Assembly: GCA_017526905.1 (NCBI GenBank)
Contig: JAFXQT010000090.1
Span: 6,927 to 70,926, forward strand
Length of the DNA: 64,000 nt
Source of the DNA: Bacteroidaceae bacterium
GTDB taxonomy: Bacteria; Bacteroidota; Bacteroidia; Bacteroidales; Bacteroidaceae
Reading direction: 5' to 3'
Shown here: piece by piece, positions 1 to 64,000 of the stretch
Position numbering within the stretch: position 1 is the first letter of the stretch
How the letters are laid out: every line of letters starts with the position of its first letter
The notes under the pieces: generated by a model
Databases searched by the model: none
The model's input: only the letters and a program-made list of their open reading frames with translations
Told to the model about the DNA's origin: nothing
Made by a program: the position numbers and the translations under genes

Positions 1-31
1 CCGAGTGGATGATATTTCGGACAAATATGCG

Positions 32-39
32 TATCTTTG
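32..39 (+). promoter_or_regulatory. Bacteroidota -7 promoter box (TAnnTTTG)
   Basis: TATCTTTG, ~75 nt upstream of the SNF2 ATG. Confidence 0.5.
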
Positions 40-115
40 CAGCCGCTATGCGGCGTGCTGCCAGCACCCGCGCAGGCAGGACTACATCTAATGAACGAAT
101 AAACACACCTATTCT

Positions 116-3100
116 ATGACTTTTCTAAGGCAATATATACAAACCCTCAAACCATCCGTGCAGCAATTGGCATGCCTGTATGCCTATATCGGCGGCGACC
201 TCAAAGATGAGGACAAGACGCAGCTGGCTGTGCACGGTGTGTGCATGATGGGCGAACTGCAAATCATGACGGGCACCCTCCTGGACAGCACGATCATCGT
301 GCACCAGCCGGCCACCCACTTCGGCCCTGAGCAGCAGTTTATCCGCCCCAAATACTATGCTGAGGTCATGCTTTTTGCCATGGAGGAACACCCTGAGTGG
401 CTCAAGGATTTCGACAGCTGGCCACTGACACGCTACACGTCCATGAACAACTTGCAGAAAGCGGTGCGCATGTGCGCCGCCGGCAAGATGCCGCCCCCCA
501 TGTTGCTGGAAGCCGACATACCGCCCTATCTGATGGGATTTGCCCACGACAGGCGCTTCGAACCGCTCATCACGATGATCCGCGACGTGGACTTCCCCGC
601 CTTTATCAGTGCCTGCATCAAGAAATGGATTAAAGAGGACTTCAGCGATCCGGACGACGTACTGAAACACCAACTGTCCATGCGCAAGTTCGACACAAGC
701 GACCCCGACATCAAGGCGCTGCACGCCCTGGCCGGCTACTACCGCTATGTGTGCCAGGGGCAGTACACGCCACCCACCAGCATCCGAATGACCTTTTATG
801 ACCTGCTGCTGAAGGGCGTCCATGCCATGAGCCAAGGCAAGGCCGACCTGGCCGTGAAGGTGTTTGGCGAAGCCATCACCGCCACAAGCAAGAACGGCAG
901 CAACAAAGCCGAGAAGTTCCTGACCGATGGCGTTGCCGCACTGTTTTGGGTGGTAGCCACCTGGACCAGCAATACCAGCGACAACAAACAACGCCTGCAG
1001 ACGTTCTGCGTGCAGGCACGCGAAGGCAACTACCGCCGCGTCGGAACAGCCCTGCTGCTGGCCGAGATGCTGGTGCACCCGCTGCAACGCATCAACATGG
1101 ACCTGCTCACCGAACTGATTAACCCACAAAGCCTGGCCGACAAGGAATTCGTGTTCCAGCAGCAGATGGCCACCCTACTGGCTGCCCATTTCACTGGCTA
1201 CCAGATTTCGGCCGATACCTTCCAACCCCAGTCGGCTTTCCTACGTCATGAAGCAGCCGGGCTAATCAAGATGACGAAATATGAGAAGAAACTGCTGGAC
1301 GGCGTGTTCGGCAACAAGCCGCTCAGCAGTTTCATCCGTGCCAAGGCTCCCTGGGAGCTGATGCTGGACCGCCTCATCGCCACCGAGTCGCACCGTCAGG
1401 CACCGAGCGATGAGGGTGAGCACCGCGTTATGTACATCATTCTGAACGATGGCGAGAGCGTGGAACTGCGCGAGCAGAACCGCCTGCGCAGCGGCAAATG
1501 GGGCCTGGGCAAGGGGTTGCCATGGAGCCGTTTCATGAGCGGCAGCGAATCCTTCATGGACCGCGCCGACCAGGCCGTTGTGGCCGACCTGCGCTACCTG
1601 CAGGCCACACGTGTCACCGTGGGCGCCATCCTGCCCCACTTAGTGGGCAGCGACCGTGTATATACCGGCGAACAGACCCCCTTCCGCCGCGTCAACATCG
1701 AGGCCCAGCGCCCTTATGTCATTGTGGAGCGCACGACCGATGGCGGTTTCCACCTGCAGAGCAACGTGCAGTTCCAGGACATGCTCTCGCAGACCAATGT
1801 GTATCACCGCGAGGATTCCATGCACTACATCTTCTTCCCCATGAGCGACCGCGAACGCAGCGTGCTGCAGGAACTGCTCTCCGTGACCGACTTTCCCCCC
1901 GAAGCCGAAAGCCAGCTGCGCAAACTGCTGCCACTGATACGAAACGTCACCGACATACACTCCGACCTTATCGAGGACGAGCGCGAGCTGGAAACCATCA
2001 CCGGACAGACACCCATCCTCATCCGTCTGACGCCCGACCCCACCGCACAGACCATGTTCGATGCCTACGTGCTGGTGCGCCCCCTGCTTGGCGGCAAGAT
2101 GGCCCTGACACCGGGCCAAGGCGACAAGGTAATCATAGACGAGTGCGACAACGGGCGCTTCCGCGTGGAACGTGACATGGAAGGCGAGACATGCAACCTG
2201 GACACGCTGCTGGCATACACGCGCGAACATAAAATTGACTTCAACGAGAACCTAAACGGGCACTTGGGCACCGCACAGGTACTGGACCTGCTGGCCTTTG
2301 TCAGCTGCCATCAGGACATCTGTGCCGTGGAGTGGCCCGAGGGCGAAAAACTGCGTATGCACTCCACCACCAACGCAGACTGGAACATATCGCTGACCAG
2401 CCGCGGCCGGTGGTTTGAGATCGAAGGCGAGGTCAAACTCACCGACAACGCTGTGCTCAGCGCCCAGCAACTGCTGCAAGCCATCGGCAACAGCCATGGC
2501 GGCTACGTACAGCTGCAAAACGGCGACTACCTGTGGCTGAGCGAACGCATACGCCGCCAGCTGGATGCGTTGGAAAGCATCTCGACCACCGAGAACAACC
2601 GTCCGGCCATATCCACCCTGCAAACGGGTCTTCTGGCCGATATCCTGCACGGCGACATCGAGATAAAGCACGACGGCGAACTGGGCAACCTGAAACAACG
2701 CATTGAACAGGCCGACGACTGGCAGCCCACCGTGCCCGAACAACTCACCGCCACCCTCCGTCCCTATCAGACCGAAGGCTTCCAGTGGCTGATGCGCCTG
2801 GCATCATGGGGTGCCGGTGCCTGCCTGGCCGACGATATGGGTCTGGGCAAGACCGTGCAAACCATCGCTTTCCTGTTGGCACATGCGGACGAAGGCCCCT
2901 CACTGGTCGTTGCGCCCGCATCGGTGGTGAGCAACTGGCAAGCCGAACTGGGCCGCTTTGCACCCACCCTCACGTCCTACAACCTGAGCGACTACTACGA
3001 CCGCAAGCCCGTGGTCAAACAGGCATCGGCCCGCGATGTGGTGGTGTGCACCTATGGCCTGATCGTGTCGCAGGCCGAACTGCTGTGCAGCCGCAAGTGG

Positions 3101-4123
3101 AATATCATCTGCCTGGACGAAGCGCACAACATCAAGAACCGTGGCACCAAGACCAGCGCCGCCTGCATGAACCTCACGGCCAACTACCGCCTTATTCTGA
3201 CGGGTACGCCTGTGCAGAACCACCTGGGCGAGCTCTGGAACCTGTTCCAGTTCATCAACCCCGGCCTGCTGGGCACCTACGAACAGTTCAACGCCAAATA
3301 CATACTGCCCATTGAGAACAGCGACGACAAGGAACGCCACCAGCAACTGCAAGCCGTGGTGGCCCCCTTCATGCTCAGACGCACCAAGGCGTCGGTGGTA
3401 CAGGAACTGCCCGACAAGACCGAAATCACGCTGAATGTGGAACTGACCGAGGACGAGATGGCCACCTACGAAGTGATTCGCCGAGAGGCCGAACAGCGCT
3501 TCCGCGAGGAGGGCGAACAGCTGTCGGTCAACGCTCTGGCCGAGATTACACGTCTGCGCCGCACCGCATGCAGCGTTGCACTGACCAACAGCGAGTGGAC
3601 GGGTGGCTCATCCAAGGTAAACGCCTTTATGGAACTGGTGTCCGACATCGTCGAGGGCGGCCACAGCGTGTTGGTGTTCAGCCAATTCACCAGTTTCCTG
3701 AAGATTATCGGCGAGGCGCTGACGAACGCACATCTGCCTTACCTATACCTGGACGGAAACCTCACTATCCGCCAGCGCGAGCAACTGGTTACCGACTTCC
3801 AGAAAGGCAAGCGGCCCATCTTCCTCATCAGCCTCAAGGCCGGTGGTGTAGGTCTGAACCTGACGGCTGCCAACTACGTGATTCATCTGGATCCCTGGTG
3901 GAACCCCGCCATCGAACAACAGGCCACCGACCGCGCCTACCGCATCGGTCAGACCAAGGCCGTCACTGTGTATCACCTCATCTCACACCACACCATCGAA
4001 GAGAAGATTCTCCGACTGCACGAGAGCAAACGTGCGCTGTCCGACAGTATCCTCGAAACGGCCGAACAGTCACACCGCCTTACTGCTCAGGAGCTGCTTG
4101 AGATGTTGTCCAACAACTGGTAA
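116..4123 (+). CDS. SNF2-family (SWI2/SNF2) helicase with large uncharacterised N-terminal region
   Basis: 1335-aa ORF. The C-terminal ~460 aa carry SNF2 motifs: DDMGLGKT (I), LDEAHNIKN (II), LTGTPVQN (III) and the helicase-C block SLKAGGVGLNLT...QQATDRAYRIGQ. An SNF2-associated-like segment (WFEIEGEV...VQLQNGDYLWLS) precedes them. I recognise no motif in the first ~800 aa. Confidence 0.85.
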   Translation: MTFLRQYIQTLKPSVQQLACLYAYIGGDLKDEDKTQLAVHGVCMMGELQIMTGTLLDSTIIVHQPATHFGPEQQFIRPKYYAEVMLFAMEEHPEWLKDFDSWPLTRYTSMNNLQKAVRMCAAGKMPPPMLLEADIPPYLMGFAHDRRFEPLITMIRDVDFPAFISACIKKWIKEDFSDPDDVLKHQLSMRKFDTSDPDIKALHALAGYYRYVCQGQYTPPTSIRMTFYDLLLKGVHAMSQGKADLAVKVFGEAITATSKNGSNKAEKFLTDGVAALFWVVATWTSNTSDNKQRLQTFCVQAREGNYRRVGTALLLAEMLVHPLQRINMDLLTELINPQSLADKEFVFQQQMATLLAAHFTGYQISADTFQPQSAFLRHEAAGLIKMTKYEKKLLDGVFGNKPLSSFIRAKAPWELMLDRLIATESHRQAPSDEGEHRVMYIILNDGESVELREQNRLRSGKWGLGKGLPWSRFMSGSESFMDRADQAVVADLRYLQATRVTVGAILPHLVGSDRVYTGEQTPFRRVNIEAQRPYVIVERTTDGGFHLQSNVQFQDMLSQTNVYHREDSMHYIFFPMSDRERSVLQELLSVTDFPPEAESQLRKLLPLIRNVTDIHSDLIEDERELETITGQTPILIRLTPDPTAQTMFDAYVLVRPLLGGKMALTPGQGDKVIIDECDNGRFRVERDMEGETCNLDTLLAYTREHKIDFNENLNGHLGTAQVLDLLAFVSCHQDICAVEWPEGEKLRMHSTTNADWNISLTSRGRWFEIEGEVKLTDNAVLSAQQLLQAIGNSHGGYVQLQNGDYLWLSERIRRQLDALESISTTENNRPAISTLQTGLLADILHGDIEIKHDGELGNLKQRIEQADDWQPTVPEQLTATLRPYQTEGFQWLMRLASWGAGACLADDMGLGKTVQTIAFLLAHADEGPSLVVAPASVVSNWQAELGRFAPTLTSYNLSDYYDRKPVVKQASARDVVVCTYGLIVSQAELLCSRKWNIICLDEAHNIKNRGTKTSAACMNLTANYRLILTGTPVQNHLGELWNLFQFINPGLLGTYEQFNAKYILPIENSDDKERHQQLQAVVAPFMLRRTKASVVQELPDKTEITLNVELTEDEMATYEVIRREAEQRFREEGEQLSVNALAEITRLRRTACSVALTNSEWTGGSSKVNAFMELVSDIVEGGHSVLVFSQFTSFLKIIGEALTNAHLPYLYLDGNLTIRQREQLVTDFQKGKRPIFLISLKAGGVGLNLTAANYVIHLDPWWNPAIEQQATDRAYRIGQTKAVTVYHLISHHTIEEKILRLHESKRALSDSILETAEQSHRLTAQELLEMLSNNW

Positions 4124-4228
4124 ACCGCACCAGCACACTTTGAACATTGAACGGAGCACCCGGCCTAAAAGGATGCTTCTTGAAGTGTCAAGCGTCACCC
4201 TTAGGATGCCGAGCGGCCCAGCAAAAAC

Positions 4229-4277
4229 CATTAAACTTTCAACATTAAACTCTCAACATTAAACTTTCAACTTTCAA
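4229..4277. repeat. tandem repeat, 14-nt unit (two 7-mers)
   Basis: CATTAAACTTTCAA x3 plus a half unit, upstream of trmD. Confidence 0.9.
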
Positions 4278-4300
4278 CTGCGGCCAGCGCCGCCCCCAAT

Positions 4301-4984
4301 ATGCGCATAGACATCATCACCGTCCTTCCCGAACTGATTGAAGGCTTTCTCAACGAGAGCATTCTTGGAAGGGCACAGAAAAAAGGGCTTGTAGAGATTC
4401 ATCTTCACAACCTTCGCGACTACTCCAGCCGCAAAGACCGCCGCATTGACGATTACCCCTTCGGAGGCTTTGCCGGCATGGTCATGCAATGCGAGCCAAT
4501 CGACCGTTGCATCAGCGCCCTGAAGGCCGAGCGCCACTACGACGAGGTCATCTTTACCACCCCCGATGGCGAGCAGTTCTCCCAGCCCATGGCCAATAGC
4601 CTCTCACTGTGCCAGAACATTATTATCCTGTGCGGTCACTACAAAGGCATCGACTACCGCATCCGCGAGCATCTCATCACAAAGGAGGTGAGCATTGGCG
4701 ACTACGTCCTTACAGGTGGCGAACTGGCTGCCGCCGTCATGGCCGACGCCATCGTGCGCATCCTGCCCGGCGCCATCGGCGACGAGCAGAGCGCTCTCTC
4801 CGACTCCTTCCAGGACAACCTCCTGGCTGCACCCGTCTATACCCGCCCTGCCGACTACCGCGGCTGGCGCGTCCCCGATATCCTCCTCTCCGGCCACGAA
4901 GCCAAAATCAAGGAGTGGGAACTGCAGCAGAGTATGGAACGCACCAAACGACTGCGACCGGACCTGATAAAAGATAAGAGATAA
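4301..4984 (+). CDS. trmD: tRNA (guanine37-N1)-methyltransferase
   Basis: 227-aa [59 protein letters not shown] and [14 protein letters not shown] are typical TrmD blocks along the whole length. The last residues (LIKDKR) are encoded by the AGATAAR tandem array. Confidence 0.95.
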
Positions 4985-5017
4985 AAGATAAGAGATAAGA
5001 GATAAAAGATAAGAGAT
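4966..5017. repeat. tandem heptamer array AGATAAR
   Basis: GATAAAAGATAAGAGATAAAAGATAAGAGATAAGAGATAAAAGATAAGAGAT. It spans the trmD stop. Confidence 0.9.
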
Positions 5018-5072
5018 ATGGGCACATCCTTCTGCAATTCTGATACATCTTTTAGCAAGTCTAATACATCTT

Positions 5073-5108
5073 GCTCCCTCCCTACTGGGAGGGCGGGGGG
5101 AGAGTCCG
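5073..5108 (+). repeat. GC-rich palindromic element, solo type-a arm
   Basis: GCTCCCTCCCtactGGGAGGGCGGGGGGAGAGTCCG. It lies inside a 33-codon mini-ORF (5018-5119, ...SLPTGRAGGESDKR) and is flanked on both sides by AGATAAR arrays. Confidence 0.85.
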
Positions 5109-5139
5109 ATAAGAGATAAGAGATAAGAGATGAAGATAG
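5108..5139. repeat. tandem heptamer array AGATAAG
   Basis: GATAAGAGATAAGAGATAAGAGATGAAGATAG. It contains the first ATG of the PHP ORF. Confidence 0.9.
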
Positions 5140-5945
5140 CAAATCAAAATAGCGGTATGGAGAGTCCTTTCGGGCCGGGCGCTGCTCAGCCCCTTGAAGG
5201 ATGGCAAGGAGGGAGCCCACACTTTCTCCTCGACCTCCACACCCACACGGTAGCCTCCGGCCACGCCTACAGCACCATCCAAGAGATGGCACAGGCGGCA
5301 GCCACCAAAGGCATACAGTACCTGGGCATCACCGAGCACGCACCCGGAATACCCGGCACATGCTCGCCCATCTATTTCCGCAACCTGCATGTGGTGCCAC
5401 GCCAGATGTATGGCGTGCGTCTGCTGTTGGGTGCCGAACTCAACATCCTCGACACTCACGGCACCCTCGATCTGGACGAATATCACTACCAACTGCTCGA
5501 CATCCGCATAGCAGGCATACACAGCCTCTGCTGGACGGGTGGCACACGGCGCGAAAACACCAACGGCATGCTGGCAGCCATACACAATCCCTGGACACAC
5601 ATCATCAGCCATCCGGCCGACGGCACCGCCGAGCTCTATTTCGAACCCATCGTACTGGCCGCACGCGACACGCACACCCTGCTCGAAATCAACTCTTCCT
5701 CGCTCAACCCCGTCCGCCACAAGGCGGCAGCACGACCCAATAACCTGGAACTGCTGCAGTTGTGCAAGAAATATGATGTGCCGGTTATCCTTGGTTCCGA
5801 TGCGCACATCTCCTTCTCCATAGCCGACTATCAGTATGCCCTCCCGCTACTGGCCGAGACGCAGTTTCCGGCCGAACTCGTCGTCAACGACAAGCCCGAC
5901 TTCTGCTTCCAGTACCTGGGTATCGACTTGGGGGGCTACTCTTAA
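5130..5945 (+). CDS. PHP-domain phosphoesterase (YcdX-like)
   Basis: LDLHTHTVASGHAYSTIQEM, GITEHAPG and GSDAH are PHP metal-binding blocks, and the size fits YcdX-type proteins. The ATG at 5130 lies inside a tandem repeat. An alternative in-frame ATG at 5157 (MESPFG) is equally plausible. Confidence 0.75.
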   Translation: MKIANQNSGMESPFGPGAAQPLEGWQGGSPHFLLDLHTHTVASGHAYSTIQEMAQAAATKGIQYLGITEHAPGIPGTCSPIYFRNLHVVPRQMYGVRLLLGAELNILDTHGTLDLDEYHYQLLDIRIAGIHSLCWTGGTRRENTNGMLAAIHNPWTHIISHPADGTAELYFEPIVLAARDTHTLLEINSSSLNPVRHKAAARPNNLELLQLCKKYDVPVILGSDAHISFSIADYQYALPLLAETQFPAELVVNDKPDFCFQYLGIDLGGYS

Positions 5946-5982
5946 AAAGGTTTAATTTCTTTGCGCCATAGTCAAAAAGCCA

Positions 5983-5990
5983 TATCTTTG
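5983..5990 (+). promoter_or_regulatory. Bacteroidota -7 promoter box (TAnnTTTG)
   Basis: TATCTTTG, 66 nt upstream of the zeta-like gene ATG. Confidence 0.55.
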
Positions 5991-6055
5991 TAGCCGACAT
6001 CCCCTCCTTCCCACCACCGTGGAGATTACAGGGAGTTTCTACACCACAAACAGCC

Positions 6056-6664
6056 ATGAGCGATAACCGCAAACTGAACCTATACATCATAGCCGGGTGC
6101 AACGGCGCGGGCAAGACTACTGCCTCGTTCACCGTGCTGCCCGAGATGCTCAACTGCCGCGAGTTTGTCAATGCCGACGAGATTGCACGCGGCCTCTCCC
6201 CCTTCAACCCCGAGGGGGTGGCTATTCAGGCCGGCAGACTGATGATAGACCGCGTGCTGCACCTGCTGAAGGAAGGCGAGACCTTCGCCTTTGAAACCAC
6301 ACTGGCCACCCGTTCGTACGTGAAACTGATACAGCGCGCACAGAAACGCGGCTATTTCGTTACGTTGCTCTTCTTCAGCCTTTCATCGCCCGAGCACGCC
6401 ATTCGCCGCGTGGCGAAGCGTGTCAGCCAGGGCGGCCACAATATCCCCGTCGATGTGATAGAACGGCGCTACGAAGCCGGACTGCAGAACTTGTTCCAAC
6501 TGTACATCCCTATCGTGGATTACTGGGCTCTCTACGACAACTCCTCATGCCCCTCGCAGCGCATAGCCAGCGGCTGGAAGGACACTCGTATCAATGTTGA
6601 CAACGGCGATAAGTACGCCCGTTTCCTTGATCAATACGCTAATACCCCCGAAAGCCATGAGTGA
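6056..6664 (+). CDS. zeta-toxin-like / COG4185-type P-loop kinase family protein
   Basis: 202-aa ORF with Walker A (IIAGCNGAGKTT) near the N-terminus. The layout is typical of zeta-toxin/AAA-kinase family proteins (FVNADEIARGL, FAFETTLATRSY, GYFVTLLFF, RVSQGGHNIP). A TATCTTTG box lies at 5983-5990. Confidence 0.7.
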   Translation: MSDNRKLNLYIIAGCNGAGKTTASFTVLPEMLNCREFVNADEIARGLSPFNPEGVAIQAGRLMIDRVLHLLKEGETFAFETTLATRSYVKLIQRAQKRGYFVTLLFFSLSSPEHAIRRVAKRVSQGGHNIPVDVIERRYEAGLQNLFQLYIPIVDYWALYDNSSCPSQRIASGWKDTRINVDNGDKYARFLDQYANTPESHE

Positions 6665-6812
6665 CCGCGAAGTTAAAGAAATGCAGCGCCGCATAGACAA
6701 AGGTATCTTGCTGGCGCAACAACGACTGGTGGAGCGTGCGCGCCTGTTCGGCACGACCCTCGTGGTCATGCGCGACGGGCAGGTCATGGACTTGTCGCCC
6801 GATGAGCTCTGA
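6657..6812 (+). CDS. small hypothetical protein (51 aa), overlapping the upstream P-loop gene
   Basis: ATG at 6657 overlaps the upstream stop (6662-6664) by 8 nt. Product: MSDREVKEMQRRIDKGILLAQQRLVERARLFGTTLVVMRDGQVMDLSPDEL. A hairpin plus T-run terminator follows at 6858-6889. I recognise no homology. Confidence 0.4.
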   Translation: MSDREVKEMQRRIDKGILLAQQRLVERARLFGTTLVVMRDGQVMDLSPDEL

Positions 6813-6857
6813 CCCATCACTTACGCCCTTCCCCACCCGATTATACTGTTCTCACGT

Positions 6858-6889
6858 GAGGATATGCGCCAATGGCATATCCTCTTTTT
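6858..6889 (+). terminator. rho-independent terminator
   Basis: GAGGATATGC-loop-GCATATCCTC followed by TTTTT, downstream of the zeta-like gene pair. Confidence 0.75.
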
Positions 6890-6901
6890 GTCTCCGACGG
6901 T

Positions 6902-8362
6902 TCAGCCCGGGAAGTGTATGGTAAATCGTGTGAGACGGTCAGTAGCATCCGTATGGAGGCTGAAGGTGCAGCCGTGGCCCGACAGAATGTCGCGTATGAG
7001 CAGCAGCCCAATTCCCTGCCCATTGGGTTTGGTGGAGAAGAAAGGGGTGAAGAGGTTCTGCGACACCGCCTCGGAGATGCCCTGGCCGTTGTCCGTGACC
7101 ACCAGCGTTTGGGCGGATGTAGCGATGCTGACCCAACCACCTTCTCGGTTACCTATGCTCTCCACACTGTTCTTGACAATATTGACCAGTACTTGCTGGA
7201 ACAGGACAGAATCCAAACGCACGGGAATGGCATCGTCCGTCAGGTTGAATTCCAACCGAACCCTATTGGAAAGGCAGAGGTTTTCCAGGAACATACGGCA
7301 GGCCTCCACCTCCTCGCTCAAGTCGCACAGTTGCAGCTGGGGAGGTGGCATCTTGACAACCTCAGCAAAACGGGTGACGAAGGCCGACATGGAGCGCAGG
7401 CGGGAAGTGAATGACGAACGTTCTTTTAATGACGAATGACGAGTGACGAATGATGAATTGTTTTCTAATGACGAATGACGAGTGACGAATGACGAATGAG
7501 AGTTACCTTCAGGATTGGAAAGTAACTTTGATTCGTCATTCCGAGCGAAGCGAGATTCGTCATTCGTCATTCCTTCTGATTCGTCATTTCGAGCGAAGCG
7601 AGATTCGTCATTCGTCATTCCCCCTGATTCGTCATTCGTCATTCCCCCTGATTCGTCATTCGTCATTCCTTGTTCCTCAAGCGCGCCTACGATGCCCGCC
7701 ACGCTATTGTTCACCTCATGAGCTATCATCCGGATTACACGCTCATAAGCCTCCTTCTCTGCCAGCCTTACCTCCGAAGTCAGCGACTCTATCAAGTAGA
7801 AAGGATGTTGGTAGCCACGGTCTGTGAATGACAAGTGGCTGATGCGGTAGATACCCGGTTCGCCCATCAGTCGCATGGTGGTTTCATTGCCAATAGGCAA
7901 ACGCTCCATTGCTTCGCGGATGAGCGGCGTCAGCATCTGTTTGGCCGCCGGATTCATTGAGGTGATATGGCCGTCCAAGTCGCACTGCACTACGCCCATA
8001 GGCGAGGCTTCGATTAGCAGACTGAGGAAGTTGTACTGCTCTACCAGGCTCAGGTGTTCGCTGCGCAAGCGGGCCAGCAGGGCATTGAACGTGCGCACAA
8101 TCACATCCGTTTCGTATTGCCCTGAAGGTGCCAGCCGTGTGCTCAGGTCAAGGTCACGTACCAGCTCCATCCCCCCAATCAGTGTGTCATAGGGCTTCAA
8201 AGTCCGCCTATAGAAATAAAACAGGTAGAAAAGCAGCAGCACAACGAAGCACTCGATTGCGTAGAACAAGCCCGGCCGGCTGCCAAACGACGCGTAAAGT
8301 GCCGCACCGCCCAGCAGCAATATAAACAACACGAGAATGAGGAAGTAGTGAAAGAGCTTCAT
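6902..8362 (-). CDS. sensor histidine kinase (two N-terminal TM helices, PAS-like, HisKA, HATPase_c) with a repeat-encoded insertion
   Basis: The N-terminus has two hydrophobic helices separated by a very short loop. It has an H-box (RMIAHEVNNSVAGIVGAL), an N-box (VLVNIVKNSVESI), G1 (DNGQGI) and G2 (GQGIGL). About 88 aa between the H-box helix and the next helix (MTNDESGGMTNDESGG...SFVTRHSSL) are encoded by repeat arrays at 7407-7669. Confidence 0.8.
   Translation of the reverse strand: MKLFHYFLILVLFILLLGGAALYASFGSRPGLFYAIECFVVLLLFYLFYFYRRTLKPYDTLIGGMELVRDLDLSTRLAPSGQYETDVIVRTFNALLARLRSEHLSLVEQYNFLSLLIEASPMGVVQCDLDGHITSMNPAAKQMLTPLIREAMERLPIGNETTMRLMGEPGIYRISHLSFTDRGYQHPFYLIESLTSEVRLAEKEAYERVIRMIAHEVNNSVAGIVGALEEQGMTNDESGGMTNDESGGMTNDESRFARNDESEGMTNDESRFARNDESKLLSNPEGNSHSSFVTRHSSLENNSSFVTRHSSLKERSSFTSRLRSMSAFVTRFAEVVKMPPPQLQLCDLSEEVEACRMFLENLCLSNRVRLEFNLTDDAIPVRLDSVLFQQVLVNIVKNSVESIGNREGGWVSIATSAQTLVVTDNGQGISEAVSQNLFTPFFSTKPNGQGIGLLLIRDILSGHGCTFSLHTDATDRLTRFTIHFPG
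7407..7669. repeat. inverted pair of AATGACG-type arrays inside the histidine kinase CDS
   Basis: The left arm (7407-7500) has AATGACG units. The right arm (7531-7669) has the reverse complement TTCGTCA, organised in 24- and 48-nt super-units that include CCGAGCGAAGCGAG. The centre is the hairpin AGTTAC...GTAACT. Confidence 0.9.
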
Positions 8363-8364
8363 TT

Positions 8365-8519
8365 ATGATGAATGACTAATGACTAATGACGAATGACGAA
8401 TGACTAATGACGAATGACGAAGGCTGCGATTAAGCGAGCAGAGAGTCAAACTTGTTTGAGCTATCCCGAGCGTGAGCAGGCTCGACCGAAGGTCAATGAC
8501 GAATGACGAGTGATGACGG
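8365..8519. repeat. AATGACK heptamer arrays flanking a 72-nt unique core (regulator/kinase intergenic)
   Basis: Arrays at 8365-8421 and 8494-8519, in the same orientation. Confidence 0.85.
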
Positions 8520-8522
8520 CTG

Positions 8523-9962
8523 CTACAGCCCGTGCTTCTCGATCTTCCTGTACAACGCACCGCGGCTGATACCCAGTTCCTTGGCCACGAGCGAGAGATT
8601 ACCGGCATTTTTCTGAATGGAGGTGGCTATAGCTGCACGCTCCAAATCGTCCAACGTGGCCCCCTCCCGTCCCCCGGCCGAGGGGGCCGGGGTATGGGAG
8701 GGGGCCTCGGGTGCTCCGGGAATGACTCTTGGATTGAAGTCTTTTCCCTCTCCCATCAGCAGCGTCCTTTCAACGAGGTTCTTCAGTTCGCGTATATTAC
8801 CGCTGAGAGGTAGTGTTTGCAAATAGGCTATGGCATCTGCTCCGACTACCGGCATAGGCAGCCTGTTTGTCGTGCAGGCCTGCTGCAGGAAATAGTCAAC
8901 AAGCAACGGGATGTCCCCCCGCCTCTCGCGCAAGGGCGGCAGATGCAGGCTGATGGTGTTGATGCGGTAGAAGAGGTCCTCGCGGAAGGTGTGCTCCGCC
9001 ACCATCGTCCGCAGGTCGGCATTGGTCGCGCAGACGACGCGGACGTCGGTGCGGCGTGTGCGGCTGTCGCCCAGCACCTCGTAAGTCTGATCCTGCAACA
9101 CGCGCAACAGCTTCACCTGACAGGCCAGGTCCAGTTCGCCTATCTCGTCCAAGAAGATCGTCCCGCCGTTGGCCAGTTCGAAGCGGCCCACACGGTCCTC
9201 CTTGGCGTCGGTGAACGACCCTTTCTTGTGGCCGAACATCTCGCTCTCGAAGAGCGACGAGGAGATGCCGCCGAGGTTCACCTTCACGAAGGGACCGTTG
9301 GCACGCCGGCTCTGACGGTGTATGGCCTCGGCTATCAGCTCCTTGCCCGTGCCGCTCTCACCCGTGATGAGGACGGGGGCGTTGGTGGGTGCGATGCGGG
9401 CAATGGTGGTGTAGATAGAGGCGAGGGAGGGCAGGGGAACACCCGAGCAAGCCCCCTCCCGTCCCCCCCGAGGGGAAGCCCCCTCTAAATCCCCCCGAGG
9501 GGGGACTTGCGTTTCCATTGGGATTCCAGAGGATATGGTCGCCCCCCCTCGGGGGGGACGGGAGGGGGCCGGGGGACGGGAGTGGGCCTCGGGGGCTACC
9601 TTTATCGCTGTTTCCACCCGCTCCACCAGTACGCCATTGTCCCACGGTTTCGTGATGAAGTCGAAGGCACCGGCGCGCATACCCTGTACGGCCAGGTCGA
9701 TGGAGCCCCAGGCAGTCATCAGGATGCACGGGACGTCGGGGCGGAACACCTTGACTTGCTTCAGCAGCGTAAGGCCTTCCTCACCGTCGGTGGACATATT
9801 GTAATTCATGTCCATCAGCACCAACTCCACGGCCGGCGTGTTGCGGACGATCCGTATGGCTTCCTTGGGGCCCTCAGCCAAGGCCACCTCATATCCGTTG
9901 CGCTCCAGTATGAGCTTCAGCGAGAGCCGGATGTTCTTATCGTCATCAACTACGAGAATCAT
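8523..9962 (-). CDS. sigma54-dependent (NtrC-family) response regulator
   Basis: REC domain (MILVVDDDKNIR...LVLMDMNY...ILMTAW). AAA+ sigma54-interaction domain (VLITGESGTGKE, ESEMFGHKKGSFTDA, GGTIFLDEIGEL). Fis-type HTH (NLSLVAKELGISRGALYRKIEKHGL). There are two GC-rich in-frame insertions: one in the REC-AAA+ linker and one before the HTH. Confidence 0.9.
   Translation of the reverse strand: MILVVDDDKNIRLSLKLILERNGYEVALAEGPKEAIRIVRNTPAVELVLMDMNYNMSTDGEEGLTLLKQVKVFRPDVPCILMTAWGSIDLAVQGMRAGAFDFITKPWDNGVLVERVETAIKVAPEAHSRPPAPSRPPRGGATISSGIPMETQVPPRGDLEGASPRGGREGACSGVPLPSLASIYTTIARIAPTNAPVLITGESGTGKELIAEAIHRQSRRANGPFVKVNLGGISSSLFESEMFGHKKGSFTDAKEDRVGRFELANGGTIFLDEIGELDLACQVKLLRVLQDQTYEVLGDSRTRRTDVRVVCATNADLRTMVAEHTFREDLFYRINTISLHLPPLRERRGDIPLLVDYFLQQACTTNRLPMPVVGADAIAYLQTLPLSGNIRELKNLVERTLLMGEGKDFNPRVIPGAPEAPSHTPAPSAGGREGATLDDLERAAIATSIQKNAGNLSLVAKELGISRGALYRKIEKHGL
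8658..8706. repeat. 49-bp GC-rich imperfect palindrome inside the response-regulator CDS
   Basis: GGCCCCCTCCCGTCCCCCGGCC / GGCCGGGGTATGGGAGGGGGCC. It is translated in-frame as APSHTPAPSAGGREGA just before the HTH. Confidence 0.8.
9451..9569. repeat. 119-bp GC-rich element inside the response-regulator CDS (contains a 99-bp unit shared with 11981-12080)
   Basis: Terminal inverted repeats GCCCCCTCCCGTCCCCCCCG / CGGGGGGGACGGGAGGGGGC. The internal 9470-9568 differs from 11981-12080 by one substitution and one C in a C-run, by my manual alignment. Confidence 0.85.
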
Positions 9963-10064
9963 TATGGTATATACGTATTATCTTATCTGCCCCTTTGAGT
10001 CTGAAGGTACAGGAGGGACTTTTCCTCGGGGGCCTTTCTTTCATGAGCCTCATTGTTTATGCTG

Positions 10065-10072
10065 CAAAGATA
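10065..10072 (-). promoter_or_regulatory. Bacteroidota -7 promoter box (TAnnTTTG)
   Basis: Minus strand reads TATCTTTG, ~100 nt upstream of the response-regulator ATG (9962). Confidence 0.55.
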
Positions 10073-10210
10073 GTCAATAAAGGCAATCCAACAAATTTAT
10101 TTCCAAGAAAGGGTGTATTCAGCCGATATCTTTTAAGATTCAAGCAGAAATCTGTACCTTCTTGAGCATGAATTTGCCCTGTGCAGTAATGCGTCACTGT
10201 TCACTGACGA

Positions 10211-10236
10211 GCATCCGCTGAAACGGATTGCTTTTT
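10211..10236 (+). terminator. hairpin plus T-run (terminator-like) with no annotated gene upstream
   Basis: GCATCCG-ctgaaa-CGGAT(T)GC followed by TTTTT on the plus strand. Confidence 0.4.
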
Positions 10237-10274
10237 GGAGTGATAGAGCATGCCAGCGGCAACTTATATTTTTC

Positions 10275-10550
10275 ATTCAAGTTTCGCAAACGATGCCGTA
10301 GGCATTAGATATTGGTTCTTCGAAGTGTCGAAGCGTCCAGAGGCCGAGCGGCCAGCCATTCCTATGGCTGGTAATGTGCATGATATAGGATAGCGTGCCT
10401 TTAGGTACGCGATATCATTTGCGGTCGCATACCTAAAGGCATGCTTTATGTTGCCGCCATTTAACCAGCCACAGGAATGGCTGGCTACCAATGTCAAGCC
10501 CCTTTGGGGCTTTGGTTCACAGCGAATTAGCATACTTGCGAAACTTGAAT
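10275..10550. repeat. 276-bp long imperfect palindrome (MITE- or structured-RNA-like)
   Basis: 15-bp perfect termini: ATTCAAGTTTCGCAA (10275-10289) and TTGCGAAACTTGAAT (10536-10550). Matching internal blocks: CCAGCCATTCCTATGGCTGG (10352-10371) with CCAGCCACAGGAATGGCTGG (10465-10484), and TGCCTTTAGGTACGCGA (10396-10412) with TCGCATACCTAAAGGCA (10425-10441). Confidence 0.8.
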
Positions 10551-10554
10551 TATT

Positions 10555-10597
10555 CACTTTTCACTCTTTCACTTTTCACTCTTTACTTTTCACTCTC
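10555..10597. repeat. tandem array CACTYTT
   Basis: CACTTTTCACTCTTTCACTTTTCACTCTTTACTTTTCACTCTC. It encodes the HlyD C-terminus (...KEKLRVKSKE). Confidence 0.85.
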
Positions 10598-11913
10598 AGT
10601 TTCTCCTTCCCTTTGTACTTCGTCATATCGCTGACCACAAGCTGTTCGCCTTCGCTAAGTCCACTGACGACCTCGATGTAGTCATAGTTGCACTCGCCCA
10701 GCTGCACCTCGCGTGGCACGAGGGTCTCATCGTCCTTGAATACATATAAGGTGTACTTTCCGGGTCCAGCATAGAACGAGCCGTTGCGGATGCGGAGGGC
10801 GTCGTCCTTGATGCTGGTGATGACGTAAACCTCGGCGCGCAGCCCTGAGCGCAGGCGGGGATGGCTCATGTCATCGGGCACCACGGTGAAGGTGATGGCG
10901 CCACTTTGGCTCATGGGCGTGACGGTGTTGATGGTGCCCGCAAGGCGCTCCTTGCCGATGCGCAGTACGACGGCTCCTCCGACGCGGACTCGTTCGCTGT
11001 AGCTGTCGGAGATCTCACACTCGGCCTTGAAGTGCGTGAGGTCGCTCACCACGGCTATCTTCTGTCCGGCGCCGACGGTGCTGCCCACCTCGCTGTTGAT
11101 GTAGGTCAGCGTGGCGCGGCGCGGCGAGCGTATCTTGGCATCGTCGAGGGTGCGGCGCTTCTCGTCGAGCCCTTTCTCGAAGATATTGTTCTGCAGTTGC
11201 TGCATCCGCAGGTCGGCTTGCCGCACGCGCTGCTCGTTGCGGTACTGCTGGCGCAGCTGCGACAGTTGCAGCTGGGCGGTGCGCAGGGTGGTCTCGGCCT
11301 GCCGCACGCGGTCGCGTGTGCCGGAGCCGAGGCTGTCGAGGTAGAGCTCGTTGCGCAGCTGGGCTTCGAGCTGTGAGAGTTTCATCTCTTCCACCTCAAT
11401 CTGCATACGGCGGTCGGCGAGCTGTGTCTCTGTGTTGGCCTGCAGCTGTGCTGTCTGCTGCCTACGTATCTCGCGTTCGTCGAGCGCCTTGGCGTAATCG
11501 GTCTCGGCCGACTGCAGGTCGAGGCGCAGCAGCGGAGTGCCCACGTCCACGCTGTCGCCGCTGTGGGCATAGACCTCCAGGATCTGCGAGCTGATGGGCG
11601 ACACGATAATCTCCTCGAAGGCGGGCACGACGCGTCCCGTGGCCGTGACGCTGACATCGATGGTGCCGCGGTCCACCTCGGAGATGACGAGCGCCTTGCG
11701 GTCGAGGGCCGTCACCATCTGTGAGCCGAGCCAAGCGCCTGCGCCCAGCACGATGAGTATGGCGCCTACCAACTTTCCTATTCTCAACAGCTTATTGCGC
11801 CGTTGTACATTGACGGGGATGGCTCGGTCCATGGAAGAGGAGGACTCTCCCCCCCGCCCCTCCCTATGAGGGAGGGGAGTAGGATGTTTAAGGCTAGATG
11901 TATTCGTTTCCAT
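10576..11913 (-). CDS. HlyD-family membrane fusion (periplasmic adaptor) protein
   Basis: 445-aa ORF with an N-terminal TM anchor (LLRIGKLVGAILIVLGAGAWL), a long coiled-coil (QLADRRMQIEVEEMKLSQLEAQLRNE...) and barrel/lipoyl-like flanks. An alternative ATG at 11832 (MDRAIPV) would exclude the repeat-derived N-terminus. Confidence 0.85.
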   Translation of the reverse strand: METNTSSLKHPTPLPHREGRGGESSSSMDRAIPVNVQRRNKLLRIGKLVGAILIVLGAGAWLGSQMVTALDRKALVISEVDRGTIDVSVTATGRVVPAFEEIIVSPISSQILEVYAHSGDSVDVGTPLLRLDLQSAETDYAKALDEREIRRQQTAQLQANTETQLADRRMQIEVEEMKLSQLEAQLRNELYLDSLGSGTRDRVRQAETTLRTAQLQLSQLRQQYRNEQRVRQADLRMQQLQNNIFEKGLDEKRRTLDDAKIRSPRRATLTYINSEVGSTVGAGQKIAVVSDLTHFKAECEISDSYSERVRVGGAVVLRIGKERLAGTINTVTPMSQSGAITFTVVPDDMSHPRLRSGLRAEVYVITSIKDDALRIRNGSFYAGPGKYTLYVFKDDETLVPREVQLGECNYDYIEVVSGLSEGEQLVVSDMTKYKGKEKLRVKSKE

Positions 11914-12118
11914 TTTGTTTAATTGTCATTTAATCTGTTTACAATTCTTGAAAGGTATTTGCTCCCTCCCTCGCTCGGCTGAGGGGAAGCCCCCTCTAAA
12001 TCCCCCCGAGGGGGGACTTGCGTTTCCATTGGGAATCCAGAGGATATGGTCGCCCCCCCCTCGGGGGGGACGGGAGGGGGCTTCCCCTACAGGGAGGGCG
12101 GGGGGAGAGTCCGATTCT
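11842..12118. repeat. composite GC-rich palindromic element (type a) at the TolC/HlyD junction with a nested 100-bp unit
   Basis: Inner arm: GGACTCTCCCCCCCGCCCCTCCCtatgAGGGAGGGGAG (11842-11883). Outer arm: GGGAGGGCGGGGGGAGAGTCCG (to 12118). The nested unit is 11981-12080. The HlyD ATG (11913) lies inside the element and the TolC stop (12087) lies in the outer arm. Confidence 0.8.
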
Positions 12119-13574
12119 CAATAAAGTCCCATAGTGCGATGCTGCGCAACTGGTAGTAGTAGAGCCAGTAGTTGTAGAGTTGCGCTATGCGGCTGAGGCG
12201 TGCCTGGTCCTTGGCTGTCTGTGCGTCGGAGAGCTCGAGAGTCGAGATGCTGCCGATCTTGAAGGTCTCTACGTTCGTGTGATAGCGGCGCTGGGCGATG
12301 GTGTCGGCCTCGATGGCTATGCGCAGCTGCTCGGCCTGATTGTTGAACTGCTCGGTCAGTACGAAGATGTCCTGACGGAACTCCTGTGCCTGCTTGCGCA
12401 GCTGCCCACGCACAATCTCGCGGTTGCTCTCGGCCAGCCGCCGCTGTCCCTTGCGCTTGCCCCAGTCGAGGATAGGCACAGTGAAGCCTACCTGCACCAC
12501 CTCCTTGCTCAGCAGGTCGCGATAGGCGCCGCCCACCGAGGTGCCCGTACCCGTGTAGCCCAGTTGGGCATAGAGGTTGATGCTCTGTCGGTTGGCACGC
12601 GCCACAGCCACAGAGTAGTCGGCCTCCAACTGCCGCCGACGTATGGTCGTGGCATGAGCGTTGTTCTCGAGGGCATGGCTGAGAACGTCGTCATAGTTCA
12701 GCCGCACATCAGGGACGCCTTCTGGCACGATGGGCACGATATCCGCCTCCACATCCAGGAACGAGCGCAGGGCGAACTGGCGGGCTTGGCAGGTGCTCTC
12801 GCTGTTGGTCAGGGCGCTGCGAGCCGTGAGCATATCCAGTCGCAGCTGCAGCACATCGTTCTCGCTGATGCTGCCCATCTGGCGCTTGGCCAGAGCCACC
12901 TCGTAGAGCTTCTCGGCTGTCTGCAGATTCTGACGTGCAATGCCCACCTGCTCGATGGCCATCAGGAGATTGAAGAAATGGTTGATAGCCTGCATCGCCA
13001 CCTCCTCCGTCTCGGTGAGGAAGCGCGCCTGTGCCTCGCGGTAGCGAAGGGGTTCCAACCGCCGGCTCCACTTTACGTGGTTCACGCCGAAGAGCGGCTG
13101 CGAGAGGGTTACGGCAACGGGCAGCGACATAAGTTGGTTAAGCCCACCCCCAGCCCCTCCCTGGGGAGTGGAGTTTTGAAACTGATGAAGGAAGTCGAGT
13201 GATGATTCAATGGTGAGCGTGCCGCCCGTGGGCCATATCTTCTGCGTCACATAGAGCGAACCGTTCAGGCCTAAGTAGTCGTTGCGCACGAACGAGACGC
13301 CGCCGTCGGCCTGCTGATAGCTGGTATAGCGCTTGTTGTAGCTGGGCAGGGTGGCCGATAATGACACTTCCGGCAGCAGGTCGGCACGGTAGCTGCGCCA
13401 CTGCCAGTAGGCCGACTGCAGTTCGCCCCGCGCCACGGCAGCCTCCACGCTCTGGTTGCGCGCCATGGTGATACATTCATCGAGGCTCAGCCGCAGCGTG
13501 TCCTGCGCCAAGGTCGTGAGCCCTGCACAGGCAGTGAATGAGGCGATGATGATAATTCTTTTGACCATTTTCAT
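12087..13574 (-). CDS. TolC-family outer membrane efflux protein
   Basis: 495-aa ORF with a signal peptide (MKMVKRIIIIASFTACAGLTTLAQ). The two-repeat TolC-like sequence has the typical start LSLDECITMARNQSVEAAVARGEL. The C-terminal residues RTLPPPSL are encoded by a GC-rich repeat arm. Confidence 0.85.
   Translation of the reverse strand: MKMVKRIIIIASFTACAGLTTLAQDTLRLSLDECITMARNQSVEAAVARGELQSAYWQWRSYRADLLPEVSLSATLPSYNKRYTSYQQADGGVSFVRNDYLGLNGSLYVTQKIWPTGGTLTIESSLDFLHQFQNSTPQGGAGGGLNQLMSLPVAVTLSQPLFGVNHVKWSRRLEPLRYREAQARFLTETEEVAMQAINHFFNLLMAIEQVGIARQNLQTAEKLYEVALAKRQMGSISENDVLQLRLDMLTARSALTNSESTCQARQFALRSFLDVEADIVPIVPEGVPDVRLNYDDVLSHALENNAHATTIRRRQLEADYSVAVARANRQSINLYAQLGYTGTGTSVGGAYRDLLSKEVVQVGFTVPILDWGKRKGQRRLAESNREIVRGQLRKQAQEFRQDIFVLTEQFNNQAEQLRIAIEADTIAQRRYHTNVETFKIGSISTLELSDAQTAKDQARLSRIAQLYNYWLYYYQLRSIALWDFIENRTLPPPSL
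13142..13172. repeat. solo type-b arm inside the TolC CDS
   Basis: GCCCACCCCCAGCCCCTCCCTGGGGAGTGGAG, translated as TPQGGAGGGL. Confidence 0.75.
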
Positions 13575-13654
13575 TAGGATAAACAGGTTGAAACACGCCG
13601 GTGCTTTGTTTGCACGATGCTAATCGTGCAGGCAACAGACGAAGGTCTTTGGGG

Positions 13655-15046
13655 CTATGAATCCTGCCGCAGGGCGTCCACCGGCCGCTTGTTTACGGCT
13701 CGCCATATAGGTAGAGCGATGGCGAGGCTCACTACGCAGAGCATGATTACGTATTGGATGACACAGATGACGAGGTAGTGTATCCAGAAGATTTCCACCC
13801 AGTTGCGCTCCCGTCCCGTGCCGCTCATGCTTAGGCCATCGGAGAGGTCCATGTTGATGGCGAACTGGAACCAGATGAGCTGGCCGACGATGCAGGCCAG
13901 CAGGGTCAGCAACGCTGCCTCACCCCATACCATCCAGAAGATGTCGCGCCGCTTGGCGCCGAAGCTGCGCATGATGCCGATGTCCTCCGTGCGCTTGCGC
14001 AGTTGCAGCCAGAAGGTGCCCAGGGTGCCGAGGACGACGTTCAGCAGGAAGAGGGCAAGGAGGATGCCGAGGAGGGTGTTGGTGAGGTTGTAGTCTCTGT
14101 TGCCACTCCATGAAGACAGCCAATCTTCATAGGTCTGCACAGAGACGAGGATGCGGTCGCCGGCTTTTCTAAGCGCTTGGGATGCGGGACTTGTAAGCTG
14201 GTTCAGAAATGCCTGTGCATCAACTTCGGGATGTAGGCGAATGAGCATCTGCGGGGTTGCATACTCTTCGATTATAGGAGTCAGAATGGAATAGGCATAG
14301 CGATCATTCTGCTGCAAGCGGAAATCTTCGACAACACCCGCGATGGTGTAGCGGCTGACGATGACCGGCCCGCCTTGCTCCTGCAGCGCACGGTCGCTGA
14401 AGTCCCATTCCACTATGCGGCGCCCCACGACTTGGTCGGTATCGAATAGCGCCTGTGCCAGACTGCGGGTGATGACCACGCCGTCCAAAGGACAATCCTC
14501 GGAGAGTTCCTTTGCCGAAGGACTGCCCTCAATGGGCGTCAGACCCTGCGTCTCGAAGAACTGCTCATGTAGCAGAAACCCCTGCATGTAGGCTCCGCAC
14601 CTGCGCGTGGAATCCGTCTCGGAAGCATTGGAAATGATGTTGTAGGTACCTAGGCCAATGATGTGCCTGGCAAAGCCTGCATACTGCACCTCGGGCAGAG
14701 CACGGATCTGGTCGCGAAGGGCGTAGAGGGAGGACCGGCCCTCGACCTGAAGCCCATCCAGCCCACCCCCAGCCCCTCCCTGGGGAGGGGAGCTTGTTTC
14801 CGCTTGCCCACTGCCAGTTTGGACTCCCCTCCCCAGGGAGGGGTCGGGGGTGGGCTGTTGGATTCCCGTCTGCCCCACCAACAAGTGTTCCCGCTCAAAC
14901 TCTCCGGCGGGACTACAGAAATAACGGTCGTAGGTGGTTACGACGAAGTGGTCAATGAAGTAGAAACTGAGGACGGTGATGAGGATAATCTCGGCAAAGA
15001 CCCAACCGTTCTGACGGCGGTGGGACCAGAGGCTCTTGCGTATCAT
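13655..15046 (-). CDS. ABC transporter permease, FtsX/MacB type (B-type paralog, B3)
   Basis: FtsX-like C-terminal 3-TM block with GAKRRDIFWMV. N-terminal TM plus a large periplasmic domain. I chose the start at 15046 (MIRKSLW) because it forms an ATGA overlap with the upstream stop. The ORF is open to 15094. Confidence 0.8.
   Translation of the reverse strand: MIRKSLWSHRRQNGWVFAEIILITVLSFYFIDHFVVTTYDRYFCSPAGEFEREHLLVGQTGIQQPTPDPSLGRGVQTGSGQAETSSPPQGGAGGGLDGLQVEGRSSLYALRDQIRALPEVQYAGFARHIIGLGTYNIISNASETDSTRRCGAYMQGFLLHEQFFETQGLTPIEGSPSAKELSEDCPLDGVVITRSLAQALFDTDQVVGRRIVEWDFSDRALQEQGGPVIVSRYTIAGVVEDFRLQQNDRYAYSILTPIIEEYATPQMLIRLHPEVDAQAFLNQLTSPASQALRKAGDRILVSVQTYEDWLSSWSGNRDYNLTNTLLGILLALFLLNVVLGTLGTFWLQLRKRTEDIGIMRSFGAKRRDIFWMVWGEAALLTLLACIVGQLIWFQFAINMDLSDGLSMSGTGRERNWVEIFWIHYLVICVIQYVIMLCVVSLAIALPIWRAVNKRPVDALRQDS
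14761..14855. repeat. complete 95-bp type-b palindromic element inside permease B3 CDS
   Basis: GCCCACCCCCAGCCCCTCCCTGGGGAGGGGAG - 32 nt - CTCCCCTCCCCAGGGAGGGGTCGGGGGTGGGC. In-frame, translated as PTPDPSLGRGVQTGSGQAETSSPPQGGAGGGL. Confidence 0.9.
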
Positions 15047-16539
15047 TTCTTCTGATTTAACGATTCGACAATAGGTTTGCGTAGTGAGGTCCATGACGGT
15101 ATGAGGGCGACCATGAGGTTGAGGACGACGCAGCAGAGGAAGACGATGAGGAAGAGCGTGGGCGTGACGAACATCTTGGGGTCCAACGTGATATCACCTG
15201 TGAGGTTGCCTTCGCGGAGGATGAACGCCTGGAACAAGGCCGTATGACGGACGGCAAGGTAGAACAGCCAAGAGAGCACCCAACCCACGAGACCTCCGCA
15301 GCACGTTAGGACGAGGTTCTCGCGAATGACCTCGCGCAGCAGCGTGCGCCGCTTGGCTCCGAAGGCCTTGCGGATACCCATCTCTGCCCGCCGTGCTTCC
15401 ATGCGGTTGCTAACGAGACCGCTGAGGTTCAGGGCTGGCAGCAGCAGGAAGATAAGCATCAGGATGGCTGGCGGCATCAGGTTCTTGGCCTTGTCGGAAG
15501 TGGACTCATCATCGGAGTGGAAGAAGGAGAAGCACACGAAGAAATGTGACTTAGCATCCAGGGTGAAGTGCACCGGCTCACCTTCAACTGAACTCTGTGC
15601 CGCCTCATAGCGTCGGCACAGCGGCTCCAGCTCCTTCAGGAAGTCATCGCGCGAATAGCCCTTCTTCAGCAGCACACGCACGCTGAGGTTCCCTTGATAG
15701 TTGCTAGGATTAGATTCGGTATAGCTCAGACTCTTGCCAAGGCTGGGGACATAGATCTCTGCGTATGAAGTATCCATCAATGGGCTGGTTCTCTTGATGA
15801 CACCGATGATGCGGTAGGGGACGGAGTTGATGTAAATAAAAGAGGAGGAGCCCACCCCTAACCCCTCCCCAAGGGAGGGGGATTCGTTTCCGCTGGTATT
15901 TCTCTTTTGTTTTTTTTCTGCCACTTTGGACTCCCCTCCCTTGGGGAGGGGATGGGGGTGGGCCGATTCAAGGTGGGCCACCCCTATCTTTTCCAACAAC
16001 TTATCCGTCACCACACACACCTGCTCGCCATTGCGGAACTCCTGTTCGTTGAAAGGGCGGCCTTCGAGGAATTGGAAGTCATAGAGTTGAAAGAAGCGGT
16101 GGTCGCAGAATATGGCCTTCACGGAGTTTTGGGGGTTATTGGATACTGCCGATATGGAATCAACTGTAATCTCCCGATAAGGGTCCACTCGCAACCCTGT
16201 TGCCACCTCCACGCACTCCAGCTTACTGAACAACTCATCGACGGCCAAGGTGCTGCAGCCTGAGTAGAGTGGATCGCCTATCTCGCTGTCTTTGTATTGC
16301 AAGGCGGTGACATACAACGTGCGGTCGCGATGCTTCTCCGGGTAGATATTCGCCATCTTGACATTAAGCAGGATGGCCACTACCATAGCCGAGGCAATGG
16401 CCACCGCCGTGCCCGCGACGTAGATGGCGGAGAACAACTTGTCCTCACGGATGAGGGAGAAGGCGTGGGAGACCCACCCCCAACCCCTCCCTGTGAGGGA
16501 GGGGAGTAGATAGTCTTTAACCCAAAATGATATGTTCAT
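15043..16539 (-). CDS. ABC transporter permease, FtsX/MacB type (A-type paralog, A3)
   Basis: N-terminal TM motif LFSAIYVAGTAVAIA. MacB-like periplasmic domain. C-terminal FtsX block (FGAKRRTLLREVIRENL). It contains a complete 114-bp GC-rich element in-frame. The ATG lies inside an intercistronic element. Confidence 0.8.
   Translation of the reverse strand: MNISFWVKDYLLPSLTGRGWGWVSHAFSLIREDKLFSAIYVAGTAVAIASAMVVAILLNVKMANIYPEKHRDRTLYVTALQYKDSEIGDPLYSGCSTLAVDELFSKLECVEVATGLRVDPYREITVDSISAVSNNPQNSVKAIFCDHRFFQLYDFQFLEGRPFNEQEFRNGEQVCVVTDKLLEKIGVAHLESAHPHPLPKGGESKVAEKKQKRNTSGNESPSLGEGLGVGSSSFIYINSVPYRIIGVIKRTSPLMDTSYAEIYVPSLGKSLSYTESNPSNYQGNLSVRVLLKKGYSRDDFLKELEPLCRRYEAAQSSVEGEPVHFTLDAKSHFFVCFSFFHSDDESTSDKAKNLMPPAILMLIFLLLPALNLSGLVSNRMEARRAEMGIRKAFGAKRRTLLREVIRENLVLTCCGGLVGWVLSWLFYLAVRHTALFQAFILREGNLTGDITLDPKMFVTPTLFLIVFLCCVVLNLMVALIPSWTSLRKPIVESLNQKK
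15850..15963. repeat. complete 114-bp type-b palindromic element inside permease A3 CDS
   Basis: GCCCACCCCTAACCCCTCCCCAAGGGAGGGGG - 51 nt (including T8) - CTCCCCTCCCTTGGGGAGGGGATGGGGGTGGGC. In-frame, translated as HPHPLPKGGESKVAEKKQKRNTSGNESPSLGEGLGVG. Confidence 0.9.
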
Positions 16540-16616
16540 ATAATAATCTTTTTGCTAATCTGCACTTGAAAGTTACCACTCCCCTCCCTTTAGGGAGGGG
16601 CCGGGGGTGAGTCTGA
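16471..16616. repeat. composite type-b element filling the ATPase/permease-A3 junction
   Basis: Arms at 16471-16509 and 16576-16616 are inverted copies, ~80% identical by eye. The A3 ATG (16539) lies in the spacer. The ATPase stop (16617) abuts the outer arm. Confidence 0.8.
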
Positions 16617-17435
16617 TTACTGAATCTGCCGTCCATCCAAGAACTTAATAATCCTGTCCGTCTGCTGGGCCTGCTTCTCGTTGTGCGTCACCATGACAAT
16701 GGTGCGGCCGTCCTCTTTGTTCAGCTTATGCAGCAGCTCCATAATCTCGGCACCCATCTTCGAGTCGAGGTTACCTGTGGGCTCGTCGGCGAGGAGGATC
16801 TCGGGGTTACCGATGATGGCGCGGGCGATGGCTACGCGCTGGCACTGACCACCTGAGAGTTGCGTTGGGCGGTGCTTCATTCGGTGTGAGAGGCCTACGC
16901 GGGCTATGACTTCCTTGGCCAAGCGTGTGCGCTCGCTGCGGCCTACGCCACGATAGATGAGGGGCAGCATCACGTTGTCCAGGACGTTCAGCGTCGGGAT
17001 GAGGTGGAAGCTCTGGAAGACGAAGCCCAGCGTGCGGTTGCGGATCTCCGCCAGGCGGTTGTCGCTCATGTGCGGGTCGATGCGCTGTCCGCACAGTTCT
17101 ATCTCGCCGCTGGTGGGTTCGTCCAGCAAGCCCATGATGTTCAGCAGGGTCGATTTGCCGCAGCCCGAAGGTCCCATGATGCTCAGGAACTCACCCTTCT
17201 GCACTTCGATGTTCACGTTCTCCAACGCCTGTGTCTCCACTTCGTCGGTGCGGTAGATTTTGTTGATCTCAGTGAGCTTAATGGAAGACCCTCCTCCCGA
17301 GGACTCTCCCCCCGCCCTCCCTTGTAGGGAGGGAGCAGATACCATTTGACCGTTAGCGTTCTGCTGGGTTGTCGAATTCGCTTGTTTGTTTGGTTGGTTA
17401 CTTACTTGGTTGTCGGAATTAACTTGAGTATTCAT
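16617..17435 (-). CDS. ABC transporter ATP-binding protein (MacB/LolD-like)
   Basis: Walker A ([12 protein letters not shown]), signature ([14 protein letters not shown]), Walker B ([11 protein letters not shown]) and H-loop (VTHN). A ~50-aa Q/N-rich N-terminal extension ending in [13 protein letters not shown] is repeat-derived. Confidence 0.9.
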
Positions 17436-17539
17436 ACTTTTAGTATTTATTGGTTATTAACTTGTTCCTAATTTACTTCTATTCTTGAAAGGTGACCACT
17501 CTCCTCCCTACAAGGGAGGGGCTGGGGGGGGGAGGGTCC
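17301..17539. repeat. composite type-a element filling the fused-permease/ATPase junction
   Basis: Arms: GGACTCTCCCCCCGCCCTCCCttgtAGGGAGGGAGC (17301-17336) and its inverted copy with complementary loop acaa (17496-17539). The ATPase ATG (17435) lies in the spacer. The fused-permease stop (17541) abuts the outer arm. Confidence 0.85.
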
Positions 17540-17540
17540 T

Positions 17541-20060
17541 CTACTCTTCCTTTATTGCCTCCGTTATCCTCGTCCTGCTTATCCTCCACGCAGGGATTGC
17601 CGTTCCGATGAGCACGGTGCCTAATATAATAAGGTACACGCACGCGGAGACGATGAGGAAGTGGGTGCCGAAGCTGTCGAACCAGAGGTTTTTGGGACCA
17701 TCGGTGACGAGTTCCCCAGTGAAGAGCCCCTTGGAGGCCGCTATCTGGAAATAGATGATGCAGCCGAGAACGACGCTGACGGACGTGAGCAGCCATGCTT
17801 CGCGCAGGAAACCGAGGAACACGCTGCGCCGCGTGGCGCCGAAGGCACGCCGCACGCCAGCCTCCTCGCGCCGTTGCTGTGTGTACATCAGTAGGGAACC
17901 GAAGACACCGAAGGCTAGGTTCACGGCAAAGAAAGCTGCTATGAGCAGGTTGCGGCGGTTATGACCGTTCACACCGATACGCTCCGTCCGTTGCTCCAGA
18001 GCTTTCTGGCCTGGCTGCATCTGGCGTATATAGAGGTGTTCCGTCACCAAGCCACGCATCAGCTGCTCTCCACGCTCCTCGATGAAGCGGGTGGCATTCA
18101 CGCCATCGCGCAGCCGAAGAATGATTGGCGGCGTTGTCGTTCCTTCGGTGGTGCAACGGAACACCATGGAGCGGTCGCGGTCGAAAGCGTCGGCACGCAC
18201 GTCCTCCACCACGGCACGGATGCGATAGGGTTGCCAGTGCTGCTGCTGTCCGTCATCCCAATCCCAGAAGTAGCTCTGCACCTGTCGGCCGGCCACGTCT
18301 GTAGTGCCGAAGAGCGCTGTGGCAAAGGAACGGGTGACGATGATGTCCCGGTCATACTCGCAGCCCTGCGACAGCTCGCTTGTGGGCACGCCGGGCGTGA
18401 TGGACTGAATACCGAATATCTCGAACAGCGGAGAGCCCGGCCGGAACGAGTAATGGAAGGCGGTGAGTGTGTCGCCATCGACGCAATACTCGCGTGCTGT
18501 TGTTGGAGAGTAGAACACGGGAGCCACGCCGTCGGCGACGTATGCCCTCTCCACTCCCTCACACTCCTTCACCTTTTCCAGGAGGTGGTGTATTTCGTCG
18601 TCGTAGGAATAGATTTGATGGTCCGACTCCTGCTGGCGATAGCTGCTGGCGATTTGCAGTTGCACCACCTTCTCGGCATCATAGCCCAGAGGCATGTGTG
18701 TGATGAAAGCGTTCACGGTAACGGGGTCGAAGGTCCACCAACAAACCACTGTCACGAGCGTGAGTTCGGCCGCCAGCCACACCTTCGAGCGCCATCCGCC
18801 GCCTTCGCCCTGCTCCTCTTTCATCATGCCCTTCACAATGGGTTGTCTCAGGCTGAGCCAGGCAGGCAGTGCCGCTGCCAGCAGGTTCAGCAGCAGGCAT
18901 ACGAGCAATGCTGTGAGGAAGATGGCGGGAGCAAAAAGCATCTCGCCTTTCAACACAGGCACCGTCGCGTAGATGCCATTGCGGGTGGCGAAGAGATCAA
19001 AGACCCAGTCGCGCCAAGCGTAGATGGCCATCCACGCCAGGAAGAGTCCTACGGCGCCGCCGATGAGCGTCAGCCGCAGATTCTCCTTGATGACCAGCCT
19101 GAGCAGCGTGCGCCGCTTGGCACCGAAGGCCTTACGGACGGCCATCTCCGGCAGACGGTGTTGCATCCGGGCGGCCACCATGCCGCTGAGGTTCAGGGCC
19201 GGCACCAACAAAAGCAGCAGGATGGAGAGGGCCACGTACCACCAGAGGCTGTGGCTGTTGTCCGCCAGGAATACGGCGGTGAGTCCTTGCCACACGCTGG
19301 AATAATGCGATATGACAGAGGATTGAAGATCAATGGGAGTGTCTGTATTGACGCTGTTGTAGCGTGCTTGCACCTCCTTCAGTTCCTCGAAGAAGGCCTC
19401 GCGCTTGTCCTCTGCTACGGCAAAGCGAACAGCGAAAGGGACGTTCTCATAGGTTAAGGTAATCCCATTCACCACGAATACACCCTCGGCCATGTACGGC
19501 AGGTAGATGTCGGCACAGCAATTCTCTGTCAGCACCGATGGCGTTTCCACGATTCCACAGATGCGGTATTCCCGGTTGTTGAGCACGAGCGTTCCCCCCT
19601 GTTCCAATCCTTGTCGCCTGGCCAAGTCCTCGGTGACGACCGCCACGCAGCGGCGGCTGTCCATATCGTCCTCGGTGAACGGCGCCCCGCTTACGAAGCG
19701 GAACTGATAGAAGCGGAAGAAGGCAGGGTCGGTGACGATGGCGTTCACGCGGCGGTCGCGCAGGCCGTCGTGTTGCCGAATATAGTAGTTTTCCGGGTTA
19801 TAGAGCTGCGCCACCGCCGTCGCGCAGTCCGGAGTCTGCATCGATGTGGTAAGCTCGTGCTGAAGCCAGTGCCCTATCATCGTCACTTCTTTCTTATTCT
19901 GAAGTGAGGCAGCAAAGTTCATCGTGTACGTCCGGCTGCGGTTCACCTCTGGCGCGATGTCGGCCACTTTCACGTAGTAGATCTCGGCAATGACCATCGT
20001 GAAGGCGATGGCGATGGCGGTGCCGAGGATATAGATGGTGGAGAAAAGCTTATTATTCAT
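17541..20060 (-). CDS. fused double FtsX/MacB-type permease (A-type half + B-type half)
   Basis: 839-aa ORF. Residues ~1-405 align with A-type permeases (LFSTIYILGTAIAIAF ... FGAKRRTLLRLVIKENL ... LRQPIVKGMMKEE). Residues ~415-839 align with B-type permeases (LAAELTLVTVVCWWTFDPV ... FGATRRSVFLGF ... AWRISRTRITEAIKEE). The start overlaps the upstream stop by 8 nt. Confidence 0.8.
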   Translation of the reverse strand: MNNKLFSTIYILGTAIAIAFTMVIAEIYYVKVADIAPEVNRSRTYTMNFAASLQNKKEVTMIGHWLQHELTTSMQTPDCATAVAQLYNPENYYIRQHDGLRDRRVNAIVTDPAFFRFYQFRFVSGAPFTEDDMDSRRCVAVVTEDLARRQGLEQGGTLVLNNREYRICGIVETPSVLTENCCADIYLPYMAEGVFVVNGITLTYENVPFAVRFAVAEDKREAFFEELKEVQARYNSVNTDTPIDLQSSVISHYSSVWQGLTAVFLADNSHSLWWYVALSILLLLLVPALNLSGMVAARMQHRLPEMAVRKAFGAKRRTLLRLVIKENLRLTLIGGAVGLFLAWMAIYAWRDWVFDLFATRNGIYATVPVLKGEMLFAPAIFLTALLVCLLLNLLAAALPAWLSLRQPIVKGMMKEEQGEGGGWRSKVWLAAELTLVTVVCWWTFDPVTVNAFITHMPLGYDAEKVVQLQIASSYRQQESDHQIYSYDDEIHHLLEKVKECEGVERAYVADGVAPVFYSPTTAREYCVDGDTLTAFHYSFRPGSPLFEIFGIQSITPGVPTSELSQGCEYDRDIIVTRSFATALFGTTDVAGRQVQSYFWDWDDGQQQHWQPYRIRAVVEDVRADAFDRDRSMVFRCTTEGTTTPPIILRLRDGVNATRFIEERGEQLMRGLVTEHLYIRQMQPGQKALEQRTERIGVNGHNRRNLLIAAFFAVNLAFGVFGSLLMYTQQRREEAGVRRAFGATRRSVFLGFLREAWLLTSVSVVLGCIIYFQIAASKGLFTGELVTDGPKNLWFDSFGTHFLIVSACVYLIILGTVLIGTAIPAWRISRTRITEAIKEE

Positions 20061-21387
20061 CTTTCAAAGCCTCGTTGATATTCGTTCTCGTAATGCGCCA
20101 CGCCGGAATAGCCGTTCCGATGAGCACGGTGAGTAATATAATAAGGTACACGCACGCGGAGATGACGAGGAAATGGGGCCAAAAGTGGTCGGGCCAGGTC
20201 ATGTCCGAGGGGATGTTGACGAGTCGCGGAACATAGAGCTTTTCGCTGTAGGTGAAGCCGTTCTCGAGGGTGGAGTAACCGCTGTGGGCGTAGTTCAGGT
20301 AAATGATGAGCCCGACGGCAACAGCGGCGGTTGCGAGGGCGGCGTTGCGCAGTAACATCTCCCAGAGCAGACGCAGTTTCGTAGCTCCGAAGGCGCGGCG
20401 GACGCCACACTCCTCTGTGCGGCGCTTGGCGTGAAACCACACGGTGCCGATGACGGCCAGGCAGAGGTTGACGAGGAAGAAGAGGGCGAGGGCCAGACTG
20501 CGGTTTACCTCCTGTGTGCGGCCGTCGTCGAGCTCCAATTGCTGTAGGTGGTCGTCGTAGGTCATGAGGCGGCTGACACGGGTGTAGTTGGTGCGTGCGT
20601 TGCGGATGAGGTCGCGGCCGTGCTCCTCCACGAAGCGTCGGGCGTCCACGCCATGCTTCAGACGGATGACGAAGCGGCAGCGGGTGGTGGTCAGGTTTTC
20701 GGGTTGGAAGATGAGCGAACGCATGTTGTAGCCCAACGACTTGCGGATGTCCTCCACCACGCCTGCCACCGTCACCTCAGACTCTGGGTTGTAGCAGAAC
20801 GTGAGGCGACGCCCCACCACATCTGCGGAGCCAAACAGCGCCATGGCACTGGTACGTGTCAGCACCACCTTCTGCTCCGACCTTTTGATACACGAGAGCT
20901 CCTCGGCCGACGGGCTGCCAGGCAGGGGCTGCAGGCCGTAGGTCTCGAAGAAGTGGGAGTCGGGGATGAAGGCGAGCCAGCCCATATAAAGCGTATCGGC
21001 CTCGTGGCGACATGGGGAATAAGTCTCGTTGGTATGACCGATAGACCAAAGGTCCTGGTCGTAGAGATAGGCTGATTCCACGCCCTCCACGGTCGTGAGC
21101 TGGCGCGTCATCTGCTGCCGCCGTTCCTCGGTAATGTTGTACGGATCGCTCATCTCCTCTTCCGATGCCTCCTCTGATGGGCTCACGGTACATTCGCCAT
21201 AGAGCAGGCGGTTGGTGTCGTAGCCAAGGGGCAGACTGCGATAGTAGAGGTTGACGACGGCGGGGTCGAAGACCACCCAGGCAACGACGGTAATGATGAC
21301 GAGCTCGAGGAAAAGGACGGACTCTCCCCCCGCCCTCCCTGTTAGGGAGGGAGCGGAATGTATTTGACTGGCTGTATTCATTTTCAT
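20053..21387 (-). CDS. ABC transporter permease, FtsX/MacB type (B-type paralog, B1)
   Basis: B-type N-terminal TM (LFLELVIITVVAWVVFDP) and C-terminal FtsX block (FGATKLRLLWEM ... AWRITRTNINEALKDE). The first 23 codons (MKMNTASQIHSAPSLTGRAGGES) lie in a GC-rich element. Confidence 0.8.
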   Translation of the reverse strand: MKMNTASQIHSAPSLTGRAGGESVLFLELVIITVVAWVVFDPAVVNLYYRSLPLGYDTNRLLYGECTVSPSEEASEEEMSDPYNITEERRQQMTRQLTTVEGVESAYLYDQDLWSIGHTNETYSPCRHEADTLYMGWLAFIPDSHFFETYGLQPLPGSPSAEELSCIKRSEQKVVLTRTSAMALFGSADVVGRRLTFCYNPESEVTVAGVVEDIRKSLGYNMRSLIFQPENLTTTRCRFVIRLKHGVDARRFVEEHGRDLIRNARTNYTRVSRLMTYDDHLQQLELDDGRTQEVNRSLALALFFLVNLCLAVIGTVWFHAKRRTEECGVRRAFGATKLRLLWEMLLRNAALATAAVAVGLIIYLNYAHSGYSTLENGFTYSEKLYVPRLVNIPSDMTWPDHFWPHFLVISACVYLIILLTVLIGTAIPAWRITRTNINEALKDE

Positions 21388-21480
21388 TTATGTTTTATTG
21401 TTCATTTAATCTTTTTAAGTGTTTACCATCCTTGAAGGTATTTGCTCCCTCCCTAACAGGGAGGGCGGGGGGAGAGTCCG
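21319..21480. repeat. composite type-a element filling the permease-A1/B1 junction
   Basis: Arms: GGACTCTCCCCCCGCCCTCCCtgttAGGGAGGGAGC (21319-21354) and GCTCCCTCCCTaacaGGGAGGGCGGGGGGAGAGTCCG (21443-21480). They are near-perfect inverted repeats. The B1 ATG (21387) lies in the spacer. The A1 stop is at 21485. Confidence 0.9.
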
Positions 21481-21484
21481 TTTT

Positions 21485-22825
21485 TTATTGCTTTTCCATC
21501 ATTGATTGGACAATAGGTTTACGCAAGCACCACCACGCAGGCACGACGGCGGCGAGGAGGTTGAGGAGGAGAATGGCTGCAAAGGCGCCGAGGAAGAGTG
21601 CGGGAGCAAAGAGCATCTCACCCGAGACGAGGGGTGCTGAGCTGAGGGTGCTGTTATCGAAGAACATACCGAGAATTTCACGGCGGAAACCATAGATGGC
21701 CAGCCAAGCGAGTACAAGTCCGATGATGCCTCCGATGGTTGTCATCACCAGATTCTCCCACACCACCTGATGTAAAAGCGTGCTGCGACGTGCTCCGAAG
21801 GTCTTGCGCACAGCCATCTCTGCCGACCGTCGCTCCATGCGTCCCGCCACAATGCCGCAGAGGTTCAACGCCGGCACGAAGAGCAACACGAAGAGGATGC
21901 CCGCGTAGTGCCGAAAGAGCTGCCAACCCGAAGGCACCTCGAACTCGCCATCGCGGTTCTCTGCGCGCAGCACGTGCATCGGGTGCGTCGCCATATTCCT
22001 TGTCAGTACCATCTTCATTTTCACTCCTTCGCCGAAACCGAAATTCGAGCAGATGTCGGGATTCGTTTGCTGAATACGTGCCGCCACTCCATCGAGTTCA
22101 GTCTTCAGCGCTTGTAAGTGCTCGTTGTCTTTCACTGTAGCCACGATGGAGAATATGCCTTGGTAAGGCGAGCCGCCACAGAAATCCACGAGGTTATAGG
22201 GTACGATGAAATCGGCATAGCTGTCGGGCGTGAGCTGACTGCCGCTGCGCACCACGCCCACCACACGCGCCTCGTTGAAGTTTTCCAAGCCGACCATTTG
22301 CCCCACGGCGTCCACGCCCTTGCCGAACAGCCGCTCAGCCAGCGCATCGGAGATGACACAGACTGACTCATGCCCATCCACTTCTTGTTTCGTGAAGGGC
22401 CGTCCGCTCACGAAGTCGTACTCGTAGATCTTGAAGAAGTCGGCGTTGGTCCAATTCCTGACGACGTCGAAGTACTCATTGTCGAACTTAGCATATTCGT
22501 GGCTGCGGCTTTCAGACTTTCCCGTGCCAGCGGCGAGCAGCGTGGGGGCGCAGTACTCGATGTTCGGGCTGGCTGCGAACCACTCCTCGAACGCCTTCGG
22601 GCTAAAGCCTGTCTTTCCCATCCCGCCGTTCTCGGCCTCGATGTAAATGCCCTCGAAATAGACCGTCCGCGCCCGGTTCCTCTCAGGGTAGATGGGCGCC
22701 AACTTGATGTAATACACTACGGCCATCACCATCGTGAAGGCAATGGCCAAGGCCGTTCCCACGATGTATATGCCGGAGAAAAGCCGTTCCTCGCGCAGCA
22801 GGGCGAGGGCTTGGCGAAAATACAT
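21485..22825 (-). CDS. ABC transporter permease, FtsX/MacB type (A-type paralog, A1)
   Basis: A-type motif LFSGIYIVGTALAIAF and FtsX block FGARRSTLLHQVVWENL. I chose the start at 22825 (MYFRQALALL). The ORF is open to 22906, but that extension (MNSERMNSNK...) is encoded by a CATTCTTTC repeat array. Confidence 0.75.
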   Translation of the reverse strand: MYFRQALALLREERLFSGIYIVGTALAIAFTMVMAVVYYIKLAPIYPERNRARTVYFEGIYIEAENGGMGKTGFSPKAFEEWFAASPNIEYCAPTLLAAGTGKSESRSHEYAKFDNEYFDVVRNWTNADFFKIYEYDFVSGRPFTKQEVDGHESVCVISDALAERLFGKGVDAVGQMVGLENFNEARVVGVVRSGSQLTPDSYADFIVPYNLVDFCGGSPYQGIFSIVATVKDNEHLQALKTELDGVAARIQQTNPDICSNFGFGEGVKMKMVLTRNMATHPMHVLRAENRDGEFEVPSGWQLFRHYAGILFVLLFVPALNLCGIVAGRMERRSAEMAVRKTFGARRSTLLHQVVWENLVMTTIGGIIGLVLAWLAIYGFRREILGMFFDNSTLSSAPLVSGEMLFAPALFLGAFAAILLLNLLAAVVPAWWCLRKPIVQSMMEKQ

Positions 22826-22883
22826 GATGACTTTACTGTTCATTCTTTCCCCGTCGGCAAAACCGACGAGCACACTTTTATTA

Positions 22884-22950
22884 CTGTTCATTCTTTCACT
22901 ATTCATTCTTTCACTTCTCTTTCTATTCTCATTCTTTCTATTCTTCTTTC
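22884..22950. repeat. tandem array CATTCTTTC-like
   Basis: It lies between permease A1 and the permease remnant. A further copy is at 22835-22850, next to the hairpin CCGTCGGCAAAACCGACG. Confidence 0.8.
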
Positions 22951-23108
22951 AATGCCTCAGTGATCTCGCTGCGGCAAATCCTCCAGGCAGGTATTGCGGT
23001 TCCGATGAGCACGGTGCACAATATAATAAGGTACACGCACGTGGAGACCACGAGGAAGTGGGAGCCGAAGCTGTCGAACCAGTAGTGGATGTTGGGATTG
23101 TGGCCCGA
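22938..23108 (-). pseudogene. 3'-terminal remnant of a B-type FtsX permease gene
   Basis: My hand translation of the minus strand gives SGHNPNIHYWFDSFGSHFLVVSTCVYLIILCTVLIGTAIPAWRICRSEITEALKEE*. This aligns with the last ~55 aa of the B-type permeases (e.g. WFDSFGTHFLIVSACVYLIILGTVLIGTAIPAWRISRTRITEAIKEE). There is no upstream coding sequence, and tandem repeats flank it. Confidence 0.65.
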
Positions 23109-23111
23109 GCG

Positions 23112-23138
23112 CACTTTTCACTCTTTTCACTCTTTCAC
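23112..23138. repeat. tandem array CACTYTTT
   Basis: CACTTTTCACTCTTTTCACTCTTTCAC, between the sigma54 -12 element and the permease remnant. Confidence 0.8.
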
Positions 23139-23141
23139 TAC

Positions 23142-23157
23142 GGCAACAAGCATGCCA
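23142..23157 (-). promoter_or_regulatory. sigma54-type -24/-12 promoter
   Basis: Minus strand reads TGGCATGCTTGTTGCC. This gives GG-N10-GC spacing and matches TGGCAC-N5-TTGC at 10 of 12 fixed positions. It lies upstream of the ABC operon, and the locus encodes a sigma54-dependent activator. Confidence 0.6.
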
Positions 23158-23199
23158 AAAATGCATTTCGTTGATTCTGAGCATAGTGCACAATGACAA

Positions 23200-23239
23200 C
23201 TGTCCATTTCCGGACACACCAGTGTTCGGAAATGGACAG
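23200..23239. promoter_or_regulatory. 18-bp-stem inverted repeat = two tandem 16-bp palindromes (candidate enhancer/UAS, or terminator of carA::carB')
   Basis: CTGTCCATTTCCGGACAC-acca-GTGTTCGGAAATGGACAG. It resolves into TGTCC-N6-GGACA (23201-23216) and TGTTC-N6-GGACA (23223-23238), with centres 22 bp apart. The centre lies ~65 bp upstream of the -24 GG. Confidence 0.5.
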
Positions 23240-23270
23240 AAGTGACGGCCACGAGTGATCAACGACGCCG

Positions 23271-26108
23271 TTATAGATAGGAAAGGTAGAGGTAGTTGGT
23301 CTGTGCCGGATACTCGGCTGCGAGGGTGTCAATCTGGTGGCACATGGGCAGTATGCCGAGTTCCTTGCGCCACTGGCGGACTGTGAGCCCAGCCTGCTCC
23401 ATGCTCATGTTCGCCTCAAGACATAGCGCACGGGCTATCTGGAAGTCGGAAAAACCATAAATTTTAGCCTCACGGAGCAGCTCACCGAATTCGGGCTGCT
23501 CAAGGAGCTCCAGGAACTCGGTCGGTTCCATATATCCCATGCACGAGGCCAGATAGGAGAACTGCCCCAGGCGGTGGTTGGTGCTGATGATATGGCTGAG
23601 CTTTTCCAAAAACCAACGGTCAATGCTGGTTAGTTGGTGGATCTGATCTGTGGAGTAGCCCATCATCATGGCCTTGGCAATGGCAAAGATACGTATGTCG
23701 GTGGCGTGACGGAGCGCGTCGGGAACATCGGGAATCTTTATCGCGTGGTTATCCACGAAACCGTGCATCCCCTGCCCTATCATGCGCAAGCCTTTCTGTA
23801 TGGCCTCCTCGAAAGTGCGCCCAATGGCCATCACCTCGCCCACACTCTTCATGCTTGAGCCCAACTCGTGGTTGACACCATGAAACTTCGTGAGGTCCCA
23901 GCGGGGTATCTTGCACACCACGTAGTCAAGGGCGGGTTCGAAGAAAGCGCTGGTGGTCTTGGTGACGGCATTCTTCAGTTCGAAGAGGCCATAGCCCAAC
24001 CCGAGCTTGGCTGCCACAAAGGCCAAAGGATAGCCCGTGGCTTTTGATGCCAGGGCAGACGAGCGGCTGAGGCGGGCATTGACCTCAATGACACGATAAT
24101 CCTCTGAATCGGGGTCGAGGGCGTACTGGACATTGCACTCGCCAACAATACCGATGTGGCGTACAATCTTGATGGCCAGGGCACGCAACTTGTGGTATTC
24201 GCTGTTCGAAAGCGTCTGCGAGGGAGCCACCACAATCGACTCGCCTGTATGGATGCCCAGAGGGTCGAAGTTCTCCATGTTGCAGACGGTGATACAGTTG
24301 TCATAGCGGTCCCGCACAACCTCATACTCTATCTCCTTCCACCCTCGCAGCGACTTCTCCACCAACACCTGCGGCGAGAAGGCGAAAGCCTCCGCTGCCT
24401 GCGCCAACAGTTGCTCGTCATTGTCGCAGAAGCCCGAGCCAAGGCCGCCGAGGGCGTAGGCGGCACGAAGTATGACGGGGAAGCCCAGTCCGCGAGCGGC
24501 CTTCTGCACTTCTTCCACGGTGCTGCAGGCTACGCTCTTGATGGTCTTCACGCCAATCTCGTCGAGTCGCTTTACAAAAAGGTCGCGGTCTTCAGTATCG
24601 ATGATGGCTTGCACAGGAGTGCCCAGCACCTTTACACCATATTTCTCGAAGACGCCTCTCCTGTAGAGCTCCACGCCGCAGTTCAGGGCAGTCTGCCCGC
24701 CAAAAGAGAGCAGGATGCCATCGGGCCGCTCCTTCTCTATAACACGCTCCACGAACTCGGGCGTAACGGGTTGGAAATAGACGGTATCTGCCACATCCTT
24801 CGAGGTTTGGACCGTGGCGATGTTAGGATTGATGAGGATGGAGCGGATGCCCTCTTCCTTCAAAGCCTTCAGCGCCTGAGCACCGCTGTAGTCAAACTCG
24901 CCGGCCTGCCCGATCTTGAGAGCACCGCTGCCAAGGAGGAGGACCTTATTAAGGTTTTGAGGTTTTAAGGTTTTGAGGTCTTGAGGTTTTAAGGTTATTA
25001 GGTTTTGAGGTGAAGCAACCTTATAACCTGAGACCCAACAGACGAACTCATCAAACATCCATTCCGTGTCGGTAGGGCCGGAGCAGGCTTCGGGGTGGAA
25101 CTGTGCTGAGAACCAAGGCAACGTCTTGTGGCGGATACCCTCGTTGGAGCCGTCGTTCATGTTCACAAACAAAGGTTCCCAGTCGGCAGGAAGCGTTGAG
25201 GCATCGACGGCATAGCCATGATTCTGGCTCGTGATGAAGCAACGGGTGGTGCCTGCGAGCCGCACGGGCTGGTTATGACTGCGATGACCGTACTTCAGCT
25301 TGTATGTCTTAGCACCTACGGCCCTGGCCAGGAGCTGGTTGCCCAGGCAGATGCCCATGAGCGGCCGAACATTCGGCTTGTTAAGGAATGTGCGTATGTG
25401 CTCCACCGTCTTGCTGCATCGCTCAGGGTCGCCAGGGCCGTTCGACAGGAACAGGCCATCGAAGTCAAGCTGGTTGAAGTCGTAGTCCCACGGAACCCTG
25501 ATGACCTCTACGCCCCGATCCACCAGACAGCGGATGATATTGGCCTTGACACCGCAGTCAACCAGCACGACCCGCTTGCCGGCTCCCTCGTTATAGCGGA
25601 TGACCTCCTTGCAGCTCACCTGCTCCACCCAATTGATGCTTCCATAATCAGCCTGTCCTGAATAATCATAGTTATCGGAATACTCCGAAATGATGATATG
25701 CCCTCGCATCACGCCGCACTCCCTGATCCGCCGGGTGAGCCTTCGCGTGTCGATGCCCGTGATGGCTGGCACCATCTCTTGCTTCAGCCATTCGGAGAGC
25801 GACTCCTTGGCATTCCAGTGGCTGTACTTCTCGCTGTAATCTGCCACGACAAGGCCCTTGACGTGAATGTGCTCGCTTTCCATAAATTTAGGCAAAGGCG
25901 CGCCTCCTGTCTCAGGGACACCATAGTTGCCTATCAACGGAAAAGTCGTCACCAGTATCTGACCTGCATAGCTTGGGTCGGTCAGGCTTTCAGGGTAGCC
26001 CGTCATGGCTGTGTTGAACACCACTTCGCCCACGGCGTCGGCCTCGTAGCCAAAACTCTTGCCGTGAAACTGAGTTCCATCACTCAATATCAATATTGCG
26101 TCCTTCAT
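23271..26108 (-). CDS. carA: carbamoyl-phosphate synthase small subunit (CarA) fused to an N-terminal half of the large subunit (CarB')
   Basis: Residues 1-~365 are CarA, with the GATase triad context (GICLGNQLL, SQNHGYAV, FSAQFHPE). A 20-25-aa linker (QNLITLKPQDLKTLKPQNLNK) is encoded by an 8-nt tandem repeat. Residues ~385-945 match the first ATP-grasp plus oligomerisation domains of CarB (LGSGALKIGQAGEFDYSG ... EVNARLSRSSALASKATGYPLA ...). The protein ends at YLYLSYL, the alignment position where the full-length CarB in this window continues into its second half. Confidence 0.8.
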   Translation of the reverse strand: MKDAILILSDGTQFHGKSFGYEADAVGEVVFNTAMTGYPESLTDPSYAGQILVTTFPLIGNYGVPETGGAPLPKFMESEHIHVKGLVVADYSEKYSHWNAKESLSEWLKQEMVPAITGIDTRRLTRRIRECGVMRGHIIISEYSDNYDYSGQADYGSINWVEQVSCKEVIRYNEGAGKRVVLVDCGVKANIIRCLVDRGVEVIRVPWDYDFNQLDFDGLFLSNGPGDPERCSKTVEHIRTFLNKPNVRPLMGICLGNQLLARAVGAKTYKLKYGHRSHNQPVRLAGTTRCFITSQNHGYAVDASTLPADWEPLFVNMNDGSNEGIRHKTLPWFSAQFHPEACSGPTDTEWMFDEFVCWVSGYKVASPQNLITLKPQDLKTLKPQNLNKVLLLGSGALKIGQAGEFDYSGAQALKALKEEGIRSILINPNIATVQTSKDVADTVYFQPVTPEFVERVIEKERPDGILLSFGGQTALNCGVELYRRGVFEKYGVKVLGTPVQAIIDTEDRDLFVKRLDEIGVKTIKSVACSTVEEVQKAARGLGFPVILRAAYALGGLGSGFCDNDEQLLAQAAEAFAFSPQVLVEKSLRGWKEIEYEVVRDRYDNCITVCNMENFDPLGIHTGESIVVAPSQTLSNSEYHKLRALAIKIVRHIGIVGECNVQYALDPDSEDYRVIEVNARLSRSSALASKATGYPLAFVAAKLGLGYGLFELKNAVTKTTSAFFEPALDYVVCKIPRWDLTKFHGVNHELGSSMKSVGEVMAIGRTFEEAIQKGLRMIGQGMHGFVDNHAIKIPDVPDALRHATDIRIFAIAKAMMMGYSTDQIHQLTSIDRWFLEKLSHIISTNHRLGQFSYLASCMGYMEPTEFLELLEQPEFGELLREAKIYGFSDFQIARALCLEANMSMEQAGLTVRQWRKELGILPMCHQIDTLAAEYPAQTNYLYLSYL
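24947..25012. repeat. 8-nt tandem array RAGGTTTT inside the carA::carB' CDS
   Basis: TTAAGGTTTTGAGGTTTTAAGGTTTTGAGGTCTTGAGGTTTTAAGGTTATTAGGTTTTGAGG. It encodes the linker LITLKPQDLKTLKPQNL (three 8-nt units make 8 codons). Confidence 0.9.
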
Positions 26109-26125
26109 CTAATTGATAGCTTTGT

Positions 26126-26157
26126 GATAAATAGTAAGTCGTAAATAGTAAATGGTG
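26126..26157. repeat. TAAATAG-type heptamer array
   Basis: GATAAATAGTAAGTCGTAAATAGTAAATGGTG, between asnB and carA. Confidence 0.8.
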
Positions 26158-27822
26158 TCAGTAAGCCTGTTCATGAACGCCTTTGACAGCCCTGCCGCTT
26201 GGGTCGTTCATATTCTTGAAAGCCGCGTCCCATTCCAGCGCGATGGCCGTGGAGCAGGCCACACTTGCCTCCTGGTTCACGCTCCGGGCTGCCGAGTCGC
26301 TGGGGAAGTGTTCGGCAAAGATGCTGCGGTAGTAGTACTCCTCTTTGTTGAGCGGCGGGTTGACAGGGAAGCGTTCGGCTGCATGTGCCATCTGCTCGTC
26401 GCTGACCACCTCGGAAGTTATCCGCTTCAACGTGTCAATCCACGAATAGCCTACGCCATCGCTGAACTGTTCCTTCTGCCGCCAGACAATCTCCTCGGGC
26501 AACATATCGGCGAAAGCTTCGCGCACTATTTTCTTCTCAATCGTCGCACCAGGACACATCTTGGCTTCGGGATTAGTCCTCATGGCCACATCGAGGAATT
26601 CCTTGTCGAGAAACGGCACACGCCCCTCCACACCCCAGGCCGAGAGGCTCTTGTTCGCCCGCAGACAGTCATAGTAGTGCAGTTTGCCGAGCTTGCGCAC
26701 GGTCTCCTCGTGGAAAGCCCTTGCGCTCGGAGCCTTGTGGAAATAAAGATAGCCGCCGAACACCTCGTCGGCGCCCTCGCCCGAGAGCACCATCTTGATG
26801 CCCATCGACTTGATGACACGTGCCAGCAGGTACATTGGCGTGGAGGCACGCACGGTGGTCACGTCGTAGGTCTCGATGAAATAGATGACGTCGCGGATGG
26901 CATCCAAGCCCTCCTGTATGGTGTAGTTAATCTCATGATGTACAGTGCCTATATGCTCGGCCACGAGGCGCGCCTTCGCCAGGTCGGGCGCTCCCTTCAG
27001 CCCCACGGCAAAGCTGTGCAGACGAGGCCAGTAGGCGCGCGACTGCGAGTCATCCTCGATGCGATGCTCGCTAAACTGCTCTGCGATGGCAGAGATGACG
27101 GACGAGTCCAGTCCGCCGCTGAGCAGCACGCCGTAGGGCACGTCGGACATCAGCTGGCGCTTCACCGAGGCCATGAGCGCATCGCGAATGGCGGCGCTGC
27201 TGGCGGCGTTGTCTTTGACGGCAGCGTAGTCGAACCAGTCGCGCTGGTAATATCGCTTCATACCAGGCTCGCCGCTCCAATAATAGTGCCCCGGCAGGAA
27301 AGGCTCATAGCGCTCACACTGTCCTTCGAGCGCCTTCAGTTCGGAGGCCACGTACACCGTGCCGTCGCTGTCATAACCTATATATAAGGGTATCACGCCG
27401 ATGGGATCGCGGGCTATCAGGAACTCGTCCCGCTCCTCATCATAGAGGGCGAAGGCAAAGATGCCGCTGATGCCCTCCAGGAAGCGAATGCCCTTGTCGC
27501 GATAGAGCGCAAGGATCACCTCGCAGTCGCTGCCCGTCTGGAACTCGTAGCGACCGGCATACTGGCGGCGAATCTCCTGGTGATTGTAGATCTCTCCGTT
27601 GACGGCCAGCACCACCTTCCTGTCGGGCGAGAACAGCGGCTGTCCGCCGCTCTCGGGGTCCACGATGGAGAGACGTTCGTGGGCAAGGATGGCCGAACCG
27701 CCGCAATAGATGCCGCTCCAGTCCGGGCCGCGGTGCCTGATTTTCTGACTCATGCGCAGAGCCTTCTCGCGAAGAGCGTGCGTCTGCTGCTTAATATTGA
27801 ATATTGATACGATTCCACACAT
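26158..27822 (-). CDS. asnB: asparagine synthase (glutamine-hydrolysing)
   Basis: 554 aa. MCGIVSIF gives an N-terminal Cys nucleophile. The SGGLDSS pyrophosphatase loop is present, and the layout is typical AsnB. Confidence 0.95.
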   Translation of the reverse strand: MCGIVSIFNIKQQTHALREKALRMSQKIRHRGPDWSGIYCGGSAILAHERLSIVDPESGGQPLFSPDRKVVLAVNGEIYNHQEIRRQYAGRYEFQTGSDCEVILALYRDKGIRFLEGISGIFAFALYDEERDEFLIARDPIGVIPLYIGYDSDGTVYVASELKALEGQCERYEPFLPGHYYWSGEPGMKRYYQRDWFDYAAVKDNAASSAAIRDALMASVKRQLMSDVPYGVLLSGGLDSSVISAIAEQFSEHRIEDDSQSRAYWPRLHSFAVGLKGAPDLAKARLVAEHIGTVHHEINYTIQEGLDAIRDVIYFIETYDVTTVRASTPMYLLARVIKSMGIKMVLSGEGADEVFGGYLYFHKAPSARAFHEETVRKLGKLHYYDCLRANKSLSAWGVEGRVPFLDKEFLDVAMRTNPEAKMCPGATIEKKIVREAFADMLPEEIVWRQKEQFSDGVGYSWIDTLKRITSEVVSDEQMAHAAERFPVNPPLNKEEYYYRSIFAEHFPSDSAARSVNQEASVACSTAIALEWDAAFKNMNDPSGRAVKGVHEQAY

Positions 27823-27826
27823 GATA

Positions 27827-27863
27827 ACATTTATTATTTATCATTTACCATTTACTATTTAAC
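27827..27863. repeat. ATTTAYY heptamer array
   Basis: Immediately 5' of the asnB ATG. The sense strand reads GTTAAATAGTAAATGGTAAATGATAAATAATAAATGT. Confidence 0.8.
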
Positions 27864-27980
27864 TTTCGCCCTACACCCTCCATTCACTCGCCCCAAGGGG
27901 GAGGGCGCTTAGCGCCGGATAACGCCACGCAGCCCCTGTCAGGGGCTACATAGTTCTAATAGCACCTTGTCAAATGGGCT

Positions 27981-28022
27981 CATCTTTTCACTTTTATCTC
28001 TTATCTTTCATCTCTTCTTCTC
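27981..28022. repeat. CATCTTTT/ATCTCTT heptamer array
   Basis: Immediately 3' of the glmS stop. With 27827-27863 it brackets GC hairpins at ~27889-27949. Confidence 0.75.
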
Positions 28023-28024
28023 CC

Positions 28025-29869
28025 CTATTCCACCGTCACGCTTTTGGCCAGGTTCCTGGGGCGGTCAACATCTTTGCCCTTGCACACAGCGATGTGATAA
28101 GCCAGCAGCTGAAGGGGTATGCTGGCGATGAGGGGTTGGAAACACTCGAGCGTGTCGGGCAGGGTGATGACGTGGTCGGCGAACTTCTGAATCTGCGTGT
28201 CGCCTTCGGTGACGAGTGCCGTGACACGTCCGCCGCGTGCCCGCACCTCCTGAATGTTCGAGATGACCTTCTCGTACAGACGGTCGCGCGTGGCAATGAC
28301 GAAGACGGGCATCTCGCTGTCGATGAGGGCGATGGGTCCGTGCTTCATCTCGGCAGCCGGATAGCCCTCGGCATGAATATAGGAGATCTCCTTCAGCTTC
28401 AAGGCCCCTTCCAGCGCCAAGGGATAGTTGTAGCCGCGCCCTAAGTAGAGGCAATTCTTGGCGTAGGTGAAGATAGGCGCCAGCTGTGCTATCTGCTCAT
28501 TGGTCTCGAGGGCCTGCTCCATCTTGGCAGGAATCTGGGTCAGTTCCCCCACCATCTGCCGATACAGTTCCTCGGAGACAGTACCGCGTTCTGCCGCCAG
28601 GCAAAGCGCCAGCATCGTGAGCACCGCCACCTGGCCCGTGAAGGCCTTCGTAGAGGCGACACCGATCTCAGGACCGACGTGGATATATGTCCCCGTGTCC
28701 GTAGCTCTCGGAATGCTCGATCCGATGGCGTTGCAGATGCCGTAGATGAAGGCTCCACGCTCCTTGGCCAGCTGGATGGCAGCCAGCGTGTCGGCCGTCT
28801 CGCCGCTCTGCGAGATGGCTATCACCACATCCTCCTTCGTCACTACAGGGTTGCGATAGCGGAACTCCGAGGCATACTCCACCTCGCACGGGATGCGGCA
28901 CAGGCTCTCGAAGAGCTGACCCGCGATGAGGCCGGCATGCCACGACGTGCCGCAGGCCACAATCACGATGCGTTTCGCGCCAATCAGCTGACGGCGGTAG
29001 TCAATCATGGCCGACAGCGTCACATGGTCGCCATCCACGTTGATGCGCCCTCGCATACAGTTCTTCAGGCATGCCGGCTGCTCGAAGATCTCCTTCAGCA
29101 TGAAATGTTCATAGCCGCCTTTCTCTATCTGTCCGAGGTCCAGGTCCACCGTGCTTACTTTCAGTTCCTGCTCCTGCCCGAGGATGCTCACCACCTTCAG
29201 CTCCTCCCCCAGCCGGATCACCGCGATGTTGCCGTCCTCGAGATACACCACCTTGTCGGTGTAGTCGATGATCGGGCTGGCATCGGAACCCAGGAAAAAC
29301 TCATCCTTGCCGATACCCACCACCAGGGGGCTCTGCTTGCGCGCAGCAACGATCTGGTTGGGGTCGCGCTTATCCACAATGGCGATGGCGTAGGCGCCAA
29401 TCACCTGGTGCAGTGCCACCCGTACGGCCTCAAGCAACGACAGGCTCCGCCTCACCATGATATACTCCACCAGCTGCACCAGCACCTCCGTGTCCGTGTC
29501 GCTCTTGAACTCCACACCCTTCGCCTGAAGCTGCGTCTTGATGTCCGCGTAGTTCTCGATAATGCCATTATGGATGATGGCCAGGTTGTGGCTCCGGGAA
29601 TAATGCGGATGAGCGTTGCGCGCCGATGGCTCGCCATGCGTCGCCCAGCGCGTATGGGCAATCCCTACGCACCCCGTCACATCCTTGTCGCTGCAATACT
29701 CAGTCAGGTTGTCCACCTTACCCTTGGTCTTGTACACATTCAGGTCGCCGCCATCGCTGATCATTGCCACGCCGGCGCTGTCATAGCCACGATACTCCAG
29801 GCGCTTCAGGCCTTTAATCAGTATCGGATAGGCTTGCTTGGTTCCTATGTAACCTACGATTCCACACAT
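28025..29869 (-). CDS. glmS: glutamine--fructose-6-phosphate aminotransferase
   Basis: 614 aa. N-terminus MCGIVGYIG, two SIS domains, C-terminal ...DVDRPRNLAKSVTVE, characteristic of GlmS. Confidence 0.95.
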   Translation of the reverse strand: MCGIVGYIGTKQAYPILIKGLKRLEYRGYDSAGVAMISDGGDLNVYKTKGKVDNLTEYCSDKDVTGCVGIAHTRWATHGEPSARNAHPHYSRSHNLAIIHNGIIENYADIKTQLQAKGVEFKSDTDTEVLVQLVEYIMVRRSLSLLEAVRVALHQVIGAYAIAIVDKRDPNQIVAARKQSPLVVGIGKDEFFLGSDASPIIDYTDKVVYLEDGNIAVIRLGEELKVVSILGQEQELKVSTVDLDLGQIEKGGYEHFMLKEIFEQPACLKNCMRGRINVDGDHVTLSAMIDYRRQLIGAKRIVIVACGTSWHAGLIAGQLFESLCRIPCEVEYASEFRYRNPVVTKEDVVIAISQSGETADTLAAIQLAKERGAFIYGICNAIGSSIPRATDTGTYIHVGPEIGVASTKAFTGQVAVLTMLALCLAAERGTVSEELYRQMVGELTQIPAKMEQALETNEQIAQLAPIFTYAKNCLYLGRGYNYPLALEGALKLKEISYIHAEGYPAAEMKHGPIALIDSEMPVFVIATRDRLYEKVISNIQEVRARGGRVTALVTEGDTQIQKFADHVITLPDTLECFQPLIASIPLQLLAYHIAVCKGKDVDRPRNLAKSVTVE

Positions 29870-29870
29870 G

Positions 29871-29920
29871 ATGTTATTTACTATTTAATGATTTACTATT
29901 GTCCATTATCCATTGGCCAT
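29871..29920. repeat. ATTTACT/CCATTRK heptamer array
   Basis: It lies between the purF-like stop and the glmS ATG, and encodes the purF-like C-terminus (MANG). Confidence 0.8.
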
Positions 29921-31663
29921 CTTATTCTCTATATATTCCACAAAGGCCTTGTTCACGAGGCGCGTGCCACCGGGCGTGGGGTAACACCCCGTGAAATACC
30001 AGTCGCCACCATGCTCGGGGCAGGCGGCATGCAAGCCATCGATGGTCTGAAACACGAACTCCACGGGGGCCTGCATCCCTGCCGGACGCAGCATCTCGGC
30101 CATCTTTCGGTTGATATCCTCTTCGGTGAAAGGCTCGTAGATGGCGCAGACACAGTTCCGCTGCTCACACTTAGGCTTTGCCAGCTCAGACTTGCAGCTT
30201 CGGTACGTGGCCTCAATGAGCGTTTCCATACCACACTCACGCAACAGCGCTATGGCGGCACGGAAAGCACAGAACTCCTCCAGCCGAGCCATGTCAATCC
30301 CGTAGTAGTCTGGATAGCGCACCTGCGGCGCACTGCTCACCATCACTATCTTCCGCGGATGCAGGCGGTCCAGGATCTTGAAAATGCTCTCCCGCAAAGT
30401 GGTGCCCCGGACGATGCTGTCGTCGATGATGACGAGGCTATCGTCGTATGGCCGCAGCGAACCGTAGGTGATGTCATAGACGTGCGAAGCGAGGTCATTG
30501 CGCGAGCCTGCCTCGGTGATGAAGGTGCGCAACTTGATGTCCTTCCACGCCACCTTCTCGCTTCGCACGCTGAGCCCCTCGCTGCGTAAGCCCTCCATCA
30601 TTCCGTAGAAGGCAACCTCGGCCGTGTTGGGGATAAAGGAGAAGACGGTGTGCTCGGTATCTCCGTCGATGGCTCGGAGTATGGGTTCCGTGAGTTGCTG
30701 CCCCAGCTGCTTGCGCTCACGGTAAATGTCGCGGTCGGAGCCGCGGCTGAAGTAGATGCGCTCAAATGAACAGCGCGCCTGCAGACGAGCCTCCAAGATG
30801 GTCTCCAACGCCGACGTGCCGTCCTTGTGCACGATGAGCGCTTGGCCTGCAGGCAGTTCACGGACATCGTCGCAGGCGAGATCGAAGGTCGTCTGCAGCA
30901 CGGCACGCTCGCTGGCCACGGCCACCACCTCGTCGTCACGATAGAAAAAGGCGGGGCGGATGCCCCAAGGGTCGCGCATGGCAAACATCTCGCCACTGCC
31001 CGTCATGCCGCACATGACGTAGCCACCGTCGTAATCGGCCATCGTGGTGCGAAGCACATTGGCCATCTGCACGTGATCCTCTATGTAGCGCGTGATGTCT
31101 GTCCCTTCCAGCCCGTTGGCCTTTGCCTCGACAAACAGGCGTTCCACCTCGCGGTCCAGCCGGTGTCCCATCAGTTCGAGCGTGATGTAGGAGTCGCTGT
31201 AGATGCGAGGCGACTGCCCCTGCGCCACCATCTTCTCGAACACCTCGCCGATGTTCGTCATGTTGAAGTTGCCACAGAGACACAGGTTCTTGGCACGCCA
31301 GTTGTTGCGGCGCAGGAAGGGATGGACATACTGCAGGCCGCTCTTGCCCGTCGTGCTGTAGCGCAGGTGGCCCATGAAGAGTTGTGCCTTGGCCCATTCG
31401 GGTGTGATGACGTCAAAGACCGAGGTGATGGCATCCTTGCCCATCGCTTTCTCACGGAACATATACTCCCTCCCCACCTCGGCATTCATGTCCACGCAGG
31501 CAATGCCAGCTCCTTCCTGTCCTCGGTTATGCTGCTTCTCCATCATCAGATAGAGCTTGCCGAGGCCGTAGGACGCAGTGCCATACTTCTCTTTATAGTA
31601 GCCCTGCGGCTTCAGCAGTCTAATCAGTGCCACACCGCATTCATGCTTCAACTGTTCCACCAT
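29906..31663 (-). CDS. purF: amidophosphoribosyltransferase (long Bacteroidota-type PurF-like)
   Basis: 585 aa. Ntn-type start (MVEQLKHECGVALI), PRTase loop (LVIIDDSIVRGTT), and a longer C-terminal part than classical PurF. The assignment to de novo purine synthesis is inferred from the family. Confidence 0.8.
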   Translation of the reverse strand: MVEQLKHECGVALIRLLKPQGYYKEKYGTASYGLGKLYLMMEKQHNRGQEGAGIACVDMNAEVGREYMFREKAMGKDAITSVFDVITPEWAKAQLFMGHLRYSTTGKSGLQYVHPFLRRNNWRAKNLCLCGNFNMTNIGEVFEKMVAQGQSPRIYSDSYITLELMGHRLDREVERLFVEAKANGLEGTDITRYIEDHVQMANVLRTTMADYDGGYVMCGMTGSGEMFAMRDPWGIRPAFFYRDDEVVAVASERAVLQTTFDLACDDVRELPAGQALIVHKDGTSALETILEARLQARCSFERIYFSRGSDRDIYRERKQLGQQLTEPILRAIDGDTEHTVFSFIPNTAEVAFYGMMEGLRSEGLSVRSEKVAWKDIKLRTFITEAGSRNDLASHVYDITYGSLRPYDDSLVIIDDSIVRGTTLRESIFKILDRLHPRKIVMVSSAPQVRYPDYYGIDMARLEEFCAFRAAIALLRECGMETLIEATYRSCKSELAKPKCEQRNCVCAIYEPFTEEDINRKMAEMLRPAGMQAPVEFVFQTIDGLHAACPEHGGDWYFTGCYPTPGGTRLVNKAFVEYIENKMANG

Positions 31664-31665
31664 CT

Positions 31666-31703
31666 CAATTTACAATTTGACGATTTACTATTTACGATTT
31701 ATC
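31666..31703. repeat. ATTTACR heptamer array
   Basis: It lies between the pyrG stop and the purF-like ATG. Confidence 0.8.
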
Positions 31704-33317
31704 TCACCTACCACCCAGGTGAAGGGTGAGGCTTTTTATGAACGACATAAACAGCGGATGCGGATGCAATACCGTTGAGGAGTATTCGGGGTGGAACTGC
31801 GTGCCGATGTACCAACTATGAGTAGGAATCTCCACAATCTCGACAAGACCCGTGCCGGGATTGATGCCCACGCACTTCATGCCCTTGGCCTCGTATTCTT
31901 CTTTATACCGGTTGTTGAACTCATAGCGGTGCCGATGACGCTCGCTGATCTTTGTCGCACCACCGTATGCCTCGCACGCACCACTTCCTTCCCTTAGCAG
32001 ACAATCGTATGCACCCAGTCGCATGGTGCCGCCCATCTGCGTGATGCTTTTCTGCTCTTCCATGAGGTCTATGACGCCGGCTGCGGTGTCGGGATTCATC
32101 TCCGTGCTGTTGGCATCTTTGTAGCCGAGGACGTTTCGCGCGAACTCTACCACCATCATCTGCATACCGAGGCAGATGCCGAACGTCGGGATGTCGTGGG
32201 TGCGAGTGTACTCGGCTGCGATAATCTTTCCCTCAATGCCGCGCTGCCCGAAGCCCGGGCAGATGACGATGCCTGCCATGCCCTCCAGCCTTGCCGCCAC
32301 GTTTCCACCGGTTATCTCTTCGCTGCTGATGAAGTGTAGCTTCACCTTTACATTATTATAAATGCCCGCCAGGTTCAGGCTCTCGCGGATGCTCTTGTAG
32401 GCATCTTGAAGGTCGTATTTCCCGACCAGACCTATATGTAACTCGCGGGTAGCACAACGCTGTTTTTCAAGGAAGTCGTGCCAAGGTGCCATGACGGGTG
32501 TCTCGCCGACGGGAATACCTGTCCCCCGCAGGATGGCGGCATCGAGGCCTTGGCGCTGCATGCTGACCGGCACCTCGTAGATGCTTGCCATGTCCTCGCT
32601 CTGCACCACACATTCCAGGTTGACATTGCAGAACGAAGCCACTTTCATGCGCAATGCGTCGTCGAGGTGGCGCTCGGTGCGCAGCACAAGGATGTCGGGC
32701 TGGATGCCCATGCCTTGCAGTTCCCCTACGGAATGTTGGGTGGGCTTCGTCTTCAGCTCATCGGCTGCCTTCAGGTAGGGAACGTATGTCAGGTGCACAC
32801 AAACGGCATTGCGCCCCAACTGCCATCGAAGCTGACGGATAGCTTCCATGAACGGCGCACTCTCTATGTCGCCGATGGTGCCGCCCACCTCTGTAATGAC
32901 GAAATCCAGCTCCTCTTCCGTTACATCTTCTCGCAGCATCCTTCGCTTTATCTCGTCCGTGATGTGTGGCACCACCTGGATGGTCTTGCCCAGGTAGTCG
33001 CCACGACGCTCACGGTCGATGACAGCCTTGTAGATTCGCCCCGTTGTAATACTGTTGTGGCGTGTGGTATTTATGCCCGTGAAGCGCTCGTAGTGGCCGA
33101 GATCCAAGTCCGTCTCCATGCCGTCGGCCGTGACGTAGCACTCGCCATGCTCATAGGGGTTCAGCGTTCCCGGGTCGATGTTGATGTAAGGGTCGAACTT
33201 CTGGATAGTGACCTTGTAGCCACGTGCCTGCAGCAGTTTGCCGATGCTCGCAGCTATGATGCCCTTTCCGAGCGAGGAAACCACGCCGCCTGTCACGAAG
33301 ATGTACTTTGTATTCAT
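31704..33317 (-). CDS. pyrG: CTP synthase
   Basis: MNTKYIFVTGGVVSSLGKG start, GATase block GICLGMQ, C-terminal ...HPEYSS. I chose the start at 33317. The ORF is open to 33350. Confidence 0.95.
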   Translation of the reverse strand: MNTKYIFVTGGVVSSLGKGIIAASIGKLLQARGYKVTIQKFDPYINIDPGTLNPYEHGECYVTADGMETDLDLGHYERFTGINTTRHNSITTGRIYKAVIDRERRGDYLGKTIQVVPHITDEIKRRMLREDVTEEELDFVITEVGGTIGDIESAPFMEAIRQLRWQLGRNAVCVHLTYVPYLKAADELKTKPTQHSVGELQGMGIQPDILVLRTERHLDDALRMKVASFCNVNLECVVQSEDMASIYEVPVSMQRQGLDAAILRGTGIPVGETPVMAPWHDFLEKQRCATRELHIGLVGKYDLQDAYKSIRESLNLAGIYNNVKVKLHFISSEEITGGNVAARLEGMAGIVICPGFGQRGIEGKIIAAEYTRTHDIPTFGICLGMQMMVVEFARNVLGYKDANSTEMNPDTAAGVIDLMEEQKSITQMGGTMRLGAYDCLLREGSGACEAYGGATKISERHRHRYEFNNRYKEEYEAKGMKCVGINPGTGLVEIVEIPTHSWYIGTQFHPEYSSTVLHPHPLFMSFIKSLTLHLGGR

Positions 33318-33401
33318 AACTATTTTCTTTGCTTGATGATGATGCAGCAATTACACCATCATGATGCAGCAATTGCTTTATCATGATGGTGCAATCGATA
33401 A

Positions 33402-34091
33402 TCATAGGGAGAACGAGGCGCCAAACAGGAGATAGAGCTTCTCAGACCTGGGGTTGGCGGTCAATCCGACGAATAGAGGAAGGTGATACCTCTCTTTGAT
33501 GACGAAGTCCTTGGTGGCACGCAGACTCACGTTGGTTATGCAGAAGCTGTTGGCGTCATAGAGTGTCGTGGCATAGGGCACGGCACCGAGCGTGGCCGTC
33601 CAGTCGAGGTTTCCCAGACGGAAAGGCGCCGACAGCTCCAAGTAGCTGCTGTAGGCACGTTTGCCATCTTTGTTTACGCCGTCATCTCCTGCGAAATTGG
33701 TGTACCACTGCACATTAAGGAAGCCGAAGTCATACCCTAAGTTGGCCTCCCATACGTGCGTAGTCTGATGCGCTTTATACTTGAAATAGCTGCCGTTGGA
33801 AAACCAATAGTCAGTAACGCCAACATTAAAACCCTCATAGGTATAGCCAAGCGTCAGGTCCAGTTCCTTGGTATCTTGGGGATCTGTGATTCCGACACTG
33901 CCCCAGGCAGCAAGGCTGAGTCCTTGCCAGCCGATACCCAACGAGGGCTGAAGGTTCGCGTCGCCTAAGTCCTGACCGCGCCAGATGTATTGATTGACAA
34001 GCCCGGCGCCAAGACTTACCTTCAACGTATCTTGAGCTTCTGCTGTAGCCATGCCAACTACACACAGGATAATGAATAGTATCTTTTTCAT
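33402..34091 (-). CDS. small outer-membrane beta-barrel (porin-like) protein
   Basis: 229 aa with a signal peptide (MKKILFIILCVVGMATAEAQ). Alternating-hydrophobic strands rich in Y/W/G, with C-terminal ...LLFGASFSL. It resembles TorF/Gcw-type small porins. It sits directly downstream of amtB. Confidence 0.55.
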   Translation of the reverse strand: MKKILFIILCVVGMATAEAQDTLKVSLGAGLVNQYIWRGQDLGDANLQPSLGIGWQGLSLAAWGSVGITDPQDTKELDLTLGYTYEGFNVGVTDYWFSNGSYFKYKAHQTTHVWEANLGYDFGFLNVQWYTNFAGDDGVNKDGKRAYSSYLELSAPFRLGNLDWTATLGAVPYATTLYDANSFCITNVSLRATKDFVIKERYHLPLFVGLTANPRSEKLYLLFGASFSL

Positions 34092-34126
34092 TGTTTCTTT
34101 ATGCTTTATATGATTTGGTTGATGGT

Positions 34127-35380
34127 TCAGTTATAACATGTTTCTCCGTGTTCATACACATCCAGTCCTTCGTCCTCAATGCGGGCATCCACGCGCAGGC
34201 CATGCAGCTTCTTGATGCCATAGAACAGGGCAATACCGCAGACGGCAGCCCACAGGTCGATGACAACGATGCCGAAGCACTGAGCGCCGAAGAAGCCCCA
34301 ACCACCGCCGTACAGAGCACCGTTGGAGGTCGATAGCAGACCAGTCAGCAACGTACCGAGGACGCCACAGACGCCATGCACCGAAGAGGCGCCCACTGGA
34401 TCGTCGATGTGCAGCACGTGGTCGATGAACTCAATGGAAAAGACCAGCACAAGGCCGCAGATGAGGCCGATGACCACTGCTCCAACGGGAGAGACGAGGT
34501 CGCAACCCGCCGTGATGCCCACGAGGCCAGCCAGCACGCCGTTGAGCATCAGCGAGAACGAAGGCTTACCGTACTTCCACCATGTGAGGAACATCGTGGC
34601 CACGCCGCCCGCTGCGGCAGCCAAGTTGGTGGTCAGCAGCACATGGCTGATGGCCGTGCGGTTCACCTCGCCCGAGGCGGCCAGCTGTGATCCGGGGTTG
34701 AAACCGAACCATCCCATCCACAGGATGAACACGCCCAGGGCAGCCAGCGTCAGCGAGTGACCGGGGATGGCCCGACTGCTGCCGTCCTTGGCGTACTTGC
34801 CGCGGCGAGGTCCCAACGCAAGCGCGCCGATCAGCGCCAGTGCGCCACCCACGCTATGCACGATGGCCGAACCTGCGAAGTCGTGGAATACGTCGCCGAA
34901 GGTCTGCATCATGAAACTGTCTGCAGTGGCATCCGAGAGCCAGCCGCCGCCCCAAGTCCAGTGTCCCTCAACGGGATAGATGAGCAACGTGATGACGGCA
35001 CTATAGATGACGTACATCGAGAACTTGGTGCGCTCGGCCATGGCACCGCTGACGATGGTGGCTGAGGTGGCGCAGAAAACCGTCTCGAACATTAGGAAAC
35101 CCTCCACAGGCAACTCGCCCTTGTAGAACGAGAGGTCGCCCCAGTTGGGTGCACCGATGAAGCCGGCTCCTTCAGAACCGAACATGAAACCGAAGCCCAC
35201 GAACCAGAACAGCAGCGAGCCGAACATAAAATCGACGAAGTTCTTGAACAAGATGTTGGCGGTGTTCTTACCGCGCGTGAAACCGGCCTCACACAGAGCA
35301 AACCCCGGCTGCATCCAGAAAACGAGCATGGCTGCAAGCAGCATCCATACGGTATCGAGCGATAGTGCAATGTCGTTCAT
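34127..35380 (-). CDS. amtB: ammonium transporter
   Basis: 417 aa, ~11 TM. Amt signature regions: FGFNPGS, AIVHSVGGALAL, VHGVCGVLGTLLTG. Confidence 0.93.
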   Translation of the reverse strand: MNDIALSLDTVWMLLAAMLVFWMQPGFALCEAGFTRGKNTANILFKNFVDFMFGSLLFWFVGFGFMFGSEGAGFIGAPNWGDLSFYKGELPVEGFLMFETVFCATSATIVSGAMAERTKFSMYVIYSAVITLLIYPVEGHWTWGGGWLSDATADSFMMQTFGDVFHDFAGSAIVHSVGGALALIGALALGPRRGKYAKDGSSRAIPGHSLTLAALGVFILWMGWFGFNPGSQLAASGEVNRTAISHVLLTTNLAAAAGGVATMFLTWWKYGKPSFSLMLNGVLAGLVGITAGCDLVSPVGAVVIGLICGLVLVFSIEFIDHVLHIDDPVGASSVHGVCGVLGTLLTGLLSTSNGALYGGGWGFFGAQCFGIVVIDLWAAVCGIALFYGIKKLHGLRVDARIEDEGLDVYEHGETCYN

Positions 35381-35443
35381 AATATAATAATGTGTTGTGT
35401 GTTGATGTGTGTTGTTGTTTCTTGTATTATCCTGAGTATTTGT

Positions 35444-35791
35444 TTACTTCTTGTCACGCAGCACCGTATCGCCATGCTCACCTGTGCGGATGCTCCATGT
35501 GTCAATCATTTCGCTGACGAAGATGCGTCCGTCGCCGACCTCACCCGTATGAGCTGTTTCGATAATGACATTCACGGTAGGCTCAACGAACTGGTCACGG
35601 CAGACAATGGCGATGGCCACGCGCTCAATGACATCCGTCGAATACTGCACGCCACGATAGATTCGTTCCTGACGGCTTTGGCCGATTCCGTGTACGTCAT
35701 GATATTCAAACCAGTCGATGTCCGAACTGAGGAGCGCTTCTTTGACCTCCTCAAACTTTGTTTTCCTGATAATTGCTTCAATCTTCTTCAT
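35444..35791 (-). CDS. glnK: P-II nitrogen regulatory protein
   Basis: 115 aa. MKKIEAIIRKTKFEEVKEAL start, T-loop region YRGVQY, C-terminal GDGRIFVSEM block. It lies immediately upstream of amtB, the classical glnK-amtB pairing. Confidence 0.9.
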   Translation of the reverse strand: MKKIEAIIRKTKFEEVKEALLSSDIDWFEYHDVHGIGQSRQERIYRGVQYSTDVIERVAIAIVCRDQFVEPTVNVIIETAHTGEVGDGRIFVSEMIDTWSIRTGEHGDTVLRDKK

Positions 35792-35845
35792 CTTTTTAAA
35801 GAATAAACGTTAGCGTCCTATTATCACATTGCAATGTTTCGGCGG

Positions 35846-35853
35846 CAAAGATA
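35846..35853 (-). promoter_or_regulatory. Bacteroidota -7 promoter box (TAnnTTTG)
   Basis: Minus strand reads TATCTTTG, ~55 nt upstream of the glnK ATG. Confidence 0.6.
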
Positions 35854-36053
35854 CGTCATTTTGTAAACATAGCGAAAAGAGCAGGCTTAGTTTCTTAGTT
35901 GCAATAACGCGCAAGTTATAGATTGTTACCATATACACAATTATCAATTACAAATTAAAAAGAAATACAGATTGTAACAAACAATATGTAACAAGCAACA
36001 AAATAAATACACTTAAATAGGGCCCCTTCCATTGCCAGAAAAACGAAAGTTTG

Positions 36054-36061
36054 TACCTTTG
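36054..36061 (+). promoter_or_regulatory. Bacteroidota -7 promoter box (TAnnTTTG)
   Basis: TACCTTTG, 46 nt upstream of the gltB ATG at 36107. Confidence 0.6.
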
Positions 36062-36106
36062 CAGCGATTTACAAAAAGAAAGCACAAACTTTGTTTTATA
36101 AGCAAA

Positions 36107-39100
36107 ATGATAAAGGATAACGGACTATACAGACACGACATGGAGCACGACGCCTGCGGCGTAGGAATGGTCGTAAATATCCATGGTGGCAAGAGCCACG
36201 AACTGGTGGATCAGGCGCTGCGGGTGCTGGAGCACATGCAGCACCGCGGTGCCGAGGGCGCCGACAACAAGACGGGCGACGGTGCCGGCATCATGATTCA
36301 GATACCCCATGAGTTCATACTCCTGCAGGGCATCCCTGTTCCCGAGAAAGGACATTATGGCACGGGGCTGGTCTTTCTGCCTAAGGACGAAAGGGCACAA
36401 GACGCTCTGCTTGCAATCATCAGCGAAGAGACGGAACGCGAAGGGCTGAAGCTCGCCCATGTGCGCACCGTTCCGACAAATCCCGACTGTCTCGGCACCA
36501 CCGCCCTCAGCAGCGAACCTTCCATCAAGCAGCTGTTCATAACAGGAGAGAGCGACGAACCGACCGACAGCCTCGCGCGTACATTATATATTATACGCAA
36601 GCACGTGGAGCGACGTGTTCGCGAACTCGCAACACAGAGTCCCGCCTACGACGCATTCTACATCTGCTCGCTGAGCAACACAAACATCATCTATAAAGGC
36701 ATGCTGACCAGCATACAGCTGCGACAGTATTTCACGGACCTGCAAAGTCCTTATCTGACAAGCGGACTGGCGCTGGTGCACTCACGTTTCAGCACAAACA
36801 CCTTCCCCACGTGGGCACTGGCCCAGCCCTTCCGTCTGTTGGCACACAACGGCGAAATCAACACCATCCGCGGCAACCGCCTCTGGATGCAGGCGCGAGA
36901 GAGTGTGCTGCACTCCACGGTCTTGGGCGAGGCGTCGGACATAGCACCCATCATCGAACCGGACATGAGCGATTCGGCCTCGCTGGACAATGTGCTGGAA
37001 TACCTCGTCATGGCCGGCCTATCGCTACCGCACGCCATGAGCGTGCTCGTGCCGGAGTCGTTCAACGACAAGAACCCCATCAGCCCTGAGCTGAAGGCCT
37101 TCTATGAATACCACTCCATTCTGATGGAGCCGTGGGACGGTCCGGCGGCCCTGCTTTTCTCCGACGGACGTTACGCCGGCGGTATGCTCGACCGCAACGG
37201 CCTGCGCCCGGCACGCTACGCCATCACAAAGAACGGCATGATGATCGTGGCATCGGAGGTTGGCGTGATAGATTTCGATCCTGGCAAGATAGCCGAGAAA
37301 GGGCGCCTGCAACCAGGCAAGATACTGCTCATCGACACCCAAGAGGGCCGTATCTACTACGACGGCGAGGTGAAGCGACAGCTGGCGGCTGCGCACCCCT
37401 ACGGGCAGTGGCTCTCAACCAACCGCGTCCAGCTGGAAAAGCTGAAGAGCGGCCGTAAGGTGGAAAACGGGCTCCCCGACTTGCAACAGAAGGAGGCGCT
37501 CTTCGGCTACGGTGCCGAAGACATAGACGCCACCATCATACCCATGGCGACGAAGGGCCAGGAGCCCACGGCATCGATGGGCAACGACACGCCGCTGGCT
37601 GTACTGAGCGAGCGCCCGCAGGTGTTCTTCAACTATTTCCGCCAGCAGTTTGCGCAGGTGACAAACCCGGCCATTGACTCCATTCGCGAGGAACTTGTGA
37701 TGAGCCTCACGGAATATATCGGGCGCGTAGGAACGGGCATATTGAGCCCCGACGAGACGAACTGTAAGATGGTGCGTCTGCCCCACCCCATCCTGACCGG
37801 CACGCAGCTGGACATGCTATGCAACATCGGCTACAAGGGGTTCAAGACAATTAAGTTGACATTAGCCCACCCCCAGCCCCTCCCCAAGGGAGGGGAGACT
37901 GATTGGTCTCTGGCTGGTGAAAACCTTAGGATAGCATTGGACAAACTCTGCAAGGATGCAGAACAGGCAGTGGATGATGGTTATAATTACATTATTCTGA
38001 CGGACAAGGAATGCCCCTCCGCCGGGGAGGGGATGAGATGGGCTTACATCCCCTCGCTCCTGGCCGTCTCGGCCGTCCACCACTATCTCATCCGCGCCGG
38101 CAAGCGTGTGCAGACGGCGCTCATCGTAGAGTCCGGCGAGATCCGCGAGACGATGCACGCTGCCCTGCTGCTGGGCTACGGAGCCTCGGCCCTGTGCCCC
38201 TATATGGTTTACGCCATTCTCGACGACCTGGTCAGGCGCGGAAAGATTCAGGAGGACTACGCCAACGCCGAGGCCAACTACATCAAGGCTGTGAAAAAAG
38301 GACTGTTCAAGATCATGGCCAAGATGGGCATCTCGACCATCCGCAGCTATCGCGGTGCCAAGATCTTCGAGGCTGTAGGCCTGAGCGAAGAGGTGCTGAG
38401 AACCTACTTCGGCACGGAAGTGAGCACGATTGGTGGTGCCGGCCTCGAGAAGATTGCCAGCGATGCCATCCGCAGGAAGGAAGGGAATGAAGCGCTAAAG
38501 GACAACGGCCAGTTCCACTGGCGGCGCGATGGCATCCGGCATGCCTGGAACCCCGAGACGATAGCACGCCTGCAGCTGGCCTGCCGCACAGGGTCGTACG
38601 AGAAGTTCAAGGAGTGGGCGCGGCTGGTCGACGAGAAGCAGCAGCCCATCTTCCTCCGCGACTTGTTGGCTCCTGCTACGACAGAAACGGGAAAGGCAGG
38701 TGCCATCCCCCTTGACGAGGTCGAACCAGAGGAGGAAATCATGAAGCACTTCGTGGCTGGCGCCATGAGCTTCGGTGCCCTGAGCAAAGAGGCCCACGAG
38801 GCCATATGCCTGGCTATGAACAAGATCGGCGGACGTTCCAACACCGGCGAGGGCGGTGAGGATCCGTCACGCTTCCACGCCACCATCGACGGCATCAGCC
38901 TCAACAGCAAGACGAAGCAAGTGGCCAGCGGGCGCTTCGGCGTCACGACGGAATATCTCGCTAACGCCGAGGAGATACAGATCAAGGTGGCCCAGGGCGC
39001 CAAGCCTGGCGAAGGCGGTCAGCTGCCGGGCTTCAAGGTGAATGAGGTCATTGCCCGCACGCGCCACAGCATACCCGGCATATCGCTCATCTCGCCACCG

Positions 39101-40669
39101 CCCCATCACGATGTCTACTCCATCGAGGACCTGGCACAGCTCATCTTCGACCTCAAGAGCGTGAATCCCAGAGCAGCTGTCAGCGTGAAGCTGGTGGCCG
39201 AGAGCGGCGTGGGCACGATTGCAGCCGGTGTGGCCAAGGCCAAGGCCGACCTCATCGTCATCAGCGGCGCCGAGGGCGGCACGGGTGCATCACCAGCCAG
39301 CTCAATGCGCTTTGCGGGCATCTCGCCCGAGATAGGTCTGTCGGAATCGCAGCAGACGCTGGTGCGCAACGGGTTGCGTGGCGGTGTTCGTCTGCAAGTC
39401 GACGGCCAGCTGAAGACGGCACGCGACGTGGTGCTCATGGCACTGCTGGGGGCTGACGAGTTTGCTTTCGGCACGGCGGTGCTCATCGTGCTGGGCTGCG
39501 TGATGATGCGCAAGTGCAACCTCAACACCTGCCCGATGGGCGTAGCCACACAGGATGCCGAGCTCCGCCGCCATTTCATCGGGCGCTACGAACACCTCGT
39601 CAACTATTTCACTTTCCTCGCCCGCGAGGTGCGCGAGTATCTGGCTGCCATAGGCGCCCACTCGCTCAGCGAGATCGTAGGGCGCACCGACCTTATCGAG
39701 CTCAGGGCCAAGGGGGACGCTGACGGCGAGCTGTGCTGCACCGTCGCAGATGGCGTCACGCTCAACTTCAGCCGTCTGCTTCATCAAGAAACGGGCGAGC
39801 TCCACTTCACCGCCGACGCCCGTCAGCCTCAGGCGCCGTTGGGCAAACAGTCCGACAGCCTTGACGAGCGCATCATGGAGGATCGCAAAGCCTCATCAGT
39901 ACTCGCCTACACGATTCACAATACCGACCGTGCCGTAGGCGCCCGTCTCGCGGGTTCGATAGCCGAAGTGTGTGGCTTGGCCGGTCTTCCCGAAGGCCCC
40001 GTCAGTGTCAGCTTCAAGGGCTCTGCCGGCCAGTCGTTCGGTGCCTTCCTCGTGCGCGGCATCAGTTTCTGGCTCGAAGGCGAGACAAACGACTATTTCG
40101 CCAAGGGACTGTCGGGCGGACGCATAGCCATTCTGCCTCCGGCCGGGGCGACCTTTGCCGCCGAGGACAACGTCATAGCCGGCAACACAGGGCTCTACGG
40201 CGCCACGAGTGGCGAGCTCTACGTGAACGGCCGCGTGGGCGAACGCTTCGGCGTGCGAAACAGCGGGGCCACGGCCATCATCGAAGGCGCCGGCGACCAC
40301 TGCTGCGAATATATGACGGGCGGACGCGTCGTCGTGCTCGGCCCCACGGGGCGCAACTTCGCAGCGGGCATGAGCGGCGGTTTGGCCTACGTCTATGACC
40401 CATCCCACACCTTCGACTACTTCTGCAATATGGACATGGTGGAACTCTCGCTCGTCGAGGACAGCGCAAGCCGCAAGGAGCTGCTGGAGCTCATCCGCCA
40501 GCACTACCTGCACACCGGCTCCGCCCTTGCCGGACGGATGCTCGACGACTGGAGCGCCTACGTCAAAGATTTTATCCAAGTGACGCCCATCGAGTACAAA
40601 CGCGTGCTCGAAGAGGAAAAGATGCTACGGCTGAAACAGAAGATTGCCGACGTGCAAGGAGAATACTGA
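36107..40669 (+). CDS. gltB: glutamate synthase large subunit
   Basis: ~1520 aa. Ntn start (HDACGVGMV), FMN/central domains and the GXGXG C-terminal domain (GNTGLYGATSGELYVNGRVGERFGVRNSGA). I chose the start at 36107 (MIKDNG). The ORF is open to 36032. A TACCTTTG box lies at 36054-36061. Confidence 0.95.
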   Translation: MIKDNGLYRHDMEHDACGVGMVVNIHGGKSHELVDQALRVLEHMQHRGAEGADNKTGDGAGIMIQIPHEFILLQGIPVPEKGHYGTGLVFLPKDERAQDALLAIISEETEREGLKLAHVRTVPTNPDCLGTTALSSEPSIKQLFITGESDEPTDSLARTLYIIRKHVERRVRELATQSPAYDAFYICSLSNTNIIYKGMLTSIQLRQYFTDLQSPYLTSGLALVHSRFSTNTFPTWALAQPFRLLAHNGEINTIRGNRLWMQARESVLHSTVLGEASDIAPIIEPDMSDSASLDNVLEYLVMAGLSLPHAMSVLVPESFNDKNPISPELKAFYEYHSILMEPWDGPAALLFSDGRYAGGMLDRNGLRPARYAITKNGMMIVASEVGVIDFDPGKIAEKGRLQPGKILLIDTQEGRIYYDGEVKRQLAAAHPYGQWLSTNRVQLEKLKSGRKVENGLPDLQQKEALFGYGAEDIDATIIPMATKGQEPTASMGNDTPLAVLSERPQVFFNYFRQQFAQVTNPAIDSIREELVMSLTEYIGRVGTGILSPDETNCKMVRLPHPILTGTQLDMLCNIGYKGFKTIKLTLAHPQPLPKGGETDWSLAGENLRIALDKLCKDAEQAVDDGYNYIILTDKECPSAGEGMRWAYIPSLLAVSAVHHYLIRAGKRVQTALIVESGEIRETMHAALLLGYGASALCPYMVYAILDDLVRRGKIQEDYANAEANYIKAVKKGLFKIMAKMGISTIRSYRGAKIFEAVGLSEEVLRTYFGTEVSTIGGAGLEKIASDAIRRKEGNEALKDNGQFHWRRDGIRHAWNPETIARLQLACRTGSYEKFKEWARLVDEKQQPIFLRDLLAPATTETGKAGAIPLDEVEPEEEIMKHFVAGAMSFGALSKEAHEAICLAMNKIGGRSNTGEGGEDPSRFHATIDGISLNSKTKQVASGRFGVTTEYLANAEEIQIKVAQGAKPGEGGQLPGFKVNEVIARTRHSIPGISLISPPPHHDVYSIEDLAQLIFDLKSVNPRAAVSVKLVAESGVGTIAAGVAKAKADLIVISGAEGGTGASPASSMRFAGISPEIGLSESQQTLVRNGLRGGVRLQVDGQLKTARDVVLMALLGADEFAFGTAVLIVLGCVMMRKCNLNTCPMGVATQDAELRRHFIGRYEHLVNYFTFLAREVREYLAAIGAHSLSEIVGRTDLIELRAKGDADGELCCTVADGVTLNFSRLLHQETGELHFTADARQPQAPLGKQSDSLDERIMEDRKASSVLAYTIHNTDRAVGARLAGSIAEVCGLAGLPEGPVSVSFKGSAGQSFGAFLVRGISFWLEGETNDYFAKGLSGGRIAILPPAGATFAAEDNVIAGNTGLYGATSGELYVNGRVGERFGVRNSGATAIIEGAGDHCCEYMTGGRVVVLGPTGRNFAAGMSGGLAYVYDPSHTFDYFCNMDMVELSLVEDSASRKELLELIRQHYLHTGSALAGRMLDDWSAYVKDFIQVTPIEYKRVLEEEKMLRLKQKIADVQGEY
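37865..37897. repeat. solo type-b arm inside gltB
   Basis: GCCCACCCCCAGCCCCTCCCCAAGGGAGGGGAG, translated as AHPQPLPKGGE. Confidence 0.8.
38013..38043. repeat. solo type-b-like arm inside gltB
   Basis: GCCCCTCCGCCGGGGAGGGGATGAGATGGGC, translated as CPSAGEGMRWA. Confidence 0.7.
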
Positions 40670-40684
40670 CGGGATTATATTGCA

Positions 40685-40717
40685 GATAAACAGTAAATCA
40701 GTAAAGAGTAACTAAAC
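40685..40717. repeat. GTAAAYM heptamer array
   Basis: GATAAACAGTAAATCAGTAAAGAGTAACTAAAC, directly 5' of the gltD ATG. Confidence 0.75.
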
Positions 40718-40720
40718 GCG

Positions 40721-40788
40721 ATGGAAAAGAACTCAATATCTCAAATACATACCACTCCCTCCCTACAGGGAAGAGCGGGGGGAGGGGC
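40721..40788 (+). repeat. type-a arm with 5' ATG-containing module forming the gltD N-terminus
   Basis: ATGGAAAAGAACTCAATATCTCAAATACATACCACTCCCTCCCTACAGGGAAGAGCGGGGGGAGGGGC. It aligns over ~70 nt with the 5' ends of permease B1 and HlyD. Confidence 0.8.
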
Positions 40789-42139
40789 TGCCTTCCTCTA
40801 TGTGCACCGCCAGGAGGCGGGCTACCGCCCTGTGCACGACCGCATCCACGATTTCGGCGAGGTGGAGCAGACACTGAACACACGCGAGCGCAAGCTGCAG
40901 GCGTCGCGCTGCATGGATTGCGGCGTACCCTTCTGCCACTGGGCCTGCCCGCTGGGCAACAAACCGCCCGAATGGAACGACGCGCTTGCCCGTGGCGAGT
41001 GGGAACGGGCCTACCAGCTACTATCTGCCACCAACCCCTTCCCCGAGTTCACGGGGCGCGTCTGCCCAGCCCTCTGCGAGAAGGCATGCGTGCTCAACCG
41101 CTTCAACCACGAGCCCACCACCAACCGCGAGGACGAAGCAGCCATCACCGAGGGTGCCTTCCGCGAGCGGTTCATACAGCCGCGCATCCCCCAGCGCAAT
41201 GGCAAGCACGTGGCCGTCATCGGCAGCGGACCGGCCGGACTGGCTGCGGCCGACGCGCTGAACCAGATGGGCTACACCGTCACCGTCTTCGAGAAGGACG
41301 AGGCCCCCGGAGGCCTGCTACGCTACGGCATCCCTAACTTTAAGCTCAACAAGGCCATCATCGACCGCCGCATCCGTGTGCTGGAGGCCGAGGGCATTGA
41401 CTTCAAGTATAATTGTCCCGTTTCCTCCGCTGCGCTTCTATCGCAGCTCAATGCCTCCTTCGATGCCATCGTCGTCGCCACCGGCACCCCCACTGCCCGC
41501 GACCTCGACATCCCCGGCCGCTCGCTCAGTGGCATTCACCTGGCCCTGGAACTGCTTTCGCAGCAAAACCGTGTGCTCGCAGGCATGGAGTTCTCAAAAG
41601 ACGAGCGCATCACAGCGCGCGGCAAGGACGTGCTGGTCATCGGCGGAGGCGACACGGGCAGCGACTGCATAGGCACCGCCCATCGCCAAGGCGCTCGCAG
41701 CGTCACGCAGATCGAGATCATGCCGCGCCCCGTTGAAGGTCCCGACGACCCGCAGAACCCTTGGCCGGCCTACCCACGCACGCTCAAGACCACCTCGTCG
41801 CACGAAGAAGGCTGCACGCGCCGATGGAACATCAACACATTAGAGTTCCTCTCGGCCGACGGCAAACACGTCAGCGGCGTCAAGGTACAGGAAATCGAAT
41901 GGCAGCCGAACCCGGCAGGCGGCCGGCCGCGGATGGCGCCCAAGGGCGAACCCGAAATCATCAAGGCCGAGCTCGTGCTGCTGGCCATGGGATTCCTCAA
42001 GCCCGAACACCCACAATACCCCGAGCAGGTCTTCGTCTGCGGCGATGCTGCCAACGGAGCCAGCCTCGTCGTGCGCGCCATGGCCAGCGGCAGGGAGACA
42101 GCACTCAAGGTGCATGAATATTTGAGTAATGGATCGTAG
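40721..42139 (+). CDS. gltD: glutamate synthase small subunit (NADPH)
   Basis: 472 aa. Fe-S cysteine clusters (CMDCGVPFCHWACP, GRVCPALCEKAC) and FAD/NAD folds (VAVIGSGPAGLAAA, VLVIGGGDTGSDC). The first ~24 codons are a GC-rich repeat module. A GTG (YVH) downstream is an alternative start. Confidence 0.92.
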   Translation: MEKNSISQIHTTPSLQGRAGGGAAFLYVHRQEAGYRPVHDRIHDFGEVEQTLNTRERKLQASRCMDCGVPFCHWACPLGNKPPEWNDALARGEWERAYQLLSATNPFPEFTGRVCPALCEKACVLNRFNHEPTTNREDEAAITEGAFRERFIQPRIPQRNGKHVAVIGSGPAGLAAADALNQMGYTVTVFEKDEAPGGLLRYGIPNFKLNKAIIDRRIRVLEAEGIDFKYNCPVSSAALLSQLNASFDAIVVATGTPTARDLDIPGRSLSGIHLALELLSQQNRVLAGMEFSKDERITARGKDVLVIGGGDTGSDCIGTAHRQGARSVTQIEIMPRPVEGPDDPQNPWPAYPRTLKTTSSHEEGCTRRWNINTLEFLSADGKHVSGVKVQEIEWQPNPAGGRPRMAPKGEPEIIKAELVLLAMGFLKPEHPQYPEQVFVCGDAANGASLVVRAMASGRETALKVHEYLSNGS

Positions 42140-42230
42140 ATAATGGACAATGGACAATGGACAATGGACAATAATCAATGTCCAATGGTAAATAGTAAGT
42201 GGTAAATAGTAAACAGTAAATCGTAAATCC
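42126..42230. repeat. 105-nt heptamer array (GGACAAT then GTAAATA units)
   Basis: GGACAAT x4, followed by AATCAAT GTCCAAT GGTAAAT AGTAAGT GGTAAAT AGTAAAC AGTAAAT CGTAAAT. It fills the gltD-dapF gap. Confidence 0.9.
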
Positions 42231-42231
42231 C

Positions 42232-43083
42232 ATGGTTCCTTTCACCAAAATGCACGGCTGCGGCAACGACTATATCTATGTGGATGCCTCTCGCCACCCT
42301 ATCGCCGACCCCGCAGCGACTGCCAGACGATGGAGCTGCCCGCACACAGGCATCGGCAGCGACGGACTGGTGCTCATAGGGCGCAGCCCCATCCCCGAGG
42401 CCGATTTCACGATGCGCATCTTCAACGCCGATGGTTCCGAAGCCCTGATGTGCGGCAATGCCAGCCGCTGCATCGGCAAATATGTCTATGAGCGGGGCCT
42501 GACGGACAAGACGCTCGTGCGCCTGCTCACGGCCACAGGCATCAAGGTGCTCACGCTGAACACCACCAGGACATCGGCCCGCGAGGTGGCGAGCGTGACG
42601 GTGGATATGGAAGAACCCGCCTTCGATGTGCCGTCACAGTTCACACCCAGGCAAGACAGCGACCTGCCCGAGGGCACCTTCGTCAGCATGGGCAACCCCC
42701 ACTATGTCATCTTCGTGGCCGACATCACGGCCGTTGACGTGGCAGCCGAAGGCGCACGCCTTGAACGCCACCCGCAGTTCCCGGAGCGCTGTAATATCGA
42801 ATTTGCCGAAATGCGTCCTGACGGCATTCGCATGCGCGTCTGGGAACGCGGCAGTGGCATCACGCAAGCCTGCGGCACGGGCGCCTGTGCCACGGCCGTC
42901 GCGGCGGCCCGAACGGGCCGTTCTCCACGCCACTCCCGCATCATTATGGACGGTGGCACACTCGATATCGAATGGCTCAGCACCGACCGCAACCTCCATG
43001 ACCACACCTTCGCCCACAACCACGTTCTCATGACCGGCCCTGCCGCATTCGTCTTCGACGGGGAGATAACAGTGGATGATTGA
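42232..43083 (+). CDS. dapF: diaminopimelate epimerase
   Basis: 283 aa. [11 protein letters not shown], active-site cysteines in MCGNASRC and ACGTGACA. Confidence 0.9.
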
Positions 43084-43151
43084 AATATGAAATACAAAAT
43101 ACGCCTACGGCCTTAGACCGTACCCCTTCGTCACTCCTCATTAGTCATTCC

Positions 43152-43181
43152 CTATCCCCCGCCGGGGGATTACAGGGAGCC
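43152..43181. repeat. GC hairpin flanked by TCATTMG arrays
   Basis: CTATCCCCCGCCGGGGGATTACAGGGAGCC lies between arrays at 43126-43151 and 43182-43208. A related GGAGATTACAGGGAG is at ~6019-6035. Confidence 0.6.
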
Positions 43182-43214
43182 TTATTAGTCATTCGTCATT
43201 AGTCATTCTAAATT

Positions 43215-44444
43215 ATGGCACTCGTCAACGATCATTTCCTCAAGCTGCCGAACAACTACCTGTTCGCCGACATCGCCAAGAAGGTGAATGCCTTCAAGGC
43301 GCTGCACCCCAAGACCGACATCATCTCGCTCGGCATAGGCGACGTCACACAACCGCTTTGCCCTGCCGTCATCGAGGCACTGCACCGTGCCACCGATGAG
43401 ATGGCCACTGCGGCCACCTTCCGAGGCTACGGCCCCGAACAAGGCTACGACTTCCTGCGCGATGCCATCCTGAAGAACGACTTCCTCGCCCGCGGCATCC
43501 ATCTCGACCGCGACGAGATCTTCGTCAACGACGGCGCCAAGAGCGACACAGGCAATTTCCAGGAACTCATACGCTGGGACAACAGCATCGCCGTCACCGA
43601 CCCCATCTACCCCGTCTATATCGACTCCAACGTGATGATCGGCCGCGCCGGAGTGAAGGGCGACGACGGGCGGTGGTCCAACGTCATCTATCTGCCCTGC
43701 ACGGCCGAGAACGGCTTTGTGCCCGAACTGCCCCGCCAGCGCGTAGATGTCATCTACCTCTGCTATCCCAACAACCCCACCGGCACCGCCCTCACGCGCC
43801 GGCAGCTGAAGCAATGGGTCAACTACGCCCTCAAGAACGACACCCTCATCTTCTTCGACGCCGCCTACGAGGCCTACATCCGCCACGACGACGTGCCCCA
43901 CAGCATCTACGAGATCAAGGGCGCCCGCCGCGTGGCCGTCGAGTTCCACTCCTACTCCAAGACGGCAGGCTTCACCGGCGTGCGCTGCGGCTACACCGTG
44001 GTGCCCAAGGAAGTATCCGCAGCCACGCTCACGGGCGAGCGCATTGCGCTGAACCCGCTCTGGAACCGCCGTCAGTGCACCAAGTTCAACGGCACCAGCT
44101 ACCTCAGCCAGCGCGCCGCCGAGGCCATCTACACGCCCGAGGGGCGCCGGCAGGTGCAGCACACCATCGACTACTACATGCAAAACGCCGCCCACATGAA
44201 AGAGGCGCTGAGGGGCATTGGCCTCAATGTCGTGGGAGGCGACAACGCGCCCTACCTGTGGGTGCAGACACCCGGCGGCATGACCTCGTGGCGCTTCTTC
44301 GAGCAGATGCTCTACAACGCACATGTGGTCTGCACCCCGGGCGTGGGCTTCGGCCCTTCGGGCGAAGGCTTTGTGCGCCTCACCGCCTTCGGCTCGCACG
44401 AGCGCACCGAGGAAGCACTCGACCGCATTGCAAGATTCTATTAA
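43215..44444 (+). CDS. dapL: LL-diaminopimelate aminotransferase
   Basis: 409 aa. MALVNDHFLKLPNNYLFADIAKKV start and the PLP lysine context (SYSKTAGFTGVRCGY) are typical of DapL. It is adjacent to dapF. Confidence 0.88.
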   Translation: MALVNDHFLKLPNNYLFADIAKKVNAFKALHPKTDIISLGIGDVTQPLCPAVIEALHRATDEMATAATFRGYGPEQGYDFLRDAILKNDFLARGIHLDRDEIFVNDGAKSDTGNFQELIRWDNSIAVTDPIYPVYIDSNVMIGRAGVKGDDGRWSNVIYLPCTAENGFVPELPRQRVDVIYLCYPNNPTGTALTRRQLKQWVNYALKNDTLIFFDAAYEAYIRHDDVPHSIYEIKGARRVAVEFHSYSKTAGFTGVRCGYTVVPKEVSAATLTGERIALNPLWNRRQCTKFNGTSYLSQRAAEAIYTPEGRRQVQHTIDYYMQNAAHMKEALRGIGLNVVGGDNAPYLWVQTPGGMTSWRFFEQMLYNAHVVCTPGVGFGPSGEGFVRLTAFGSHERTEEALDRIARFY

Positions 44445-44483
44445 CACGTTAACACATTAACCCCATAAACACAAGACAAGACT

Positions 44484-46712
44484 ATGACAAGCAACCTGAG
44501 ATTCCAAATGGTCGGCGAGGCATTCAAGAAGAAGCCCCTCGACATTACAGCACCGGGCGAACGCCCCTGCGACTACTTTGCAGCGCATGTATTCAACCGC
44601 GAGAAGATGTATAAGTACCTGCCGAAGGACGTCTATGAGAAGATGATCGACGTCATCGACGGCGGCGCCCGCCTGGACCGCAAGGTGGCCGATGCCGTGG
44701 CCGCCGGCATGATCAGTTGGGCCAAGGAGAACGGCGTGACGCACTACACCCACTGGTTCCAGCCCCTCACCGAAGGCACTGCCGAGAAGCACGACTCGTT
44801 CATCGAGCACGACCATAAAGGCGGCATGATTGAGGAGTTCAGCGGCAAGCTGCTCGTGCAGCAGGAGCCCGATGCCAGCAGCTTTCCCAGCGGCGGAATA
44901 CGCTCCACCTTCGAGGCCCGCGGCTACTCGGCCTGGGACCCCACCAGCCCCGTATTCATCATCGACGACACACTTGTCATCCCCACCGTGTTCATCAGCT
45001 ACAGCGGCGAGGCCCTCGACTACAAGGCACCGCTGCTCCGGGCCCTGCGCGCCGTCAGCGAGGCAGCCACAGCGGTGTGCCACTACTTCGACCCGGCCGT
45101 GAAGAAGGTCACCAGCAACCTCGGCTGGGAGCAGGAGTATTTCCTCGTCGATGAAGGGCTCTACGCCGCCCGCCCCGACCTCTTGCTCACCGGGCGCACC
45201 CTCATGGGCCACGACTCGGCCAAGAACCAGCAGATGGACGACCACTACTTCGGCTCCATCCCCGAGCGCGTGGCTGCCTTCATGCGCGACCTCGAAATTC
45301 AAGCCCTCATGCTCGGCATACCCGTGAAGACACGCCATAACGAGGTGGCACCCAACCAGTTTGAGGTGGCTCCTATCTTCGAGGACACCAACCTGGCCGT
45401 GGATCACAACATGCTGCTCATGTCCGTGATGAAGCGTGTGGCACGCAAGCACGGCTTCCGCGCCCTCCTGCACGAGAAGCCCTTCGCCGGCATCAACGGC
45501 TCGGGCAAGCACAACAACTGGAGCCTCTCCACCGACACCGGCGTGCTGCTGCATGCACCCGGCAAGACAGCCGAACAGAACCTACGCTTCGCCACCTTCA
45601 TCGTCGAGACGCTGATGGGCGTGTACCGACACAACGGTCTGCTCAAGGCCAGCATCATGAGCGCCACCAACGCCCACCGTCTTGGCGCCAACGAGGCTCC
45701 GCCCGCCATCATCAGTTCCTTCCTCGGCAAGCAGCTGTCGGAACTGCTCGACCACATAGAAAAGGCCGACAAGGAGGACCTCTTCGCCATGGACGGCAAG
45801 CAGGGCATGAAGCTCGACATACCCGAGATTCCCGAACTGCTCATCGACAACACCGACCGCAACCGCACCAGCCCCTTTGCCTTCACCGGCAACCGGTTTG
45901 AGTTCCGCGCCGTGGGCAGCGAGGCCAACTGCGCCAGTGCGATGATTACACTCAACAGCGCCGTTGCCGAGGCGCTCGTCTCGTTCAAGCAGCGCGTTGA
46001 CGAAAGGATCTCTGAATACGCAAAGAAGCCTGCCTATGCAGAAGGCTCCGGCCATTCGCCCGTGTACCATGCCATCATCGACGTGCTTCGCGAAGACATC
46101 GGCACTTGCCACCCCATCCGCTTCGACGGCAACGGCTACAGCGACGAGTGGAAGGCCGAAGCCGCCCGTCGCGGCCTGGACACCGAGACCTCCTGCCCAG
46201 TCATCTTCGAGCGTTACCTCGACAAGGACAGCGTACGGATGTTCGAGAGCCTGGGCGTGATGAGCCAAAAGGAGCTCGAGGCCCGCAACGAAGTGAAGTG
46301 GGAAACCTACACCAAGAAGATACAGATTGAAGCCCGCGTGCTGGGCGACCTCTCCATGAACCACATTATTCCCGTTGCCACCAGCTATCAGAGCCTGCTG
46401 CTGCAAAACGTGGAGCACATGCGCGCCGTATTCCCCGAGGCAAAGGCCGCCCAGCTCAACGCACGCAACCTGAAGCTGATCGAGGAGATAGCCGAACGCA
46501 CGGCCACCATCGAAACGCTGGTGGAGGAACTGGTCGAGGCACGCAAACGGGCCAACAAGATTGCCGACGAGCACCAGCGAGCCATAGCCTATCACGACAC
46601 CATCGCACCGATGTTCGACAAGATCCGCTACCAGATAGACAAGCTGGAACTCATCGTCGACGACAGCCTCTGGCCGCTGCCCAAGTACCGCGAACTGCTG
46701 TTCATCAGGTAA
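44484..46712 (+). CDS. glnA: glutamine synthetase, type III
   Basis: 742 aa, the size of GSIII. The N-terminus (MTSNLRFQMVGEAFKKKPLDITAP...YFAAHVFNREKMYKYLPKDVY) is characteristic of Bacteroides-type GlnN. A strong terminator lies downstream. Confidence 0.9.
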   Translation: MTSNLRFQMVGEAFKKKPLDITAPGERPCDYFAAHVFNREKMYKYLPKDVYEKMIDVIDGGARLDRKVADAVAAGMISWAKENGVTHYTHWFQPLTEGTAEKHDSFIEHDHKGGMIEEFSGKLLVQQEPDASSFPSGGIRSTFEARGYSAWDPTSPVFIIDDTLVIPTVFISYSGEALDYKAPLLRALRAVSEAATAVCHYFDPAVKKVTSNLGWEQEYFLVDEGLYAARPDLLLTGRTLMGHDSAKNQQMDDHYFGSIPERVAAFMRDLEIQALMLGIPVKTRHNEVAPNQFEVAPIFEDTNLAVDHNMLLMSVMKRVARKHGFRALLHEKPFAGINGSGKHNNWSLSTDTGVLLHAPGKTAEQNLRFATFIVETLMGVYRHNGLLKASIMSATNAHRLGANEAPPAIISSFLGKQLSELLDHIEKADKEDLFAMDGKQGMKLDIPEIPELLIDNTDRNRTSPFAFTGNRFEFRAVGSEANCASAMITLNSAVAEALVSFKQRVDERISEYAKKPAYAEGSGHSPVYHAIIDVLREDIGTCHPIRFDGNGYSDEWKAEAARRGLDTETSCPVIFERYLDKDSVRMFESLGVMSQKELEARNEVKWETYTKKIQIEARVLGDLSMNHIIPVATSYQSLLLQNVEHMRAVFPEAKAAQLNARNLKLIEEIAERTATIETLVEELVEARKRANKIADEHQRAIAYHDTIAPMFDKIRYQIDKLELIVDDSLWPLPKYRELLFIR

Positions 46713-46748
46713 GGCATTAACAGCCTCCACACACTATTCGTGCGGTGA

Positions 46749-46812
46749 GTGGGTCCTACAAATCAGCTGCAAATACGCTGTGCTGATTTGAGGGCCCACC
46801 ACTGTTTTTTTT
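46749..46812 (+). terminator. rho-independent terminator of the gltB-glnN operon
   Basis: GTGGGTCCTACAAATCAGC - 14-nt loop - GCTGATTTGAGGGCCCAC (18-bp imperfect stem), then T8 (46805-46812). Confidence 0.85.
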
Positions 46813-46985
46813 GGGGGGGGGAACGATGGTTACAAACTGGGGTAATAATTGTTCAAAAGCGCACTACGCCCCATTGTTAACCTACCTTCTTACGCTTTTT
46901 CTTGTTGCTCCCTGCCAGGGACCATACCTTTGAGCCAGTTTTCCCCACACACAACACCTACTTGCTTAATATAAAGAACACCACT

Positions 46986-47816
46986 ATGAAACAACTGGCA
47001 AACATGAAACACCACGTTAAGACATTCCTCCTATGCCTGACGCTCACCACCATAGGTGCCATGGCTCAGGAGCAGGAGAATTGGCTCCCCGACGGAACCT
47101 ACTACATCCAGAACAAAGCCTCCGGCACCTTCATTTCTGCCGGTGCCTATTGGGGCTGCTGGGGCGTGCTTCGAGAGCATGGCATCGACTTTGCCGTGAC
47201 ACGCTCGGGCGATACCTACACCCTGACCTCACGCATCAACGAAACAGGCCAACATCACTATCAATGTCCCCGGATTCGTGAAGGACTATAACTGGTGTCT
47301 CTACAACAACCTCAAGCTTGAGGCCATGGCTGAAGACGTGACCCTGAGCGAGAATGCCACCACGGCCCCGACGGCAACGGCCTACGCCAATGTGGCGCTG
47401 GAGCGCACACTGAAGCCAGCCATCTGGAACACCTTCAGCCTCCCCTTCAGCCTGAGTGCTGAGCAGATTGCAGCCTCTCCGCTACAGGGTGCTACGATCT
47501 ATGCATACGAGAGTTCAGATGCTAACAGCATCCGCTTTACATCAGCCACCGAGATAGAAGCAGGCAAGCCTTATCTGCTGAAGCCTATTTCTTAGTTTCC
47601 GACGCTACCGATGCCGCAGGCGTGAAACTGTTCTTTAGCGGCACTGCCGTGGGGTTGCATGAGGTTACCGGCGCTGACACCCACATTGCTGCGCACGAAA
47701 TCTACGACCTTGTAGGTCGGCCCGTGCACAAAAGCGCCCTCAGCCGTAAAGGCATCTACATAACAAACGGCAGGAAAATAACCATCAAATACAATTCCAG
47801 AATAAAGTATCACTAA
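46986..47816 (+). pseudogene. decayed secreted protein gene with T9SS C-terminal sorting domain
   Basis: There are three consecutive ORF pieces in frames 0/1/0. 46986-47291 has a signal peptide (MKQLANMKHHVKTFLLCLTLTTIGAMAQ). 47278-47595 is the middle piece. ~47583-47816 ends in a CTD-like segment (EIYDLVGRPVHKSALSRKGIYITNGRKITIK). At least two frameshifts are needed to join them. Confidence 0.55.
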
Positions 47817-47911
47817 TATCACAAATCCGTTCATCGCCCTCATGGCCAAGCACATAGGCTGTGATATTTCTGTGATATTTAAGTGATATTTCCGGGTGAA
47901 AAGTGATACTT
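47806..47911. repeat. six copies of GTGATAYTT (two inverted, four direct, three at 11-bp phasing)
   Basis: Direct copies at 47861, 47872, 47883 and 47903. Inverted copies AAGTATCAC and AATATCAC at 47806-47822. All are immediately upstream of the TATATTTG box. Confidence 0.75.
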
Positions 47912-47938
47912 TTCCTTGCAAGTTTCCCCGAAAAACAC

Positions 47939-47946
47939 TATATTTG
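47939..47946 (+). promoter_or_regulatory. Bacteroidota -7 promoter box (TAnnTTTG) with no annotated gene downstream
   Basis: TATATTTG. GTGATAYTT iterons precede it, and the 22-bp palindromic array follows ~125 nt later. Confidence 0.45.
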
Positions 47947-48070
47947 CAGTATGAAAAGCCACTTGTCCGACAGCCCGCTCCGCTTCAACCGCGGTACACC
48001 CGCGCCCAGGGTTTGTCCAGCAAAAACTTGAGGTTGAACGCTCGGCCGTGTGGGGGGGAACCGCATGGGT

Positions 48071-48180
48071 GTGTCTCACCAATGCGACGGCCGTGTCTCA
48101 CTAATGAGACGGGCGTGTCTCACTGCTGAGACAGTCGAGTCTCACCGCTGAGACGGCTGTGTCTCACCGCTGAGACACCC
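48071..48180. repeat. 5 x 22-bp tandem array, each unit a GTCTCA-N4-TGAGAC palindrome
   Basis: Units start at 48071 (degenerate), 48093, 48115, 48137 and 48159. An example unit is GTGTCTCACCGCTGAGACACCC. There are no spacers between units. Confidence 0.9.
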
Positions 48181-48185
48181 CTGCC

Positions 48186-48971
48186 CTACTTGGCAAGGCA
48201 CTTCTTTGATGGTGGGCTGCTGATGACTTTGATTTGGCATGTACTAATCTGATTGCTGGCAGGTGTTGGTTCGGTTGGGCCGGCGTAGGGCAGGATATGC
48301 TCCTTCAGCACCAAGGCAACCAGGCTGACCGTGTTTTTCACGCCGAACTTGGCCAGCAATCGCTTCCGGTACCATTTCACGGTTTCGGTGCTGAGGTGCA
48401 GACGCTCGGCAATCTCCGAGTTGGAGCGCCCTTCGCAGACAAGGCTGAGTATGTTCTGCTCCTGGATGGTGAGGCGTACGGCCTGGTCGGCAGACTCCTG
48501 AATGATGCTTTCAACCTCCGGACTGATGTAGCGCTGCCCCTTCCACACTTGCTTGATGGCGGTGATGAGCTGGTCGATGGGGGCGCTTTTCAGCACATAG
48601 CCATGAGCGCCGCTGTCCAGCATGCGACGGATGACGCCATATTCGTCGTGGATGGTGACGGCCACAACCCTAACTTTCGGATACGCACTGACGACCCACT
48701 GGCAGAAGGCTATGCTGTCGGCAATGTCTGCATCCGGCCAGGCGGCTTCGCCGGCCGATGAACCACACTCGGCCGCTCGCTGCCTTTCGGGCACAGAGAT
48801 GTCGAGCAACAGCACGTCCGGACAGCGTTCTGCCATGGCAAGCCGGCAATCGCTCAGTGTTGTGAAACAGCGGCTTACGTGTACGGTATCGCTGTGGTTT
48901 ACGACATCTGCCAACCCCTGGTTGAACATGGCGTGGTCGTCCACGATATAAACATCTATCTTATATTTCAT
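48186..48971 (-). CDS. LuxR/NarL-family response regulator
   Basis: REC domain (MKYKIDVYIVDDHAMF ... DVLLLDISVP ... VVAVTIHDE) and LuxR HTH (LTIQEQNILSLVCEGRSNSEIAERLHLSTETVKWYRKRLLAKFGV). The start at 48971 forms an ATGA overlap with the kinase stop. The ORF is open to 49211. Confidence 0.85.
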   Translation of the reverse strand: MKYKIDVYIVDDHAMFNQGLADVVNHSDTVHVSRCFTTLSDCRLAMAERCPDVLLLDISVPERQRAAECGSSAGEAAWPDADIADSIAFCQWVVSAYPKVRVVAVTIHDEYGVIRRMLDSGAHGYVLKSAPIDQLITAIKQVWKGQRYISPEVESIIQESADQAVRLTIQEQNILSLVCEGRSNSEIAERLHLSTETVKWYRKRLLAKFGVKNTVSLVALVLKEHILPYAGPTEPTPASNQISTCQIKVISSPPSKKCLAK

Positions 48972-50854
48972 AGCGGCAATGTGACGTTGATTTCTGTTCC
49001 TTCGTTTGGGCTGGTAAGCACCCGCAGCGTGCCGCGGAAGGCTTCGGTTCGTTCGCGGATGTTCTGCAGGCCCATGCCCTTGGCATCGGCCATGCCTTTG
49101 CCATCGTCGCCGACGGTCAGCGTCACCTCGCGGGCGGTCTGCATCAGCTGGATGTCGATACGTGAAGCCTCGGCATACTTCAGGGCGTTGTTCACCAGTT
49201 CGTAGGCGCAACGGTAGAGTGTCAGTTCGCGCTCGCGGTCGAGCCGGATGTCGCCATAGGCCTGAAACGCAGCCCCAGGCACAGAGCGTGCAAAGTCGCG
49301 AAGGGCCGGCACCAGCCCGCCGCGCAGCAGCTCTTCGGGCATCAGGTGATGGGCCACGCGGCGCAGTTCCTCGATCGTAGCATCCAATAGCTTGAGATAT
49401 TCACTCCCCTCTCCCTTTGGAGTGGGGTCGGGGGTGAGGCTTTTTATTCTCAGCAACGACAACATACCGCCCAGCGAATCGTGCAGTTCGCGTGCCAGGA
49501 TATGCCGCTCTTTCGCCTCGGTCTGCAACGCCACCCTGGCGGCGAGCAGTGCCTTTTGCCGACGGTGTGCCAGCTGGAAATAGACCATCAGGGCAATGGC
49601 CGCCAACAACAGCGCTACGGCCAGGGCCAACAGCCACCGCCAGTGCCGCTGCTCACTGGCCAGTTGTGCTATCCGAACCTCCTTCTTCTCCGTTTCGTAG
49701 AGCACCTCCATCTGCGAAAGTCCGCTCTGGTAGTGGTCGGTGGCGTAGCGGTTCATCAGGCCGATGGCCTTCTGCATACAGGCGCGGGCATTGGCCTTCT
49801 GCCCCAGTTCGGTGTAGATTTCGGCCAGCAGCATGTAGCCGCCACGGTCGGCAACGGTGGCTGCGGAGTCGGGGTGGACGCTCTGCAGGGCGTAGCCGAG
49901 TGCCTGCTGCCAGTGGTGCTCGGCCATTGCCACCTCGCAGGCGGCCATATAGATCTCGGCGGCATCGTCGAACATAACCTCGGCGCTATCGATGTAGGGC
50001 AGCGCTTCTTCCACACAGGCTTTGGCTGCCGCCACGTCCTCATGGCCCTCCATCAAGAGGATGCGGGCCTTGCTGGCCAGCGTGTAGGCAAAGTCCTGGG
50101 GCTCCTCCTTGCGGTGGGGGCGATAGTAGGCCAGCGCTTCGTTGGCAGCCTGCAGGGCCTTGGCGTGCCGCGCAGTGTCGAAGTACACGCCCGCGAGACC
50201 TTTCTTGGGCAGGGTCATCATCAGCGAGTCGGCCGCTGCCTCGGCCTTCCCGATGGCCTTCAGGTAGTTGCGCTCGGCCTCGTCGTAGTTGCCCATCTGG
50301 GCGTACAGTTCTCCTATATTATAATAGAGGATGGTCTGGCTCTCCCGCCAGTCGTGCTTCTCGAAGATGGGCAGCGCCTGTTGGTAGTAGTGGATGGCCA
50401 GGTGGCCCTGGTCCTGCATGTTGTAGAGGTTGCCCAGACTGCCGTAAATGACCGAGCGTGCATCGTCGATGTCCTCCTCGGTGTAGCGCTTCATCGTGGC
50501 CATGGTGTCGACGACGGCCAGCGCCTGCCGGTACAATGCGGCGGCCTCGCCGTACTCCTCGCGGCCATAGTGCATCTGTGCAAAAAGGCGCAGCACGTTC
50601 TGCCGCACGTACAGGCCGTTTTGCTTATAGCTTAGGGCCAGCGCCTTGCGGCCGTAGTCGGCGGCCTTGGCGGCATCATAGTTCAAATAGCCGCGCATCA
50701 GCTCGTCGTAGGCACGCAGAAGGTCGTCGCCTTTGGGCGGATTGCTGCTGTTCAGTGCCGCTTCCAGGGAATCGACACGGGCATTGCGATGGTCATTGTA
50801 GGCCTGGGCCGCAAGGCTGACCATAAGACATAGTGTCAGGCACAGATACTTCAT
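48968..50854 (-). CDS. TPR-repeat sensor histidine kinase (HisKA_3 / NarX-like)
   Basis: Signal peptide (MKYLCLTLCLMVSLAAQA), multiple TPR-like repeats, a single TM (WRWLLALAVALLLAAIALMVYF), H-box ARELHDSLGG and HATPase_c (DDGKGM, GMGLQNIRER). I chose the start at 50854. The ORF is open to 51157. Confidence 0.8.
   Translation of the reverse strand: MKYLCLTLCLMVSLAAQAYNDHRNARVDSLEAALNSSNPPKGDDLLRAYDELMRGYLNYDAAKAADYGRKALALSYKQNGLYVRQNVLRLFAQMHYGREEYGEAAALYRQALAVVDTMATMKRYTEEDIDDARSVIYGSLGNLYNMQDQGHLAIHYYQQALPIFEKHDWRESQTILYYNIGELYAQMGNYDEAERNYLKAIGKAEAAADSLMMTLPKKGLAGVYFDTARHAKALQAANEALAYYRPHRKEEPQDFAYTLASKARILLMEGHEDVAAAKACVEEALPYIDSAEVMFDDAAEIYMAACEVAMAEHHWQQALGYALQSVHPDSAATVADRGGYMLLAEIYTELGQKANARACMQKAIGLMNRYATDHYQSGLSQMEVLYETEKKEVRIAQLASEQRHWRWLLALAVALLLAAIALMVYFQLAHRRQKALLAARVALQTEAKERHILARELHDSLGGMLSLLRIKSLTPDPTPKGEGSEYLKLLDATIEELRRVAHHLMPEELLRGGLVPALRDFARSVPGAAFQAYGDIRLDRERELTLYRCAYELVNNALKYAEASRIDIQLMQTAREVTLTVGDDGKGMADAKGMGLQNIRERTEAFRGTLRVLTSPNEGTEINVTLPL
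49402..49440. repeat. solo type-b arm inside the TPR histidine kinase CDS
   Basis: CACTCCCCTCTCCCTTTGGAGTGGGGTCGGGGGTGAGGC, translated as SLTPDPTPKGEGSE. Confidence 0.75.
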
Positions 50855-50862
50855 AACAGGCG

Positions 50863-50870
50863 CAAAGCTA
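50863..50870 (-). promoter_or_regulatory. Bacteroidota -7 promoter box (TAnnTTTG)
   Basis: Minus strand reads TAGCTTTG, ~9 nt upstream of the kinase ATG at 50854. The leader would be very short. Confidence 0.4.
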
Positions 50871-50891
50871 CAATTTTCTTTCCAGAACTCA

Positions 50892-50953
50892 CCACCCAAA
50901 CGGGTGGAAAATTGTTTTTGTAACGTGGAGCGCCACCCAAAAGGGTGGAAAAT
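50892..50953. promoter_or_regulatory. two copies of a 21-nt palindrome-containing motif (candidate operator pair)
   Basis: CCACCCAAACGGGTGGAAAAT (50892-50912) and CCACCCAAAAGGGTGGAAAAT (50933-50953), 41 bp apart. They lie in the divergent region between the TPR kinase/LuxR operon and the LRR gene. Confidence 0.45.
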
Positions 50954-51010
50954 AGCCCCTTCGCTTGCAATTCGCGGGCCACGAGGCGGGCGGAACTGCG
51001 GAATTATGCC

Positions 51011-51018
51011 TAACTTTG
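51011..51018 (+). promoter_or_regulatory. Bacteroidota -7 promoter box (TAnnTTTG)
   Basis: TAACTTTG, 33 nt upstream of the LRR protein ATG. Confidence 0.55.
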
Positions 51019-51050
51019 CGGAGAGTGTATCAACATTACATCCGTTTATT

Positions 51051-53003
51051 ATGAAGAAGACATTACTTACCTTGGCAGCCCTCGGGCTGATGTATAGCTC
51101 GGCGCAGGCCAGCGTAGTGATAAACCAGACGAACTTCCCCGATGAGGCGTTGCGCAACTATGCATCGGAATACGACGAGGATGGCAACGGCACACTGAGC
51201 GACGCCGAGCTGGCTACGATTACAATCATCAATGCCGGCGGCATTCTGAACCTGAAGGGCGCCGAACATTTCAAGAACCTGGAGGAGCTCCACCTGTGGG
51301 GCTATTCGGAAGAGGAAAGCATCCGGGCAATCGACCCCAGCGTATTTCCAAAACTCTATCGTTTCACCTTGGGGGATTGTAATGGCGTAACGACCCTGGA
51401 CTTCAGTAAGAACACGATGTTTGAGACCATAGAGCTGTCGCACTGCCCCAACGTCCAAGCCCTCTCGCTGCCAACCAGCGTGAAAGAAATCCAACTGAAC
51501 GGCACGCCGAAGCTGACGGCGCTCAACGTCAGCAAGTTGACTAACCTGACGGGATTATGGCTACAGCATACGGGCATCACCGACCTCGACTTCTCGAACC
51601 ATCCCGCCATCCAGCTCGTCAGCATTCAGGGCGAGGAGGATGCTGTCGATAAGATGAACTCGCTGAACCTTCAGAACTGTGCTGCCTTGGAGAATGTGGA
51701 TATCCGCTACACCACCATCAAGTCGCTCTCGATGAAGCACCTGCCCATCGTCCGCACGCTGATGATGCTGAACAACGACATCACCACCATCACCATCGAC
51801 GACTGCGAGGAGTTCAACGACATCACCTGCGACCATAATGTTTTAGGCACGCTCAGCCTGACGAACAACCCTGAACTCAGAGTCGTCAACTGCGAGGACA
51901 ACCAGTTGCAGGTGCTCATTGCCGACAACTGCCCGGTGCTCGGACGGGTGCAGGCTTTCAACAACCGCCTGATGTGGCTCGACCTGAAAGACGTGGTGAA
52001 AGGCAATGTGGACGAAAGCATACTGAAACTCGACAACCAGCAGCCCACCGTGCAAGCCGTGAAGCTGTCGCCGACCGAGGTGGGACTGCGCGTGCATGAG
52101 CGCCTTGATGTCAGCCGTGTGCTGAACCTGCGCGCCAAAGGTCAGGCCCAGACACCGAAGGAAGTCACAGTCGATGGCATCCGCTACTTCGTCATCTACG
52201 ACAACGGCCCCGACACGCCCAACCTCGTGGGCAGCGACTGCGGCTACGAGTACAACACGAAGTGGCCCTATACCTGGCAGGAAGGCAACACAAAGGACAA
52301 CCGCCTGCCCGTGACGCTGAACGTGACGAGCTGGACGAAGCACCAGGCCTTCCTGACGCTATCGGCGAGCCGCGTGGAGGGCCGCTACGGCGAGCCTGCC
52401 CCGGCGGCACCCACCGTGACCCGCTCGCAGGACTACGACGGACGGATCACCTTCACGTCAAGCAACGAGAAGGTGGTGAAGGTGAATGCCCAAACCGGCG
52501 AACTGACCGTTGTCGGTGCCGGCACCGCCTACATCAGCGTCGGCGGCACAGAGACCGACTACCGCCTGGCTCCCGCCACAAGGACCTATACCGTATGGAT
52601 AGACAAGGCCACGCCGACCTTCTCCTTCGAAAAGACGGCTGTCGCCACCACCCTCGGTGCCGCCGTGCAAGAGAACAAGCTCAGCATCGGCCTCTACGAC
52701 GGCGAGGTCGAGTACACGTCGAGCGACGAGCAGATTGCCACCGTAGGGCAGGACGGCGTGGTAACGGCCCTGGCCATTGGCGAAGTGACCATCACAGCAA
52801 CGGGCGTCGAGACAGACAACTGCTACGAGGCCCAAGAGGCTCAGTATCAGCTTACCATTTCCGCCCCCTCCGGCATCGGCACCACAGCCACCGACACTGT
52901 CGGCACAGACAGGGCCTACGACCTGAAAGGCCGGAAAGTGAGCCTGCCGACGGCCCACAAAGGGGTGTATATTGTGGCTGGGAAGAAAGTGGTGAAGACA
53001 TAA
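51051..53003 (+). CDS. leucine-rich-repeat surface protein with Big_2-like Ig domains and T9SS C-terminal domain
   Basis: Signal peptide (MKKTLLTLAALGLMYSSAQA). About 12 LRR units of 22-24 aa (e.g. LTALNVSKLTNLTGLWLQHTGITDLDFS). Two Ig-like segments (ITFTSSNEKVVKVNAQTGELTVVGAGTAYISV; VEYTSSDEQIATVGQDGVVTALAIGEVTITA). CTD: YDLKGRKVSLPTAHKGVYIVAGKKVVKT. Confidence 0.8.
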   Translation: MKKTLLTLAALGLMYSSAQASVVINQTNFPDEALRNYASEYDEDGNGTLSDAELATITIINAGGILNLKGAEHFKNLEELHLWGYSEEESIRAIDPSVFPKLYRFTLGDCNGVTTLDFSKNTMFETIELSHCPNVQALSLPTSVKEIQLNGTPKLTALNVSKLTNLTGLWLQHTGITDLDFSNHPAIQLVSIQGEEDAVDKMNSLNLQNCAALENVDIRYTTIKSLSMKHLPIVRTLMMLNNDITTITIDDCEEFNDITCDHNVLGTLSLTNNPELRVVNCEDNQLQVLIADNCPVLGRVQAFNNRLMWLDLKDVVKGNVDESILKLDNQQPTVQAVKLSPTEVGLRVHERLDVSRVLNLRAKGQAQTPKEVTVDGIRYFVIYDNGPDTPNLVGSDCGYEYNTKWPYTWQEGNTKDNRLPVTLNVTSWTKHQAFLTLSASRVEGRYGEPAPAAPTVTRSQDYDGRITFTSSNEKVVKVNAQTGELTVVGAGTAYISVGGTETDYRLAPATRTYTVWIDKATPTFSFEKTAVATTLGAAVQENKLSIGLYDGEVEYTSSDEQIATVGQDGVVTALAIGEVTITATGVETDNCYEAQEAQYQLTISAPSGIGTTATDTVGTDRAYDLKGRKVSLPTAHKGVYIVAGKKVVKT

Positions 53004-53072
53004 GGGACACAAGCTCAGCATCGGCCTATCCAACTAAGCACAACTGCTGCAAACAGTTTATCAGCTTGAGCG

Positions 53073-53105
53073 ACACACGCCCCACACACAGGACGGGGCG
53101 TGTGT
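53073..53105 (+). terminator. terminator-like hairpin after the LRR gene
   Basis: ACACACGCCCC - 11-nt loop - GGGGCGTGTGT. The T-run is weak. Confidence 0.5.
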
Positions 53106-53145
53106 TAAAGTCTGTTATTACAGCCCTACATTGGGGTAAATGCAG

Positions 53146-53153
53146 TAACTTTG
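53146..53153 (+). promoter_or_regulatory. Bacteroidota -7 promoter box (TAnnTTTG)
   Basis: TAACTTTG, 8 nt upstream of the AraC ATG (near-leaderless). Confidence 0.45.
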
Positions 53154-53160
53154 TGCTGCA

Positions 53161-54066
53161 ATGACGATAGACTTGTACATCAACGAAGCGAACGACTACG
53201 CACGGGATATCGGTGCGCCGGTGTACCATCCGCACGTCTCGGTGATACACTACGACGAGGTGGGCGCGATACGCCACACGCTGAACCGCACAGGCTGCTA
53301 TGGCATCTTTATGCAAGAGGAGTTTCCGGAGGGGCTGGTTTATGGCATCGGCACGTATCATGAGGGCGACGGATCGCTGATTGCCTTCTCGCCTGGGCAG
53401 ATAGGCGGCAAGCCGGACGACGGCACACGCCGGCAGTACCACGGTTGGGTGCTGCTGTTTGACAGCCAGTTCATACAAGGTTCGGCCATCGAACAAAGGC
53501 TCGACGGCTATCAGTTCTTCTCCTACCACTCCAACGAAGCCCTTGTGCTGACGGCCCAGGAGAAGGACGCGCTGGCTCAGCTCATGGCCAACCTGCGCCG
53601 GGAACTGGCAACACAGGCGCAGGCGCTGGGACACGACGACATCGTCAGAGACCACATCCTGCTTATCCTTGACTACTGCAACCGCTTCTACATGCGCCAG
53701 TTCAAGGAGATGACGGCCCAGGGGAGCGACATCCTGAGCCGCTTCCAACAGGTGCTGACCGACTACTACGCGCGTGGCATGCAGCGTGCGAACGGCCTGC
53801 CCAGCGTGAAGTTCTGCGCCAGCGAGCTGTGCCTTTCGCCGAGCTACCTTGGCGACATCATCCGAGACGCGCTGGGCGAGAGCCCCAAGGACTACATCCG
53901 CAGCTTCGTTGTGATGCGTGCCAAGAGCCTCATCCTCAGCGGCAGGAGCATTGTCCAGGTGTCTGAAGACCTGGGCTTTGAATACCCCCAGCACTTCACG
54001 CGGATGTTCAAGAACGCAACGGGCCAGACCCCGCGCCAGTTCTTCGACAGCCAGCGTAAAAGGTGA
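53161..54066 (+). CDS. AraC-family transcriptional regulator
   Basis: 301 aa. C-terminal double HTH (SVKFCASELCLSPSYLGDIIRDALGESPKDYIRSFVVMRAKSLIL ... VSEDLGFEYPQHFTRMFKNATGQTPRQF). Confidence 0.85.
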   Translation: MTIDLYINEANDYARDIGAPVYHPHVSVIHYDEVGAIRHTLNRTGCYGIFMQEEFPEGLVYGIGTYHEGDGSLIAFSPGQIGGKPDDGTRRQYHGWVLLFDSQFIQGSAIEQRLDGYQFFSYHSNEALVLTAQEKDALAQLMANLRRELATQAQALGHDDIVRDHILLILDYCNRFYMRQFKEMTAQGSDILSRFQQVLTDYYARGMQRANGLPSVKFCASELCLSPSYLGDIIRDALGESPKDYIRSFVVMRAKSLILSGRSIVQVSEDLGFEYPQHFTRMFKNATGQTPRQFFDSQRKR

Positions 54067-54128
54067 GTTACCTCATTTCGGGTAGTTTTGTCCGCAATCT
54101 GTCTATGCAGGTTGCGGTTTTTTCGCCA

Positions 54129-54136
54129 TACCTTTG
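54129..54136 (+). promoter_or_regulatory. Bacteroidota -7 promoter box (TAnnTTTG)
   Basis: TACCTTTG, 24 nt upstream of the RibD_C-family ATG. Confidence 0.5.
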
Positions 54137-54159
54137 CACTCGCAATTCCAACATGACGA

Positions 54160-54846
54160 ATGATGAGACCCTATGTTATTTGCCACATGATGGCCTCGCT
54201 CGACGGCAGGATCGACTGCGCGATGACCGAACAGATAGACGACACCAACCATTATTACGAAGCGTTGGCACAGCTGGGCTGCCCCTCCACACTGGAGGGC
54301 AAGACAACCCTGGCCATGCACTATGCACAGAACGGTGTGTTCCAACCGCAGAAGCCCCGCGAAGATGCAGGCCGGCAATTGTACAAGGCCGTGGAGGCAG
54401 CGGGCTACGCCATCGGCGTTGACACGCACGGGACATTGCTATGGGACGACAACACCACGGAGCTGTTTGGCCGCCCACTGCTGATGATCCTCTCGGAACA
54501 AGCCAGCCAGGAGTATCTTGACTACCTGAAGGGCAAACACATATCTTACATCACAACAGGCCAGGGCAGCACAGACCTTGTTGCGGCCCTGGAAACACTG
54601 CGGACGGTGTTTGGCGTGGAGCGCCTGGCTGTGGTTGGCGGCGGGCACATCAACGGCTCCATGCTCGACCAAGGACTGATTGACGAAGTGAGCATGCTGT
54701 ACGGCTACGGCATTGACGGGCGCGGCGGCATGGCTGCGGCTTTCGATGGCCGGCCAATGGACCGCAAGCCCGTTCGCCTTACCTTCAAAAGCGTGGAGGA
54801 ACAGGATGGCATTGTTTGGATGCGGTACCAAGTAAACAATAAATAA
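54160..54846 (+). CDS. RibD C-terminal domain / dihydrofolate-reductase-like family protein
   Basis: 228 aa. The start (MRPYVICHMMASLDGRID) and the block LAVVGGGHINGSMLDQGLIDEVSML are typical of RibD_C family proteins. Confidence 0.75.
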   Translation: MMRPYVICHMMASLDGRIDCAMTEQIDDTNHYYEALAQLGCPSTLEGKTTLAMHYAQNGVFQPQKPREDAGRQLYKAVEAAGYAIGVDTHGTLLWDDNTTELFGRPLLMILSEQASQEYLDYLKGKHISYITTGQGSTDLVAALETLRTVFGVERLAVVGGGHINGSMLDQGLIDEVSMLYGYGIDGRGGMAAAFDGRPMDRKPVRLTFKSVEEQDGIVWMRYQVNNK

Positions 54847-54855
54847 GCGACAACG

Positions 54856-55959
54856 ATGAAGAAGGTAGTAATGGCTGCCATGCTCGGAGCCGGAGTGCTC
54901 GCTGCATGCAATCAAAAGGACAATCAAACCAAAACAGACGATAATATGACTACTTTAGTATTGACACAGGAGTGGGACAAGACGTTCCCGAAGAGCGACA
55001 AGGTGAACCACCGGAAGGTGACCTTCCACAACCGTTACGGCTTTGAACTGGCTGCCGACATGTACACGCCGAAGGATGCCGAGGGCCGCAAGCTCGCTGC
55101 CATCGCCGTGAGCGGACCTTTCGGAGCGGTGAAGGAGCAGTCCAGCGGCCTCTACGCCCAGCACATGGCCGAACGCGGATTCCTGACCATTGCCTTCGAC
55201 CCCTCGTTTACGGGCGAGAGCAGCGGTGAGCCCCGCCGCATGGCATCGCCCGACATCAACACCGAGGACTTCCTGGCTGCCGTGGATTTTCTCTCCGTGC
55301 AGGATAATGTCGACGCCGAGCGCATCGGCATCATCGGCATCTGCGGATGGGGTGGCATGGCCGTGAATGCCGCTGCCATCGACCCCCGCATCAAGGCCAC
55401 CGTTGCCACCACGATGTACGATATGACAAAGGTGACCCGCGAGGGCTACTTCCAGAGCGAGGACACCCCTGCACAGCGCATGGAAAAGCGCAAGGCCATG
55501 GCCGCACAGCGCACCGAGGACTACAAGACAGGAACCTACAAGCGTGCAGGCGGCGTGATCGACCCACTGCCGACGGATGCTCCCTGGTTTGTAAAAGACT
55601 ACCATGCCTACTACAAGACAAAGCGCGGCTATCATGAGCGCTCGGGCAACTCGACCGACGGGTGGAACGTCACGGGCTGTCAGTCGTTCCTCAACCAACC
55701 CATCCTGGCCTTCGCCGCCGAGATAGAGAGCCCCGTGCTGCTCATCCACGGCGAGAAAGCCCACTCGCGCTATTTCTCCGAGTATGCCTTCGAGAAAATG
55801 ACGGGCAAGCACGTCGAGGGCCACAGCGCCAAGGAAGGCAACAAGGAACTCTACATCGTTCCCGGCGCCTCGCATGTTGACCTGTACGACGACGTGGCCG
55901 GTGTCATCCCCTACGACAAGCTGGAGGCTTTCTTCGACGAGAACCTGAAACCCGAATAA
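54856..55959 (+). CDS. alpha/beta hydrolase lipoprotein
   Basis: Lipobox (LGAGVLAAC). Nucleophile-elbow-like IGICGWGG, with Cys in place of Ser as in dienelactone-hydrolase-like enzymes. LLIHGEKAH and ASHVDLYD blocks. Confidence 0.7.
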   Translation: MKKVVMAAMLGAGVLAACNQKDNQTKTDDNMTTLVLTQEWDKTFPKSDKVNHRKVTFHNRYGFELAADMYTPKDAEGRKLAAIAVSGPFGAVKEQSSGLYAQHMAERGFLTIAFDPSFTGESSGEPRRMASPDINTEDFLAAVDFLSVQDNVDAERIGIIGICGWGGMAVNAAAIDPRIKATVATTMYDMTKVTREGYFQSEDTPAQRMEKRKAMAAQRTEDYKTGTYKRAGGVIDPLPTDAPWFVKDYHAYYKTKRGYHERSGNSTDGWNVTGCQSFLNQPILAFAAEIESPVLLIHGEKAHSRYFSEYAFEKMTGKHVEGHSAKEGNKELYIVPGASHVDLYDDVAGVIPYDKLEAFFDENLKPE

Positions 55960-55988
55960 ACAGCATCGGCCAAGCCGGAACCTATGCG

Positions 55989-56030
55989 AAAAGGTCCTGT
56001 AAGGAGCATGCCCCCCTTACAGGACCTTTT
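55989..56030. terminator. bidirectional rho-independent terminator
   Basis: AAAAGGTCCTGTAAGG - 10-nt loop - CCTTACAGGACCTTTT between the convergent hydrolase (+) and Fe-ADH (-) genes. The A/T runs form part of both arms. Confidence 0.8.
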
Positions 56031-56052
56031 CAAGTGGCCGCAGATGGTGTTC

Positions 56053-57246
56053 TCAGGCTGTGCCGTTGGCCATTCGGTAGATGGTGCGCATGGCCTCGGC
56101 ATCAATCTTCTCCATGGCGCCGACACAGATGGTGCCGCCATTTGAGCACTTATCCACCAGCGTGTCTATTTCGGCCTCGGTGAGTGGCCGGCCGAGCAAT
56201 TCGGGCACGTTGGTGGGCATGCCAATCTTCCGATAGAACTCCTCAATGGCCTGGATGCCACGCTCGGCGGTGTCGGCCGGGTGTGCGAAATCATTGGGCA
56301 CTCCCATCACATTCACCGCAAACTGAACGAAACGGCTGAGATGGCGGCCACAGACGAAACGCGCCCACGAAGGCCACAAGGCGGCAAGACCGGCGCCATG
56401 TGTCACACCGAACAGGGCGCTAAGTTCGTGTTCCAGCTTGTGGGTGGCAAAGTCCTTCTCGGTGCCACACTCCGTAAGGTCGTTGTGCGCCAGCGACCCG
56501 GCCCACATAATCTGCGCCCGCAGACGGTAGTCGGTGGGCGCATCCAGCACCGCTATGGCAGCCTCCTTGACGGTGCGCAGCAGCGCCTCGCTGATGGCGT
56601 CGGTCAGCGTCATGTCCTCGTACTTCGAGAAATAGCGCTCCATGGTGTGCATCATGATGTCGGTGGCGCCGGCGGCCGTCTGATAGGCAGGAAGGGTATA
56701 GGTGCGCTCGGGGTTCATCACGGCGAAACGGCAGCGGCACAGGTCGCTGTTCACGCCCCGCTTCAGCAGGCTCTCGTCGTGTGTGATGACACAACTGGAC
56801 GACATCTCTGAACCGGCAGCGGGAATGGTCAGCACCACACCGATGGGCAGGCACGCCTGGGGCACTGCCCTACCCTGCCAGAAATCCCACACGTCACCGC
56901 TGTAGGGCACGCCATAGCCGATGGCCTTGGCCGAGTCGATGACGCTGCCGCCACCCACAGCAAGGATGAAATCCACACCTTCGCGCCGGCACATTTCGAT
57001 GCCTTGGCGCACCTTGGACAGCAACGGATTGGGCACCACGCCGCCCAGCTCGCAGAAGCTGATGCCAGCATTCTGAAGCTGGCTGCGCACCACGCCGAGC
57101 AGGCCCGACCGCTCGGCCGAACCGCCGCCATAGTGTATGAGAACCTTGTGACCACCGGCGGCCACCACTAAACGTCCGATTTGCTGTTCGGACTCGCGCC
57201 CGAACACCACTCGTGTGGGTGCGTAGAAATTGAAATCCTTAATCAT
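56053..57246 (-). CDS. iron-containing (group III) alcohol dehydrogenase
   Basis: 397 aa. GGGSVIDSAKAIG NAD-binding block and metal-binding histidines (HKLEHELSALFGVTHGAG). Butanol-dehydrogenase-like. Confidence 0.9.
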   Translation of the reverse strand: MIKDFNFYAPTRVVFGRESEQQIGRLVVAAGGHKVLIHYGGGSAERSGLLGVVRSQLQNAGISFCELGGVVPNPLLSKVRQGIEMCRREGVDFILAVGGGSVIDSAKAIGYGVPYSGDVWDFWQGRAVPQACLPIGVVLTIPAAGSEMSSSCVITHDESLLKRGVNSDLCRCRFAVMNPERTYTLPAYQTAAGATDIMMHTMERYFSKYEDMTLTDAISEALLRTVKEAAIAVLDAPTDYRLRAQIMWAGSLAHNDLTECGTEKDFATHKLEHELSALFGVTHGAGLAALWPSWARFVCGRHLSRFVQFAVNVMGVPNDFAHPADTAERGIQAIEEFYRKIGMPTNVPELLGRPLTEAEIDTLVDKCSNGGTICVGAMEKIDAEAMRTIYRMANGTA

Positions 57247-57274
57247 AAGTATGCTACATTTGCGCGTTTCGCCG

Positions 57275-57282
57275 CAAAGATA
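57275..57282 (-). promoter_or_regulatory. Bacteroidota -7 promoter box (TAnnTTTG)
   Basis: Minus strand reads TATCTTTG, ~29 nt upstream of the Fe-ADH ATG. Confidence 0.55.
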
Positions 57283-57357
57283 GCAAAACTATTTTTCATA
57301 CGCGCGACGGCCATCGCAAAAAAGCACTGCTTGAAGGCTATATTTGCCTTTTTAAAA

Positions 57358-58272
57358 CTATTCTGCTCTCCGGAACACCAGCCAGGGAATGACGCCCGCC
57401 CATTTCCGGTGTGGATACCGACCGGCATCGCCGATGTCATGCCGCACGCCGTCGGCCGAACGGTAAAAACTGTAGTCGGTGCCGCCGGTGATATAGATGG
57501 CATCGATGAACCCGTATTCGCGCAAGGCATCTGCAAAGTCCCAAAGCGTCTCTTTATAGCGAGTGGCTATGTAATAGAGCATATCGCCCTTACGCCCGAT
57601 GGCACGGCGCTCCACCTTGCCATGCAGGTAAAAGCGCTTGGGGATGGTGTTGGCGCTGACCAGCACGAACTGGCGGAAGAACGATCCGCCCAACGGCTGG
57701 ACGTAGTTCTTGACCTCATCGCTCCTGCCCACGCCAATGACCATGCGCCCGTCCGCCATGGCCATATAGCCCAGCCTCGAGCGGTCGCTCTGATACTCGG
57801 TGCCATCGGCCACCAGGGTGCCGATATAGGTAGTGTCGGCCTTGTGGTCGGCACAACGGCAGTACAAGAACACGGAAGCATCGGCTGTATCGGGCTCTTC
57901 GAACTGGATGCTGGCCTGCAACCCATGTATGGCATAGAAATCCATGGCCACACCCAAGATGCTGTCGCTCGTGCTGACCACCTCCGGCTCAGCGGCGGTA
58001 AGGGGCGCTTTCAGTTTCTGGATGTTCTGGGCGGGCGTGGTTGATACCTCGATGCCTATGCGGTAATAATAGGCCCATTGCCTGTACCCGGCTACGAGGG
58101 CCGTCAGCAGCAGGACCGTGCCCACCACAACAAGCGCCCATTGACGCCATGTGCGTTGGCGCACCGCCCCCCCAGCCGGCTTTCTTTTGTTCAGTCCAGG
58201 CATCTCTTCATCATCGCGTTCGATGACGATGACGGGCACTTCTTGGCCGAGTTGGCCGGTCTGTTCACTCAT
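57358..58272 (-). CDS. single-pass membrane protein with phosphodiester-glycosidase-like (DUF2233-like) extracytoplasmic domain
   Basis: 304 aa. Charged N-terminus, one TM (WALVVVGTVLLLTALVAGY), and a C-terminal domain whose pattern resembles NAGPA/DUF2233 (ERRAIGRKGDMLYYIATRYKETLWDFADALREYGFIDAIYITGG). The family call is from memory of the motif pattern only. The start overlaps the upstream stop by 8 nt. Confidence 0.5.
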   Translation of the reverse strand: MSEQTGQLGQEVPVIVIERDDEEMPGLNKRKPAGGAVRQRTWRQWALVVVGTVLLLTALVAGYRQWAYYYRIGIEVSTTPAQNIQKLKAPLTAAEPEVVSTSDSILGVAMDFYAIHGLQASIQFEEPDTADASVFLYCRCADHKADTTYIGTLVADGTEYQSDRSRLGYMAMADGRMVIGVGRSDEVKNYVQPLGGSFFRQFVLVSANTIPKRFYLHGKVERRAIGRKGDMLYYIATRYKETLWDFADALREYGFIDAIYITGGTDYSFYRSADGVRHDIGDAGRYPHRKWAGVIPWLVFRRAE

Positions 58273-58720
58273 AGTCGCCTCCTTTCTCTGTTTCCAATGT
58301 CTGCTTGAGCTCTTTCAGCGCTTCGCGCGAGACGGTAAGCGTGTAGATGTCCTCAAAGCGTTTCGTCCGCTCCTGAGCCAGCGCCGTGGAGATATCCTTC
58401 AGCAGATACGGCCCAGCAAAAACCAACTTCTGCTCCGGCAGGTTGATCAGGTAGATGAAGCGTTTGTTCACGATGAGACTGCGCCCCACACGCACGAAAA
58501 AATTGTGTCGCAACTGGCGGAAATAACCCTCAAAGACGTGCAGTTGCATGGTGATCCTGTGCTTGCGGTTGTTGATAAGCACAATCTCAGAGTAGTTGCC
58601 ATCGGCCTTGACATAGACAATCTCGGTGGTGGCTACTCGCAGCAGTTCCGTTGACGAATATACCTTGAACCATTCCATATATGAAACTAACGTGTATCGG
58701 TGTGCTTTTATTGCCTCCAC
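58265..58720 (-). CDS. stand-alone LytTR-domain DNA-binding protein
   Basis: 151 aa. LytTR pattern (EIVYVKADGNYSEIVLINNRKHRITMQLHVFEGYF...FFVRVGRSLIVNKRFIYLINL). No receiver domain. The start is 3 nt after the upstream stop. Confidence 0.7.
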   Translation of the reverse strand: MEAIKAHRYTLVSYMEWFKVYSSTELLRVATTEIVYVKADGNYSEIVLINNRKHRITMQLHVFEGYFRQLRHNFFVRVGRSLIVNKRFIYLINLPEQKLVFAGPYLLKDISTALAQERTKRFEDIYTLTVSREALKELKQTLETEKGGDYE

Positions 58721-58723
58721 CCG

Positions 58724-60148
58724 TCAGAAAGCGACGCGTCCCAGCATCTGCGGTGCGATGATGGCGGCTGTGCCCTGCTGCTTGGGCCGCGTGTGGGCCA
58801 GCAACTGCTCCAGCAGGGGCAGCATGCGGTTGAGCCTGCCATAGCGTATCATGAAGTTCCAGAAGGGTTCGAACTTTTTCCAACCACCCGTGTACATGAG
58901 ATGCGCCAGGCGTTGTTGCAGGTTGTCATGCCCGAAGCTGGCTTTCAGGATGTTGCGCCAGGCGTAGAACTCGCGGTAGGCCCAATCATACCCTTCCTTC
59001 AGTTGCTCTGGCGTGAGGCTACGTGTCTTATACACCACCGTTCGGGTGTCATAGCGACTCCAGTCACGGCTGGTGATGCGCCCCTCACGCTCCATCTGCC
59101 GGAAGAGCCGCGTGCCAGGATAGGGCGTCAGGATGTGATAGGTGGCTGTAGTGATGCTGTGTTCTATGCCCCAGTCAACGGTGCGGCGGAACACATCTGG
59201 GTCGTCATGGTCCAGGCCGAACACGAAACTGCCGTTGATCATGATGCCCAGGCTGTGCAAGCGCTCCACAGCGGCCACGTAGTCCTTGGAGAGGTTCTGC
59301 AGTTTGTTGCTCGAGCGCAGATTCTCGGGCGAGAAGGTCTCGAAGCCGAGGAATACGCTGCGCAGTCCGGCTTCTGCTGCTTTCTCTATCAGATTGCCGT
59401 TCAGCACAGAGGCCACCGTGGCGGCGCTCTGGAACACGCGGCCCATGCCCCTCATCCCCTCAAACAGCGCGGTGGCAAAACGTGGGCTGCCCAGCAGGTG
59501 GTCATCGAGGAAATAGAGATGACGGCCTGGCAGGCGGTCGATCTCAGCCAGCGCATCGTCCACCCTTTGTGTATAGAAGGATTTGCCTTCGCCATAGAAA
59601 GCATCCTTATAGCAGAAGTCGCAGTGGTGAGGGCAGCCACGCGATACGACCAGCGAGTTTGGGACGAAGTATCGCTCGCGTTTGATTAGGTCGCGTCGAA
59701 CAGGCGGAATGTTCTCCAGCGAACGCCATCGTGCCACATAGCGCCGCTGTGGATGGCCCTCGCGCAGCTCCTGGACGAACCGCGGAAATGCTTCCTCGCC
59801 AGGCCCCAGCAGGATGGTGTCAGCATGAAGGGCGGCCTCATCCGGCAGCGCCGTGACATGGAGCCCGCCCATGGCCACATAGACACCGCGGCTGCGGTAG
59901 CTGTCGGCTATAGCGTACGCCCGATAGGCATTGGTCACATACACCTGAATACACACCAAGTCAGGCTCATCGTCCAGCGTCAGTGGCTCGACATGCTGGT
60001 CCTGGATCTCCACATCGTCGTCCTCGCTGAAATAGGCGGCCAGTGTTGCCAGCCCAAGCGGTGGGAAGAGCGCATACTTGATGGGGCGCCAGTATGGACT
60101 TTCGGCCTCTTGCAGTGCCGGCAGGATCATTTTCACTCTCATTGTCAT
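58724..60148 (-). CDS. B12-binding-domain radical SAM protein
   Basis: CxxxCxxC cluster motif (SRGCPHHCDFCYK). The N-terminal Rossmann-like region is typical of B12-binding rSAM enzymes (LGLATLAAYF...DLVCIQVY). Long helical C-terminal extension. Possible start codons at 60148, 60142 and 60130. The ORF is open to 60277. A TATCTTTG box lies at 60165-60172. Confidence 0.8.
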   Translation of the reverse strand: MTMRVKMILPALQEAESPYWRPIKYALFPPLGLATLAAYFSEDDDVEIQDQHVEPLTLDDEPDLVCIQVYVTNAYRAYAIADSYRSRGVYVAMGGLHVTALPDEAALHADTILLGPGEEAFPRFVQELREGHPQRRYVARWRSLENIPPVRRDLIKRERYFVPNSLVVSRGCPHHCDFCYKDAFYGEGKSFYTQRVDDALAEIDRLPGRHLYFLDDHLLGSPRFATALFEGMRGMGRVFQSAATVASVLNGNLIEKAAEAGLRSVFLGFETFSPENLRSSNKLQNLSKDYVAAVERLHSLGIMINGSFVFGLDHDDPDVFRRTVDWGIEHSITTATYHILTPYPGTRLFRQMEREGRITSRDWSRYDTRTVVYKTRSLTPEQLKEGYDWAYREFYAWRNILKASFGHDNLQQRLAHLMYTGGWKKFEPFWNFMIRYGRLNRMLPLLEQLLAHTRPKQQGTAAIIAPQMLGRVAF

Positions 60149-60295
60149 TTCTTTTTCTCCGATGCAAAGATAGGGAGAATACTGACATCGGCCTAAAGCG
60201 GAGAAGCACCATTGTACGAAAGCCCCCGTTTTTTGTATGAGTAGTGCATGTATCCGTCTGTTTGGCAATGAGCACATGGCCTCCTCTCAAGAACT

Positions 60296-60386
60296 CCCAC
60301 TTTAAATTCCTCTTTTACTCCCTCTTTAACTTCCCCTTTAACTCCCCTTTTAACTCCCTCTTTAACTCCCTCTTTAACTCCCCCTT
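60296..60386. repeat. ~12-nt tandem array CTTTAACTCCC(T)
   Basis: Seven to eight degenerate units between the radical-SAM promoter region and the carB terminator. Confidence 0.85.
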
Positions 60387-60388
60387 AA

Positions 60389-60422
60389 TAAAAAAGTGTG
60401 CCTCCCGTTGCAGGGGGCACAC
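60389..60422 (-). terminator. rho-independent terminator of carB
   Basis: Minus strand reads GTGTGCCCCCTGCAACGGGAGGCACAC followed by TTTTTTAT. Confidence 0.8.
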
Positions 60423-60495
60423 CTGTTCTTGCTTCATTGATCCTGGACCAATATCCTCTTGGCCACGTTTCCTATGGCCGTGCAGGCACTGGGCT

Positions 60496-63400
60496 TTAGG
60501 CCGTGTATTCCTGCCAGCTCTTGATCTTGATGTCGTCCTGGCCCATGGCCGTGAAGGCCTCGATGAAGGCTTTGGCCAGGCGGACGTTGGTCATGAGGGG
60601 GATGTTGTGGTCGATGGCGCCGCGGCGGATGCGGTAGCCATTGGTCAGCTCGCGGTTGGAGTGGTTCTTGGGCACGTTGACAATGAGCCCGAAGCGGTGC
60701 TGCGCCATCAGGTCCATCACACCAGGAGCGTCGGGAGTGGCCTGCTCGTCGGGCCAGGACACCTCGGTCACGGGCACGTTGTTCTCATTGAAGAAGCGTG
60801 CGGTGCCGTGTGTGGCGCAGATCTGATAGCCTTTCTTGACCAACTGGCGGGCGGGCTCCAGCAGGGCCACCTTGCCCTTGGCGCTACCCGACGAGATGAG
60901 GATGGCACTGCCGGCGGCGGGCAGGCGGTAGCCGGTGGCAATGAGGGCATTGAGCATGGCCTCGTGAAGGTCGTCGCCCAGACAGCCCACCTCGCCGGTG
61001 GAGCTCATATCCACGCCCAGCACGGGGTCGGCGTTCTGCAGACGTGCAAAGCTGAACTGGCTGGCCTTGACGCCGATGCGGTCGATGTCGAACTCGGAGC
61101 TGTCAGGGCGCGAGTAGGGTGCATCGAGCATGATGCGTGTGGCGGTTTCGATGAAGTTGCGCTTGAGTATCTTGGACACGAAGGGGAAGGAGCGGGATGC
61201 ACGCAGGTTGCACTCGATGACCTTCACCTCGCGGTTCTTGGCCAGGAACTGGATGTTGAAGGGGCCGCTGATGTTCAGCTCGACGGCTATCTTGCGCGCG
61301 ATCTTCTTAATTTGGCGGATGGTGGAGAAATAGATGTGCTGTGCGGGGAACACCATCGTGGCATCGCCTGAGTGCACACCGGCATACTCCACATGCTCGG
61401 AGATGGCATACTCCACGATATCGCCCTTGTCGGCCACGGCATCGAACTCAATCTCCTTGGTTTCCTGCATGAACTGGCTCACTACGACGGGGTATTCCTT
61501 GCTCACCTCAGTGGCCATCTGGAGGAAGCGCTCCAGCTCGTCGTAGTCGTAGCACACGTTCATGGCGGCACCGGAGAGCACGTAGGAGGGGCGCACCAAC
61601 ACGGGGAAGCCCACCTGCTGGACGAACTCCTTGATGTCGGCAAGCGAGGTGAGTGCGCGCCAGGCCGGCTGGTCGATGCCGAGCTTGTCGAGCATGGCGG
61701 AGAACTTGTCGCGGTTCTCGGCGCGGTCGATATCCACCGGCGATGTGCCCAGCACGGGCACGCCCTGACGATGCAACTTCATGGCCAGGTTGTTGGGGAT
61801 CTGTCCACCCACGCTGACCACCACGCCACGCGGCTGCTCAAGGTCGATGACATCGAGCACGCGTTCCATGGAGAGCTCGTCGAAGTAGAGACGGTCGCAC
61901 ATGTCATAGTCGGTGGAGACGGTCTCGGGGTTGTAGTTGATCATGATGCTCTTGTAGCCGAGCTTGCGGGCGGTGTTGATGGCATTGACCGAGCACCAGT
62001 CGAACTCGACGCTGGAGCCGATGCGGTAGGCACCACTGCCCAGCACCACCACGCTCTTGTCGTTGTGGTAGTAGGGGATGTCGTGCTGCATAGCCCCTGC
62101 GTCGGCAGCCGCCTGCACCTGCTGCCGCCACTCGGCGGGTGTGAGGGCATCGGCCATGGTGGGCTCCACCTGCGGCAGGTAGGTAAAGTAGAGGTAGTTG
62201 GTCAGTTCGGGATGCTCGCTGGCCACGGTGTTGATGCGCTTCACAGAGGGCAGGATGCCGCGCTGCTTGCGGTGCTGGCGCACGCGCAGGTTCTCGCGTT
62301 CCATGTTGGTGGCCTGCGGCTTGAGCACGAAGCGTGCTATCTGGAAGTCGCTGAAACCGGCTGCCTTCACCTCCTTCAGGAGTGTGTCGGGCAGGGCCTC
62401 AAGGGTGTCATATTGCATCAGTTCGTGCTTCAGCTGCACGATGTGGCGCAGCCGCTCAAGGAACCACACGTCGATCTTGGTGAGCTGCTCGATGCGCTCC
62501 ACGGTGTAGCCATCCTCCAGTGCCTGGGCGATGGCAAAGATGCGAAGGTCGGTGGGGTTCTGCAGTTCCTCGTCGAGGTTGTCGAAGCGCACGTGGTCGT
62601 TGCCCACGAACCCGTGCATGCCCTGCCCTATCATGCGCAGGCCCTTCTGGATCATCTCCTCGAACGAGCGGCCGATGCTCATGATCTCGCCGACGCTCTT
62701 CATGCTGGAACCGATCAGGCGGCTCACGCCCGAGAACTTGGTCAGGTCCCAACGCGGAATCTTGCAAATCATGTAGTCCAGCTGGGGTGCCACGTAGGCC
62801 GAGTTGGGGGTGCCCATCTCGCCGATCTGGTCCAGGGTGTAGCCCAGTGCAATCTTGGCTGCCACGAAGGCCAGTGGGTAACCGGTGGCCTTACTGGCCA
62901 GGGCGCTGGAACGGGAGAGGCGTGCATTCACCTCGATGATGCGATAGTCGTTGGTTTCGGCATTGAAGGCAAACTGGATGTTGCACTCGCCCACGATGCC
63001 CAAGTGGCGCACCGTGCGGATGGTGATTTGCTGCAGCATTTGCACCTGCTCCTGGGTGAACGAGCAGGTGGGTGCCACGACGATGCTCTCGCCGGTGTGG
63101 ATGCCAAGGGGGTCGAAATTCTCCATCGAGGCCACAGTGAAGCAGTGGTCGTTGGCATCGCGGATGCACTCAAACTCGATTTCTTTCCATCCCTTCAAGC
63201 TCTCCTCGACCAGAATTTGCGGGGCGAAGGTGAAGGCGCTGTCGGCCAACTCGCGGAAGGTGGTCTCGTCGGGGCAGATACCGCTGCCCAGACCGCCCAG
63301 GGCGTAGGCACTGCGAATCATCACGGGGAAGCCGATGCGGTGGGCGGCCTCCAAGGCCTGCTCCATGGTCTCGACGGCTTGGCTCACGGGCGTCTTCAGC

Positions 63401-63813
63401 TCGGCCTCGTCCAGTTTCTTGACGAAACGGTCGCGGTCCTCTGTGTCCATGATAGCCTCCACGCTGGTGCCCAGCACCTCTACGCCATATTCCTTAAGAA
63501 TGCCTTTCGTGTAGAGTTCGGTTCCGCAGTTCAACGCCGTCTGGCCGCCGAAAGCCAGCAGGATGCCGTCGGGGCGCTCCTTCTTAATGATTTCGGTGAC
63601 GAAATGGGTGGTGACGGGTTGGAAATAGACCGTGTCGGCAATGCCTTCGGAGGTCTGAATGGTAGCGATGTTGGGATTGACAAGGACGGAGCGAATGCCC
63701 TCCTCGCGCAAGGCCTTGAGAGCCTGGCTTCCAGAATAATCAAACTCACCGGCTTGTCCGATTTTCAATGCGCCCGAACCGAGCACGAGCACTTTCTTCA
63801 ATTGCTTCTTCAT
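60496..63813 (-). CDS. carB: carbamoyl-phosphate synthase large subunit (full length)
   Basis: ~1105 aa with both ATP-grasp halves (LGSGALKIGQAGEFDYSG and LGSGAYRIGSSVEFDW), an oligomerisation domain and an MGS-like C-terminal domain. I chose the start at 63813 (MKKQLKK). The ORF is open to 63873. Confidence 0.95.
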   Translation of the reverse strand: MKKQLKKVLVLGSGALKIGQAGEFDYSGSQALKALREEGIRSVLVNPNIATIQTSEGIADTVYFQPVTTHFVTEIIKKERPDGILLAFGGQTALNCGTELYTKGILKEYGVEVLGTSVEAIMDTEDRDRFVKKLDEAELKTPVSQAVETMEQALEAAHRIGFPVMIRSAYALGGLGSGICPDETTFRELADSAFTFAPQILVEESLKGWKEIEFECIRDANDHCFTVASMENFDPLGIHTGESIVVAPTCSFTQEQVQMLQQITIRTVRHLGIVGECNIQFAFNAETNDYRIIEVNARLSRSSALASKATGYPLAFVAAKIALGYTLDQIGEMGTPNSAYVAPQLDYMICKIPRWDLTKFSGVSRLIGSSMKSVGEIMSIGRSFEEMIQKGLRMIGQGMHGFVGNDHVRFDNLDEELQNPTDLRIFAIAQALEDGYTVERIEQLTKIDVWFLERLRHIVQLKHELMQYDTLEALPDTLLKEVKAAGFSDFQIARFVLKPQATNMERENLRVRQHRKQRGILPSVKRINTVASEHPELTNYLYFTYLPQVEPTMADALTPAEWRQQVQAAADAGAMQHDIPYYHNDKSVVVLGSGAYRIGSSVEFDWCSVNAINTARKLGYKSIMINYNPETVSTDYDMCDRLYFDELSMERVLDVIDLEQPRGVVVSVGGQIPNNLAMKLHRQGVPVLGTSPVDIDRAENRDKFSAMLDKLGIDQPAWRALTSLADIKEFVQQVGFPVLVRPSYVLSGAAMNVCYDYDELERFLQMATEVSKEYPVVVSQFMQETKEIEFDAVADKGDIVEYAISEHVEYAGVHSGDATMVFPAQHIYFSTIRQIKKIARKIAVELNISGPFNIQFLAKNREVKVIECNLRASRSFPFVSKILKRNFIETATRIMLDAPYSRPDSSEFDIDRIGVKASQFSFARLQNADPVLGVDMSSTGEVGCLGDDLHEAMLNALIATGYRLPAAGSAILISSGSAKGKVALLEPARQLVKKGYQICATHGTARFFNENNVPVTEVSWPDEQATPDAPGVMDLMAQHRFGLIVNVPKNHSNRELTNGYRIRRGAIDHNIPLMTNVRLAKAFIEAFTAMGQDDIKIKSWQEYTA

Positions 63814-63860
63814 AAGGGATAAGAACGAATATATGATAAGGTGTGTTTTATTCTGGGCTG

Positions 63861-63868
63861 CAAAGATA
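63861..63868 (-). promoter_or_regulatory. Bacteroidota -7 promoter box (TAnnTTTG)
   Basis: Minus strand reads TATCTTTG, ~48 nt upstream of the carB ATG at 63813. Confidence 0.6.
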
Positions 63869-64000
63869 GGCATTTCCTGTCAAGCCGCCTTACAATTTAG
63901 CATGTTTTTGCGTCGGAAACCACATTTCTTCCATTTTCTTTGGTCCTTTCGCTCAATTGTTGTAATTTTGACACGTCTTTTCCCTTTTAACTGCCGAAAA

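What the first reader, a model, noticed from the sequence alone, without database searches (positions are those of the whole stretch)
40721..40788. A ~70-nt module beginning with ATG is shared by the 5' ends of unrelated genes and by a free-standing mini-ORF
On their coding strands, three genes start with clearly alignable DNA:
- gltD (40721): ATGGAAAAGAACTCAATATCTCAAATACATACCACTCCCTCCCTACAGGG...
- permease B1 (21387, minus strand): ATGAAAATGAATACAGCCAGTCAAATACATTCCGCTCCCTCCCTAACAGGG...
- hlyD (11913, minus strand): ATGGAAACGAATACATCTAGCCTTAAACATCCTACTCCCCTCCCTCATAGGG...
Their products begin [46 protein letters not shown] and METNTSSLKHPTPLPHREGRGGES. The ABC ATPase (...[16 protein letters not shown]) and A3 (...LPSLTGRGWGWV) share the distal part. 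An intergenic copy forms a 33-codon ORF (5018-5119, MGTSFCNSDTSFSKSNTSCSLPTGRAGGESDKR). The repeat therefore seems to carry its own initiation codon and fuses in-frame to whatever lies downstream, acting as a portable translation-start module. The alternative is that the real starts are non-ATG codons downstream (for example a GTG in gltD at ...YVH...) and the shared peptides are annotation artefacts.
Basis: partly seen in the sequence, partly recalled or inferred. Interest (0 to 1): 0.6.

Follow-up and report, generated by a model that had tools for sequence, protein, structure and literature searches.

The report
Mobile repeat donates start codons
A short hairpin-forming selfish DNA repeat of a rumen Prevotella-like bacterium carries its own ATG and has replaced the original start codon and first few codons of gltD and about twenty other genes, so these proteins now very probably begin with a repeat-encoded peptide.

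Summary
The ~70-nt module at 40721-40794 is one of about 90 copies of a repeat in this 2.8-Mb genome. It consists of an AT-rich leader, the hairpin CCCTCCCT-loop-AGGGAGGG and the tail CGGGGGGAGAGTCC.

The module is one end of a larger palindromic element. That element occurs as tail-out doublets of 116-300 bp and, twice in this genome, as 500-bp cassettes enclosing a DUF559 (Vsr-like) nuclease gene. In both cassettes the nuclease stop codon overlaps or abuts the module's ATG.

- Seventy-one of 80 GltD orthologues lack the module, and nearly all of these start MGNPKAFL.
- In the window and nine relatives (one of them decayed) the module peptide is joined in frame directly to AFL. The GltD tree requires at least four separate changes.
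- Three of those relatives have no other start codon for 35 conserved residues.
- The same replacement is seen in permease B1 (relatives 94-96% identical) and in ValS.
- Genome-wide, 35 of 48 co-oriented downstream genes are in frame with the module tail (p = 2e-8).

hlyD is ambiguous because it keeps a native inner ATG. There is no protein-level evidence. The nearest known analogues are Rickettsia palindromic elements and intragenic enterobacterial repeats. I rate it a new variant of a known kind.

The parts
40721..40794 (+). Solo, partly decayed module (right-hand element end) forming codons 1-23 of gltD. ATG at 40721-40723, AT-rich leader to 40756, weakened hairpin 40757-40775, G-rich tail 40776-40789. 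The conserved GltD sequence (AFL…) begins at 40790.
   Evidence: nhmmer E = 1.7e-13; sequence; orthologue N-termini; RNA contig covering 40721-40866 with 0 differences.
40802..40804 (+).
   Evidence: Present only in the window, L001 and L025 among ten module-bearing orthologues. Starting here would drop the conserved AFLY.
36032..40669 (+). gltB (large subunit), upstream gene of the same operon. Its stop lies 51 nt before the module ATG.
   Evidence: ORF list. In relative L009 the last ~12 codons of gltB were also replaced by repeat DNA.
21312..21486 (-). Complete tail-out doublet between two permease genes. Left end 21414-21483, very AT-rich centre, and right-end module 21316-21387 whose ATG (21387 or 21381) opens permease B1.
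   Evidence: Arms of 43 nt, 95% complementary. E = 1.8e-18 and 1.4e-15. Filled versus empty site against G005 and G022.
11838..11914 (-). Module at the 5' end of hlyD (METNTSSLKHPTPLPHREGRGGES). A native ATG (MDRAIPV) follows five codons later, at 11821-11823.
   Evidence: E = 4.8e-15. Relatives read M.ADNQTMDRQIPV.
12083..12116 (+). Distal partner end of the hlyD-side element. Another GC-rich palindrome family is nested between the two ends (11965-12105).
5018..5119 (+). Free-standing 33-codon ORF. It is a solo module (5040-5109) flanked by AGATAAR arrays and not fused to the next gene, which starts at 5130.
   Evidence: E = 2.4e-14.
17299..17362 (-). Module inside the N-terminal extension of the ABC ATPase (…[31 protein letters not shown]). 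Its partner end lies at 17467-17542 (+).
   Evidence: E = 4e-15. Relative G005 has …[20 protein letters not shown] in the same place.
16467..16533 (-). Its partner end lies at 16565-16617 (+).
   Evidence: E = 3.6e-11. Paralogues begin M..VMYIRQALAMMREEKLFS. The Pfam MacB_PCD match starts at residue 37.

Best explanation
The module is the outward-facing end of a mobile palindromic element family confined to one genus of rumen Prevotella-like bacteria.

**Anatomy (shown).** A full element has two inverted ends. Each end is an AT-rich leader, an 8-9-bp GC hairpin and a G-rich tail, and the two leaders face each other. The centre is either short and AT-rich (doublets of 116-300 bp) or holds a DUF559 (Vsr-like PD-(D/E)xK) nuclease gene (cassettes of ~500 bp). 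AT-rich centres carry stop codons in all three frames. Just downstream sits an ATG. In the two cassettes it overlaps or abuts the nuclease stop codon (gaATGAat, ATGAATGA). From that ATG a frame runs open through leader, hairpin and tail, reading …(S/T)(A/T)PSL(T/Q)GRAGGES.

**History (shown by comparison).** The element lands at a gene boundary and native sequence is lost on both sides. The upstream gene then ends at or just before the element's left end. In L009 repeat DNA encodes the new end of gltB. The downstream gene loses its own start and first 5-16 codons. Only copies whose tail is in frame with the remaining gene persist.

**Function (inferred).** gltD, permease B1, the 15043-16539 permease, ValS, RecQ, HisB, a FucP-type transporter and about twenty other genes are now translated from the module's ATG. 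They carry a ~20-residue, fast-evolving, probably disordered N-terminal peptide.

**Initiation (inferred).** Initiation is helped by an A/U-rich, unpaired region from about -30 to +30, with the hairpin starting at +33 to +36. I take this to lie outside the initiating ribosome's footprint and to suit Bacteroidota, which rely little on Shine-Dalgarno pairing. Both points are from my own knowledge.

**Mobility (inferred).** That the DUF559 nuclease moves the element is only an inference.
For: - **Family size and spread.** There are 90 copies in this genome. The exact hairpin-plus-tail variant occurs in 13 of 37 genomes of the same genus, with up to 64 copies, and in none of 24 other genera. The reversed control pattern gives 0.
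- **Anatomy.** Twenty-four of 25 adjacent opposite-strand pairs are tail-out doublets. Two of them, C66:45472-45971 and C58:1830-2337, enclose a DUF559 ORF (Pfam E = 1e-33 and 1.7e-29). In those two the DUF559 stop overlaps or abuts the module ATG, which then reads into fmt and into a 225-aa ORF. In relatives, 14 of 34 DUF559 genes have an ATG within -16 to +5 nt of their stop that opens an ORF of at least 190 aa.
- **Frame.** Thirty-five of 48 co-oriented downstream genes are in frame 0 with the tail, against 7 and 6 in the other frames (p = 2.4e-8).
- **gltD.** The native MGNPK is replaced by the module in ten genomes. The tree requires at least four changes. L009, which has the module, is sister to L039, which does not (support 100/95). 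Whole-codon length differences and synonymous variation in the A-F-L codons fit a translated region. Three orthologues have no alternative start.
- **Permease B1 and ValS.** Filled and empty sites are compared in near-identical relatives.
- **Other genes.** For RecQ the next start lies inside the Pfam DEAD domain. For the FucP-type transporter it lies after the first helix of the MFS domain. For HisB it lies after the LFIDRDGT motif, which I recognise as the HAD catalytic motif from my own knowledge.
- **Centres.** Most AT-rich centres have stops in all three frames.
- **Fold.** The start region is predicted unpaired, with the hairpin from about +33.
- **Independent samples.** DNA from four independent studies and one metatranscriptome contig (40721-40866, 0 differences) carry the module joined to gltD.
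Against: - There is no proteomic, Ribo-seq or N-terminal evidence. The start is inferred from frames and orthologues only.
- hlyD, Fmt (TTG at LRIIF), the PurM-like protein, TrmB and C69:31722 all have a plausible start just after the module.
- One in-frame copy has no ATG, and there the gene starts after the module (C76:22519). An in-frame module therefore does not always mean use of its ATG.
- In a crude count, ATG is not strikingly enriched in leaders over all 79 copies scored: 80 occurrences, against 39-74 for permuted trinucleotides. Only the frame-0 excess stands out, at 35 against 19 and 26. The ATG is a trait of the 'AGTCnAATACAT' leader subfamily rather than of every copy.
- No target-site duplication was seen, and no activity of the DUF559 protein is known. 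The genome is 79% complete, so a transposase could have been missed.
- My gene calls are a crude codon-usage caller.
Confidence: 0.78

Rival explanations
1. The module is untranslated 5' leader. The real starts lie downstream of it, as GTG, TTG or near-cognate codons, and the shared peptides are artefacts of choosing the longest ORF.
For: A downstream start is available in hlyD (ATG MDR), Fmt (TTG), the PurM-like protein, TrmB and C69:31722, and in gltD of the window (GTG at V28). Copy C76:22519 shows an in-frame module with the true start after it.
Against: - An untranslated leader gives no reason for 35 of 48 downstream genes to share the module's frame (p = 2.4e-8).
- gltD orthologues L002, L009 and L062 have no start codon for 35 conserved residues after the module.
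- The residues directly after the module are conserved at protein level with synonymous codon changes: AFL in GltD, LASKYSPAE in ValS, LF.ELVII in B1.
- For RecQ, HisB and the FucP-type transporter the next start would delete essential motifs or the first helix.
Confidence: 0.1
2. The shared N-terminal peptide is a selected functional tag, such as a regulatory, degradation or sorting signal. It would be spread among genes for that function rather than as a by-product of selfish DNA.
For: The frame is kept, and the motif PSL(T/Q)GRAGGES recurs on about 25 proteins.
Against: - The same DNA occurs in both orientations, between genes, in tandem arrays and inside genes.
- The carriers include cytoplasmic enzymes and membrane proteins alike.
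- The peptide evolves fast. There are 8 differences in the first 23 residues between the window and L001, whose GltD is otherwise about 95% identical.
- Hairpin variants read as different peptides, PSLTGRAGGES and PLPTREGQGGGS.
Confidence: 0.05
3. The module-bearing genes are inactivated copies, or the joins are assembly errors at repeats.
For: The genome is a fragmented, 79%-complete metagenome-type assembly of 104 contigs. Repeats are classic places for misassembly.
Against: - Contigs from four independent studies reproduce the gltB-module-gltD join with 0-1 differences.
- The same join occurs in other assemblies (L001 and others).
- All carrier ORFs are full length.
- ValS is single-copy in this genome and is essential (from my own knowledge).
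Confidence: 0.03

Closest known systems
Rickettsia palindromic elements (RPEs; Ogata et al. 2000 and 2002, as summarised in PMC10969869)
   Same: Both are short palindromic repeats in many copies. Both are found in frame inside unrelated housekeeping genes and read as an extra peptide. Neither has a recognised transposase. Both are tolerated because they fall in permissive parts of proteins.
   Different: The host phylum and the sequence differ. RPEs are described as internal insertions, whereas here one end carries an ATG and replaces the native start and first codons. These elements also sit at operon junctions with stops in all frames. A long form encloses a DUF559 nuclease gene whose stop overlaps or abuts that ATG.
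Enterobacterial RU-1/RU-2/RU-3 (ERIC-type) small mobile sequences fused to ORFs (Delihas 2007, PMC2759123)
   Same: These are MITE-like repeats with their own open frames. They are found at the N- or C-terminal ends of annotated proteins. For example, RU-2 forms the N-terminal part of four Yersinia proteins.
   Different: Those cases are mostly small or hypothetical ORFs identified from annotation. Here the carriers are conserved enzymes, and filled and empty sites in close relatives show that the native start was removed. The sequence family is also different.
REP/REPIN-RAYT systems
   Same: Both consist of GC-rich hairpin units arranged as inverted doublets, in tens of copies, with a patchy distribution among close relatives.
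   Different: No RAYT (PF01797) is present in this genome. I saw no constant GTAG or CGTC tag. Many copies lie inside reading frames rather than outside genes. The associated gene is a DUF559 nuclease.
Neisseria Correia elements and IS elements with outward-facing expression signals (from my own knowledge)
   Same: Both are mobile repeats that bring expression signals to the neighbouring gene and are co-transcribed with it.
   Different: Those elements supply promoters or processing sites. This one supplies the start codon and the first ~20 codons.

Membership tests
Rickettsia palindromic elements (RPE) | A multi-copy palindromic repeat of roughly 100-150 bp | tested here: met
   90 module copies; doublets of 116-300 bp with 43-nt arms 95% complementary.
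Rickettsia palindromic elements (RPE) | Inserted in frame in protein-coding genes and kept as part of the ORF | tested here: met
   35 of 48 downstream genes are in frame. Orthologue comparisons cover gltD, B1 and ValS. Translation itself is inferred, not observed.
Rickettsia palindromic elements (RPE) | Sequence belongs to one of the RPE families of Rickettsia | not tested
   No RPE sequences were compared. The family here was found only in one Bacteroidales genus among the 25 sampled. I file it as 'works like an RPE', not as a member.
REPIN-RAYT | Hairpin units paired as inverted doublets | tested here: met
   24 of 25 adjacent opposite-strand pairs are tail-out doublets.
REPIN-RAYT | A RAYT (Y1 transposase, PF01797) gene in the genome | tested here: not met
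   No match in the genome, while six of the 14 control genomes match. The genome is only 79% complete.
REPIN-RAYT | Extragenic location | tested here: not met
   Many copies lie within reading frames.
IS-derived MITE | Terminal inverted repeats | tested here: met
   43-nt arms, 95% complementary, at 21312-21486.
IS-derived MITE | Target-site duplication flanking the insert | tested here: not met
   The filled/empty comparisons at permease B1 and at gltD of L009 show native DNA replaced (about 46 nt, and about 36 nt plus 5 codons). No duplication is visible.
IS-derived MITE | A parent element with the same ends encoding a transposase | tested here: inconclusive
   The only long forms with these ends encode a DUF559 nuclease, which is not a known transposase. 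I made no search for DDE transposases flanked by these ends.
DUF559-nuclease cassette with hairpin ends (so far only in this scan's own notes; not in print as far as my searches show) | A DUF559 ORF bracketed by inverted copies of the same hairpin module | tested here: met
   C66:45472-45971 and C58:1830-2337. Ends matching this module's profile flank 11 of the 34 DUF559 loci on both sides, and 3 more on the left only.
DUF559-nuclease cassette with hairpin ends (so far only in this scan's own notes; not in print as far as my searches show) | The host gene downstream starts inside the cassette end, at or near the nuclease stop | tested here: met
   gaATGAat in C66 and ATGAATGA in C58. 14 of 34 DUF559 loci have an ATG within -16 to +5 nt of the stop that opens an ORF of at least 190 aa.
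DUF559-nuclease cassette with hairpin ends (so far only in this scan's own notes; not in print as far as my searches show) | The nuclease binds or cuts the element ends and moves the element | not testable with these tools
   Needs biochemistry. The only hint is co-occurrence: all six genomes with at least 19 copies have DUF559 genes, against 11 of the 24 same-genus genomes with no copy.

The most novel reading that the evidence does not exclude
The family is selfish DNA that has evolved a built-in 'stop and restart' translation cassette. It has stop codons in every frame in its AT-rich centre, followed by its own ATG and an open, hairpin-tolerant frame. This would let it settle at operon junctions and 5' gene ends, overwriting native stops and starts without killing the flanking genes. 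It would be spread by its DUF559 nuclease through break-and-repair replacement rather than by transposition, which would make it a new class of bacterial mobile element with a harm-limiting strategy comparable to that of inteins and self-splicing introns.
Probability: 0.35. Interest if true: 0.8.

Novelty: new variant of a known kind. Interest (0 to 1): 0.62.

Why it matters
If repeat-borne ATGs really start these proteins, three things follow.

- **Annotation.** Gene starts in rumen Prevotellaceae cannot be set by homology trimming. Hundreds of 'odd' N-termini in metagenome assemblies would be real.
- **Protein evolution.** Selfish DNA would be rewriting the ends of core genes (glutamate synthase, ValRS, RecQ, transporters). 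These events are recurrent and datable, so they give natural experiments on how much N-terminal change proteins tolerate.
- **Mobile-element biology.** An element that carries stop and restart signals, plus a small nuclease, would explain how it colonises the tight gene junctions of compact operons. It would also give the large DUF559 family a testable role.

The module might also serve as a compact translation-initiation part that needs no Shine-Dalgarno sequence for Bacteroidota engineering.

Tried and rejected
- **Known RNA family.** Rfam finds nothing at gathering thresholds in the whole window. The only hit at the gltD module is a chance match (E = 0.11).
- **REP/RAYT system.** No PF01797 match in the genome.
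- **Single ancient insertion in gltD.** Rejected by the GltD tree. At least four changes are forced, and L009 (module) and L039 (no module) are sisters.
- **Structured RNA leader.** Fold z-scores of -0.5 to -1.5 are not significant. Only the short hairpin is predicted, and it is decayed in gltD.
- **General ATG enrichment in all leaders.** Weak. Only the frame-0 excess stands out, so I do not claim that every copy carries a start.
- **hlyD as a decisive case.** Rejected, because relatives keep the inner ATG (MDR) that the window also has.
- **Synteny comparison of the whole operon with G005.** It resolved the B1, ATPase and permease junctions. The alignment ended at about window 13665, before the tolC/hlyD end.
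- **Literature.** Searches for DUF559 with palindromic repeats, and for Prevotella in-frame repeat elements, found no description.
- **RNA contigs.** They show that the module is transcribed with gltD, but they cannot place a transcription or translation start.

Full report
**1. The observation**

The window is C28:6927-70926 of a 2.80-Mb, 104-contig, 57.5% G+C genome. The nearest gltD relatives are rumen Prevotellaceae and 'Bacteroidaceae' metagenome assemblies.

At 40721 the sequence reads ATGGAAAAGAACTCAATATCTCAAATACATACCACT-CCCTCCCT-ACA-GGGAAGAG-CGGGGGGAGGGGCT, followed by GCC TTC CTC. The copies quoted for permease B1 (21387, minus strand), hlyD (11913, minus strand) and the 33-codon ORF (5018-5119) are there as described.

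The hairpin core matches 16 times in the window, against 0.55 expected from shuffles. A profile built from six window copies finds 90 copies genome-wide, and the four quoted copies score E = 1e-13 to 1e-18. The similarity is therefore real and far beyond chance.

**2. Anatomy**

Each copy has three parts:
- an AT-rich leader of about 35 nt;
- an 8-9-bp GC hairpin, CCCTCCCT-loop-AGGGAGGG;
- the tail CGGGGGGAGAGTCC, often followed by a pyrimidine run.

Copies are usually paired. Twenty-four of 25 adjacent opposite-strand pairs are 'tail-out' doublets of 116-300 bp, with the two leaders facing each other. The doublet at 21312-21486 has 43-nt arms that are 95% complementary.

Two pairs are 500 and 508 bp long and enclose a DUF559 (Vsr-like) ORF, with Pfam E = 1e-33 and 1.7e-29. 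In C66 the nuclease ends …TTC GAA TGA, and the module's ATG overlaps that stop (gaATGAat). The ATG then reads [35 protein letters not shown], which is Fmt. In C58 the arrangement is ATGAATGA, and the module reads into a 225-aa ORF. By eye, the leader and end of the C66 cassette match those of the permease B1 doublet at most positions.

The module of the finding is therefore the right-hand end of a cassette or doublet. The gltD copy is a solo end with a decayed hairpin.

In relatives, 14 of 34 DUF559 genes have an ATG within -16 to +5 nt of their stop that opens an ORF of at least 190 aa. Doublets with AT-rich centres mostly carry stops in all three frames. Those with GC-rich centres keep at least one frame open on at least one strand, and they include copies that lie in frame inside long ORFs.

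No Rfam family matches, and no RAYT gene is present.

**3. Is the module translated?**

*(a) Frame.* I called genes with a crude codon-usage caller. Gene frame does not depend on the choice of start codon. Of 48 copies with a co-oriented gene 180 nt downstream of the tail, 35 have the gene in frame 0 (tail read GAG TCC). The other two frames have 7 and 6. The binomial p is 2.4e-8. A purely mechanical count of downstream open frames of at least 120 codons gives 36, 10 and 11. Frame can be under selection only if the tail is translated.

*(b) gltD.* Of 80 orthologue loci, 71 lack the module, and nearly all of these begin MGNPKAFLEIHRQEAGYRP. In the window and nine others (L001, L002, L004, L009, L025, L028, L035, L062 and L072; L062 is decayed) MGNPK is replaced by a module peptide joined in frame to A/S-F-L/M.
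- Lengths differ only by whole codons, with 23 to 26 residues before FL.
- The AFL codons vary synonymously: GCC/GCT/GCA, TTC/TTT, CTC/CTG/TTA.
- In L002, L009 and L062 the next in-frame ATG, GTG or TTG after the module ATG is the M of RCMDCG, 35 residues into conserved sequence.
- The GltD tree needs at least four gains or losses. L009 (module) is sister to L039 (MGNPK) with 100/95 support and short branches.
- Aligned with L039, L048 and L061, L009 has a replaced segment running from about 36 nt before the gltB stop to codon 5 of gltD. Repeat DNA gives gltB a new C-terminus and gives gltD a new start.

*(c) Permease B1.* Relatives G005, G003 and G022 (94-96% identical) begin MNMKLNILNANGWLFIELVII, with their ATG overlapping the upstream stop (ATGA). 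In the window about 46 nt, including that overlap, are replaced by the ~180-nt doublet. The upstream stop becomes TAA, and B1 reads MKMNTASQIHSAPSLTGRAGGES-VLFLELVII. The next start is a GTG inside the first transmembrane helix.

*(d) ValS.* ValS is single-copy. Relatives begin MELASKYSPAEVEGKWY. This genome and G020 have the module followed by LASKYSPAEVEG.

*(e) Other carriers.* For RecQ the next start lies inside the DEAD domain. For the FucP-type MFS transporter it lies after the first helix. For bifunctional HisB it lies after LFIDRDGT.

In all, about 20-30 genes begin with the module.

**4. Exceptions and limits**

- hlyD relatives read M.ADNQTMDRQIPV, and the window keeps the inner ATG (MDRAIPV) five codons after the module. 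Its start is therefore undecided.
- Fmt, the PurM-like protein, TrmB and C69:31722 also have a start just after the module.
- C76:22519 is in frame but lacks an ATG, and there the gene starts after the module.
- The ATG is a feature of the 'AGTCnAATACAT' leader subfamily. By my count about two-thirds of those copies have it. It is not a feature of every copy.
- The 5018-5119 ORF is a solo copy that ends in the flanking AGATAAR array. At C64 two such free copies precede a third that is fused to hisB.
- No protein-level data exist.

**5. Independent samples**

Contigs from four different metagenome studies cover gltB-module-gltD with 0-1 differences. A metatranscriptome contig of 146 nt matches 40721-40866 exactly. 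This shows that the module is present in RNA joined to gltD, but it does not map a start.

The module peptide evolves fast. There are 8 differences in the first 23 residues between the window and L001, whose GltD is otherwise about 95% identical. The gltD hairpin is decaying. This fits a tolerated passenger peptide rather than a functional tag.

**6. Distribution**

The exact hairpin-plus-tail variant occurs in 13 of 37 genomes of the same genus, with up to 64 copies, many of them perfect matches to the pattern. It occurs in none of 24 other genera of the order, and the reversed control pattern gives 0. All six genomes with at least 19 copies have DUF559 genes, against 11 of the 24 same-genus genomes with no copy. 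This patchy, high-copy pattern indicates recent spread.

**7. Mechanism**

*Shown:*
- the anatomy;
- replacement of native starts;
- the frame bias;
- recurrence at the same gene.

*Inferred:*
- Translation starts at the module ATG.
- Initiation is favoured by an unpaired A/U-rich region with the hairpin from about +33.
- Only in-frame events survive.
- The DUF559 nuclease is the mobilising enzyme. Movement would be by break-and-repair replacement, since no target duplication is seen.

**8. Comparison with what is known**

In-frame palindromic repeats are known from Rickettsia (RPEs; PMC10969869). Repeat-derived N-termini are known from enterobacterial RU/ERIC elements (PMC2759123).

This family works like those elements. 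It differs in three ways:
- it carries the start codon and overwrites native starts and stops at operon junctions;
- it sits on conserved housekeeping genes;
- it has a nuclease-bearing long form whose stop overlaps or abuts that ATG.

My searches found no paper describing it. Other agents of this scan have noted the same family.

**Verdict.** Observation confirmed, interpretation supported, new variant of a known kind.

Noticed in passing
G000 C95:42678-42863 (outside the window): A complete doublet lies in frame inside trmB (…LYRPTPLPLPCREGSSHLS…KVYTPLPTREGQGGESAFDL…). The same gene also begins with a module.
   Followed up: partly
G000 C43:15349-15425, C40:42240-42362, C73:29121-29180, C104:1916-2050 and 4397-4532 (outside the window): Modules or doublets lie in frame inside long ORFs of 560-1200 aa, with open frame on both sides. 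They are either internal insertions or two genes joined without a stop. I did not check which.
   Followed up: no
L009 (gltB-gltD junction of a relative), positions about -190 to 0 before gltD: The last ~12 codons of gltB are replaced by a different GC hairpin repeat (CCTCCCCCGAGGGGGAGG). One event thus rewrote both a C-terminus and an N-terminus.
   Followed up: partly
window 17541-20060 (-): The 839-aa permease begins MNNKLFSTIYILG, whereas its G005 orthologue begins MSKIVMYLRQALATMREEPLYSAMYIAG. The N-terminal helix is missing here, and the gene overlaps the end of B1 by 8 nt.
   Followed up: no
window 4966-5017 and 5108-5139; G000 C64:14683-14924; C24:259-547: Solo modules occur in tandem arrays separated by AGATAAR-type heptamer repeats. 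At C64 two free copies precede one fused to hisB.
   Followed up: partly
window 40721: A metatranscriptome contig (run X25, 146 nt, no differences) begins exactly at the module ATG. The AT-rich stretch upstream had no RNA contig at 97% likeness. This may be a unitig break rather than a 5' end.
   Followed up: no
G000 C69:24619-25290 region (valS): ValS also contains short internal segments (LEAPSGAVEGAS, SPLPTSPRGGDYPWG, LEAPSGAVGEGATS) that look repeat-derived. I did not compare them with relatives.
   Followed up: no
G000 C76:3415-3738, C49:863-1180, C67:50999-51316: Three further DUF559 ORFs lie in open frames of 265-565 aa, with 146-446 aa of open frame upstream. Ends of this module family do not flank them, so they probably belong to other hairpin families.
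   Followed up: partly
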